DNA from: Spirochaetales bacterium
GTDB lineage: Bacteria > Spirochaetota > Spirochaetia > Sphaerochaetales > Sphaerochaetaceae
NCBI GenBank assembly: GCA_022771185.1
Contig: JALFCJ010000236.1
Span: forward strand, 1 to 32,587
Direction: 5' to 3'
DNA: 32,587 nt
Every line of letters starts with the position of its first letter. The first letter of the stretch is position 1. Below are positions 1 to 32,587 of the stretch, one piece after another. Position numbers and translations under genes: made by a program. The notes below the pieces were generated by a model that was not told where the DNA came from, ran no database searches, and was given only the letters and a program-made list of their open reading frames with translations.

Positions 1-485
1 CTCGTTTTTAAGAAGAACGAGAGGAAGAGAACTACCAAAGCAACAAAGATCAAAGCTGTCACAAGCTTATAAGACTGGGAAAGGAACGTAGAAGAGAGCA
101 GGCTCTTCATCATTGTGAAGATTGTAGTGGTCTTATTCATATTCAATAGGGAAGAACCACCCATAATGGCGATGTTTATTGAATAAAGCCCTGTGTTTAC
201 AATTATTCCTGATAAAAGGCTGTCGATTCCCATTTTTGTCTGCAACAGAGATGTTATCAACCCCGATAATACTCCTGCACCCATGGCAGCAGGAATAGAC
301 AGAAGGGGATGCCCAGAGAGCGCTGTAACAGCACCAACGACTGCTCCTAAAGTGAAGCAGCCGTCAGTAGAGAGGTCACATACATTGAGCATGGAGTAGC
401 TTAAGAAGAGAGCCAATACAGTAAGGGAACTTATCAGGCCCAATTCAAGGGCGGTTGTTCCAAGTCCAATTATTGTTTCCAGCAT
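1..485 (-). CDS. ABC transporter permease (BPD_transp_2 / branched-chain-type), N-terminal part; the gene runs off the left edge
   Basis: Hand translation of the minus strand from the ATG at 485-483 gives MLETIIGLGTTALELGLISSLTVLALFLSYSMLNVCDLSTDGCFTLGAVVGAVTALSGHPLLSIPAAMGAGVLSGLITSLLQTKMGIDSLLSGIIVNTGLYSINIAIMGG... It is hydrophobic with no stop down to nt 1. It starts 9 nt after the stop of the binding-protein gene. It is absent from the ORF track because its stop lies outside the window. Confidence 0.6.
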   Translation of the reverse strand, partial: MLETIIGLGTTALELGLISSLTVLALFLSYSMLNVCDLSTDGCFTLGAVVGAVTALSGHPLLSIPAAMGAGVLSGLITSLLQTKMGIDSLLSGIIVNTGLYSINIAIMGGSSLLNMNKTTTIFTMMKSLLSSTFLSQSYKLVTALIFVALVVLFLSFFLKT

Positions 486-494
486 TTTATATCC

Positions 495-1526
495 TTATAG
501 TTCGCTGAAGCTTTCAGCTGTTGTAATTGCAGCAACCTTTGTGCAGTATGGAGCGAAAATAGATGAGAGATTATCAAAATCATATCCAAGCTCTGCTGCT
601 GTTTCAGTATTAATAGTAGCTGTACCATTGTCGAAAGTGCGGACAGGGGTAGAAGCAGGATCTTTTCCATCAATGAGGATCTCAGCAACCATCTTACCTG
701 TTTCTCTTCCAAGGTTAGCATAGTCTACACCATATCCAAGGAAAGCTCCATTGAGAGCGAATGAGTCTGCTCCTGTGAACTGAGGGATACCTGCAGCATT
801 GAAAATTTCATAGATTGAAAGCTCTGCCGTCATGATAGTGTTGTCACTAGGAGTAAAGACTGCATCGACCTTGTCTGCAACTAAAGCTTTTGAAGCAAGA
901 ATTACTTCATCAACTGTCGTTCCCATTCTCTCTGCATATGCAATACCCTTCTTTTCCAGATACTCTTTTGCTGTCTTGATGGCAGTTGTAGAAGAATCTT
1001 GTCCTGCATCATACAGTAAACCCACCTTATCTATTTCAGGATTAAGGGCAAAGATTAAGTTCATGACAGCAGTAGTATCCAAGAAGTCACTTGTTCCTGT
1101 AAGGTTTGCTCCAGGAGCGGAGAGTGATGATACGATTCCGGCAGCAAGTGGGTCGGAAACGGCTGCAAATACTACAGGTATATTATTGTCTTCTGTAGCA
1201 GCCTGCATAGCCATGGCCACAGGAGTTGCAACACCAACCATAAGATCCACGTCATCTGCGATGAAGTTAGCTATTATCTGGGCAAGAACATTTGCATCTG
1301 CGTTACAGTTGTCATATTTTATATCAAACTTTACACCCTTCTCGCTTTCGATTTCAGAAAGCTGGGACTGTATGTTTTCACAAATCTGATTTAAGGAAGC
1401 ATCATCTACAAAGTTACAGATTCCTACTTTGTATGTTTTTACACTTGATTCTTCCTTACTGCCATTGGCAAAGACGGAGACGAGGGCGAGAGAGACAATA
1501 AGAAGTATAGCGATGTATTTTTTCAT
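495..1526 (-). CDS. ABC transporter substrate-binding protein (ABC_sub_bind / PF04392-like), secreted
   Basis: 343-aa ORF. The signal peptide MKKYIAILLIVSLALVSVFANGSKEE has no lipobox Cys. The body matches my recollection of the PF04392 pattern (KVG...DDVDLMVGVATPVAMAMQ...IPVVFAAVSDPLAAGIV...GANLTGTSD...KVGLLYD...VDAVFTPSDNT...GYGVDYANLG). A permease gene follows immediately. Confidence 0.75.
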   Translation of the reverse strand: MKKYIAILLIVSLALVSVFANGSKEESSVKTYKVGICNFVDDASLNQICENIQSQLSEIESEKGVKFDIKYDNCNADANVLAQIIANFIADDVDLMVGVATPVAMAMQAATEDNNIPVVFAAVSDPLAAGIVSSLSAPGANLTGTSDFLDTTAVMNLIFALNPEIDKVGLLYDAGQDSSTTAIKTAKEYLEKKGIAYAERMGTTVDEVILASKALVADKVDAVFTPSDNTIMTAELSIYEIFNAAGIPQFTGADSFALNGAFLGYGVDYANLGRETGKMVAEILIDGKDPASTPVRTFDNGTATINTETAAELGYDFDNLSSIFAPYCTKVAAITTAESFSEL

Positions 1527-1636
1527 TTTTTTATTTCCTTATTATTAGAGATTTTTTCTGGATAATTTGTCACTCTTTAGGCGCCCCGCGCCAGAATCTA
1601 GTTGTTCTTTTCATATCCTTTTCCTTCATCGATGAA

Positions 1637-1673
1637 CCTATTGTTACTCTCTATAGTAACACTTGTCAATAGG
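1637..1673 (-). promoter_or_regulatory. Sigma70-like promoter embedded in a nested palindrome, upstream of the ABC transporter operon
   Basis: The minus strand reads CCTATTGACAAGTGTTACTATAGAGAGTAACAATAGG. TTGACA (1669-1664), a 17-nt spacer and TAACAAT (1646-1640) form the promoter. The outer arms CCTATTG/CAATAGG and inner arms GTTACT/AGTAAC form a nested inverted repeat that overlaps both promoter boxes. Confidence 0.45.
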
Positions 1674-1706
1674 TTTTAGAAAGAAAATTACTATTTATAG
1701 AAACAT

Positions 1707-3017
1707 TTATTTTTCCCCGTACAATCTCCCTATACTCTTCTTCACTTCATAAAAGACCCTGTCTTTGTCGATAGTCTTAAATTCTCCCTTCTCATATAGA
1801 ATCTTTCCATCCACCATTGTCATACACACATCGCTTCCTTGTGCTGAATAAACCAACAGGGCTTCAGGATTGAGGTTTGGTGTAAGGTGAGGCTTATTTA
1901 CGTCAAAGGCTACTATGTCAGCCTTCTTTCCTACTTCCAAACTACCTGTATCTTCCCTTCCCTGGGCTTTCGCTCCATTGATTGTGGCCATCCTCAGTAC
2001 AGTGTTTGGATTCATGACTGTAGGATCTCCCAATCTGCCATTATGGATAATGGATGCAAGGTGAATCTCTTCCATGAAATTCAAATTATTATTGCTGGCA
2101 GCTCCATCTGTGCCCAAGGCGACATTAACGCCCTTCTTGATCATCTCGGGAATAGGAGCAAATCCACTTCCAAGCTTTAAGTTGGATGTAGGGTTATGAA
2201 CAACAGTAACACCTTTCTCGTTTAGAATGTCTATATCGGTATCTTCCACCCAAACGCAGTGTGCTGCAAGCGTAGGGTTTTCAAAGCACCCCAAGTCATT
2301 AAACCACTCTGTGGGAGTCTTCCCATACTTCTCTATACATTCCAAGTGCTCTTTTTTTGTCTCGGAAAGGTGGATCTGCATCTTCAAACCTTTCTTTAGA
2401 CAATCCTCGCTATATCTTCTGACAACCAGCGGCTTACATGTATACTCTGCGTGTATTGCATAATCGACTTTAAGTCTCTCGGAGTAGGAATTATGGAAAG
2501 CTGAGACCAAGTCCTCTGTTTCTTTTACTCTGTAGTATGAGTCATAGTCGCTGTCGTCCATCTCCTGAAAAGCCTGCATTACACGAGAGAAGTTCGCCTT
2601 AATACCGCTTTTTCCTATGGTATCTGCAACAGCCCAAGGCATAAGGTACATATCAGTGAAACTTGTAGTGCCAGAAGCAAGCATCTCCATAATAGAGAGA
2701 TCCATTCCACACCTTAAGTCCTCTTCATTCATTCTGTCTTCTATAGGCCACATTACATGTAGCCAATCCTGCAAAGGTAGATCACTTCCTACACCACGCA
2801 GTAGTGTCATGGCCGAGTGACCATGGCAGTTTACGAAGCCTGGGGTGAGAATCAAGCCTGAGCAATCTTTCTCTTCATCATACTTCTTCTTTGGCTCTTC
2901 TTTCCCAATATAGTCGATTCTTTCTCCATCGACAGCCAAATACCCGTTTTCGATAAACTCAAACTCATTGTTTTTTGTCGCAAGTATCCCTGCATTTTTA
3001 AATAATATAGATGACAT
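1707..3017 (-). CDS. mtaD: 5'-methylthioadenosine / S-adenosylhomocysteine deaminase (amidohydrolase superfamily)
   Basis: 436-aa ORF with the metal-binding HxH motif in NCHGHSAMTLLRGVGSDLPLQDWL, plus HLSETKKE, AHCVW and the GTDGAASNNNLN motif typical of MtaD/TRZ-ATZ amidohydrolases. Confidence 0.75.
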   Translation of the reverse strand: MSSILFKNAGILATKNNEFEFIENGYLAVDGERIDYIGKEEPKKKYDEEKDCSGLILTPGFVNCHGHSAMTLLRGVGSDLPLQDWLHVMWPIEDRMNEEDLRCGMDLSIMEMLASGTTSFTDMYLMPWAVADTIGKSGIKANFSRVMQAFQEMDDSDYDSYYRVKETEDLVSAFHNSYSERLKVDYAIHAEYTCKPLVVRRYSEDCLKKGLKMQIHLSETKKEHLECIEKYGKTPTEWFNDLGCFENPTLAAHCVWVEDTDIDILNEKGVTVVHNPTSNLKLGSGFAPIPEMIKKGVNVALGTDGAASNNNLNFMEEIHLASIIHNGRLGDPTVMNPNTVLRMATINGAKAQGREDTGSLEVGKKADIVAFDVNKPHLTPNLNPEALLVYSAQGSDVCMTMVDGKILYEKGEFKTIDKDRVFYEVKKSIGRLYGEK

Positions 3018-3088
3018 AGCTCTAGATTTTATCAGTAGTAGTCTTTGGTAACAACTAGAGTTTATATAGAATATAGACGAGGAAGAAG

Positions 3089-4141
3089 ATGAAAAGAGAA
3101 GACCATGACCTTGCCTTTATGCTCAGATACGAAAACATAGCATCCTATGAAGATGGAATCGTAAGAATCCTTGATAGGCGTGTTTATCCCAATACTGTTA
3201 GATTTGAAATATGCCATAGCGTTATGGAAGTAAGAGATGCCATAAGGAACATGGTCACTCAATCTGCTGGTCCATATACAGCTGTAGGCATGGGAATGGC
3301 TCTGGCGGCAAGGGAATGCAGAACTCTTGATGAAGAAGAAACTATAAAGCATTTAAAGGAAGCTTCCTTTCTTCTGTCTACAGCCCGCCCCACTACACAA
3401 AAGAGATACGCTTCCATTACTGAAAGCTGTATTCCTATAGTGCTGAAAGCTAAAAGAGAAGGGAAAAGCTTAGAAGATGCAGTAAGAGACCACGTTTACT
3501 CCCTCAATGACAAGCGTTATGAAAAAATATGTAAAATCTCAAAGTATCTATCTTCACAAATCCCTGACAACGGATCTGTAATGACTCAATGCTTTGGAGA
3601 AACCATAATCGGAATGATGGCAAGAACTCTCAGGGAAGAAGGGAAAAACGTCAGATTCTTCTGTCCTGAAACCAGACCATACTTCCAAGGAGCAAGGCTT
3701 ACATCCACAGTACTTTCTGAAATGGGCTTCGATACTACAGTAATAACAGACAACATGCCTGCCTTTGTAATGAAAAACGAAAATATCGATGTCTTTACTT
3801 CAGCCGCCGATGCAATAACTATGGATGGATATGTGGTCAACAAAGTGGGGACTCTTGGTATAGCAATATGTGCTAGATACTTCGGTGTAAAAACATATGT
3901 AACAGGCGATCCTGATAAATTCCATGAATCAATAGATGATGTGAAAATTGAAATGAGAGACCCAAAGTTCTCTCTTGAAGCCATGGGAATCAGGACAGCC
4001 CCCGGCGGTGTCAAAGGCTACTACCCTGCCTTTGATATTACACCTCCGTCCCTTATAGACGGAATTGTAACAGATATGGGTATATACAACCCTCTCAACC
4101 TAAACTCATACTTTTCAGACGGAGGAGAAGGCGAATATTGA
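3089..4141 (+). CDS. eIF-2B alpha/beta/delta-family sugar-phosphate isomerase (MtnA-like, divergent)
   Basis: 350-aa ORF with a GAGGAAG RBS before the ATG. Family-like segments are ILDRRVYPNTV, AIRNMVTQSAGPYTAVGMGMALAA, VMTQCFGETI and SAADAITMDGYVVNKVGTLGIAICARYFGVKTYV. The canonical MtnA motifs (RGAPAIG, THCNTG, GADRIAANGD) are only loosely kept. Confidence 0.6.
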   Translation: MKREDHDLAFMLRYENIASYEDGIVRILDRRVYPNTVRFEICHSVMEVRDAIRNMVTQSAGPYTAVGMGMALAARECRTLDEEETIKHLKEASFLLSTARPTTQKRYASITESCIPIVLKAKREGKSLEDAVRDHVYSLNDKRYEKICKISKYLSSQIPDNGSVMTQCFGETIIGMMARTLREEGKNVRFFCPETRPYFQGARLTSTVLSEMGFDTTVITDNMPAFVMKNENIDVFTSAADAITMDGYVVNKVGTLGIAICARYFGVKTYVTGDPDKFHESIDDVKIEMRDPKFSLEAMGIRTAPGGVKGYYPAFDITPPSLIDGIVTDMGIYNPLNLNSYFSDGGEGEY

Positions 4142-4174
4142 ACGAGAAGAAGAAAAGCATTATGGTAAAGACAT

Positions 4175-4246
4175 GGGTCTATAGCTTAATGGACAAAGCG
4201 TATCCCTCCGGAGGATAATATCCGGGTTCGATTCCCAGTGGACCTA
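4175..4246 (+). tRNA. tRNA-Arg (anticodon CCG)
   Basis: Manual cloverleaf: acceptor GGGTCTA/TGGACCT (two G-U pairs), D arm GCTT-AATGGACA-AAGC, anticodon arm TATCC-CTCCGGA-GGATA (CCG at 4208-4210, with U33 and a purine at position 37), 4-nt variable loop, T arm CCGGG-TTCGATT-CCCAG (one C-A mismatch), discriminator A. No CCA is encoded. Confidence 0.9.
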
Positions 4247-4514
4247 TATTAGCCAGGCTTTGAGAAGCCAAGTTCCGTTTTACAAACGAATCTTTAATGC
4301 ACATACTGTCTCAGGTGCAATCTTTAACTTATTTGGTGACAAAAGAATAATTGTCATTTATGTTTCTTACAAGTTTTGGGCTATAAAACAGTAGAGCATA
4401 ATTTTCTTTTTTTTATCACTTTTTGGATCTAATACTCATTAATAGAGGTAAAGAAAGCAAGAATGACAAAAAGAAATACTACACGCCAAATTGTCTACAA
4501 CTCTGTCCCCTTTC

Positions 4515-4552
4515 ATTCAAAAGAAAGAGCCCATCAGTTTCATCTGATGAGC
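4515..4552 (-). terminator. Rho-independent terminator of the ribokinase-ending operon
   Basis: The minus strand reads GGCTCATCAG-ATGAAA-CTGATGGGC followed by TCTTTCTTTT. This is a 9-bp stem with one mismatch, about 25 nt after the rbsK stop. Confidence 0.7.
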
Positions 4553-4576
4553 CTACCTTATTTTATAGTTTTTCTT

Positions 4577-5476
4577 TTACTTAAAGACTTCTTTTCCTTC
4601 AGGAACACTACCTGCCGCTCCCTTTCTTGTTACAGTGATAGAAGAAGCGATGGTAGCATATTTCATTGCATCTTCTGTGTCATATCCCATCTCTCTTGAA
4701 GCGATGAAGTAACCGATGAAAGTATCGCCAGCGGCAGTAGTGTCCACAGCATCTACGACTCTTGCTTTCTCAAAGATTCGTTTATCTCCTTTTTGCCAAT
4801 AAGAACCATTCTTGCCGCAGGTCATAATCACTTCGTTATCTCTATACTTATCTTTCAATGCATCGAGAATCTCTTCATACGTTGCATCATCTCCCTTTCC
4901 AGCTACTCCTGCTCCTTCGATTTCATTTACTACCAGTAAGTTTACATTCTCCAAAGGAAGAGAGAATACAGACTCATCAAATGGTGCTGGGTTAAAGACT
5001 ACATACATACCCTTTTCGCTTGCTTTCTTAATTATTTCAGAGAGTCCGTTAATCTCATTCTGGAGCACAATAGTATCGCCTGTAGAGAAAGAAGCGAGGA
5101 CGCAGTCTATTAATGTTTCATCAATAGCTCTGTTGGCTCCTGCAAAAAGAATGATTGAGTTCTGACCGTCACGACTTCTTTCAATAATTGCGTTTCCAGT
5201 AGGAACATCTAATCTCTTAACATTATCTACATTCACACCAAAGGAAGAGAGAGTATCGATGAGCATATCCCCATCCTCTCCTACGCATCCTGCCATATAG
5301 ACATCCAGCCCTGTCTTAGATATTGCGCAAGCTTGGTTAAGCCCCTTCCCTCCTGCATTCTTCTCAATAGAAGAACTAAGGATAGTCTCCCCAGGCCTGA
5401 CGATATGATCTAAGGAGTATACGATATCAATATTCAATGAACCAAAAACAAGGATCTTCTTCATTGTTATACCCAC
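4577..5476 (-). CDS. rbsK: Ribokinase (PfkB family)
   Basis: 299-aa ORF with GSLNIDIV, NAGGKGLNQA (the PfkB signature 1 region) and DTTAAGDTFIGYF (signature 2 / the anion hole). It is the last gene of the operon. Confidence 0.85.
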   Translation of the reverse strand: MGITMKKILVFGSLNIDIVYSLDHIVRPGETILSSSIEKNAGGKGLNQACAISKTGLDVYMAGCVGEDGDMLIDTLSSFGVNVDNVKRLDVPTGNAIIERSRDGQNSIILFAGANRAIDETLIDCVLASFSTGDTIVLQNEINGLSEIIKKASEKGMYVVFNPAPFDESVFSLPLENVNLLVVNEIEGAGVAGKGDDATYEEILDALKDKYRDNEVIMTCGKNGSYWQKGDKRIFEKARVVDAVDTTAAGDTFIGYFIASREMGYDTEDAMKYATIASSITVTRKGAAGSVPEGKEVFK

Positions 5477-6468
5477 TATACTATGAGGTTACCTAAAGCT
5501 TCTCCGACTTGGAAGATATCAAGTCCTTTTGTAAACTGAAGGCATGTTCCACTAGGATACCTTACTTTATTCGCCCATTTTTCAGGAATAGATTTTAATC
5601 CATACTTGGCGCCTAAGATAGAACCACAGACAGCCCCAATAGTATCGGCATCACGAGCAAAGTTGCCTGCAATTACAACGCCGTCCCTGAAATTATTATG
5701 GGAAAGCTTAAGTGCACAATATGCACTTGGAATTGCTTCTGCAGTAGTTGCCCAAGTGGATGCACGTAATAAATCATGAATAGGCATCCAACAGTCAAAT
5801 AGAGAACCGTTTACACTGTCGATAATCTTAAAAGCTTCTGTCAGGTTATAATAAAGCCAGCTGTCAGTAGGGATAGGAAGGAGAGCTGCTTCCATAATCT
5901 CGTCAAAAGAACCATCCACCATTGCAACAGATACTGCTGCGGCAACAGACTGGGCTCCCCATATTCCTTCTTCATAGTGGCTTATTGAAGCATCGATTTC
6001 CGCCATCTTTATGGCCCTCTCAGGATCTCCAGCCGCAACAATGCCTACAGGAGGGATTCTCATGGCTGTACCGTCACTCATAAAGAAGGTGTTAAACTTA
6101 CCAGACTCTGGTGGTCTGAGACCTCGTCTCAAGTTATCTGCAGCAGCCTTCTCGCTGGCCCCTCCTCTCTTATACTCATCCTGGACACAAACATCTTCCA
6201 TCCAAGCATCTACAACGTCTTTTGTCGTAAGGTTTCCTTTGCACTTAAGTAAAGTCTTTGCCGTCAAAAGGGCAAATTCAGTGTCGTCAGTACTCCAAGA
6301 GGCTCCTGAGTTAAAATCTGTAGTAATACCATAGTTTACTCTATTATCTTGAAGGCGGCATGCATCACCAAAAGAATCTCCAATGGCAAGGCCTACCAAT
6401 GCCCCCACCGCCTTGTCTTTTACCAATTCTCTGTTTTTTGCAAGTTCACTTCTGGTCATCATAATCAC
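5476..6468 (-). CDS. ADP-ribosylglycohydrolase (ARH/DraG) family protein
   Basis: 330-aa ORF with GALVGLAIGDSFGD, STDDTEFAL and ARDADTIGAVCGSILGAKYG (the ARH family metal-ligand regions). Its start overlaps the upstream stop by 4 nt, and its stop shares 1 nt with the rbsK start. Confidence 0.8.
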   Translation of the reverse strand: MIMMTRSELAKNRELVKDKAVGALVGLAIGDSFGDACRLQDNRVNYGITTDFNSGASWSTDDTEFALLTAKTLLKCKGNLTTKDVVDAWMEDVCVQDEYKRGGASEKAAADNLRRGLRPPESGKFNTFFMSDGTAMRIPPVGIVAAGDPERAIKMAEIDASISHYEEGIWGAQSVAAAVSVAMVDGSFDEIMEAALLPIPTDSWLYYNLTEAFKIIDSVNGSLFDCWMPIHDLLRASTWATTAEAIPSAYCALKLSHNNFRDGVVIAGNFARDADTIGAVCGSILGAKYGLKSIPEKWANKVRYPSGTCLQFTKGLDIFQVGEALGNLIV

Positions 6469-8558
6469 ATCTCCTTGATCTTCATATTACAGAAAGCCCT
6501 TCTTCCTCCGGAAAACTCTCCATATCCAACCATTCCGTATTTATATTCATCGTCTTTTACTGTCAACTGCTTCTCATTATCGACGGAAAGAGTAATTTCG
6601 TCTCCAATTACAGATAAAGTAAGACCATATTCTCTTCCATATTCCCAATTGGCTTTTTTATGAGCAATTACTGTTTTCTTTCCATGTCTCTTCTTTATTA
6701 TTGAGAAACCATCTTCGTCTATTCCCCCATAATACCCACGCCGAGCACCTTGGATTCTAGCACCAACTAAATGACTTTCTCCTCTATATGGAACAACTCC
6801 GCCCTCTACTGTCACATCAGAGGTAAAGTAGTTTCCTGTATAAGCTTCAGCTCCGCTGAGGCTCATTTCCTCCATTCTTCCATCTACAATTTCCCATGCA
6901 CCATGATCATGGCTGAAAGGTAAGACTGATGCAAACTCTTTCGTAGAACGAGAGAAGTCTATAGAGTATTCGCTCTTTCCGCTAATGGAGAATGAGGAGA
7001 TGTAAAGTACTCCGAAGTCTCTGAATTTAGAAGGACTGTTGGACTCCAGAACTATTCCCACCTCCTCAGGGAAAGAACCATTTAATTGAGGAACAGTAAA
7101 TGAAATAGTGTGCCAGTCTTCATCTTTATATATTGATCCACCTAGATATATGATCTCTTTTGTAAAAGTATCTTTTACATATGGAGATATAATCATACCT
7201 TCTCCATTAAAGCGCTCAAAACGGAAAGTAATCTCTACATTTTCTCCAGGATATACTGTAGGCGAGAACACAGGCATATATCTTTCATCATCAAAGTCCT
7301 CACGTCTCCAAAAGCTCTTATAGTAGATTCTGCTTTTCTGCCCTCTTACCATTCTGTCAAAAAGAATTTCCAAAGCTCCGCTGGAATCAACACCTTTTCC
7401 CTCTACATGGTGCATTTTCGTTAGAATACTATCGGAGAGTCTCAAACCATGTGTACTTCCTGGTAGGGAAAAATCAAAGGAGGGATGCCTTTCGTCTATA
7501 TTTAGATTATCAGAAGGAATAATACCCATATTTATCATGGCAAAAGCAGTCAACTTCTTTGCATATGTAGGGATATCGAGGACATTGAGATATCCTGAGA
7601 CTCCAGAAAGCACGATCATATCGTTAATGGGTGCCCTATATCCCTCTCCTAAGCCATCCAATCCATCCATTACGCCAAGTATAGTCCCCACATTTCCTGC
7701 GTTGCAGTCAGTATCCCAGCCAGCCATGGTTGCGATTTCTATGCCCCGCTTAAAGTGTCTTCCATATAATAGCGACATCACTACGACACCGGCATTTGGA
7801 ATAATGTGACAAACACCTTTATATTTATCATAACCCCACTCACTCTGAAGCATACTGAGACAGGCTCTCCAAGAATCAGGGTTTTCTTTATGAAATGATA
7901 TTACCGCCTCTGCAACCTTTTTATATATTGAACCATCAGATACAAAAGAAAGAGCTACATCAACTATTCTTTCTATATCATTTGAAACAAAGGCTTCAGC
8001 TATTGCAGCAGATACAAATGCAGCTCCTTCAAGCCCCTCCCCATCATGGGACACGGAGGCCGCTATCTTTGCACTCTCTGCAGCAGCCTTTGGATTTCCA
8101 GGATTAATTAAGCCCCAAGTATCAACAAAAATCTGACCTCCGATCTGCTCGGATAATACTTTTCCATTGGTTATTTCAGATCCGGAAAGAGGAGCCGGAA
8201 CACCATTCTTCAGATTCAGATATGCTGTGTGTTCAGTGCTTACACCATATCCTCCCCACCAGAACATTCCTATTCCTTCCCTGGCATAATTAAGCCAAGC
8301 TTCTGCAACATCACCAGCTGTAAGAGGCACACCTTCTTCTTTATCATCTAGAGAACGAAGAAAGAATACGGGTCCGTTTGCATCATCGTCGGCGGCAAAA
8401 TTTCTAAAAGGTTTGACATATGAAGTAATGTCACCATAAAACCTTTCAATTCTTTCACTACTCCAGACTGTAGGTTCCACGGGAGCACCCAACCTTATTC
8501 CGGCGTTCATGCCAATAAACCCAGCATATATTCTTTCCAATACTTCTCTTTCTTTCAT
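6465..8558 (-). CDS. ADP-ribosylglycohydrolase-family domain fused to about 340 aa of C-terminal beta-rich modules
   Basis: 697-aa ORF. The N-terminal ~350 aa are ARH-like (GFIGMNAGIRLGAPVE, DDDANG, GWDTDCNAGNVGTILG). The C-terminal half is rich in beta-strand-like segments and ends in GMVGYGEFSGGRRAFCNMKI, which resembles lectin/glucanase-type or DUF1080-like folds. The fold assignment is not verified. Confidence 0.7.
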   Translation of the reverse strand: MKEREVLERIYAGFIGMNAGIRLGAPVEPTVWSSERIERFYGDITSYVKPFRNFAADDDANGPVFFLRSLDDKEEGVPLTAGDVAEAWLNYAREGIGMFWWGGYGVSTEHTAYLNLKNGVPAPLSGSEITNGKVLSEQIGGQIFVDTWGLINPGNPKAAAESAKIAASVSHDGEGLEGAAFVSAAIAEAFVSNDIERIVDVALSFVSDGSIYKKVAEAVISFHKENPDSWRACLSMLQSEWGYDKYKGVCHIIPNAGVVVMSLLYGRHFKRGIEIATMAGWDTDCNAGNVGTILGVMDGLDGLGEGYRAPINDMIVLSGVSGYLNVLDIPTYAKKLTAFAMINMGIIPSDNLNIDERHPSFDFSLPGSTHGLRLSDSILTKMHHVEGKGVDSSGALEILFDRMVRGQKSRIYYKSFWRREDFDDERYMPVFSPTVYPGENVEITFRFERFNGEGMIISPYVKDTFTKEIIYLGGSIYKDEDWHTISFTVPQLNGSFPEEVGIVLESNSPSKFRDFGVLYISSFSISGKSEYSIDFSRSTKEFASVLPFSHDHGAWEIVDGRMEEMSLSGAEAYTGNYFTSDVTVEGGVVPYRGESHLVGARIQGARRGYYGGIDEDGFSIIKKRHGKKTVIAHKKANWEYGREYGLTLSVIGDEITLSVDNEKQLTVKDDEYKYGMVGYGEFSGGRRAFCNMKIKEM

Positions 8559-8572
8559 CTTTAGTCTCCATT

Positions 8573-8598
8573 CTCCTCCCCCAAAAAAGGGGAAGGAG
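8573..8598 (-). promoter_or_regulatory. Intercistronic stem-loop between the binding-protein gene and the ARH genes
   Basis: The minus strand reads CTCCTTCCCC-TTTTTT-GGGGGAGGAG, a 10-bp stem with one G-U pair. No U-tract follows it. The 3' arm overlaps the GGAGG-type RBS region of the 6465-8558 gene. Confidence 0.5.
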
Positions 8599-8609
8599 AT
8601 AGATTTTGT

Positions 8610-10082
8610 TTAGTTAAGGACAGTTGCAAGATACTCGCTGATCTTGTCGCCACCAGCCTTATTCCATTTCTCAACAAATTCATCGAAGTCAGAAATTGGT
8701 CTGATTCCTCTGATGATGTCTGTAGAATACTCTGTGTAAAGCTGATCCATAGCATCCTTAAGAGGCAAAAGATCCTCAGGGAGGATAACGTTTGTATCAG
8801 GAGCATAGTACTCATTTGCTGCATCCAAAGAATCAATTGCAGGCTGAGTAAGAACTTCACCAACAACCTTTGATGTATCAAGGCCATTCATTGTCGGCCA
8901 GAACTTAGCCCACCATGATGGGAAGCTGTCTGTAAGTACATACTTTCCGTCTTTAATGTTGTAGTGGATTCCTTCAAGTCCAAGTTTATCTAGGATTCTT
9001 CCCTCTTCTCCTGCCATATATTCAAGAACAGCCCAAGCTGCATCTTTGACTGAACTATCGGCATTAATTGCAAATCCTCTGGATTCCTTTGTAACATCTA
9101 TGCTCTGGTATGCCCAGCTCTCTCCTTTTGCAGGAGGAAGGACGACAAGCTCCTGACCTTGAGTCTGGATCATCTTGTTGTTGTAGACGTTAATTACGTC
9201 CCCAGCTGTTCCAGAAACCCATCCTGCTTCGCCTTCATAGAATGCCTGTTCCATTGTATCCCATGCCTTTGTGACATATTCGTTATCCAAGAGTCCGTCA
9301 GCATATAGCTTGTGGTAGAATGCAAGCTTGTTTTTCTCCATCTCTGTCGCACAGGAATATACCCACTTTCCATCAACTTTCATAATTGTAGCTGTAACGC
9401 CGAAAGCATGGTTGAATACAGAATCGAGTTTAAGGATTGTTCCGTCTGTAGTAATAGGCCACTTGCAGATTCCTTTGTCTTTCATTTCCTTAAAAAGAGC
9501 ATAGTAGTTGTCTACAGTAGGATTCTCCATCAGTGCCTTTGAAGACTCGAGGGAATTAAACCAATCTTCTCTCATTACAGGAATCTGTACTCTTGCAGGA
9601 GCAAGCCACAAAAGATATGGATAATTGGTTACTTTAGCTCTTGAGTGACCTTCGAGAATATTTTGCACATTCTCGCTTGACTCAATATAAGGTGTAAGAT
9701 CTTCCAAAAGTCCTTCCTGTGCAATAGGCTGGTCACCGCCCTGGAAATAGATGATATCAGGGGAAATCTGACCTGTTCTGAATGCAATTGGAACTACAGA
9801 CTTATAAGAACCTGTCGGAGCTGAAAGAATAACGAGATCGATGTACTTGCCCTCCTTCGCAAGTCCCTCCTCGATAGCCTTCTCAAGAATACCAAGCTGC
9901 TCGGCATCAGTGATCGGGTCTACGTCTTTGCAAAGATAAGTGACCTCTACAGGTTTATCTGGCGTTCCGATTCCATCGGAAGATTGAGCAGAAACCTTGT
10001 CGGCCTCCTCCTTTGCACCGTTGGCGAAAACAAGCGCAAGGCTTGCAAGAAGCACTGTCATAAACACCAATGTCTTCTTCAT
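8610..10082 (-). CDS. Extracellular solute-binding protein of a carbohydrate-type ABC importer
   Basis: 490-aa ORF. It has the signal peptide MKKTLVFMTVLLASLALVFANGAKEE and the size and composition of large family-1 sugar SBPs. It lies directly downstream of two MalF/MalG-type permease genes. Confidence 0.75.
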   Translation of the reverse strand: MKKTLVFMTVLLASLALVFANGAKEEADKVSAQSSDGIGTPDKPVEVTYLCKDVDPITDAEQLGILEKAIEEGLAKEGKYIDLVILSAPTGSYKSVVPIAFRTGQISPDIIYFQGGDQPIAQEGLLEDLTPYIESSENVQNILEGHSRAKVTNYPYLLWLAPARVQIPVMREDWFNSLESSKALMENPTVDNYYALFKEMKDKGICKWPITTDGTILKLDSVFNHAFGVTATIMKVDGKWVYSCATEMEKNKLAFYHKLYADGLLDNEYVTKAWDTMEQAFYEGEAGWVSGTAGDVINVYNNKMIQTQGQELVVLPPAKGESWAYQSIDVTKESRGFAINADSSVKDAAWAVLEYMAGEEGRILDKLGLEGIHYNIKDGKYVLTDSFPSWWAKFWPTMNGLDTSKVVGEVLTQPAIDSLDAANEYYAPDTNVILPEDLLPLKDAMDQLYTEYSTDIIRGIRPISDFDEFVEKWNKAGGDKISEYLATVLN

Positions 10083-10100
10083 AGTTTACCTCCTTTTTTA

Positions 10101-10991
10101 TTACTCTTTAATTCCACCCGCAAGAGCATCCTTGGCGTAGAACTTAAGTACAAATGGATAAAGAATTAGAATAGGAATAATTGCAACCATGATAGTTGCA
10201 CCCTTTAGTGCAGCATAATCGGCCCTTGCTATTGCGTTATAGTCGAATAGAGCCTGCTGACCTAGTATAGAAACAGTGTCTCCAAGAACAACAAATTGTC
10301 TTAAAATCACCTGCAAGACTGAATCTGTGCTCTTTCTTGTAAGATAGATTGTCGCTCTAAAATACTCATTCCATCTCACTACGGCATAAAACATAGTAAT
10401 TGTAGCCACCCCTGATTTGGCAAGAGGAAGGTAAATACTAGTAAGGCTCCTCATGTTGCCACATCCATCGATTACCGATGCCTCCACAATTGACTGGGGA
10501 ACAGCTTCAAAGTAACGCATCATAATAATCAAGTAGTAGACGTTGACTGCAGTGGCTAAGATTACAGCCCATTTACTTCCCATCAACCCTATTTTCTGCA
10601 CAACAAGATACTCTGGAACTGTTCCCGGATCAAAAAGCATCATGATAATGAAGAACACCATTAATGGACGCTTAAGAGTAAGCTTTGGTCTAGTAAGGAC
10701 ATAAGCGGCGGTTGTTGTAAGAAGAATATTAATAAAAGTTCCAACTACAGTAATAATGACACTGTTAATGATCGCTGGAACCAAGACAGGATGAGAGAAC
10801 ACAATCTTGTAGTTAAAGAGATCAAAATCTTTTGGAATTATCCTAAGTCCAGACATACTCCTTGAAGATTCAGGAGAAGAAAAGGATTTTGCAGCAATAT
10901 TCATGATCGGGATAATCATGGTGAGAGTGAGGATAATCATCATTATCGCCATGATAAACTGACTTATCGAAAATCTCTTTTTCATTACCAT
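10101..10991 (-). CDS. Carbohydrate ABC transporter permease (MalG-like)
   Basis: 296-aa ORF, polytopic, with an EAA-loop-like segment EASVIDGCGNMRSLTSIYLPLAKSG. Confidence 0.8.
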   Translation of the reverse strand: MVMKKRFSISQFIMAIMMIILTLTMIIPIMNIAAKSFSSPESSRSMSGLRIIPKDFDLFNYKIVFSHPVLVPAIINSVIITVVGTFINILLTTTAAYVLTRPKLTLKRPLMVFFIIMMLFDPGTVPEYLVVQKIGLMGSKWAVILATAVNVYYLIIMMRYFEAVPQSIVEASVIDGCGNMRSLTSIYLPLAKSGVATITMFYAVVRWNEYFRATIYLTRKSTDSVLQVILRQFVVLGDTVSILGQQALFDYNAIARADYAALKGATIMVAIIPILILYPFVLKFYAKDALAGGIKE

Positions 10992-11908
10992 ACCCCTTTT
11001 CCTGTAAGTTTCTTAGAAATAATGTGGGTTCCAAGAACCAAGAGCATTCCCACAACTCCCTTAATAAGACTTACGGCTGTTGCAAGAGAATACTGACCTC
11101 CTTCTATACCTATTCTGTAAATGTAAGTATCGAGAATATCGATTCGTGACTGTACTGCAGCATTAGAGAAGTTAAACACTTGGTCAAAGCCTGCATTTAA
11201 GAAGAAACCCAAATTCAGAATGAACATAGTGACTGCAGGTGTAATGAGAGCAGGGAGAACTATATATCGAATAATCTGCAGTTTTCCTGCTCCATCGATT
11301 CTTGCCGCTTCATAAAGAGACTGATCAATTGCAATAATTGTAGTATAGAAGATTATTGAATCCCAACCGAGACTCCTCCACCCTTCACAAATCATCAAAA
11401 TCCATCGGATCTTACTCTTATCTGTCATAAAGTCGATACTCTTCATTCCAAATATAGACAGTACCTGATTTAGTCCTCCCTCTAAAGAAAGAGCGTTAAT
11501 CCAGATACCTGCAATTACGACCCAAGATAGAAAGTGAGGAAGGTAAGAGACTACTTGAACATACTTTCTAAAACCATTACTTCTTATTTCACTGAGAATT
11601 ATTGCAAATATAATAAAGAAAGGGAAAAGAAGAATGTACTTCAGGAAACTTATCACAAGTGTATTCTTCATAATCTGTTCAAATCCAGGAGATGAGAATA
11701 TCATCTTGAAATACTTAAAGCCTACAAAGGGCCAATCTCCCTTCGCCTTAAACTGGAAGAAGGCAAGGCGCATATTGATAATAGGCCAACATCTGAAGAT
11801 AATGAAATAAATAAGAGTCGGAAGGAGCATTAGATAAAGAAGCTTCTCGTTCTTCAGTCTATTCCAAAGGCTTCTATTTACTGGTCTTTCTACTTCATTT
11901 TTCTTCAT
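10985..11908 (-). CDS. Carbohydrate ABC transporter permease (MalF/LplB-like)
   Basis: 307-aa ORF, polytopic, with the EAA loop EAARIDGAGKLQIIRYIVLPAL. It overlaps the next permease gene by 7 nt. Confidence 0.8.
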   Translation of the reverse strand: MKKNEVERPVNRSLWNRLKNEKLLYLMLLPTLIYFIIFRCWPIINMRLAFFQFKAKGDWPFVGFKYFKMIFSSPGFEQIMKNTLVISFLKYILLFPFFIIFAIILSEIRSNGFRKYVQVVSYLPHFLSWVVIAGIWINALSLEGGLNQVLSIFGMKSIDFMTDKSKIRWILMICEGWRSLGWDSIIFYTTIIAIDQSLYEAARIDGAGKLQIIRYIVLPALITPAVTMFILNLGFFLNAGFDQVFNFSNAAVQSRIDILDTYIYRIGIEGGQYSLATAVSLIKGVVGMLLVLGTHIISKKLTGKGVW

Positions 11909-11927
11909 ACAATCTCCCTTACCTTTA

Positions 11928-12239
11928 TTACGGAATTAAAATCTCCATCAAAGGTCCATGTTGCTGAGCCCCATATACATCTCTGTCACCTATTGTTCCT
12001 GAGGAAATACTCCTCTCATAAGTAATCTTTACCCCAAGGGCGGAATCGAAGAACACGATGTCCAACAGCTGTCCCGGCGATAAATGATATGCCTTTTCAA
12101 TAGTCTCTTTATTTATAACGCCACTTTCCTTGACCCTTCTGTAATTTTTCTCTTCAGAAAAAAGAACATCTAGAGTAATGAGGAAAGGACCACTGTTTTT
12201 ACTTCTGATCATTTTTGCTAAATCAACTAATCTTTCCAT
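11928..12239 (-). CDS. DUF4387-family protein
   Basis: 103-aa ORF. IRSKNSGPFLITLDVLF and DRDVYGAQQHGPL match my recollection of the DUF4387 family, which normally sits just downstream of AtuA/DUF1446 genes, as it does here. Confidence 0.65.
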   Translation of the reverse strand: MERLVDLAKMIRSKNSGPFLITLDVLFSEEKNYRRVKESGVINKETIEKAYHLSPGQLLDIVFFDSALGVKITYERSISSGTIGDRDVYGAQQHGPLMEILIP

Positions 12240-12242
12240 TTC

Positions 12243-13613
12243 TTACCTCGCATGCCATTCTTCAATAGGGAAAAAAGCGAGAGGAGAGTCTACTTTCATC
12301 AAATGATAGACAGAAAACTCATAGACAGCTCCAAACTCCACGTCACTAGGAGCATAAGGGAACGCCAGATTCCCAGCTGTAGACTTTCTTCCTTCATATC
12401 CATAGTGCATGAATGTAGAACGAAGAGAAGCACATAGGGCAGATGCCATTTCTTGCGTAGAAGCTAATACTTCAAAGAGTACACAGACTTCATGAGGGAC
12501 ATCTTTCAATGGTTCCAGTTCTCCCATGACTCCGTCAATTCCATAGTTAAAGAAGTTGATTGTATATAAAGACGGATCTATTTCGCTGTACTGCTCTCTG
12601 ACGCTCTCTTCTACCAACACCTCCACTTCCTTGATTTTTCTTATGAGAAGAGGATCCCTTACTCCTGCAACAACAAATGTTCTATATGCAACTTTTCTTG
12701 CTCCTTCAAGCTTGATCCAATAACCATCGCTAGGTTTAATCGCACTTCCTTGGACTCTGATTCGATTCTTATCTACTTCCTTAAATGTACACATGGAAAG
12801 ATCCATTACACATCCCGGTCCATGAAGAATATATGGATGATCCTTCTCATAGAAAGTATGGGCGGCGACACTAAGGGTAGTACATTTTCGAGTTTGAGAC
12901 GTTGGGTAAACATCAAAGTAATCGTCACCTAAGACTCCCATCATGCAGTCCTTGGTTGTCCCTGGATCACAAGAGAGGGCTCCACACTCCAAAACTTTCC
13001 CCAAATGATAACTCAAAGCCAAATCATGTCCCTTGAAAACTCCAAGAGCAGCAAAAGGAGCGGGATCATAGGCTCTTCCTACAATAAGAAGCTGATACCC
13101 TTCCTCTAGGGCTTTAAGAATTGGTTCATATCCCATTTGGGCAACGACACCAGTTGTCTGCATGAGTTTCTCTTTTGTTAAAGGTGGAATATTTTCACCC
13201 ATAGGGATGACATGACCCTTATCCATGGCATCCACTATTGCTTTATCAGGGATGTCCGCCCAAATGACAGCTGTCTTGACGCTAGGCCAGTTCTCTTCAA
13301 TAAACAGCTCCTGGACAATGGAAAGAGTCCACTCAACATGCTCTTTTCCTCCGCTTCCACCAGCAGAGCTGATTATCACGGGGATTCTTTTCTCAATTCC
13401 ACCGCCAATAATGCGCTTAAGATCCTTCTTTGCCGCCATTCTGCTTACAATGGCTGTTTTGGCGCCAAGCTTATGGGGACCTGCATCTGTACTCCCGGCA
13501 TCTACGATTATTGCATCGGGATTATCATCAAGACCTCTTCTAAAGGAAGTGTCTGGAAATCCGTACCCTAAAATCCCACAGGGAGCAAGTATTTTTGTTT
13601 CCTTTAAAATCAC
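12243..13613 (-). CDS. AtuA-like (DUF1446, 'acyclic terpene utilisation') family protein
   Basis: 456-aa ORF. Its GTG start overlaps the lacI-family stop (GTGA). The assignment rests on size, the N-terminal GILGYGFP...DAIIVDAGSTDAGP segment and pairing with DUF4387. The family's function is unknown. Confidence 0.55.
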   Translation of the reverse strand: MILKETKILAPCGILGYGFPDTSFRRGLDDNPDAIIVDAGSTDAGPHKLGAKTAIVSRMAAKKDLKRIIGGGIEKRIPVIISSAGGSGGKEHVEWTLSIVQELFIEENWPSVKTAVIWADIPDKAIVDAMDKGHVIPMGENIPPLTKEKLMQTTGVVAQMGYEPILKALEEGYQLLIVGRAYDPAPFAALGVFKGHDLALSYHLGKVLECGALSCDPGTTKDCMMGVLGDDYFDVYPTSQTRKCTTLSVAAHTFYEKDHPYILHGPGCVMDLSMCTFKEVDKNRIRVQGSAIKPSDGYWIKLEGARKVAYRTFVVAGVRDPLLIRKIKEVEVLVEESVREQYSEIDPSLYTINFFNYGIDGVMGELEPLKDVPHEVCVLFEVLASTQEMASALCASLRSTFMHYGYEGRKSTAGNLAFPYAPSDVEFGAVYEFSVYHLMKVDSPLAFFPIEEWHAR

Positions 13614-14614
13614 AGTTTTTCTCCTTTTACAGACTCTCGCTCAATCAAAAGAGAATCCAATAGAGTTCTCTCTGGAACTGTCTTACCATCAATCATTTCA
13701 AGTATTCTCTCTGCAGCTATTGCTCCTATTTCACTTTTCGGCTTTTGGAGAGTAGTTATTCCGGGACTCATAAGTCCCACCAAAGGAATATCATCAAACC
13801 CAACAAGAGAAACATCGTCTGGTACTACTACATCGTCATCTCTGGCACTCTTAGTAAAACCTACAGCCACAAGATCATTTCCAGTAAGAATGACAGAAGG
13901 CTTTTCATCCATATCTCTCCATATTGAGAAAAGTTTTTTTCCTCCTTCAATAGAAAGAGGAATATTAATGACCCATTTTTCATTAATATCTATATTCTTC
14001 TCTTTCATCCAATCGCAATAAGCTCTGTACTTCGTGCTGTTCTTCGTCCCTTCACTATCGAAGGATGCAGATAATACTATTCCTATTCTTTTATGTCCCT
14101 TGCTCCACACATAATCCAAAGCCTTTCTTATTGCTTTGTAAGAGTCGGTTCCTACAATAGGGAAAGGAAGTTTTTGACTTCTTTCTCCCAGAACTACTAT
14201 AGGGGTATCCACCATCTTAGATACCTTCTCCATATCCATGTCCGGAGCATTGACCATCACAGCATCGACTTTGTGCTCCATTGCAAGCTGAAGGTATCTT
14301 TCTTCTCTGTCCTTCTGCCAATCGGAATTGGCAACCATCAAAGAGTAACCTTTTTTATCCAAAACAATTTGAGCTCCTCTTGATACTTCAGACCAGAAGT
14401 TGTTTGTTATGTCAGGAATAATTAAGAGAACCGTCTTCGATTTTCTTGTGCGCATCGATGAAGCCACGCTATTCTTTACAAAATTAAGCTCCTCCACAGC
14501 CTTCATGACAGCATCTCTACTCTCTTTGCTCACATTCCCTTCACCTGCAAGAACTCTGCTTACAGTACTTTTTGAAACATTTGCTCTCTTTGCTACATCG
14601 ATAATTGTGGGCAA
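13610..14614 (-). CDS. LacI-family transcriptional regulator
   Basis: 334-aa ORF with a TTG start preceded by AGGAG. It has an N-terminal HTH (TIIDVAKRANVSKSTVSRVL) and a periplasmic-binding-protein-like effector domain. It is the first gene of the operon. Confidence 0.9.
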   Translation of the reverse strand: MPTIIDVAKRANVSKSTVSRVLAGEGNVSKESRDAVMKAVEELNFVKNSVASSMRTRKSKTVLLIIPDITNNFWSEVSRGAQIVLDKKGYSLMVANSDWQKDREERYLQLAMEHKVDAVMVNAPDMDMEKVSKMVDTPIVVLGERSQKLPFPIVGTDSYKAIRKALDYVWSKGHKRIGIVLSASFDSEGTKNSTKYRAYCDWMKEKNIDINEKWVINIPLSIEGGKKLFSIWRDMDEKPSVILTGNDLVAVGFTKSARDDDVVVPDDVSLVGFDDIPLVGLMSPGITTLQKPKSEIGAIAAERILEMIDGKTVPERTLLDSLLIERESVKGEKL

Positions 14615-14632
14615 CTAATACTCCTATGGGAA

Positions 14633-14648
14633 CTGGGAACGTTCCCAG
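14633..14648. promoter_or_regulatory. LacI-family operator (perfect 16-bp palindrome)
   Basis: CTGGGAACGTTCCCAG fits the LacI/CcpA-type pattern TGnnAnCGnTnnCA. It lies 19 nt upstream of the regulator's start codon and just downstream of the predicted -10 box. Confidence 0.7.
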
Positions 14649-14653
14649 TATCT

Positions 14654-14681
14654 ATTTTAACTCATTATGCCCATTTTGCAA
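14654..14681 (-). promoter_or_regulatory. Putative sigma70 promoter of the LacI-controlled operon
   Basis: The minus strand has TTGCAA (14681-14676), a 16-nt spacer and TAAAAT (14659-14654). The operator starts about 6 nt downstream of the -10 box. Confidence 0.5.
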
Positions 14682-14775
14682 GTTTTTCTTATGGCTTTTG
14701 TCTTTTCCATCGTAATCGTAATTGAAGCCCCTACCCCATTCTGTCGAGGTAGCTGGCTATAGATTCGGATTTATA

Positions 14776-15552
14776 TTATACGAAAGTCCAAAAGTGTCGG
14801 ATATTCATATCCTTTGGGATTTTTTCCCCATGATTGCCAAGTAAACCCAACCATTTATGGCATCCATGGTCAGGTGCAAACGCAATGGCTGTGGAGTGAT
14901 TCTTCCACTTCTCTTTTACTCTCTCGATTAGTATCGAATATATTTCGATATTCTCTTTCAGAGCCATCAGACTTCTTTTTCCTTCAGGGGAGAAACGATG
15001 CATATAATAGTCGTAATCCCCATTATAGAGAACGATTAAGTCATAATGGTCTTCATCTATTAGAGAGAAAGCCTTCTCGTTACACTCCTCCTTCGTCTTA
15101 TAGATAAAGTAATCTATGTTCCTCTCAAGAAAGATTTTCGAGATAGAATCGCCTTCTGTGGATACTATTGCGCACTTTTTCCCATTCTCCGATAAACAAT
15201 CGAAAACTGTCCTACACTTTAGTATCGGCTTCACATATTCCCTTATCCCATGTTTCTCTGGAAGAAGCCCCGAATACATGGATGCAAAACATACAGGAGT
15301 AACAGGAGGCACCATTGACAGCATCTCAAGGTTAAGGTCAATCTTATTGAGTACAGGTGCAAACAAGTCTCTATGTGCTTCATATATCCACTCTGCAACA
15401 GCATCAGGATTATACATTATGACTCTGTCGCACTTTCTCTCCTTTGTAACCATCTCTATTTCATTTGTCATCTCTTTTTCTTTCTCTACTCCCAATAGAG
15501 AAAGAATAGTAGACGCTACTCTTTCGATTGATACTTCATTCAGTCCGTTCAT
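14776..15552 (-). CDS. Alkaline-phosphatase-superfamily protein (nucleotide pyrophosphatase/phosphodiesterase-like)
   Basis: Motifs recalled for the AP superfamily: a nucleophile region PPVTPVCFASMYSGLLPEKHGI, then NGDYDYYMHRFSPEG, APDHG and GNHG. I prefer the ATG at 15552 (stop TGA, one nt, then ATG relative to the permease gene). The ORF track's longer start at 15603 would overlap the permease gene by 50 nt. Confidence 0.55.
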   Translation of the reverse strand: MNGLNEVSIERVASTILSLLGVEKEKEMTNEIEMVTKERKCDRVIMYNPDAVAEWIYEAHRDLFAPVLNKIDLNLEMLSMVPPVTPVCFASMYSGLLPEKHGIREYVKPILKCRTVFDCLSENGKKCAIVSTEGDSISKIFLERNIDYFIYKTKEECNEKAFSLIDEDHYDLIVLYNGDYDYYMHRFSPEGKRSLMALKENIEIYSILIERVKEKWKNHSTAIAFAPDHGCHKWLGLLGNHGEKIPKDMNIRHFWTFV

Positions 15553-15553
15553 A

Positions 15554-16711
15554 TCAAACAACCTTAATAAGGGATCCGACAGTAGATGCCAATGATCCGA
15601 CAACTACTATTATTTGGAAAGGAAGAGTGCCGAAGAAAGAGCAAATCGGACTACCTCCAGTCCTCTTTCTAGAAATATGATAAGCAAGAATGACACCTAG
15701 GCCTGTTATGACCTGGATGACTCCTGCAATTCTAGTAAACCCTACAAAGCCCTCCAACCCTAAAAGAGCCAAAATAAGACAAGGAAGGGTGGCTAGGATC
15801 CAGCTCTTCTTTCTTGAGAGACCTGTCTTTTCCGATACTATATCCCTTAAATTCAGTGAATTGGCCCAGAAAGAAGTTGAAAGAGCAAGAAGAGAGAATA
15901 TATATCCGACTACTCCTACCCAGCCCCCGAGTTTTCTCGAGAGATCAACCAAGGCTCCGTCCTGAGTAATTGAGCTGCCGCTGCCAATAAGGGTCATGAA
16001 AGTAATGACGACAATAAGTACGACGTTAAGCCCTGTTCCTGCAGCAATGGAACTCTTTATTTTCTTTGGATCTCCATGGAAACCCTTTACTACTTGAGGT
16101 ACGCTCATTACAGCAGATAAAGCAAAGGCGACCATTCCATAAAGAGCAAGAATATTTGATGGGGCTACAAAATGGGAAGGAAGAGATTCTTTGTCCCCAG
16201 TCATGACCGAAATGAAAAGAATCAATACGACCACCACCATTGAAAACACAGATATCTTCTCGCATATCCCCACCGCCTTCATTCCTGCATATACCACCAC
16301 GGAACAAAGAGCAAAATATAACAATTGGGAAAACCACACAGGAAGGCCAAACCACGAAGAAAACACCGCGCCTCCACCACTTATGAATCCAGCGATATTC
16401 ACAAGTACAGAGAAGCCCATGATGGCGAAAGCACCCCAAGAAAGATACTTTCCTACCTTCCCTTTAAAGAGTTCATTCTCGAATATTGTAATAAATTGGC
16501 CTCCTCCATTATTGAGGCTCAATTCTGCTATCATATAGTGGAGAACTAGATTCACTAGGTATGCTGCAACAATAATGAACACAAAACTCTGCCAGCTGTT
16601 TCTCGACGCTAAATATGGGACAGCCAATACGCCAGAGCCTACTCCATGACCGACTATTATGCCCGCACCTTCCCAAAAAGTAAGAGAAGCTTCAGATTTT
16701 ACTTTATTCAT
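15554..16711 (-). CDS. Amino-acid permease (aromatic amino acid / Trp-Tyr permease-like family)
   Basis: Polytopic membrane protein of about 11 predicted TM helices, starting FWEGAGIIVGHGVGSGVLAVPYLA. I prefer the ATG at 16711, which is preceded by GGGGAGAG. The track ORF start at 16819 adds 36 non-membrane residues and overlaps the divergent gene. Confidence 0.65.
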   Translation of the reverse strand: MNKVKSEASLTFWEGAGIIVGHGVGSGVLAVPYLASRNSWQSFVFIIVAAYLVNLVLHYMIAELSLNNGGGQFITIFENELFKGKVGKYLSWGAFAIMGFSVLVNIAGFISGGGAVFSSWFGLPVWFSQLLYFALCSVVVYAGMKAVGICEKISVFSMVVVVLILFISVMTGDKESLPSHFVAPSNILALYGMVAFALSAVMSVPQVVKGFHGDPKKIKSSIAAGTGLNVVLIVVITFMTLIGSGSSITQDGALVDLSRKLGGWVGVVGYIFSLLALSTSFWANSLNLRDIVSEKTGLSRKKSWILATLPCLILALLGLEGFVGFTRIAGVIQVITGLGVILAYHISRKRTGGSPICSFFGTLPFQIIVVVGSLASTVGSLIKVV

Positions 16712-16772
16712 ACACCTATTCTCTCCCCTTAACTCTTTCCCTGCAAGGCTAAATAGAGTTACCTTTTGGATT

Positions 16773-17921
16773 ATGAAACGAAAACCTATAATCATCTTTG
16801 GCTTTTTGGTATTTGCCATTCTTTTGGCTTTATTCTCTTTTGATGTTTTCGATACTTCTCAAAAGACTTCCTTTACTCAGTTCATAAGCTTAGTGAATGA
16901 AGGGAAAGTCGAATCCATATCCATCCAAGGAGAAGTGTTAAAAGTAAAAAGTGAAGGAAAGACCCTCTCTGTTCCAAACCCTGACTATCCTACTTTCAAA
17001 AGGGATATGATGGAGAAAGGAATAAGGGTATCTGATGATACAACAACTCTGGACGACATATTAAACTCCCTCTTTAACGTCCTGTTCCTTGCTCTATTTA
17101 TCTTTGCTCTATATAAAGCGCTCTATTGGTATTCTTCCACTTTCAAGATAGTAAGACACACAGGGATTCATTTCTCCGATATCGCGGGAATGGATGAAGT
17201 GAAGAGAGATATGGAAAACATCGTAAAAGAGATGAAGAGCCCTGATGAAAATAGCAAAAGAGTTAAAGGAATTATTCTTGAGGGACCTCCAGGAAACGGA
17301 AAGACTCTCTTTGCAAGGGCACTGGCAGAAGAATCAGGTGTAAACTTCATAGCCACAAAAGGTGCAGATTTCCAAGGCGCCGTCATGGGACTGGGTGCAA
17401 TGAAAGTAAAGATGCTCTTCAAAAAAGCAAGAAGCAAGAAACCTTGCATCGTGTTCATAGATGAATTCGACTCAATAGGCGAAAAGAGAAACTATGCTGG
17501 AAGCGGTATTGATAAAGAAAACAATAGAATACTCACAACTCTTTTAAATGAAATGGATGGTTTTAGCGGGGACAAAGGGGTAATGGTTGTAGCAGCAACA
17601 AACTCATTCCAATCTCTGGATCCAGCTCTAATAAGACCAGGCAGATTTGATCTGAAGTACACTATTTCAAATCCCGACCAGAAGACACGAATGGAGCTTT
17701 TGGCAATCTATGGAAAGGGAAAGACCTTCTCTTCAGATCTTACTCCCCAGATTCTCTCCACCATCTTTGACGGACTCTCTTCAGCAGCTATCGAAAGCGT
17801 TATTAATCAAGCGGAAGAAATAAGAAGAAGTTACAATAAAGAAACGATAACTATTGAATGTATCGTCGCTTCTGCTTCCAAGTGCAGAGAAAAGCTAAAT
17901 ATAAAAATAAAGAAGAATTAG
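16773..17921 (+). CDS. Membrane-anchored FtsH-like AAA+ ATPase without an M41 protease domain
   Basis: Two TM segments flank an FtsH_ext-like segment. It has Walker A GPPGNGKT, Walker B IVFIDEFD, and the second region of homology ATNSFQSLDPALIRPGRFD. The protein ends about 130 aa after the AAA core with no HEXXH motif. I prefer the ATG at 16773 (MKRKPIIIFGF...) over the track start at 16659. Confidence 0.75.
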   Translation: MKRKPIIIFGFLVFAILLALFSFDVFDTSQKTSFTQFISLVNEGKVESISIQGEVLKVKSEGKTLSVPNPDYPTFKRDMMEKGIRVSDDTTTLDDILNSLFNVLFLALFIFALYKALYWYSSTFKIVRHTGIHFSDIAGMDEVKRDMENIVKEMKSPDENSKRVKGIILEGPPGNGKTLFARALAEESGVNFIATKGADFQGAVMGLGAMKVKMLFKKARSKKPCIVFIDEFDSIGEKRNYAGSGIDKENNRILTTLLNEMDGFSGDKGVMVVAATNSFQSLDPALIRPGRFDLKYTISNPDQKTRMELLAIYGKGKTFSSDLTPQILSTIFDGLSSAAIESVINQAEEIRRSYNKETITIECIVASASKCREKLNIKIKKN

Positions 17922-17944
17922 TAAACTGAGATATTATCACGCTG

Positions 17945-17986
17945 AAAAAGGCGGCCTGACACAATAGATATGTCGCCTTTTTTATT
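17945..17986 (+). terminator. Rho-independent terminator after the AAA ATPase gene
   Basis: AAAAAGGCG ... CGCCTTTTTTATT, with an inner GACA/TGTC stem. A T-run follows. Confidence 0.6.
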
Positions 17987-18042
17987 ACAGTCTCTTTTTT
18001 AGCTACGCTTAAAGATGTTCTTTCTATTATTTTTTTTAATTC

Positions 18043-18050
18043 TTTTATTA
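18043..18050. repeat. Candidate 8-bp target-site duplication (left copy) of the IS66 element
   Basis: TTTTATTA directly abuts G18051, the first nt of the IS. It is identical to 22523-22530. Both flanks are AT-rich, so a chance match is possible. Confidence 0.45.
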
Positions 18051-18051
18051 G

Positions 18052-19931
18052 GTCGAGTAGACAGATGCATTGCGTAGCCTCCAGTGCCAAGCAAATGCAT
18101 CCACCCCTCACAGAACCGTACGTGCGCTACTAACGCATACGGCTCTTCATTTTAATCTTTTGTTGTTACCAAAGCTTTACATATACTTTAGGACTCACGA
18201 TGGGCGTCTGTTTCATGAAGATATTGAACTTTTCCCAATTTATCCTCTTCTTTTGTCCTCTACGTCTTAAGACTCTATATAGCGTTTTGATGCAGTAGTT
18301 TCTAAATGAACTGAGACTTTTTGTATTTCCACTTACACCGTAATAATGATAGTGACCAAGCAGTTTAACATTTAGCTTAGTTACAATGTCCGAGATAGGA
18401 CAATGCATCACACTATATAACCATTCTTTTATGGCTTGCCTTTTAGCTTTCATCTTCTTTTTACTGGAAAGAACTACTACAACGTAAAAGCTTTTATGGA
18501 CCATTCCATTGTGAAAAGAAAAACCAAGGAATTCAAATGATTCTTTTGAACCACTACCTTTACCAAAAGGTAATATTCTAGTTTTGTCTTCAGCAATCTC
18601 AAGACCAAATTTTGCAAGTCTCTTTGGCAGTACAGCGTAAAATGCTTTGGCATCCTCTTCATACTGAAAGCATGCTAGAAAGTCGTCTGCATATCTAATG
18701 ATATAGGCTTCACCTTTTACATGTTTCTTTACCACCTTCTCAAACCATAGGTCGAGGACGTAATGAAGATAAACATTTGCAATATAAGGACTTATTAATC
18801 CCCCCTGTGGAGCGCCTAGAGTACTTTCCTGCATTATACCTTTATCCATTATTCCGGCTTTGAGAAATCTAATGATGTATCTGATAAGGTTTTCATCAGC
18901 AATATCGTTTCTAAGAAACTTTATTATCCATTCATGATTCATATTGTCGAAGAACCCTTTTATATCTGCTTCAACAACCCAACCTATAGGACGTTTATAA
19001 ATAATATCTCTAATGGTTTTGATTGCATCATGAGCACTTCTATCAGGTCTAAAACCATATGAACAATCCAGAAATCTTGGTTCATATACACCATTCAGCA
19101 CTTTTGCAAGCACACCTTGAACAAGCTTGTCTTCATATGACGGTATTCCTAAAGGACGAAGCTTTCCATTAGCCTTGGGAATGTATACTCTTTTGACCGC
19201 TTGCGGTCTATAAGAGAATGTTTTCATTCGTTTAAGCAAATTATCAAGATTTGCATCAAGGTTCCTGTTGTATTCATCTTTGGTAACACAATCGACTCCA
19301 ACAGCCTTGTTTCTGAGTTGTAGTTTATGCTCTTTCTCGAGATTCACTTTATTGACGTAGTGAATTAACGTCTGAAGCTTATCATGCTTCTTTGACAACA
19401 ACATTATTTCCTTTTCGTAATTTTCCACAATTTACGGAGCCTCCAGTACTCCATGTGTCCACTCTAAGGAACCGACTAAAATGTGTCTCCCTTCGCTCCG
19501 CTGTGTTTCCACAGTTTCATCACTACTATGAAGACATCCGACTACTTACATTTGCGTCCTGAATCTTGCTTTTACACTTGTATCCAGTCGTTCTGCTCAC
19601 TTTGAGCCAGATAAAAATGTAAGTCCTCCCAGGTATGACATACACACCTTGCACACTCGCCACGCTCTACGACCCCGATGAGTTCTCAACAGTCATCGCC
19701 TTTATCGATTGTTTCTTGCTGTCTGCTGCCCGGTTAAACGCATCGACACTCATACGATAATTTCACGAGGCTCAATCGCATTCAGGTTTCCCTTGCGGCT
19801 CTTGTGCTTTCCTGCCTACGCTTAAACCTAATCTCACGACTTCGGCTCCAAGGCTGGATACTGACTGCTGGCTGGGCTTTGTCAGGTTGGGAGTTTCACC
19901 CAACTATGTGTATGACACCGAACTGGCGCAC
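18052..19931 (-). mobile_element. Bacterial group II intron (about 1880 nt) with an intron-encoded reverse transcriptase/maturase
   Basis: On the minus strand the 5' end reads GTGCGCC (19931 downward). Domain V, GAGCCGTATGCGTTAGTAGCGCACGTACGGTTC, lies at 18145-18113. A domain VI helix (GATGCATT/AATGCATC plus an outer extension) has a bulged A at 18058, 6 nt before a GAC 3' end at 18052. The RT ORF sits in domain IV. The 3' boundary comes from manual folding and from reconstitution of the IS66 terminus. Confidence 0.85.
18166..19428 (-). CDS. Group II intron reverse transcriptase/maturase (no endonuclease domain)
   Basis: 420-aa ORF with RT motifs RPLGIPSYEDKLVQ, GFRP, GAPQGGLISP and the catalytic YADDF, plus a maturase X-like C-terminus. 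It ends without an HNH/En Cys-rich domain. Confidence 0.95.
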   Translation of the reverse strand: MENYEKEIMLLSKKHDKLQTLIHYVNKVNLEKEHKLQLRNKAVGVDCVTKDEYNRNLDANLDNLLKRMKTFSYRPQAVKRVYIPKANGKLRPLGIPSYEDKLVQGVLAKVLNGVYEPRFLDCSYGFRPDRSAHDAIKTIRDIIYKRPIGWVVEADIKGFFDNMNHEWIIKFLRNDIADENLIRYIIRFLKAGIMDKGIMQESTLGAPQGGLISPYIANVYLHYVLDLWFEKVVKKHVKGEAYIIRYADDFLACFQYEEDAKAFYAVLPKRLAKFGLEIAEDKTRILPFGKGSGSKESFEFLGFSFHNGMVHKSFYVVVVLSSKKKMKAKRQAIKEWLYSVMHCPISDIVTKLNVKLLGHYHYYGVSGNTKSLSSFRNYCIKTLYRVLRRRGQKKRINWEKFNIFMKQTPIVSPKVYVKLW

Positions 19932-19948
19932 TAACCGTCAAATAAAAG
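19932..19948 (+). repeat. IS66 left terminal inverted repeat (nt 2-18; nt 1 is separated from it by the intron)
   Basis: TAACCGTCAAATAAAAG compared with the right end, read inward, TAAGCGTCAAATGAAAG. Confidence 0.75.
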
Positions 19949-20003
19949 CCTAAGGCCATTCCATCAATCATTGAGTAACATAAGCTCATGAACATATGGA
20001 GGC

Positions 20004-20336
20004 ATGGTTATGGAATCATCAGTATCACCAAAGAACCGTTTATCAACATCAGAAAAGAGTAATTATGTATCTCAGTGGAAAGCATCTGGACTATCACAGA
20101 AGCAGTTCTGTAGGAATATGGGTATCAGCCCTACAACCTTTTCTGGATGGATTCATCAATTATCAGCAATAGAGAATAGGAAAGAAGTGCATTCGATCCC
20201 TTTTATTAAAGTAGAGAGTAAAACACCTTCTTTTCTGGAACATTCAATTACCATGGAATATCACGGAGCAAGAATTAACCTTCCTCAATCATTATTGCCA
20301 AAGGTTATTAAAGAACTCTCAAAGGTTAACGGCTGA
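20004..20336 (+). CDS. tnpA: IS66-family accessory protein TnpA (Orf1-like, HTH)
   Basis: 110-aa ORF. SGLSQKQFCRNMGISPTTFSGWIHQL is an HTH followed by the short beta-rich tail usual for IS66 Orf1. It starts 72 nt inside the left IR. Confidence 0.7.
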   Translation: MVMESSVSPKNRLSTSEKSNYVSQWKASGLSQKQFCRNMGISPTTFSGWIHQLSAIENRKEVHSIPFIKVESKTPSFLEHSITMEYHGARINLPQSLLPKVIKELSKVNG

Positions 20337-22026
20337 AGCCAGTGAGAATGTAATCTCCTATCCTCTCTTCATCAGGCCTAGCTTCTCTTATGGCTTTATC
20401 ATAGAAATCAAGTCTAGAGAGATCTGCATTCCAGGGAAGAAGAGAATCATAATCTTTCTCTTCTGTTGTTGGACCAAACCTGAGTACAAACTCCATGTAT
20501 CTCTCAGCATTAAGTCCACACTCTTTTGCGCTCATTAATAGAGAATAGAAGAAACAAGATGCATCAGCACCATCAATTGACTTGCAGAAAAGCCAGTTGT
20601 GTCTTCCTACGGCAATGCGCCTTGCTGCATTCTCACACACATTGTTATCTGGTGTTAGCTCTACATAATCAAGATAGACATAAAGGTTATCTTTATAGAA
20701 GCGCAGGTAATCCAATCCTTTCTGCAACTCTGCTGAGGTGACAAGCTTGCCAAACTCCTTATCTACCATCTCAAAAATGGAATCAATAATAGGCTTTGTC
20801 ATCTTCTTTCTCTTATCAATGAACTCTTCTGCTGAAATCTCTCCCTTATGAAGCTCCTTCCTGCAGTTCTTATCAATTGTGTATAACTGGGAATGAAGAT
20901 TCAACAGCTTGAATACCTTCATGTCTTTCTTGTTGAGTCTGGCATAGTTCTTGAAGTGCCTTACTGCATGTGTCCAGCAAACAGCATGCCTCTTTTGGTA
21001 GATTCTATTATCATCCATGTACCCTTTGAGCCCATCGGTCAATAATGGTCCATTGAAGCAGGCCTTCTTGAATCCATCAAAAAGGCATTCTCTCGTTCTT
21101 CCTATGCTGTAAAAGTAATTGATTACTCTCCGGTACACTCTTTTCTCTTCATCAAAGGTCGTCCCAACTCTTATCAGTACAAATGAATTAGAACTGGTCC
21201 TTCCACTTTCACTTTTTACATCCAACACTTCAATCGGCGTCTCATCTTGATTGAGAACTCTCATCTTGAATACTTGTTCTCTAAAGTACCTGTCAAAACC
21301 TGTCAGTTCTCCGTAATAGGTAATAAGCCAATTACTCATCGTTTGCCTTGAAAGATTAAGCCCTTGCTCTTTGCATGTCTCAGAATATCTATAGAGAGGA
21401 CAGCTGTTGTAGTATTTCTGGAATACAATATTCGCAACCATAGATGCATCACAGCTAAGAGCATCTGTCTTTGCATTATTGAATCCTACTATCTTTTTTT
21501 CTTCTGTCCCTTCTACCTCAACATCCGTTACCCATGTTGGATAGATTGCTTTAACAAGCCTTCTTTCAGAGGGCCTATAACAAAGCTTTAAAACAACTTC
21601 GTCTTCCCCTCTCTTGTAAACAATACCATCCTTTTCAATTGTTTCTGGTGCATCTGTTGTATAATCATCTGTGAAGATTGGGGTGTTAGCAGGGAATACC
21701 ATCCCTATTGTTCTTTTCTTTCTTGTTTTCTCTTCTTTTGCAGCAGAAGATTCTTCCGCTTTCCCTTCTGTTACTTCTTCTGCATATTTAATGATTGCTT
21801 CCAATTCAGGAAAGAGAAGCTGAACAGCTTCTGTAGAAGGTAAATAGTTCTTGGCATTTGCCAGTCTTCTCAACTCCTCAATATTTGCAATTATTCCTTC
21901 CAATTCTTTTACCTTGTTAAGAAGTACTACATTATCGTTATAGAGTGAGTAAACAACATCCTTCAGCATTGGTTTATCCATGCTTTCTACACTCTCTCTT
22001 GTAATGCTTATTTTCTTCTCACTCAT
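20326..22026 (-). CDS. tnpC: IS66-family DDE transposase TnpC
   Basis: 566-aa ORF with an N-terminal coiled coil, DDE_Tnp_IS66-like motifs LNQDETPIEVL, LLTDGLKGY and CWTHAVRHF, and a C-terminal LLPWN. Confidence 0.9.
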   Translation of the reverse strand: MSEKKISITRESVESMDKPMLKDVVYSLYNDNVVLLNKVKELEGIIANIEELRRLANAKNYLPSTEAVQLLFPELEAIIKYAEEVTEGKAEESSAAKEEKTRKKRTIGMVFPANTPIFTDDYTTDAPETIEKDGIVYKRGEDEVVLKLCYRPSERRLVKAIYPTWVTDVEVEGTEEKKIVGFNNAKTDALSCDASMVANIVFQKYYNSCPLYRYSETCKEQGLNLSRQTMSNWLITYYGELTGFDRYFREQVFKMRVLNQDETPIEVLDVKSESGRTSSNSFVLIRVGTTFDEEKRVYRRVINYFYSIGRTRECLFDGFKKACFNGPLLTDGLKGYMDDNRIYQKRHAVCWTHAVRHFKNYARLNKKDMKVFKLLNLHSQLYTIDKNCRKELHKGEISAEEFIDKRKKMTKPIIDSIFEMVDKEFGKLVTSAELQKGLDYLRFYKDNLYVYLDYVELTPDNNVCENAARRIAVGRHNWLFCKSIDGADASCFFYSLLMSAKECGLNAERYMEFVLRFGPTTEEKDYDSLLPWNADLSRLDFYDKAIREARPDEERIGDYILTGFSR

Positions 22027-22108
22027 GGAATTAAATATATCACAATTGGCTATTTAATTCAATATATTACAATAAATTAGTCTCTAAAAAACAAAGAAAT
22101 TAACTCCC

Positions 22109-22441
22109 TTAAAAGTGCGGAAACCTCCTCCACGGATCTCCTCCTTTTAGCATCTCTATTATCTCTTCCCAACTAGCTTCTATTTTTTCTTCTGTATCGT
22201 TTGGCCACTTGAAACCTAAACCGCAATTAAGTCTTTTCGATATCTCTAACCATCCATTTCCATCCCATGCTATTGCTGTTACCCTTCTATGATTCTTTCC
22301 ACAGAAGATAAAGATGCTTTTATCTTGCGGATTAAGATTCATTTCACTTCTTACCATCAATGATAGTGTTTCGGCTCTCTTCCTCATGTCTGTTACGCCT
22401 GGCTTGATGTAGATGCTATATGACTCTAGATTAATTTCCAT
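22109..22441 (-). CDS. tnpB: IS66-family accessory protein TnpB (Orf2)
   Basis: 110-aa ORF with IYIKPGVTDMRK, IFIFCGKNHRRVTAIAWDGNGW and SKRLNCGLGFKWP, as in IS66 Orf2. It starts 80 nt inside the right IR. Confidence 0.9.
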   Translation of the reverse strand: MEINLESYSIYIKPGVTDMRKRAETLSLMVRSEMNLNPQDKSIFIFCGKNHRRVTAIAWDGNGWLEISKRLNCGLGFKWPNDTEEKIEASWEEIIEMLKGGDPWRRFPHF

Positions 22442-22503
22442 CCCTTTGTAGTTCTCCTATCCTCATGAAGGAGTCTACTACTTTAGCTATTTTCAATTTG
22501 GAA

Positions 22504-22521
22504 CTTTCATTTGACGCTTAC
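22504..22521 (-). repeat. IS66 right terminal inverted repeat
   Basis: The plus strand reads CTTTCATTTGACGCTTAC; the reverse complement is GTAAGCGTCAAATGAAAG. Confidence 0.75.
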
Positions 22522-22522
22522 A

Positions 22523-22530
22523 TTTTATTA
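22523..22530. repeat. Candidate 8-bp target-site duplication (right copy)
   Basis: TTTTATTA is identical to 18043-18050. It is separated from the IS terminal C22521 by one A. Confidence 0.4.
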
Positions 22531-22538
22531 TCGTATGA

Positions 22539-25500
22539 CTATGAAAACAGCTTGTATATAGCAGATGTTATTTTTTCCTTGCGCTTAAGCTTTTTTCTTT
22601 TTGTTTCCAGGGTATTCTTCAGGCCATTAGGCGTTTCATCCCCAAAGAATTCGTTTAGTTTTTCTGAAATACTATCAATCTCTGTGGTTTTTTTGGAAGA
22701 TTCTATCTCAAGAATTGTTTTCTGTTCTATTTCCCTAGACAGTGTTTTCTTGTATCTAAGACAATCCTCTAGACATTCTGAAACACCTTCAATAAATGCA
22801 TATTCTGAAATCGACTTTGTGATTTTATTAATTTCTGGAATTGTCTTGGCTGCCTTAACTGAAAGAATAGTATTGTTGAGTATCCGCTTTACCGCATTAA
22901 GAAAAGCTTCATCAAATATTTGTTTGTTTTCTGAATAGTAATCACACAATTGCCGACAAGCTTCGTCTTTTATTTCTATGCATCTTTGAATAGATGATGC
23001 AAGTAGGAGAGCTTCAATATAATTATTTTGGTATTGAAAATAAATATCGTTAATCTTTATCTCACATTCAGAGAATAAACTTTTGTATTCTGGTATGTCT
23101 AAGCATTCTTCTGCTATTTTGAGAATTTCAGAGCATTCATCCACAGACTCAGCTTTTTGAAGTTTCATTCGCAGAGATGGCAGATTACTGATTTTTATTT
23201 TTATTTGCTCTTCTTTCTTTTTAAGTTCCTGTTGTTTCTTTCGACAATCGGTGAAAAAGTCTTCGTATTCTGGTATGCCAATACAGTTTTCTGTCTTTCG
23301 CAGGAGTAATGAGCATGATCTTGAAGAGCATGCCATCTCTATTTGTCTGAACAATGAAGGAAGTTCACTGATTCTTTCCTCAATCCTTTTATTATTAATA
23401 TCCTTTAAAAGAATGGAAAGGGCATTTACTAATCTATGTTTTTCTTTCTCTTCTTTGCATTTCTGCAAAAATAATTGATTACAGATTTCCACATGTTTTT
23501 TTGCATCCGAATATGATAGTAGTTGTGAAAACTTTTGTGCTGCGATTAGATAATCTGTGCTACTCTTCGCATTTGTTTCACAGATTATTGCTTCCTGGTA
23601 TTGTATTGATTTTATCTTTGATAGATATAGCTGAATAAGTTCTGCGGTGTTAGGGTAATCAATTATTTCTGATAATGTTTCTATGATGTCATAGATTTGG
23701 CTAATAGAAAGCTTTTTATCTATCTGATTCTCTAGTCTCAAGTAATGATATTCCTGGATTTCAGAGTAATTGCTTATGATATCCATGTATATGGCATTGA
23801 GATAATTATCTAAACATCCTCCCCATTCCCCTAGGAAATTAGAGATTTCTTCTTCCAATTTCTGGATCTTTGGCTTTATTGATGTAATTGGAGAAAGAAA
23901 ACTTATTTGTAAACTATCAATAATCTTTTCAATTGATTTATAGTTTTTTCTTAAATCAAGACATAAATCGAGAATCTTAATGTAATGGCTAATATCTACA
24001 CCTTGTAATGGTCCAACTATTTTCAGCTGGTTTTTACAATCGTAGAAACATGATAGATCCTTTTCTAGCAAAGAAGAGGGAAAATTGCAGAAGAACTTAT
24101 AGATTGGAAAAACTGTTTGAATCATTTCGTATCGTTCTTCAATAGCATTCTTGAGAGATGCCAGCTGATTTGCCCAGAGAGTCCATGAAGTCTCACTTAA
24201 ATCTGATAGTCTTTGTAGTAGTAGAGAAAGATAATGAGGATTTATATCATTCAACAATCTATGCGGAAAGTTGTCCTTAATGAAATAACACAAGTCAGAG
24301 TTTGAAATATTAGATGAATCCAAGGTTTTCAGTCTGATGTTATTTAGTGAAGAGACCTTGCTCTTTATTTCAAGTACAACACTATAGTCATTAATGTATT
24401 GAATTGCATCTCTAAAGCAAGTCTGCACTTCAGGTAATATATTATATTGTGCAAAACTAGGCATGTTGTCTTTGAGCAAGATGTCTATTGCTTTTGAAGA
24501 GACTACGTTAGAATCGAATTTATAGTCCATTTTTGTTATGGTTCTGAATCTAGTAATGAATTGATTTAGAAAGCTATAAGCTTTTTCTGTACACTGAGGG
24601 CATACTTGTGGTTTACCATCTTCTAAAAGACTCTTCTTTTCAACATATTTATTACCACAACAAATACAATCTACATTGATATTATCTTTACAATTTTCGC
24701 ATATTTTTTCATTTTCAGATGCAGAAAAGAACTCTTCTCCGCAACGACGGCATTTATGATTATATAGTTTCTTGCCAAGTACCATATCTTTTGTACATAT
24801 GGGTAGTCCTTTATTTATTGTGAATGGTATTTGAGATTTACAAAACAGACATTCGTGTATTTTACCTTTCTCAAACCAATATGGATAAGATGTTGGCAAC
24901 AATTGTCCAAAACTTGATCCTTGTTTCGATAGAAATGAAAAGTCGTCCATGTAGCGACTGAAAGCAGAAACCCATTCCTTTAGGTTTGGTCTATTTCGCC
25001 TATTATTGTCAAATGATGTAAAAGCCCTGACAAAGAGTCTTCTTATATATACAGGAAGATTCCCCCAAATATACATGGACGGCCCAATAGGAACGGAATC
25101 CTGCACAGTACCATCTATATTGTAAGAAAAGAAGTATTTCTGTTCTTTTTCTTCGTTTTCGGGAAGTTCCCTATGATTAAAATAGTTGATATCGAGAAAC
25201 AGAATCTTAAAAAAAAGAGCTGCTGCAGAAAATCTTTCTCCATAGATATCTCTGAGAAAGTTATTAAACTTCCTGCCTTCCCACTCTGGAGGTGTTAAAT
25301 CCGGTGTTCCTACAGGACAAGGAAACTCATCAATTTGGAAGCTATCGACGTCTACTATATATACTTTATAATCTTCAGTAATCAAGAAGTTTTCTGGCTT
25401 TAAGTCCCCAACCAATACTTGATGATTTTCTACGTTACTTAGAGAAGAAAGGATTTGTGCTATCTGAAGGCATATGGAAACCAGTTCCTTCCTATTATAA

Positions 25501-25907
25501 GCAGTATTTGTTCTGGTAGAAATGGAAAGAAGGATATCTCCCAATGATACTGTATTTTTTATGTACTCCATTGAGAAGCCTATTATTTCTTCTTTTCTAC
25601 TGTCATAGCACAGTTTTTTAGGTGAACAAATGCACGGGTGAACTTTTGAAAGATCTAGACTCTTTATCAATTCTAATTTCTTCTGCTTTCTCACTGTAAG
25701 GAGTTGATTGAAATCACCATCAACATGATATATTTTTGCAACACTGTTTGTGTCTTCTTTTATCCTATAAATAGTACCCTCTGCACCAGAAGATATCATT
25801 TCACAAAGTGTTAACAGTCTATTGTCTATAGATATATGATTGTCTGATTGGAATGATTTTGATATTGGCACTATGGTATCTGGGATATTTGTAGTTGAAA
25901 AAACCAT
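22539..25907 (-). CDS. Giant Ser/Thr protein kinase-like protein: N-terminal kinase domain, zinc-ribbon cluster and a long helical Cys-rich C-terminal region
   Basis: 1122-aa ORF with a GGGGG RBS. Kinase motifs: SSGAEGTIY (G-loop), VAKIY (K58), VLVGDLKPENF (D168; non-RD), IVDVDSF and TPPEWE. CxxC pairs lie at aa 353-439 (CLFC, CRRC, CENC, CICC, CPQC). About 680 further aa are helical with internal repeats. Confidence 0.85.
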   Translation of the reverse strand: MVFSTTNIPDTIVPISKSFQSDNHISIDNRLLTLCEMISSGAEGTIYRIKEDTNSVAKIYHVDGDFNQLLTVRKQKKLELIKSLDLSKVHPCICSPKKLCYDSRKEEIIGFSMEYIKNTVSLGDILLSISTRTNTAYNRKELVSICLQIAQILSSLSNVENHQVLVGDLKPENFLITEDYKVYIVDVDSFQIDEFPCPVGTPDLTPPEWEGRKFNNFLRDIYGERFSAAALFFKILFLDINYFNHRELPENEEKEQKYFFSYNIDGTVQDSVPIGPSMYIWGNLPVYIRRLFVRAFTSFDNNRRNRPNLKEWVSAFSRYMDDFSFLSKQGSSFGQLLPTSYPYWFEKGKIHECLFCKSQIPFTINKGLPICTKDMVLGKKLYNHKCRRCGEEFFSASENEKICENCKDNINVDCICCGNKYVEKKSLLEDGKPQVCPQCTEKAYSFLNQFITRFRTITKMDYKFDSNVVSSKAIDILLKDNMPSFAQYNILPEVQTCFRDAIQYINDYSVVLEIKSKVSSLNNIRLKTLDSSNISNSDLCYFIKDNFPHRLLNDINPHYLSLLLQRLSDLSETSWTLWANQLASLKNAIEERYEMIQTVFPIYKFFCNFPSSLLEKDLSCFYDCKNQLKIVGPLQGVDISHYIKILDLCLDLRKNYKSIEKIIDSLQISFLSPITSIKPKIQKLEEEISNFLGEWGGCLDNYLNAIYMDIISNYSEIQEYHYLRLENQIDKKLSISQIYDIIETLSEIIDYPNTAELIQLYLSKIKSIQYQEAIICETNAKSSTDYLIAAQKFSQLLSYSDAKKHVEICNQLFLQKCKEEKEKHRLVNALSILLKDINNKRIEERISELPSLFRQIEMACSSRSCSLLLRKTENCIGIPEYEDFFTDCRKKQQELKKKEEQIKIKISNLPSLRMKLQKAESVDECSEILKIAEECLDIPEYKSLFSECEIKINDIYFQYQNNYIEALLLASSIQRCIEIKDEACRQLCDYYSENKQIFDEAFLNAVKRILNNTILSVKAAKTIPEINKITKSISEYAFIEGVSECLEDCLRYKKTLSREIEQKTILEIESSKKTTEIDSISEKLNEFFGDETPNGLKNTLETKRKKLKRKEKITSAIYKLFS

Positions 25908-25947
25908 AGTGTTTGCCCCCGCTTATTAGATTATCACTCTTTACAGT

Positions 25948-25982
25948 ATTATAGGTCATAAATACTTTTTTTGCCCTATAAT
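25948..25982. promoter_or_regulatory. Back-to-back divergent promoters for the kinase gene and the vWA-PP2C pair
   Basis: TATAAT occurs on the minus strand at 25953-25948 and on the plus strand at 25977-25982. The RBSs are GGGGG (kinase) and GAAGGAG (vWA). The -35 boxes are weak or unclear. Confidence 0.4.
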
Positions 25983-26008
25983 ATGAAGATAGTTTTGAAG
26001 GAGTAACA

Positions 26009-26773
26009 ATGCATACTAATCTAGACCAGAGTTTTATTGAATCACTTATTTCTAACCCGACGGACAGAGTACCTGTCTGTTTTTGTCTGGATTCAAGTTA
26101 TTCTATGTGGCAAGTTGTATCAGGTGAAACAACTCCTACGGGGAAAACGACTGAAGAAATTGATGGTGTTGTTTGGAATATAGTTTCTGGAGGTGTTAGT
26201 AGGTATTCCTTAATGTACAAGGGAATCATGGAATTCATTGACATGATAAAGGAGGAGCCAAGAGCACGCGCCTCAGTAGAATTATTTGTTGTTTCTTTTT
26301 CTGACAAAGCAGATTGTGTGGTTAGATGTGCATCTGTCGATAGTTTTTCTTTTCCTGATTTCGAAAAAGGAAGAAATACAAATATCGCTGCAGGCATTAA
26401 TCTTTCTTTAGATATTCTAGAAGAGAGAAAGAGTCAGTATAAACAGGTCGGAGTAAAATACTACCAGCCGATACTGGTTGTTATATCAGACGGAAATAAT
26501 AATGTTGATAATGATGCATACGAGATGGCTAAGAAAAGAATTCATGAATTAGAGAGAAATCGTAAACTGACAACCCTTGTTATATCCTGTGATGAAGATA
26601 GTAATATCAAAGAATTGGACAGCATAAGTTCTTCTGGTGAATCATTGAAGATAACTCACGATAAGATTGAATCATTTTTCTATTGGCTGAGTAGAAGTGT
26701 GTCCAGTTATTCAAAGGGAACGATAGAAAAAGTTACTATGAAGAAGAACAAAACGGAAAAAATTATACTATGA
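26009..26773 (+). CDS. von Willebrand factor A (TerY-like vWA) domain protein
   Basis: 254-aa ORF with MIDAS residues CFCLDSSYSM (DxSxS), GRNTNIAAG (Thr) and LVVISDGNNN (Asp). It has no signal peptide. Confidence 0.85.
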   Translation: MHTNLDQSFIESLISNPTDRVPVCFCLDSSYSMWQVVSGETTPTGKTTEEIDGVVWNIVSGGVSRYSLMYKGIMEFIDMIKEEPRARASVELFVVSFSDKADCVVRCASVDSFSFPDFEKGRNTNIAAGINLSLDILEERKSQYKQVGVKYYQPILVVISDGNNNVDNDAYEMAKKRIHELERNRKLTTLVISCDEDSNIKELDSISSSGESLKITHDKIESFFYWLSRSVSSYSKGTIEKVTMKKNKTEKIIL

Positions 26774-27510
26774 AGAATGTTATTTCTTTATGCAGCTCGC
26801 AAATAGGGAGTGCTCATATAAAGGGAAATATACCTTGCCAGGATTATGCATATACCATTCGAAAGAATGGCTGTAGTTGTATTTCTGTTGCTGATGGTGC
26901 AGGATCTGCGAAAAAAGCAGAAATAGGGGCACGCGTTGTTGCTACTGTTCTGACAAAATATATTGCTTTACACTTTTATCGTATTCATAATCTGGCTAAT
27001 CGTGGTCAAGCTACAAAAGTGCTGGTGGAAGAAGCCCGAAAAGCTATTACAAAGATAATGGCAGAGGGCGACTTGATTGAAGACTATAATACTACTTTTA
27101 TGGCAATAGCAGTAAAAGAAAAACAATGTATTGTCGTACATATTGGTGATGGGCTTACAGGATTTGAAAAAGATGGGAAAGTGGGGATAATTACATATCC
27201 AATGAATGGAGAGTATGCTAATACTACATATTTCATTACAGAGGATAATGCGGAATATATGATGCAGTGTAGATTGGTAGAATTGAAGTCAAAAAGTATT
27301 CGTCTGTTCTGCCTTTCAGATGGTTCAGCTGATCTTTATTATAATTCGGTTTTTGGTCTTCGAAACACTAATTCTCTTGTCTATTGTTTTAAGGAAATCG
27401 AGGAGTGTGAGAATCAGACTGAGAGATTAGGATGTCTGGAAAGATTATTGGGATATATATCTCCAAGGTTTACTGCCGATGATTGTTCCATAAGTGTCAT
27501 GTCGTTGTAA
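26770..27510 (+). CDS. PP2C-family Ser/Thr protein phosphatase (PP2C_2-like)
   Basis: 246-aa ORF with an ATGA overlap with the vWA gene. Motifs: GNIPCQDYAY, ISVADGAGSAKKAEIGARV, VVHIGDG and CLSDGSAD. Confidence 0.8.
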   Translation: MKNVISLCSSQIGSAHIKGNIPCQDYAYTIRKNGCSCISVADGAGSAKKAEIGARVVATVLTKYIALHFYRIHNLANRGQATKVLVEEARKAITKIMAEGDLIEDYNTTFMAIAVKEKQCIVVHIGDGLTGFEKDGKVGIITYPMNGEYANTTYFITEDNAEYMMQCRLVELKSKSIRLFCLSDGSADLYYNSVFGLRNTNSLVYCFKEIEECENQTERLGCLERLLGYISPRFTADDCSISVMSL

Positions 27511-27698
27511 ACATATGGTTTAACGTGACAGATGATATTCTGAAGTAAGCAACATATGTCATTTGAAAAGTTCTTTTTATGAGAAACATACATGGCTTGT
27601 TATGAAGTTGTTCAGTGTCCTTTGCGACTTGAATGACCAGTATCATCAGGTAACATCATTTGAGGATCTTCTGGATAAGATAAGCTAGAGTACAGACC

Positions 27699-27845
27699 CA
27701 AAAGGCCCGTGTTGACAAAACGTTGACAAAATGTTGACTAAACGTTGACAGATTTTGATTCAACTATCATGCAACTATTATGTTGCTGTTTTGAAGCTAT
27801 TTTGTTACTATACAGCAACTAAGTTGAAACAATGAGGGCCTTTTG
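27699..27845. repeat. Perfect 10-bp inverted repeat pair bracketing a 127-bp repeat-rich spacer
   Basis: CAAAAGGCCC at 27699-27708 and GGGCCTTTTG at 27836-27845. Confidence 0.6.
27711..27754 (+). repeat. Four tandem direct repeats with 11-bp period, each containing TTGACA/TTGACT
   Basis: GTTGACAAAAC / GTTGACAAAAT / GTTGACTAAAC / GTTGACAGATT start at 27711, 27722, 27733 and 27744. A second phased pair, CAACTAT, lies at 27761 and 27772. Confidence 0.85.
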
Positions 27846-27857
27846 AGAGGTAAAAAA

Positions 27858-27915
27858 GGGCGTCGATTAAAACTGCAAAACCGTTTTTCATCGGTCCAAA
27901 TCCGATCGGCACCTC
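27858..27915 (+). other. tRNA-like fragment (T arm plus acceptor-like stem; no D arm or canonical anticodon arm)
   Basis: ATCGG-TCCAAAT-CCGAT (27890-27906) resembles a T arm. CGGCACCT can pair with GGGCGTCG (27858-27865) in 7 of 8 positions, including wobbles. The middle can form AAAAC-TGCAAAACC-GTTTT. At about 58 nt it is too short for a tRNA. Confidence 0.3.
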
Positions 27916-27918
27916 TAG

Positions 27919-27950
27919 TACTCTCTCTTAAACGGGAGAGTATTTTTATT
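27919..27950 (+). terminator. Strong rho-independent terminator in an intergenic region (plus strand only)
   Basis: TACTCTCTC-TTAAAC-GGGAGAGTA (9 bp, one G-U) is followed by TTTTTATT. It lies about 410 nt after the PP2C stop and about 95 nt before the malic enzyme start. Confidence 0.75.
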
Positions 27951-28043
27951 AAGCTTTTCTCCTCTATTCTTTTCATTCGACATATACCTCTGATTCTTTA
28001 AAGACGCAAAGAAAAGGGTTAAACTCTCCTTCAGAGGATAAAA

Positions 28044-29324
28044 ATGGACAGTTTTGAAGAAAAAGCTCTCAGCTATCACAGCTCCGGAAAACCGGGAAAG
28101 GTTACGGTAGTTCCTTCCAAGCCCTGTAAAAGTGCAGAGGATCTTTCTCTTGCATATACCCCAGGAGTGGCGAAGGCCGTATTGAAAATCGCAGATAATC
28201 CACAGGACGCATACCGCTACACCTCCAAGGGAAATCTTGTTGCAGTGATTTCCAATGGTACGGCAATCCTTGGACTTGGAAACCGCGGGGCACTGGCTTC
28301 TAAGCCTGTGATGGAGGGTAAGGGAGTTCTCTTTAAGCGTTTTGCTGATATTGATGTCTTTGATTTGGAAATTGATGAGAAGGATCCAGATAAGTTCATT
28401 GATATCGTTGCGTCTCTTTCTCCAACTTTTGGAGGAATAAATCTTGAAGATATTAAGGGGCCGGAATGCTTCTATATTGAGACTGAACTGAAAAAACGTT
28501 GTCCGATTCCAGTCTTCCATGACGATCAGCACGGAACGGCAATCATTGCCTCTGCAGCTCTTTTGAATGCTGCAGAGATTGTAGGAAAGAAGCTTGAGGA
28601 CATGAAGGTCGTGTTTTCTGGCGCAGGTGCTGCTGGATGCTCATGTGCCAGGATGTTCCTGAAAATGGGCGTGAGGAAAGAAAACCTCGTCATGACAGAT
28701 ATCGACGGCGTCATTTATAAGGGAAGACCGAATATGAACCCAGTTCATGAAGAGCTGGCTACAGCTTCTCCTGCTAGGACTCTCCGGGAGGCTATTGTAG
28801 GAGCCGATATGTTTATGGGCGTATCAGCAACGGGCCTTCTTAAGCCAGATATGCTTCTTTCCATGGCCAAGGACCCAATTGTCTTTGCTATGGCAAACCC
28901 TGACCCCGAGATTACATATGAGGAAGCAATGGCTACAAGAGACGATGTGATTATGGGAACAGGACGCTCTGATTATCCTAACCAAATCAATAATATCCTG
29001 GGCTTCCCATTCATCTTCCGTGGTGCTCTGGATGTACGAGCAACAGAGATAACAGAGAATATGAAGGCTGCTGCTGCAAGAGCTCTTGCTTCTCTTGCTA
29101 AAGAGCCTGTACCGGAAGAGGTAAAGAAGGCTTATGGAGGAAAGGAATTCTCCTTCGGAAGAGATTATATTGTTCCTAAGCCCTTTGATCCGAGAGTAAT
29201 CGAGAGAGAGGCTGTGGCAGTTGCAAGGGCTGCGGTGGAGGATGGCGTTGCTCAGGAGCCTATTACAGATTGGGATGGATACGTAATGGAGCTCAGAGAG
29301 AGAATGAAGAGCTACTGGGAATAG
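28044..29324 (+). CDS. NAD(P)-dependent malic enzyme (short form, no PTA-like domain)
   Basis: 426-aa ORF with [52 protein letters not shown] and ANPDPEI, all classic malic enzyme motifs. Confidence 0.9.
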
Positions 29325-29381
29325 GGGCTAATAATCCTTTGTTATCGCATGAAGCGTCTGAAAAAATTAGCTTTGAAATAT

Positions 29382-29407
29382 GCCGCCGGTGTTTTTCACT
29401 CGGCGGC
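29382..29407. terminator. Bidirectional terminator hairpin between convergent genes
   Basis: GCCGCCG-(12 nt)-CGGCGGC, followed by TTACCTTTTCTTTT on the plus strand and by a T-rich run on the minus strand. Confidence 0.65.
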
Positions 29408-29419
29408 TTACCTTTTCTT

Positions 29420-30007
29420 TTAGCTGAGAGCTTCCTTCAGCTGATTCTTTGCGTCATCAAGTGCTTCCTGATATTGATCTCTCAGCCTCTCCAGATATTG
29501 GTTTGCAACCTTTCTGTATTCTTTATCATTCTCAAGAGAAAGGTGCGGGGCCTCTCCATATTGTGCTCTTAGCTTTTCTTCCTTCTCTCTCAGCATAGGT
29601 TCAAACTGCTCCTTAAGCTGATTCATCAGCTGTTCTCTATGCACAGGGTACTGAGCGATATGGGCCAGAACCTGACCGAGGAAATCCTGTATTTCATCTC
29701 CTGACGGAACAGCAATAGAAAGAAGGAAGCTCAGTCTTTGAGCCTTCTTATCATCGCTCTTCTCCTCCTGAGGAAGGGAAAGGGCGTTGATGATTGTCTG
29801 ACCCAGCGCCACCCTTTTGTCATCGCTTCCATACTGAAGGAGCTTTTCTCTAGTACTCTCTTCTGTATCCTCGTCTGAGAGAAGGTAGGCTCCAGCGATT
29901 TTTCTGATTGCCTCTATATTTGCACTGTGTCTAATCTTTTCTGCATCAACCTCGATATTTTCTGTCCTTTCAAGTGCTATTTCCCATGCGCTTTTGATTC
30001 TGCCCAT
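29420..30007 (-). CDS. Hypothetical helical protein
   Basis: ORF with no family I recognise; it is acidic and helical. I prefer the ATG at 30007 (MGRIKSAWEIALERT...), preceded by GGAGGG, over the track start at 30037. Confidence 0.5.
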   Translation of the reverse strand: MGRIKSAWEIALERTENIEVDAEKIRHSANIEAIRKIAGAYLLSDEDTEESTREKLLQYGSDDKRVALGQTIINALSLPQEEKSDDKKAQRLSFLLSIAVPSGDEIQDFLGQVLAHIAQYPVHREQLMNQLKEQFEPMLREKEEKLRAQYGEAPHLSLENDKEYRKVANQYLERLRDQYQEALDDAKNQLKEALS

Positions 30008-30091
30008 AATGCCCTCCGTCGATATGATAATAACCATAAAATCCTTCAGAGTTAAGAAAGCTTAGATACTCTCCTTTTGAAGGATTGCCTT

Positions 30092-31618
30092 TTATTCTGT
30101 TATTCGTATTTCCTTCACTGTGGTCTTGTCACCCTCTCTATCGAAGTGAAGCTCCCTGTTACAGACCTCGGAGAGAAGAAGCCTGTCGTGTGATACCAAT
30201 ATAATTGAGGCCCTTGTTTCCTTAAGAATCTCTTCCATTGCTAAAACAGCTGTTATATCCAAATGGTTCGTGGGTTCATCCAGAATCAGCAGTGGGCAGT
30301 CACTATTAATAGAGAGAAGGAAATCAAGCTTTCTCATTTCCCCTGAGCTCAGATTCTTCTCTCCATCCAGGAAGGCAGAAGCGTTGCTTCCTAGCCTGAA
30401 CATAAGAGAGAGGAGGCTTCCTTTTTCTCTGTCATCCATTCCCTTCAGAGTGTCTTTTAGCCTTTCTCTGTCACCCTCATCATATTCCTGCTTCAGATAG
30501 AGAAAGCTAGAGCTCTTTTTCATGTATTCGCTACAGACATATTTTATGAAGAGCGTTTTTCCGCTTCCGTTGTCCCCCGTAACTGCTAATTTATCGCCTC
30601 TTTTCACCTCTATCTGGGGAACCTCAACCTTAAGGCTTCCGGCTGTTAGTGTGCTCTTCTCAATGAGGAAGCTTGAGAGCAGGGGAGAAAAGGACGCGGA
30701 GGATATGCCTTCCTTTCTCATTCTTGGACCGCTTAATGAGGATAATTCTTTTTCCTTCTGCCCGATTCTGCTCACAATCGTGCGTCTCTGATCTGCTACG
30801 CTTCTATCCTTTCCTGTTAGACGAGCTAAATCTATTTTCGCTTTAGCATCATTATCCTTTCTTCCAACAGTGCTTTTTGAAAGCCCCTTCGACGCTGCCT
30901 CAGCTTTCGCCCTGAGGGCCTTCTCACTACTAGCCATTCTCTTTATTTCTCTGCTGAGATTTGCTCTCTCCTCTCTCTCGGCTGTTTTCTTTTCCTTTGA
31001 GAGGGTGAGGGCATCTATGGGAGGAAGAGGAATATCTTCAAAAAATGTGGGAGTAGAGTCTCCGTAATTAGTCATGATGATAGTTCTAGAGGAAAGAGCG
31101 GAAGCAAAGGCACGGTCGTGGGAAATTATTATTCCGCAGCCCTTGAATTCCAGAAGGGCATTCAGAAGGTATTCCTTGTTCCTTTTGTCCAGATGGTTTG
31201 TGGGCTCATCCATAATAAGTATGTCTGGAGAGGAGGAGAGGGCTAGATAGGCCTGGAGTCTCTTCTTCTCTCCTCCAGAAAGCTCATCAGCATGGAGAAA
31301 CATATCCTCGTCTAGTCCCAGCTTTCGTCTTAGAGCAGAAGAAGAGGAGGAGTAATCATAAAGAAGAGCGTAATCCTCATCCTTGATGCCTGAGAAAATC
31401 TGGGAGCAGAGAACTGCATTCCCTCTTTTTTCAATTGCTCCAGCCTCCGGAGTCAGGCTGCCCTCTATGAGAGACGCGAGGGTGCTTTTACCGCATCCGT
31501 TTGAGCCTAGAATTGTCGTCCAGCCTTCATGGAAGGATAGAGATAGATCCTCAAAAAGGGAAAAGGATGAAGATGGATATGAGAAAGAAATATTCGATAG
31601 CGTGACATAAATAGACAT
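30092..31618 (-). CDS. ABC-F family ATPase (two ABC domains joined by a charged linker, no TM domain)
   Basis: 508-aa ORF with Walker A GSNGCGKST and GDNGSGKT, signatures LSGGEKKR and LSSGEMRK, Walker B ILIMDEP and LLILDEP, and a Lys/Arg/Glu-rich inter-domain linker of about 80 aa. Confidence 0.85.
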   Translation of the reverse strand: MSIYVTLSNISFSYPSSSFSLFEDLSLSFHEGWTTILGSNGCGKSTLASLIEGSLTPEAGAIEKRGNAVLCSQIFSGIKDEDYALLYDYSSSSSALRRKLGLDEDMFLHADELSGGEKKRLQAYLALSSSPDILIMDEPTNHLDKRNKEYLLNALLEFKGCGIIISHDRAFASALSSRTIIMTNYGDSTPTFFEDIPLPPIDALTLSKEKKTAEREERANLSREIKRMASSEKALRAKAEAASKGLSKSTVGRKDNDAKAKIDLARLTGKDRSVADQRRTIVSRIGQKEKELSSLSGPRMRKEGISSASFSPLLSSFLIEKSTLTAGSLKVEVPQIEVKRGDKLAVTGDNGSGKTLFIKYVCSEYMKKSSSFLYLKQEYDEGDRERLKDTLKGMDDREKGSLLSLMFRLGSNASAFLDGEKNLSSGEMRKLDFLLSINSDCPLLILDEPTNHLDITAVLAMEEILKETRASIILVSHDRLLLSEVCNRELHFDREGDKTTVKEIRITE

Positions 31619-31854
31619 TGTAGTACCTCGTGGAAATCAAGATTTTGTTGTTTTTCACTCAGTAATCATCATGCTTCAGTCACCTCTATTTCTGAAAAGA
31701 ATGGTATAGGAAAAAGAATAATGGGTCAATCACTTTTCTTGTGGGGTGAACAAATAGTCTGAGAACAATGGATATAGGTAAAAATTGAAAAAGTAGGGTG
31801 ATTTCCTTAGAGTTTATATAACCAAAACAACTCAGACACAAGGAAAAACCCTAC

Positions 31855-32587
31855 ATGGAGAACACTATCACAATCCCTTCCGGTTTGGAAGGGTTCACCA
31901 ACATCAAAACGACAAGAGCTACCACGATCACGGAGAGAGACATCTTCCTCATTGACGGGACGATGCAGGAATTGGAAGAGGAGAGGACCTGCCCGAATTG
32001 TGGTGCAAGGATGCACATACATGACACGTACGACGTCAGCCTCAGCCACATCCCGTTGGGCAGGACGCTTTCGGCAGTAAGGTTCGAGAAGCACCGGTAC
32101 ATCTGCCCTTGTTGCAAAACGACGGGCATCCAGGGAGTGCCGTTCCAGGCCGCGAGCCATAGGATTACGGTCCCCCTCCATTCATATGCAAGGGACCTGC
32201 TGGAGCTGGGGTTCACAAACAAGTGCGTCTCGGAACTGACGGGGCTGTGCAAGAACACAGTGAAGGCCATAGACAAGGAGCGCCTGCTGGGGAAATACAC
32301 AAAGGACGGCAGGCACCTCAAGGAACCGGAGAGGCAGTCCAGGTATCTCGGCGTCGACGAATTCCTTCTGCACAAGGGGCATGAATACGCGACTATCATA
32401 ATCGACCTGGATACGGGGCACGTCCTATGGCTTGCCTACGGCAAGAAGAAACAGGCGCTCTACGACTTCATAGACTTCGTCGGGGAGGATTGGATGGACG
32501 GGGTGGAAGCGGTGGCGTGCGACATGAACAGCGACTACCAGGATGTTTTTGAGGACAGGTGCCCTCACATACAGGTGGTGTTCGACT
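31855..32587 (+). CDS. ISL3-family transposase, N-terminal 244 aa (runs off the right edge)
   Basis: Hand translation gives MENTITIPSGLEGFTNIK...CPNCGARMHIHD...YICPCCKTTG (zf-ISL3) ...RYLGVDEFLLHKGHEYATIIIDLDTGHVLWLAYGKKKQALYDF...AVACDMNSDYQDVF...VVFD (the start of DDE_Tnp_ISL3). It is not in the ORF track because there is no stop in the window. G+C is much higher than in the flanks. Confidence 0.85.
   Translation, partial: MENTITIPSGLEGFTNIKTTRATTITERDIFLIDGTMQELEEERTCPNCGARMHIHDTYDVSLSHIPLGRTLSAVRFEKHRYICPCCKTTGIQGVPFQAASHRITVPLHSYARDLLELGFTNKCVSELTGLCKNTVKAIDKERLLGKYTKDGRHLKEPERQSRYLGVDEFLLHKGHEYATIIIDLDTGHVLWLAYGKKKQALYDFIDFVGEDWMDGVEAVACDMNSDYQDVFEDRCPHIQVVFD

Follow-up and report, generated by a model that had tools for sequence, protein, structure and literature searches.

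The Intron and Its Host Element

The window analysed here is a stretch of 32,587 nt (positions 1-32,587 of contig JALFCJ010000236.1, assembly GCA_022771185.1) from a Spirochaetales bacterium whose genome is a draft, metagenome-assembled and in 309 contigs; the locus studied occupies positions 18043-22530. A group II intron, complete but lacking an endonuclease domain, here separates base 1 from base 2 of the left inverted repeat in an intact IS66 element. The features are the following.

18043-18050, no strand: left copy of the 8-bp target-site duplication TTTTATTA, directly abutting G18051
18051, minus strand: terminal base of the left IS66 repeat, a G on the plus and a C on the minus strand; the 3' exon begins with it (IBS3)
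18052-19931, minus strand: group II intron, 1880 nt, IIB-like, delimited by Rfam matches and comparison with copies elsewhere
18052-18147, minus strand: domains V and VI (RF00029, 48.1 bits, gathering score 40, model positions 1-77)
18166-19428, minus strand: intron-encoded protein, 420 aa (Pfam RVT_1 1e-35, GIIM 3.7e-5; YADD present)
19663-19896, minus strand: domain I to IV ribozyme core (RF02005, 119.3 bits, gathering score 49, model positions 1-225)
19731-19736, minus strand: EBS1 (UAACCG in RNA), in a terminal hairpin loop of domain I, covarying across the family with the six exon nucleotides that precede the intron
19932-19948, plus strand: remainder of the IS66 left inverted repeat, TAACCGTCAAATAAAAG; read on the minus strand, it closes the 5' exon and includes IBS1 (CGGTTA)
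20004-20336, plus strand: helix-turn-helix ORF, TnpA-like, 110 aa (HTH_28 9.9e-6, HTH_Tnp_1 2.5e-4), convergent with tnpC
20326-22026, minus strand: IS66 transposase TnpC, 566 aa, intact (DDE_Tnp_IS66 8e-55, and DDE_Tnp_IS66_C)
22109-22441, minus strand: IS66 TnpB (Orf2), 110 aa (TnpB_IS66 1.3e-21)
22504-22522, plus strand: IS66 right inverted repeat, CTTTCATTTGACGCTTAC, with one extra A; unoccupied
22523-22530, no strand: right copy of the target-site duplication TTTTATTA

The match to RF00029 terminates precisely at 18052, domain V fits this general model end to end, and the bulged branch A of domain VI is 18058. At the other end the intron starts with GTGCGCC at 19931, i.e., GUGCG in the RNA, which fits the GUGYG requirement. 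Similarity to intron copies in other contexts starts exactly at 19931 and stops at ...CTACTCGAC (18052), so that covariance models and comparison place both edges where the first-pass annotation, which had proposed a covariance-model check, predicted them from the letters alone (5' boundary at 19931, 3' splice site at 18052, bulged A at 18058). Its further claim, that removal of the intron regenerates an IS66 terminus beginning with GTAA..., also holds, and the regenerated terminus lies beside the target duplication.

No DNA-binding or endonuclease (HNH/En) domain was detected by Pfam in the intron-encoded protein, and relatives with 96-98% identity to it likewise have 420 aa. In pairwise comparison its identity to the class D protein of E.c.I3 is 30% (6e-46), a match no better than those to LtrA, T.el4h and the IIC proteins in PDB (about 1e-42), all with about 30% identity, so that these comparisons do not place it in class D. 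When plasmids were searched by tblastn, the best matches were ltrA genes of Bacillaceae and Clostridium with at most 46% identity, and an exact look-up of the protein gave no match.

The two inverted repeats of the IS66 element, TAACCGTCAAATAAAAG (19932-19948) and CTTTCATTTGACGCTTA (22504-22520), are 17 nt long and 88% complementary. When G18051 and C22521 are included, the ends read GTAACCG... and GTAAGCG...; the right repeat is then GTAAGCGTCAAATGAAAG and the left repeat, after removal of the intron, GTAACCGTCAAATAAAAG. IS66 repeats begin with GTAAGCG, and their target duplications are 8 bp long (PMC11946415). The 8-mer TTTTATTA flanks the composite at 18043-18050 and 22523-22530, as had been noticed earlier, and it occurs 9 times in the window when both strands are counted (chance about 1e-4 per position), which makes a copy at the predicted position unlikely by chance. 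What had been missed is an extra A (22522), which separates the last base of the right repeat from the duplication, while the left duplication adjoins G18051 without spacer. Since the duplication brackets the composite, the IS66 element was inserted before the intron.

All IS66 genes in the window are intact, but they do not follow the canonical order tnpA-tnpB-tnpC on one strand: there is no ORF upstream of tnpB, and the TnpA-like ORF lies past tnpC on the opposite strand. A second type of IS66 element, referred to as IS66-X, has the same layout, with a counterpart of the helix-turn-helix ORF in the same place and orientation. The non-canonical gene order is that of an IS66 sub-type and does not exclude the element from the family.

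Pairing between EBS1 and the IS66 Terminus

The plus strand reads CGGTTA at 19731-19736, and the intron RNA therefore reads UAACCG, which the Rfam consensus structure puts in the terminal loop of a D1 hairpin. All six bases form Watson-Crick pairs with CGGTTA, the last six bases of the IS before the intron, and the pairing proposed from the first reading, with IBS1 inside the inverted repeat and EBS1 at 19731-19736, is thereby borne out. EBS1 occupies this same loop across the family, and among 46 distinct intron-exon pairs, with more than 10 different EBS1 sequences, the pairing is 6/6 in 23 cases and 5/6 in 18, whereas shuffled partners are perfect in 9%.

Compensatory changes are seen among introns that are 85-97.5% identical: CGGTTA is found with UAACCG in the window, CGCTTA with UAAGCG in sister introns (85-97% identical) and CGGTCA with UGACCG in contig L169. 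Three variants of EBS1 are thereby represented in introns with about 97.5% identity. Because the sister introns with UAAGCG follow CGCTTA, exon and intron have changed together. One contig (L170) has an EBS1 mismatched to its own exon. The EBS1 sequence UAAGCG is retained in introns with only about 66-68% DNA identity (G112, L118, L128), and this points to a long-standing target.

In the window copy the candidate EBS2 pairing amounts to only 4-5 AU-rich pairs, and EBS3 was not located in the window intron. The first base of the 3' exon (+1) is C in all close copies of the intron. An IIA-type delta-delta' contact was considered for this base and rejected, since a U, which is unable to pair with the +1 C, lies 5' of EBS1. 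At the target there is no evident need for a hairpin.

Occupancy of IS66 Ends

Relatives of the intron lie at the same point, G|TAAGCG, in at least three further insertions at IS66 termini, namely at both ends of the second type of element and at one end of a third. The intron is at the tnpC-distal end in the window copy, in IS66-X (L159, L160, L162, L164-L167, L172, L173 and L189, where two or more different genomic flanks are represented) and in the third element (L128), and at the tnpB-proximal end in a relative of IS66-X in Bullifex porci. The target duplication of IS66-X, CTCTAAAC, abuts the outermost repeat base on both sides. The three IS66 transposases are 34-35% identical to each other where they can be aligned, L128 contributing only its last ~65 residues. 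Two intron copies in B. porci are 100% identical over 1880 nt at different sites, an indirect sign of recent mobility.

Which end is occupied tracks a single polymorphic base of the repeat, a G or a C, which either fits EBS1 or fails to, and this agreement is seen in four of four IS ends. To exemplify, the GTAACCG end in the window holds the intron with UAACCG, and the GTAAGCG end is empty; in IS66-X the GTAAGCG end holds an intron with UAAGCG, and the GTAACCG end is empty in L159 and L189. The GTAAGCG end in B. porci is occupied. The unoccupied right end of the window element, GACGCTTAC, had been pointed out as a near-identical potential site. It is present, empty and canonical for the sister introns, but because of one mismatch to the EBS1 of the window intron it is not an equally good site for the window copy.

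Many of the supporting copies come from short-read metagenome contigs, which may be chimeric across a 1.9-kb repeat; signs of this are seen in L161 and L163 and in L164 and L172, where each pair has a common 3' exon and different 5' exons, and in the ill-fitting EBS1 of L170. The IS66-X copies from different samples may also represent one lineage rather than independent events.

A Proposed Model for Homing and Its Possible Consequences

These observations are very probably explained by an IS66 element that was inserted first and by an endonuclease-less intron that then retrohomed into its left end through recognition by EBS1. The insertion of the IS66-family element would have given the 8-bp duplication, after which the mobile intron would have read the IS terminus outward, as 5'-CGGTTA|C-3', EBS1 (UAACCG) pairing with the six bases just before the insertion point, the +1 C presumably with a G in EBS3, and a short AU-rich EBS2/IBS2 contact being made further upstream. 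The RNA would reverse-splice between bases 2 and 1 of the repeat, and the encoded reverse transcriptase would then copy the intron. Other endonuclease-less introns are primed by nascent strands at replication forks, and a nascent strand is the most likely primer here as well.

The heptamer that would be recognized is the conserved stretch with which IS66-family repeats begin, seven bases reading GTAAGCG or, as a variant, GTAACCG. Because it is conserved, the lineage can be expected to settle at either end of IS66 elements that otherwise differ widely, in each case pointing outward, and single-base changes in EBS1 would switch it from one repeat variant to the other.

Splicing would restore the IS end in RNA only, with predicted ligated exons 18051|19932 of ...GACGGTTA-CTAATAAAAG, while in DNA the terminal base has been moved 1.9 kb from the rest of the repeat. 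The insertion therefore probably cripples that IS66 end for transposition, and a block of IS66 transposition by the intron, as the first-pass annotation had suggested, is plausible. The same insertion could also be neutral, either because the transposase uses the inner repeat or because the composite moves as a unit, so that IS66 is not restrained. The IS genes in the window are all intact, and IS66-X with an intron at its right end is found at no fewer than two genomic flanks (L159, L189), as would be expected if homing were repeated or if the composite moved. The intron parts no more than the terminal base from the repeat, but the base that now adjoins the repeat is changed (C for G on the plus strand), and DDE transposases, as a general rule not specific to IS66, need correct terminal nucleotides. 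The argument of Toro and colleagues that RmInt1 and RmInt2 limit the spread of their host IS elements (PMC5894124) also speaks against neutrality, which is accordingly the less likely outcome, though one with a real share of the probability.

Preference for IS66 Ends and Sites Elsewhere

Of some 15 distinct 5' junctions, about two thirds could not be assigned to an IS66 terminus: they lie in a GmrSD gene, in a DUF4143 region, at intergenic sites and, in one case, beside a tnpB_IS66 gene, and several have flanks too short for placement. Non-IS copies with the same heptamer are those in the B. porci GmrSD gene, the DUF4143 region, G154/L174, L168, L179 and L190, and no lineage copy was found in a target devoid of IBS similarity, the other copies having the IBS1/IBS3 heptamer in common. 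The intron's own genome has 80 other CGGTTAC heptamers and 159 CGCTTAC heptamers. It could thus be argued that the intron was inserted by chance into an accessible CG(G/C)TTAC heptamer with a T-rich 5' side, and that IS66 is nothing special. However, IS66 ends make up only about 1% of such heptamers in this genome (3 of about 240), and the single intron copy sits in the one CGGTTAC at an IS66 end; among about 15 distinct junctions, at least 4 lie at IS66 termini, with three IS66 types and both ends represented, for which a rough binomial estimate is ~3e-5. Together with the conservation of UAAGCG in distant introns, this makes chance insertion improbable.

Homing to IS66 termini is the better account: EBS1 pairing, the same position in other IS66 elements and an occupancy that tracks the repeat base all indicate, at the level of sequence, that these termini are a genuine and recurrent homing site for the intron lineage. 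The claim of specific homing is upheld as to recurrence and qualified as to exclusivity, the comparison of junctions indicating that homing to IS66 ends is preferential and not exclusive.

An assembly artefact, in which the contig would join IS66 to an unrelated intron copy and its flank through a shared repeat, is hardly credible, because, despite the fragmented draft genome, the chimeric joins across the intron in related metagenome contigs and an independent contig of the same locus that breaks inside the intron, a random join would not give the 8-bp duplication and the missing terminal G exactly past the 3' end of the intron, the genome has one copy each of the intron and of this IS66, the same IS-intron 5' junction recurs in an independently assembled sequencing run (L155), and EBS1 fits this particular repeat variant.

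Neither the intron nor this IS66 was found a second time in its own genome, which otherwise has only a truncated IS66 with 48-64% relatedness (contig C105) and an unrelated intron reverse transcriptase (C283). A close copy of this IS66, and with it an uninterrupted left repeat, was not found in 200 genomes of the family. An empty genomic site was not found among 60 genomes of the genus, where the flanking kinase gene is not conserved. A look-up of TnpC returned only the same locus. Among 12 stretches picked up by a pattern scan of metagenomes for the EBS1 hairpin, 3 are introns and the others match by chance, and a scan of viral contigs for the junction gave 0 matches.

The locus can be seen as a natural experiment resolved to the base, in which near-identical introns that differ by one EBS1 base occupy IS66 ends with the complementary base, and in which one lineage can parasitise very different IS66 elements through the only sequence that these have in common, the terminal heptamer. 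If insertion disables an IS end, such introns would limit the spread of IS66 among gut bacteria, a role that has been proposed in rhizobia for RmInt1 and RmInt2. A bolder and more tentative generalization, which we put forward at somewhat less than even confidence, is that the terminal heptamer GTAAGCG is a pan-family homing site, used repeatedly by group II introns (here in gut spirochaetes) with single-base switches in EBS1 that track the repeat variants, and that the introns are widespread hyperparasites, disabling one IS66 end at a time and shaping IS66 copy number. As a practical point for those who annotate genomes, an IS66 copy seemingly one base short of a repeat may hold an intron there.

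Comparison with Known Systems

The nearest parallels are RmInt2, found in the repeats of ISRm17, and E.c.I3, which lies in the tnpC gene of IS679; with the window intron, a habit already known from bacterial introns gains a clear new example. RmInt2 targets both inverted repeats of ISRm17 (PMC4615759). Like the window intron it is endonuclease-less, with a natural target in IS inverted repeats, two opposite-strand sites per IS, copies at either IS end (here tnpC-distal in the window, IS66-X and L128, and tnpB-proximal in B. porci), EBS/IBS pairing with a short EBS2, ectopic sites and a proposed control of IS spread. It differs in that its host ISRm17 belongs to the ISNCY/ISDol1 group (PMC10194956) and not to IS66, in its intron lineage (the protein here having no more than the 30% identity to class D E.c.I3 given above) and in its EBS3/IBS3 pair, which is U-A, where the +1 base here is C. 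The target here is moreover a terminal heptamer conserved family-wide, with the insertion one base from the end, and it is used across IS66 elements whose transposases are ~35% identical.

IS66-family elements also serve as homing sites for the group II introns E.c.I3 (class D; E. coli), in IS679, and Sr.md.I1 (S. medicae), in the transposase ORF of an IS66 element (PMC3522654, PMC4615759). In E. coli 536 (L180), E.c.I3 lies inside tnpC at the conserved coding motif ...GRKNWL..., with ~180 nt of tnpC downstream, and it thus differs from the window intron in sitting within tnpC rather than in the terminal repeat, as well as in its protein, which is only 30% identical to the one here.

RmInt1 in ISRm2011-2 is likewise an endonuclease-less IIB intron that specializes in a multi-copy IS, inserts at replication forks and is said to block IS spread (PMC5894124), but it homes to a site within the transposase gene of an IS630-type element and not to a terminal repeat. 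Group IIC introns, which insert after terminators or attC, are also compact, lack an endonuclease domain and target DNA motifs rather than genes; they recognize a stem-loop and an IBS1 of 3-4 nt (PMC1702495), whereas here IBS1 is 6 nt with clear covariation, RF00029 is matched end to end and the target shows no evident need for a hairpin.

Structure of the intron and its host element

Features of the composite element
18043-18050 and 22523-22530: 8-bp target duplication TTTTATTA, flanking the composite
18147-18052, minus strand: group II intron D5/D6 (Rfam RF00029, 48.1 bits; the model ends exactly at 18052)
18166-19428, minus strand: intron ORF of 420 aa, with RVT_1 and GIIM domains and a YADD motif
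19896-19663, minus strand: group II intron D1-D4 core (Rfam RF02005, 119.3 bits)
20004-20336, plus strand: 110-aa helix-turn-helix ORF, convergent with tnpC
20326-22026, minus strand: IS66 tnpC, right of the intron
22109-22441, minus strand: IS66 tnpB, right of the intron

A domain search found no endonuclease domain in the 420-aa intron protein. The inverted-repeat arms of the IS66 element (19932-19948 and 22504-22520) are 17 nt each and 88% complementary, and when G18051 and C22521 are included the repeat ends read GTAACCGTCAAATAAAAG and GTAAGCGTCAAATGAAAG. IS66 repeats begin GTAAGCG and IS66 target duplications are 8 bp (PMC11946415). The left repeat directly adjoins the duplication, while one additional A (22522) separates the right repeat from it. 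The 8-mer TTTTATTA occurs 9 times in the whole window, versus 2.8 expected from shuffles, and the duplication is located in locally AT-rich DNA. The IS was inserted between convergent genes, about 55 nt past a strong terminator-like hairpin (17946-17990; GGCGGCC...GTCGCC, then a T run) that ends the upstream gene.

The element is of a sub-type with no tnpA upstream of tnpB; a TnpA-like helix-turn-helix ORF instead follows tnpC, on the other strand. The same layout is found in IS66-X, a second IS66 type that carries a related intron in other contigs (small ORF at 3091-3402, minus strand, in contig L159), with TnpC proteins only 35% identical between the two types and small ORFs 25% identical (7e-5).

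In the genome from which the window comes (GCA_022771185.1), both intron and IS66 are single-copy. The same genome has a second, unrelated group II intron reverse transcriptase (C283:5438-6430; 32% identity) and a truncated second IS66 (C105:679-1806; 48-64% identical, with tnpB and a tnpC cut off after 211 aa), the end of which, ...TTGACGCTTAC, is unoccupied. Two related introns occur in Bullifex porci; they match the window copy at 93% identity, and between themselves the identity is 100% over 1880 nt. Further related introns are present in the same bacterial family and in gut metagenomes.

Boundaries and order of insertion

The first-pass annotation placed the intron between the first two bases of the IS66 repeat, and this placement is borne out by the Rfam 3' end, by the comparison of copies and by the IS66-X duplication. 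Similarity among all related copies begins with GTGCGCC and stops at CTACTCGAC, and the flanks differ immediately outside. The +1 base, which is C in all close copies, belongs to the exon, because the Rfam model stops before it, because a 66% relative has A at this position, and because the 8-bp duplication of IS66-X, CTCTAAAC, adjoins it at both ends of the composite (left flank in L159, 3' exon in L160). Since the duplication brackets the composite, it follows that the intron entered an IS already in place. The 5' junction is confirmed by L155, an independently assembled contig of the window locus. No uninterrupted copy of the window IS66 was found in 200 genomes of the family, and no empty genomic site in 60 genomes of the genus.

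Target recognition

Consider now the pairing between the intron (EBS) and exon (IBS) sites. In the Rfam consensus structure, UAACCG (plus strand 19731-19736) falls within the loop at the tip of a D1 hairpin, and it is fully complementary to CGGTTA, the final six bases of the 5' exon. Among 46 distinct intron-exon pairs of the family, with more than 10 distinct EBS1 sequences, this pairing is perfect in 23 and holds at five of the six positions in 18, while with shuffled partners only 9% pair perfectly. Among close relatives, EBS1 and the 5'-exon end change in compensatory fashion, an unusually clean demonstration of natural retargeting by a single EBS1 base. The three variants listed here are carried by introns about 97.5% mutually identical.

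EBS1 variants and their 5' exon ends
UAACCG, CGGTTA: window
UGACCG, CGGTCA: L169
UAAGCG, CGCTTA (TGCTTA in two): B. porci, G154, G112, L118/126, L128, L159-L168, L171-L179, L189, L190

The base 5' of EBS1 is a U, unable to pair with the +1 C; an IIA-type delta contact is thereby excluded, and we infer a IIB-type EBS3 contact. About 20 nt upstream is a single-stranded stretch that changes with the exon, as EBS2 should. For IS66-X the candidate AAAAAUA pairs with UAUUUUU over 7 bp; EBS2 is tentative, because just 4-5 AU-rich pairs can be drawn for the window copy.

IS66 ends as homing sites

The IS66 end is a preferred homing site of this intron lineage. In IS66-X, the intron follows ...GATTTATTTTTCGCTTA at the tnpC-distal end (L159, L160, L162, L164-L167, L172, L173, L189), and the left flanks of the element differ between L159 and L189. 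B. porci has a 90-94% relative of IS66-X with the intron at the opposite, tnpB-proximal end. In the metagenome contig L128, an intron of about 66% DNA identity lies after ...TTTGACGCTTA, behind the C-terminal end of a third IS66 transposase that shares 34% identity with each of the other two. A possible further case is L170, where the intron lies about 100 nt after a fourth tnpB (28-33% related).

For the four IS ends examined, occupancy always tracks one polymorphic repeat base. The window has a UAACCG intron in its GTAACCG end and none in its GTAAGCG end; IS66-X has a UAAGCG intron in its GTAAGCG end and none in its GTAACCG end (L159 and L189); and B. porci has an intron in the GTAAGCG end. 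No intron is present in a solitary IS66-X right-end repeat (L184 276-316, in G154:C4), the heptamer of which is mutated to CACTTAC.

Of about 15 distinct junctions, at least 4 are IS66 termini. The window's own genome has 80 other CGGTTAC and 159 CGCTTAC heptamers, and only 3 of these roughly 240 are IS66 ends. Relative to this background the enrichment is strong, roughly 3e-5 in a crude binomial test, with the caveat that IS load varies between genomes. Homing to IS66 termini, as the first-pass annotation proposed, is thus supported as a preference and not as an exclusive property, since copies also lie outside IS66.

Such copies are found inside a GmrSD gene, close to a DUF4143 gene, 5 nt before a DUF1538 start and at intergenic sites. 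The two 100% identical Bullifex porci copies (L034, NZ_VUNN01000012; 4192-6071 and 12620-14499) are separated by 8.4 kb within a GmrSD-type restriction gene cluster, and one of them splits a GmrSD gene in sense, where the junction spliced in silico keeps the frame open (475 aa). Distant relatives (43-55% protein identity, mostly in Firmicutes metagenome-assembled genomes: L039, L041, L043, L045, L047, L054, L055, L057, L105, L107) have 5' junctions with TATAAT, about 8-12 nt, and then GAGG|. Such sites look like a promoter -10 box with a leader or ribosome-binding region, and these relatives may be a lineage homing just past transcription starts.

Short-read contigs may be chimeric across the 1.9-kb intron, and for this reason 5' junctions and the window were relied upon, the window junctions being validated on both sides by the target duplication. 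The 5' exons of L161/L163 are distinct from those of L164/L172/L173, while one common 3' exon is joined to them across the intron, and in L170 a CGCTTA exon is mismatched with a UGACCG EBS1. These joins are assembly chimeras across the repeat, and they are a warning for any analysis of intron context in short-read assemblies.

Probable consequences for the IS66 element

The intron points the same way as tnpB-tnpC, so its removal from read-through transcripts by splicing is possible, and the spliced RNA would regain the IS end. At the DNA level, 1.9 kb separates the terminal G from the remaining repeat and the base that now adjoins TAACCG is C, so that the occupied end is probably disabled. The occurrence of intron-bearing IS66-X at two loci may, however, reflect either efficient homing or a composite that is able to move.

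Comparison with known introns

The class D intron RmInt2 occupies both inverted repeats of ISRm17 (PMC4615759, PMC5894124), an ISNCY element (PMC10194956), and Toro's group has proposed that RmInt2-like introns restrict IS spread (PMC5894124). The reported target of E.c.I3 is IS679, an IS66-family element (PMC3522654); in E. coli 536, E.c.I3 interrupts tnpC at the GRKNWL motif rather than occupying the repeat, and the E.c.I3 protein shares 30% identity with the 420-aa window protein. Sr.md.I1 is likewise inside an IS66 transposase ORF (PMC4615759). A literature search found no description of introns at the IS66 terminal heptamer. The first-pass observation is confirmed, and its interpretation is supported for intron position and IS66-end homing, the block of transposition being a proposal; the known kinds that the window intron matches are the intron homing to IS repeats and the intron resident in IS66.

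Follow-up and report, generated by a model that had tools for sequence, protein, structure and literature searches.

A mobile three-gene kinase, vWA and PP2C cassette of the TerY-P class in a Spirochaetales bacterium, without the PIN-like domain and with a lineage-specific helical tail

The window considered here, a stretch of 32,587 nt from a Spirochaetales bacterium (GCA_022771185.1 JALFCJ010000236.1:1-32587), contains a horizontally mobile and self-contained cassette of exactly three genes, encoding a Ser/Thr kinase, a vWA protein and a PP2C phosphatase. By homology, these genes are assigned to the TerY-P class of triads and to the family of Escherichia coli yegI, pphC (yegK) and yegL. Within this family the cassette is an unusual variant, in which the PIN-like domain is missing and the kinase carries a tail found only in its own lineage. 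Taken as a whole, it is best explained, with somewhat better than even confidence, as a mobile phospho-signalling unit composed of a kinase/PP2C switch with a vWA readout and serving in defence or stress responses. The features referred to below are as follows, in window coordinates.

22543-27534, extent of the mobile three-gene cassette (blastn against contigs L001 and L002; G+C content)
22539-25907, minus strand, YegI-family Ser/Thr kinase gene, 1122 aa (ORF call)
25908-26008, divergent intergenic region, 101 bp
25947-25983, palindrome with back-to-back TATAAT-like boxes within the 101-bp spacer (inverted repeat I18)
26009-26773, plus strand, YegL/TerY-family vWA gene, 254 aa, with an intact MIDAS
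26770-27510, plus strand, PphC-family PP2C gene, 246 aa, translationally coupled to the vWA gene
24918-25823, minus strand, kinase catalytic domain, aa 29-330 (Pfam, AF2, Foldseek, YegI homology)
24585-24860, minus strand, cysteine-rich zinc-ribbon region, aa 350-441 (CxxC alignment, AF2)
22542-24584, minus strand, lineage-specific all-alpha-helical tail, aa 442-1122, about 680 aa (AF2, searches)
23043-23408, minus strand, two tandem repeats of about 60 aa in the tail, aa 834-955 (BLASTP against P0002)
19932-19948 and 22504-22520, inverted repeats of the IS66 element that adjoins the cassette
18052-19931, minus strand, group II intron inside the tip of the left IS66 inverted repeat

The limits of the cassette emerge from blastn comparisons with a contig of a related Ornithospirochaeta metagenome-assembled genome (L001) and a metagenome contig (L002), both of which are 91-95% identical to the window across positions 22543-27534 and show no similarity beyond them. 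Because the flanks of the same cassette in L001 differ from those in the window, and its G+C content is below that of the surrounding DNA (34.1% vs 42.0% across the remainder of the window), the cassette appears to have been acquired horizontally, in agreement with a preliminary description of this DNA as a foreign islet. The windowed calculation confirms that the G+C dip is real but modest, and several figures given in that description need correction: the kinase gene has 33% rather than 28%, the malic enzyme gene 47% rather than 42%, and the ISL3 end of the window about 48% at the 1-kb scale rather than 63%, with 62% being reached only in single 60-nt lines. The remaining structural observations hold, including the neighbouring IS66 element with its group II intron, both now located by coordinates, and the exact positions of the three ORFs, of the 101-bp divergent spacer and of the ATGA overlap formed by the vWA stop and PP2C start codons. 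The vWA start is preceded, at a distance of 7 nt, by a GGAG ribosome-binding site. Taken as a whole, the promoter scan performed no better than chance. Pfam scans of the 25 largest ORFs in the window revealed transport, metabolic and transposon genes; the surroundings are thus metabolic and transport-related and not a defence island.

Several lines of evidence identify the kinase, whose motifs had been recognised from the sequence alone. The Pfam Pkinase model matches residues 36-248 with an E value of 9.4e-8 (32.2 bits, barely over the cut-off of 31.7), AF2 predicts a confident kinase fold (pLDDT about 90), Foldseek aligns it with PknB (TM 0.74) and other kinases (TM about 0.7), and BLASTP detects E. 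coli YegI (E 7e-25, 28% identity across 299 aa). Residues invariant in the family are retained, namely G41, K58 within VAKIY, D168, N173, D186-x-D188-S189-F and the PCPVG motif at aa 196-200. YegI has been shown to autophosphorylate, with K39, D141 and S162, the serine of the D-S-D-S loop, being essential (bioRxiv 10.1101/819920); the equivalents of its essential residues are K58, D168 and D186-V-D188-S189, all of which are invariant in the family alignment. The catalytic domain is followed by five cysteine pairs (C353/356, C386/389, C403/406, C414-417 and C436/439) that align with the CxxC pairs of the family, among them the treble-clef unit at the end (zf_Tbcl) that is annotated in relatives. 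AF2 models beta-hairpins in this region, and Pfam zinc-ribbon models gave no significant match on the window kinase. A kinase fused at its C-terminus to a zinc ribbon is one of the features of the TerY-P class, and this is the arrangement found in the window copy.

The two partner proteins are likewise placed by homology. Pfam recognises the phosphatase strongly (PP2C_2, E 6.4e-38) and BLASTP relates it to PphC (E 6e-18), in line with the initial assignment; the retained residues, D25, D42-GAGS, H124-x-G-D127-G, D184-G and D237-D238, include those of the metal site. PphC is a Mn-dependent enzyme that dephosphorylates YegI and is inactivated by the D46N mutation (bioRxiv 10.1101/303594), and this catalytic aspartate, whose loss abolishes activity, corresponds to D42 of the window protein. 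Pfam profiles, which had been proposed as a check on all three proteins, were significant for the kinase and the phosphatase only, the VWA match (E 3.4e-4) falling under the cut-off. The vWA protein nevertheless belongs firmly to the YegL family as judged from its BLASTP match with YegL (E 3e-17) and from a family profile search that recovered more than 7900 relatives, many of them named YegL. Its MIDAS is intact, as first described (D28, S30, S32, T124 and D161), and it retains the FFxWLSxS...S motif that is invariant at the C-terminus.

All three window proteins therefore have homologs in the E. coli K-12 yegI/pphC/yegL cluster, in which the vWA and PP2C genes likewise overlap by 4 nt. YegI and the window kinase have the same atypical motifs: VAKIYH, GD where HRD is usual, and D-x-D-S-F where DFG is usual, the last containing the essential serine that is autophosphorylated. 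However, YegI is a 648-aa protein with a two-pass membrane anchor and a C-terminal region named helix-hairpin-helix by the sources, whereas the window kinase is predicted to be soluble, with no such anchor (highest Kyte-Doolittle 19-mer score 1.27), and has zinc ribbons and an additional helical tail of 680 aa. The vWA protein also differs from YegL in an insertion of about 30 aa after the DxSxS motif. Gene order differs as well: in E. coli, yegL, pphC and yegI all lie on one strand in this order, with yegJ on the other strand between pphC and yegI, whereas the window kinase gene is divergent from its two partners.

With respect to the TerY-P triad defined by Anantharaman, Iyer and Aravind (2012), as outlined in later summaries (PMC11090510, PMC4978471), the window shares the conserved neighbourhood of a TerY-like vWA protein, a PP2C phosphatase and a Ser/Thr kinase with a C-terminal zinc ribbon. 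Compared with the associations outlined there, it has no ter, McrBC/CoCoNuT, WXG100/FtsK or DNA-processing genes alongside, and an orphan tail has been added to the kinase. TerY-P triads have also been found embedded in CoCoNuT restriction systems (PMC11090510); unlike the type II and III-A systems with such an embedded triad, the window contains no McrBC-like CnuB/CnuC or CnuH/CnuE genes beside the triad (Pfam, 25 largest ORFs). The system listed by Gao et al. (2020) as TerY-P, modelled in PADLOC-DB 2.0 by TerY (PDLC02224) and STK_OB (PDLC02223), is likewise a stand-alone cassette of the same three domain types, but its kinase ends in an OB fold, where the window kinase has zinc ribbons and the helical tail. 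Neither model was matched by any protein of the window triad, the vWA protein failing even at an E limit of 10, and the kinase matched only generic kinase models (mad6, PD-T4-6). Identity with the validated system of Gao et al. was accordingly rejected, for want of these matches and of an OB fold, and since the models miss it, the window triad is regarded as a sister clade. Even YegL scores no better than E 0.032 with the TerY model, and for a Pseudomonas relative the STK_OB match is no stronger than 5.8e-4. The original TerY-P assignment thus stands at the level of the class and of homology to YegL, PphC and YegI, and fails for the PADLOC-defined system. These misses, the metabolic and transport neighbourhood, and the near-absence of the family from phage genomes (one weak match in 50,697 records) were all counted against the overall explanation.

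Linkage of the three genes was evaluated in a set of 80 kinase-anchored related loci from many phyla. Genes for both a YegL-like vWA protein and a PphC-like phosphatase were present at 76 of them, which substantiates the proposed co-localisation of homologs. Among the 73 loci where a kinase ORF could be recognised, 55 show the order kinase, vWA, PP2C; the divergent arrangement, rightly noted as atypical, occurs at one other locus, which has a co-directional set too. Conservation across the loci is limited to these three gene families, with no fourth conserved gene, so that the absence of a separate effector gene, previously regarded as a peculiarity of this copy, is the family norm. The kinase is also less exceptional in size than had been suggested, at about 1.75 rather than three times the usual length (family median about 640 aa).

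The strongest competing explanation is that the triad represents a housekeeping or stress-signalling kinase/phosphatase pair with a vWA adaptor, acting on unlinked cellular targets, as assumed for E. coli YegI/PphC, rather than a phage defence system. We consider this unlikely, though serious. In its favour, E. coli yegI, pphC and yegL are chromosomal with no defence phenotype reported, metabolic genes flank the cassette in the window, an effector gene is linked nowhere in the family, and PADLOC defence models are unmatched. The barely detectable expression of chromosomal yegI/pphC (bioRxiv 10.1101/819920, 10.1101/303594), with no known phage phenotype, was also counted against the overall explanation. 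On the other hand, the cassette is accessory and mobile, as indicated by its other flanks in a close relative, its lower G+C content and the adjacent insertion sequence, and the representative genomes of the collection hold no close copy (best match 34% identical). The immediate neighbours of related loci are extremely heterogeneous and include several defence-type genes, namely HerA/mad8-like ATPases (9 of 106), AbiU, Cas6/Csx1, GajB, AriA and DarT-NADAR, these being raw tallies without a background rate. Moreover, related TerY-P triads have been shown to protect against T7-like phages and Autographiviridae (PMC7699616; bioRxiv 10.1101/2022.08.12.503731).

The real peculiarity of the window kinase, which inspection of its sequence could not reveal, is the absence of the PIN-like domain and the presence of an orphan helical tail instead. 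A majority of the 80 loci encode PIN-kinase-zinc-ribbon triads, with which the window has in common a kinase core that is about 30% identical, the zinc ribbons and the vWA and PP2C partners. These triads have a PIN_4-like domain, described as nuclease-like, which spans about 200 aa, contains conserved acidic residues and either forms the N-terminus of the kinase or is encoded immediately upstream of it. An HMM of this domain matched at 64 of the 80 loci and in no six-frame ORF of the window, where the kinase domain begins at about residue 29 and the genes are divergent rather than in the majority order.

The tail gave no match in Pfam or the PDB, and phmmer, run exhaustively against 1.84 billion cluster representatives, recovered only its own cluster, one fragment and one weak hit. 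AF2 models it entirely as helices, with low to moderate confidence. Its repeats of about 60 aa are present in two copies in the window kinase and in four copies in its closest relative, where BLASTP resolves a 122-aa insertion into two extra units (P0002); in L001, TRF detects a 180-bp period with 3.1 copies. This difference in copy number between close relatives was counted toward a role in defence.

Given the missing domain, a tail without homologs outside the lineage and its low AF2 confidence, the cassette might be a decaying remnant, inert after losing its PIN-like effector domain and with a drifting tail. This is very unlikely: the three ORFs are intact with every catalytic and metal-binding residue kept, about a dozen other loci also have no PIN-like domain, and several independent samples contain intact copies (clusters P0001 and P0002, with 54 and 15 member sequences). 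In addition, dN/dS relative to L001 is 0.14-0.29 for every part of all three genes (0.24 for the kinase, 0.275 for the tail), and all three, tail included, are under purifying selection.

It is more improbable still that the tail is itself the effector, for instance a module that phosphorylation releases to disrupt membranes or to polymerise; although no other effector is encoded, and long helical tails ending in hydrophobic segments also occur in the two nearest kinases from outside the genus (P0003, P0004), the window tail has no segment of transmembrane strength (maximum 19-mer 1.27), no enzymatic motif and no known domain (Pfam, PDB), and a variable repeat number is more typical of recognition surfaces. 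Considering the purifying selection and the lack of both a transmembrane segment and an enzymatic signature, a sensor or scaffold role would fit the tail better than an effector role.

By analogy with the E. coli proteins, the preferred explanation of the cassette as a mobile phospho-signalling unit describes a phospho-switch with a probable role in defence or stress sensing. The kinase would activate itself by autophosphorylation of the loop serine of D-x-D-S-F (S189, equivalent to S162 in YegI), and the Mn-dependent phosphatase would remove this phosphate and hold the kinase off. The vWA protein, co-translated with the phosphatase and having an intact MIDAS and an invariant serine-rich C-terminal motif, is for these reasons the probable partner or phospho-substrate that reads out the switch. 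The trigger would be sensed by the C-terminal part of the kinase, comprising the zinc ribbons of the family and the 680-aa helical tail of the lineage with its variable repeat number. These roles of the vWA protein as substrate and of the tail as sensor are proposed from patterns of conservation. As neither a PIN-like domain nor a linked effector gene is present, the output would be phosphorylation itself, acting on phage or host proteins, or recruitment via the vWA protein. Defence against mobile elements, or else stress sensing, is the most likely biological function. A point against this explanation is that the cassette might have lost its output function together with the PIN-like domain.

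A more specific and rather improbable extension of this scheme starts from the expansion and contraction of the repeats among close relatives. The tail could then act as a rapidly evolving receptor that recognises a protein of a phage or mobile element, and this binding would free the kinase from PP2C control. With the PIN-like domain lost and no effector linked, the kinase itself might be the effector, phosphorylating phage or host targets to stop infection. If true, the cassette would amount to a minimal kinase that is both sensor and effector, reset by its own PP2C phosphatase and equipped with the vWA protein as a MIDAS adaptor, and it would give practical access to how TerY-P-type systems work.

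By architecture and homology, the cassette belongs to the TerY-P triad class, which PMC11090510 and PMC4978471 summarize, and on sequence comparison it is specifically related to the YegI, PphC and YegL proteins of E. coli. The ORF listing of the window returned exactly the coordinates proposed in the preliminary description, together with the 101-bp spacer between the divergent start codons and the ATGA overlap of vWA stop and PP2C start:

22539-25907, minus strand, kinase gene, 1122 aa
26009-26773, plus strand, vWA gene, 254 aa
26770-27510, plus strand, PP2C gene, 246 aa

The divergent intergenic region contains an imperfect palindrome, TATTATAGGTCATAAA / TTTTTGCCCTATAATA, at 25947-25983, with one TATAAT-like box per strand, which could be an operator that the vWA-PP2C operon shares with the kinase gene.

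When compared with Pfam by hmmscan, a check already proposed for the three proteins, PP2C_2 (E 6.4e-38) and Pkinase (E 9.4e-8; 32.2 bits, threshold 31.7) passed their cut-offs, whereas VWA (E 3.4e-4) fell below that of its model. An NCBIfam scan of the same proteins yielded only generic kinase and PP2C matches, far below cut-off. The low kinase score is backed by structure prediction, since the kinase domain in the full-length AF2 model has a pLDDT of ~90 and is aligned by Foldseek with PknB and other kinases at a TM of ~0.7. The low vWA score is likewise backed by firm placement in the large YegL family: a profile built from seven vWA proteins matches >7900 proteins at E <= 1e-10, many of them labelled 'uncharacterized protein YegL'.

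Homology to the E. coli proteins confirmed the identity of the vWA/PP2C/kinase triad recognized earlier from motifs. In BLASTP comparisons, the kinase is 28% identical to YegI over 299 aa (E 7e-25), and the vWA and PP2C proteins match YegL (E 3e-17) and PphC (E 6e-18), respectively. The kinase domain starts at approximately residue 29. Its VAKIYH motif places K58 opposite YegI K39, VGD stands in place of HRD (D168, YegI D141), and VDVDSF, in place of DFG, corresponds to the D-S-D-S-F loop of YegI, with S189 aligned to S162, a residue reported as autophosphorylated and essential (bioRxiv 10.1101/819920). Alignments of 26 and of 56 family members show no variation at G41, K58, D168, D186, D188, S189, Q191, C197 and G200, and a cysteine-rich zinc-ribbon region (aa 350-441) is common to the window kinase and the family. 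The vWA protein keeps a complete MIDAS (D28, S30, S32, T124, D161) and the invariant C-terminal FFxWLSxS...S motif. The Mn-dependent PP2C PphC dephosphorylates YegI and loses its activity on D46N substitution (bioRxiv 10.1101/303594); the window PP2C retains the equivalent D42 and the remaining acidic motifs. In E. coli K-12 the cluster is ordered yegL - pphC(yegK) - [yegJ] - yegI, with homologs of all three cassette proteins, and yegL and pphC overlap by 4 nt, as the vWA and PP2C genes do here. In contrast to YegI, which has a membrane anchor, the window kinase has none.

Linkage of the three genes in other genomes, which the preliminary description had proposed as a check, was evident. Adjacent vWA and PP2C genes were found in 6/6 individually fetched neighborhoods of kinase homologs. 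A species-level scan (one genome per species) with a trimmed kinase-core alignment recovered 225 relatives, and the best 80 of these 225 loci, which were retained, span Spirochaetota, Campylobacterota, Bacillota, Bacteroidota, Planctomycetota, Fibrobacterota, Desulfobacterota, Pseudomonadota, Myxococcota and others. HMMs for YegL-like vWA and PphC-like PP2C each match 76 of the best 80; three of the loci lacking partners are 3.0-3.8 kb contigs ending near the kinase gene. The order kinase>vWA>PP2C occurs at 55 of the 73 loci with a recognizable kinase ORF, and the majority of the rest elaborate on it. The divergent order, rightly described as atypical, recurs only at locus L026, which also carries a co-directional set. 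All-against-all ORF clustering of the 80 loci gave kinase, PP2C and vWA families at 78, 76 and 69 loci and no further broadly conserved family, the next commonest being a ~995-aa HerA/FtsK-like ATPase, seen at 7 loci, and a ~220-aa protein, seen at 6. With only three broadly conserved families, the triad is an autonomous unit. It had been suggested that this copy is unusual in lacking an effector; a separate effector gene is indeed missing here, but that is the rule in the family rather than a peculiarity of the window. The ~1000-aa HerA/FtsK-like ATPase followed by the ~220-aa protein lies 3' of some triads (L006 12286-15971, with similar genes at L015, L021, L046, L063 and L088) and looks like an optional two-gene accessory module; the L006-type ATPase matches the PADLOC mad8 and HerA models.

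Most relatives differ from the window kinase at the N-terminus, where ~200 aa precede the kinase domain. Pfam PIN_4 is detected in this region in two kinase homologs, P0029 (4.7e-9) and P0014 (1.5e-4), and an HMM of the region matches 64 of the 80 related loci (e.g., L013-L019 and L027-L030, within L011-L090). A PIN_4-like domain is fused to the kinase domain in 60 ORFs, and some of the other 13 matches are separate ORFs located just upstream (L033 7327-7929; L075 6859-7308). The region has conserved D/E/D/D/TxD positions, acidic as in PIN nucleases, and its PIN_4-like domain is the obvious effector candidate of the majority form of the triad. The same HMM found no match among six-frame ORFs of the whole window.

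At its other end, the window kinase is distinguished by a tail of 680 residues (aa 442-1122) after the zinc-ribbon region, predicted by AF2 to be entirely alpha-helical and with no transmembrane segment found. The kinase is the longest seen, although it is ~1.75 times the family median of ~640 aa and not three times the usual size, as had been thought. Searches of the tail against Pfam (E-value limit 10) and the PDB (phmmer) gave nothing credible, and phmmer, run exhaustively against 1.84 billion cluster representatives, returned the tail's own cluster, a fragment of 107 aa and a single weak match (P0068; 2.5e-4), with no homologs beyond its own lineage. Foldseek matches to the full-length model were confined to the kinase domain, with none to the tail; an AF2 model of the tail alone had a mean pLDDT of 53 and was left out of the fold search. 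P0002, encoded in a Candidatus Ornithospirochaeta MAG and the closest relative, shares 84% identity and carries four copies of a ~60-aa tail repeat, compared with two in the window kinase. A motif defined post hoc, h-x-[GDIS]-[YIW]-[KPS]-[DE]...C, occurs three times in the tail, four times in P0002 and three times in P0068; given its post-hoc definition, its shuffle statistic counts for little. The 107-aa fragment (P0067, L091 64-387) is an ORF on a 529-bp metagenome scaffold that shares the final ~45 residues of the kinase behind an unrelated N-terminus; either chimeric assembly or recombination of the kinase 3' end may account for it.

The cassette also behaves as a discrete segment. By blastn, the window and L001, a contig of a related Ornithospirochaeta MAG, share only 22543-27534, at 91-95% identity, which comprises the three genes and little else. 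Its L001 flanks, an SDR gene plus a MatE fragment to one side and Fic plus IstB to the other, are unrelated to the IS66 element and malic enzyme gene that border it in the window. A third copy, 98% identical, was found on a 5.6-kb gut metagenome contig ending at the cassette borders. No close copy was present in the species-level genome collection, where the best match was 34% identical, which indicates that the cassette is accessory. Neither terminal repeats delimiting it nor a tRNA/tmRNA att site at its right border was found, the sole tRNA of the window lying at 4174-4247.

Pairwise dN/dS (Nei-Gojobori) between the cassette and L001
kinase domain, 0.14
zinc-ribbon region, 0.28
tail, 0.275
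vWA, 0.26
PP2C, 0.16

In this single pairwise comparison, every part of the cassette shows purifying selection, even the orphan tail; the result is indicative only and argues against a decaying remnant. Between window 22543-27534 and L001 8370-13719, dS is 0.032 for vWA and 0.23-0.25 for kinase and PP2C, and such unevenness along the cassette suggests that recent recombination replaced its middle.

The G+C dip noted in this region is real but modest, and the first G+C values, taken from single 60-nt lines, had exaggerated it. G+C is 34.1% in the cassette versus 42.0% in the remaining window, with GC3 of 28-29% versus 32-46%. By gene, G+C comes to 33% for the kinase and 47% for malic enzyme, and measured over 1 kb the ISL3 end of the window is at ~48%. 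The ISL3 gene noted there corresponds to an ORF at 31822-32587 (plus strand) that runs off the window end and shows the CxxC zinc-finger and DDE-type motifs expected of an ISL3 transposase; G+C peaks in this part of the window (60-nt lines up to 62%).

An IS66 element with a group II intron does adjoin the islet, at 18043-22530:

19932-19948 and 22504-22520, IS66-family inverted repeats
22109-22441, minus strand, IS66 tnpB
20326-22026, minus strand, IS66 tnpC
18052-19931, minus strand, group II intron, at the very tip of the IS66 left inverted repeat
18166-19428, intron RT/maturase ORF

The composite is bounded by an 8-bp direct repeat, TTTTATTA (18043-18050 and 22523-22530), whose position indicates that IS66 landed ~9 bp past the kinase stop codon and left the gene undisrupted. 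Truncation of the kinase by IS66 was accordingly rejected, its C-terminus aligning to the end of P0002 and the target duplication lying beyond the stop. An FtsH-like ORF at 16659-17921 (plus strand), with FtsH_ext and AAA domains and without the M41 peptidase domain, stops just before the IS66/intron/cassette block and may have been truncated by insertions or rearrangements there. Just outside the right cassette border (27534), ~300 bp upstream of the malic enzyme gene, 3.6 tandem copies of the 11-bp unit GTTGACAAAAC (27711-27750) look like an iteron or operator array and are followed by a terminator-like hairpin (27917-27944). Two adjacent ADP-ribosylglycohydrolase-family genes (330 and 697 aa; 5476-8558, minus strand) lie inside a sugar-kinase/ABC-transporter cluster and bear no relation to the cassette.

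Support for a defense role is circumstantial. TerY-P triads protect E. coli from T7-like phages (Gao 2020, summarized in PMC7699616), a TerY-P variant does so for P. aeruginosa against Autographiviridae, with most cells surviving infection (bioRxiv 10.1101/2022.08.12.503731), and triads also sit inside CoCoNuT type IV restriction systems (PMC11090510). The 80 loci have extremely diverse immediate neighbors, with 113 Pfam families among 106 proteins; in raw counts, these neighbors include HerA/mad8-like ATPases (9), AbiU (3), mad3 (2), Cas6/Csx1, GajB, AriA and DarT-associated NADAR. Against such a role, the family hardly occurs in phage genomes and is found on only 52 of 72,556 plasmids, and the window is not a defense island: its other genes encode transporters, sugar/nucleoside metabolism, a LacI regulator, the truncated FtsH, an ABC-F-like ATPase and transposons, with no nuclease, McrBC, ter or other defense gene. 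Nor is a phage phenotype known for E. coli yegI/pphC. The cassette does not belong to the Gao 2020 system as PADLOC models it. PADLOC made no TerY-P call on the three window proteins, none of which matches its TerY (PDLC02224) or STK_OB (PDLC02223) models; both are present in the model set but narrow, and the modeled kinase has an OB fold that the window kinase lacks.

How the triad might work can be outlined from its relatives, the literature search having yielded no mechanistic account of TerY-P. By homology to the E. coli proteins, the kinase would autophosphorylate its activation-loop serine and the PP2C would reverse this. The vWA protein, co-translated with the phosphatase and always linked, is probably an obligate third partner. 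Either its MIDAS may engage an acidic or phosphorylated residue on the kinase or on a target, or the vWA protein may itself be phosphorylated at its invariant serine-rich C-terminus. The C-terminal parts of the kinases vary by clade (an OB fold, zinc ribbons, a so-named helix-hairpin-helix region or the window tail) and are likely input modules. The output of this PIN-less copy would be phosphorylation itself or vWA-mediated recruitment. Nothing in the evidence points to a categorically new mechanism. What is new is a triad that is PIN-less and divergent, in a clade whose majority has the PIN-like domain and co-directional kinase>vWA>PP2C genes, and that carries a repeat-containing orphan helical tail.

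Current defense-finder models cover only a narrow slice of the TerY-P/YegIKL family, which is widespread (225 relatives in the one-genome-per-species scan and >7900 YegL-like proteins). With exactly three genes and without PIN-like domain, membrane anchor or accessory ATPase, the cassette is close to the most minimal form of the family, and it provides a useful contrast to the PIN-bearing majority as to which part senses and which acts. Two close alleles with unequal numbers of tail repeats offer a natural comparison, making this minimal, mobile three-gene form a convenient model.
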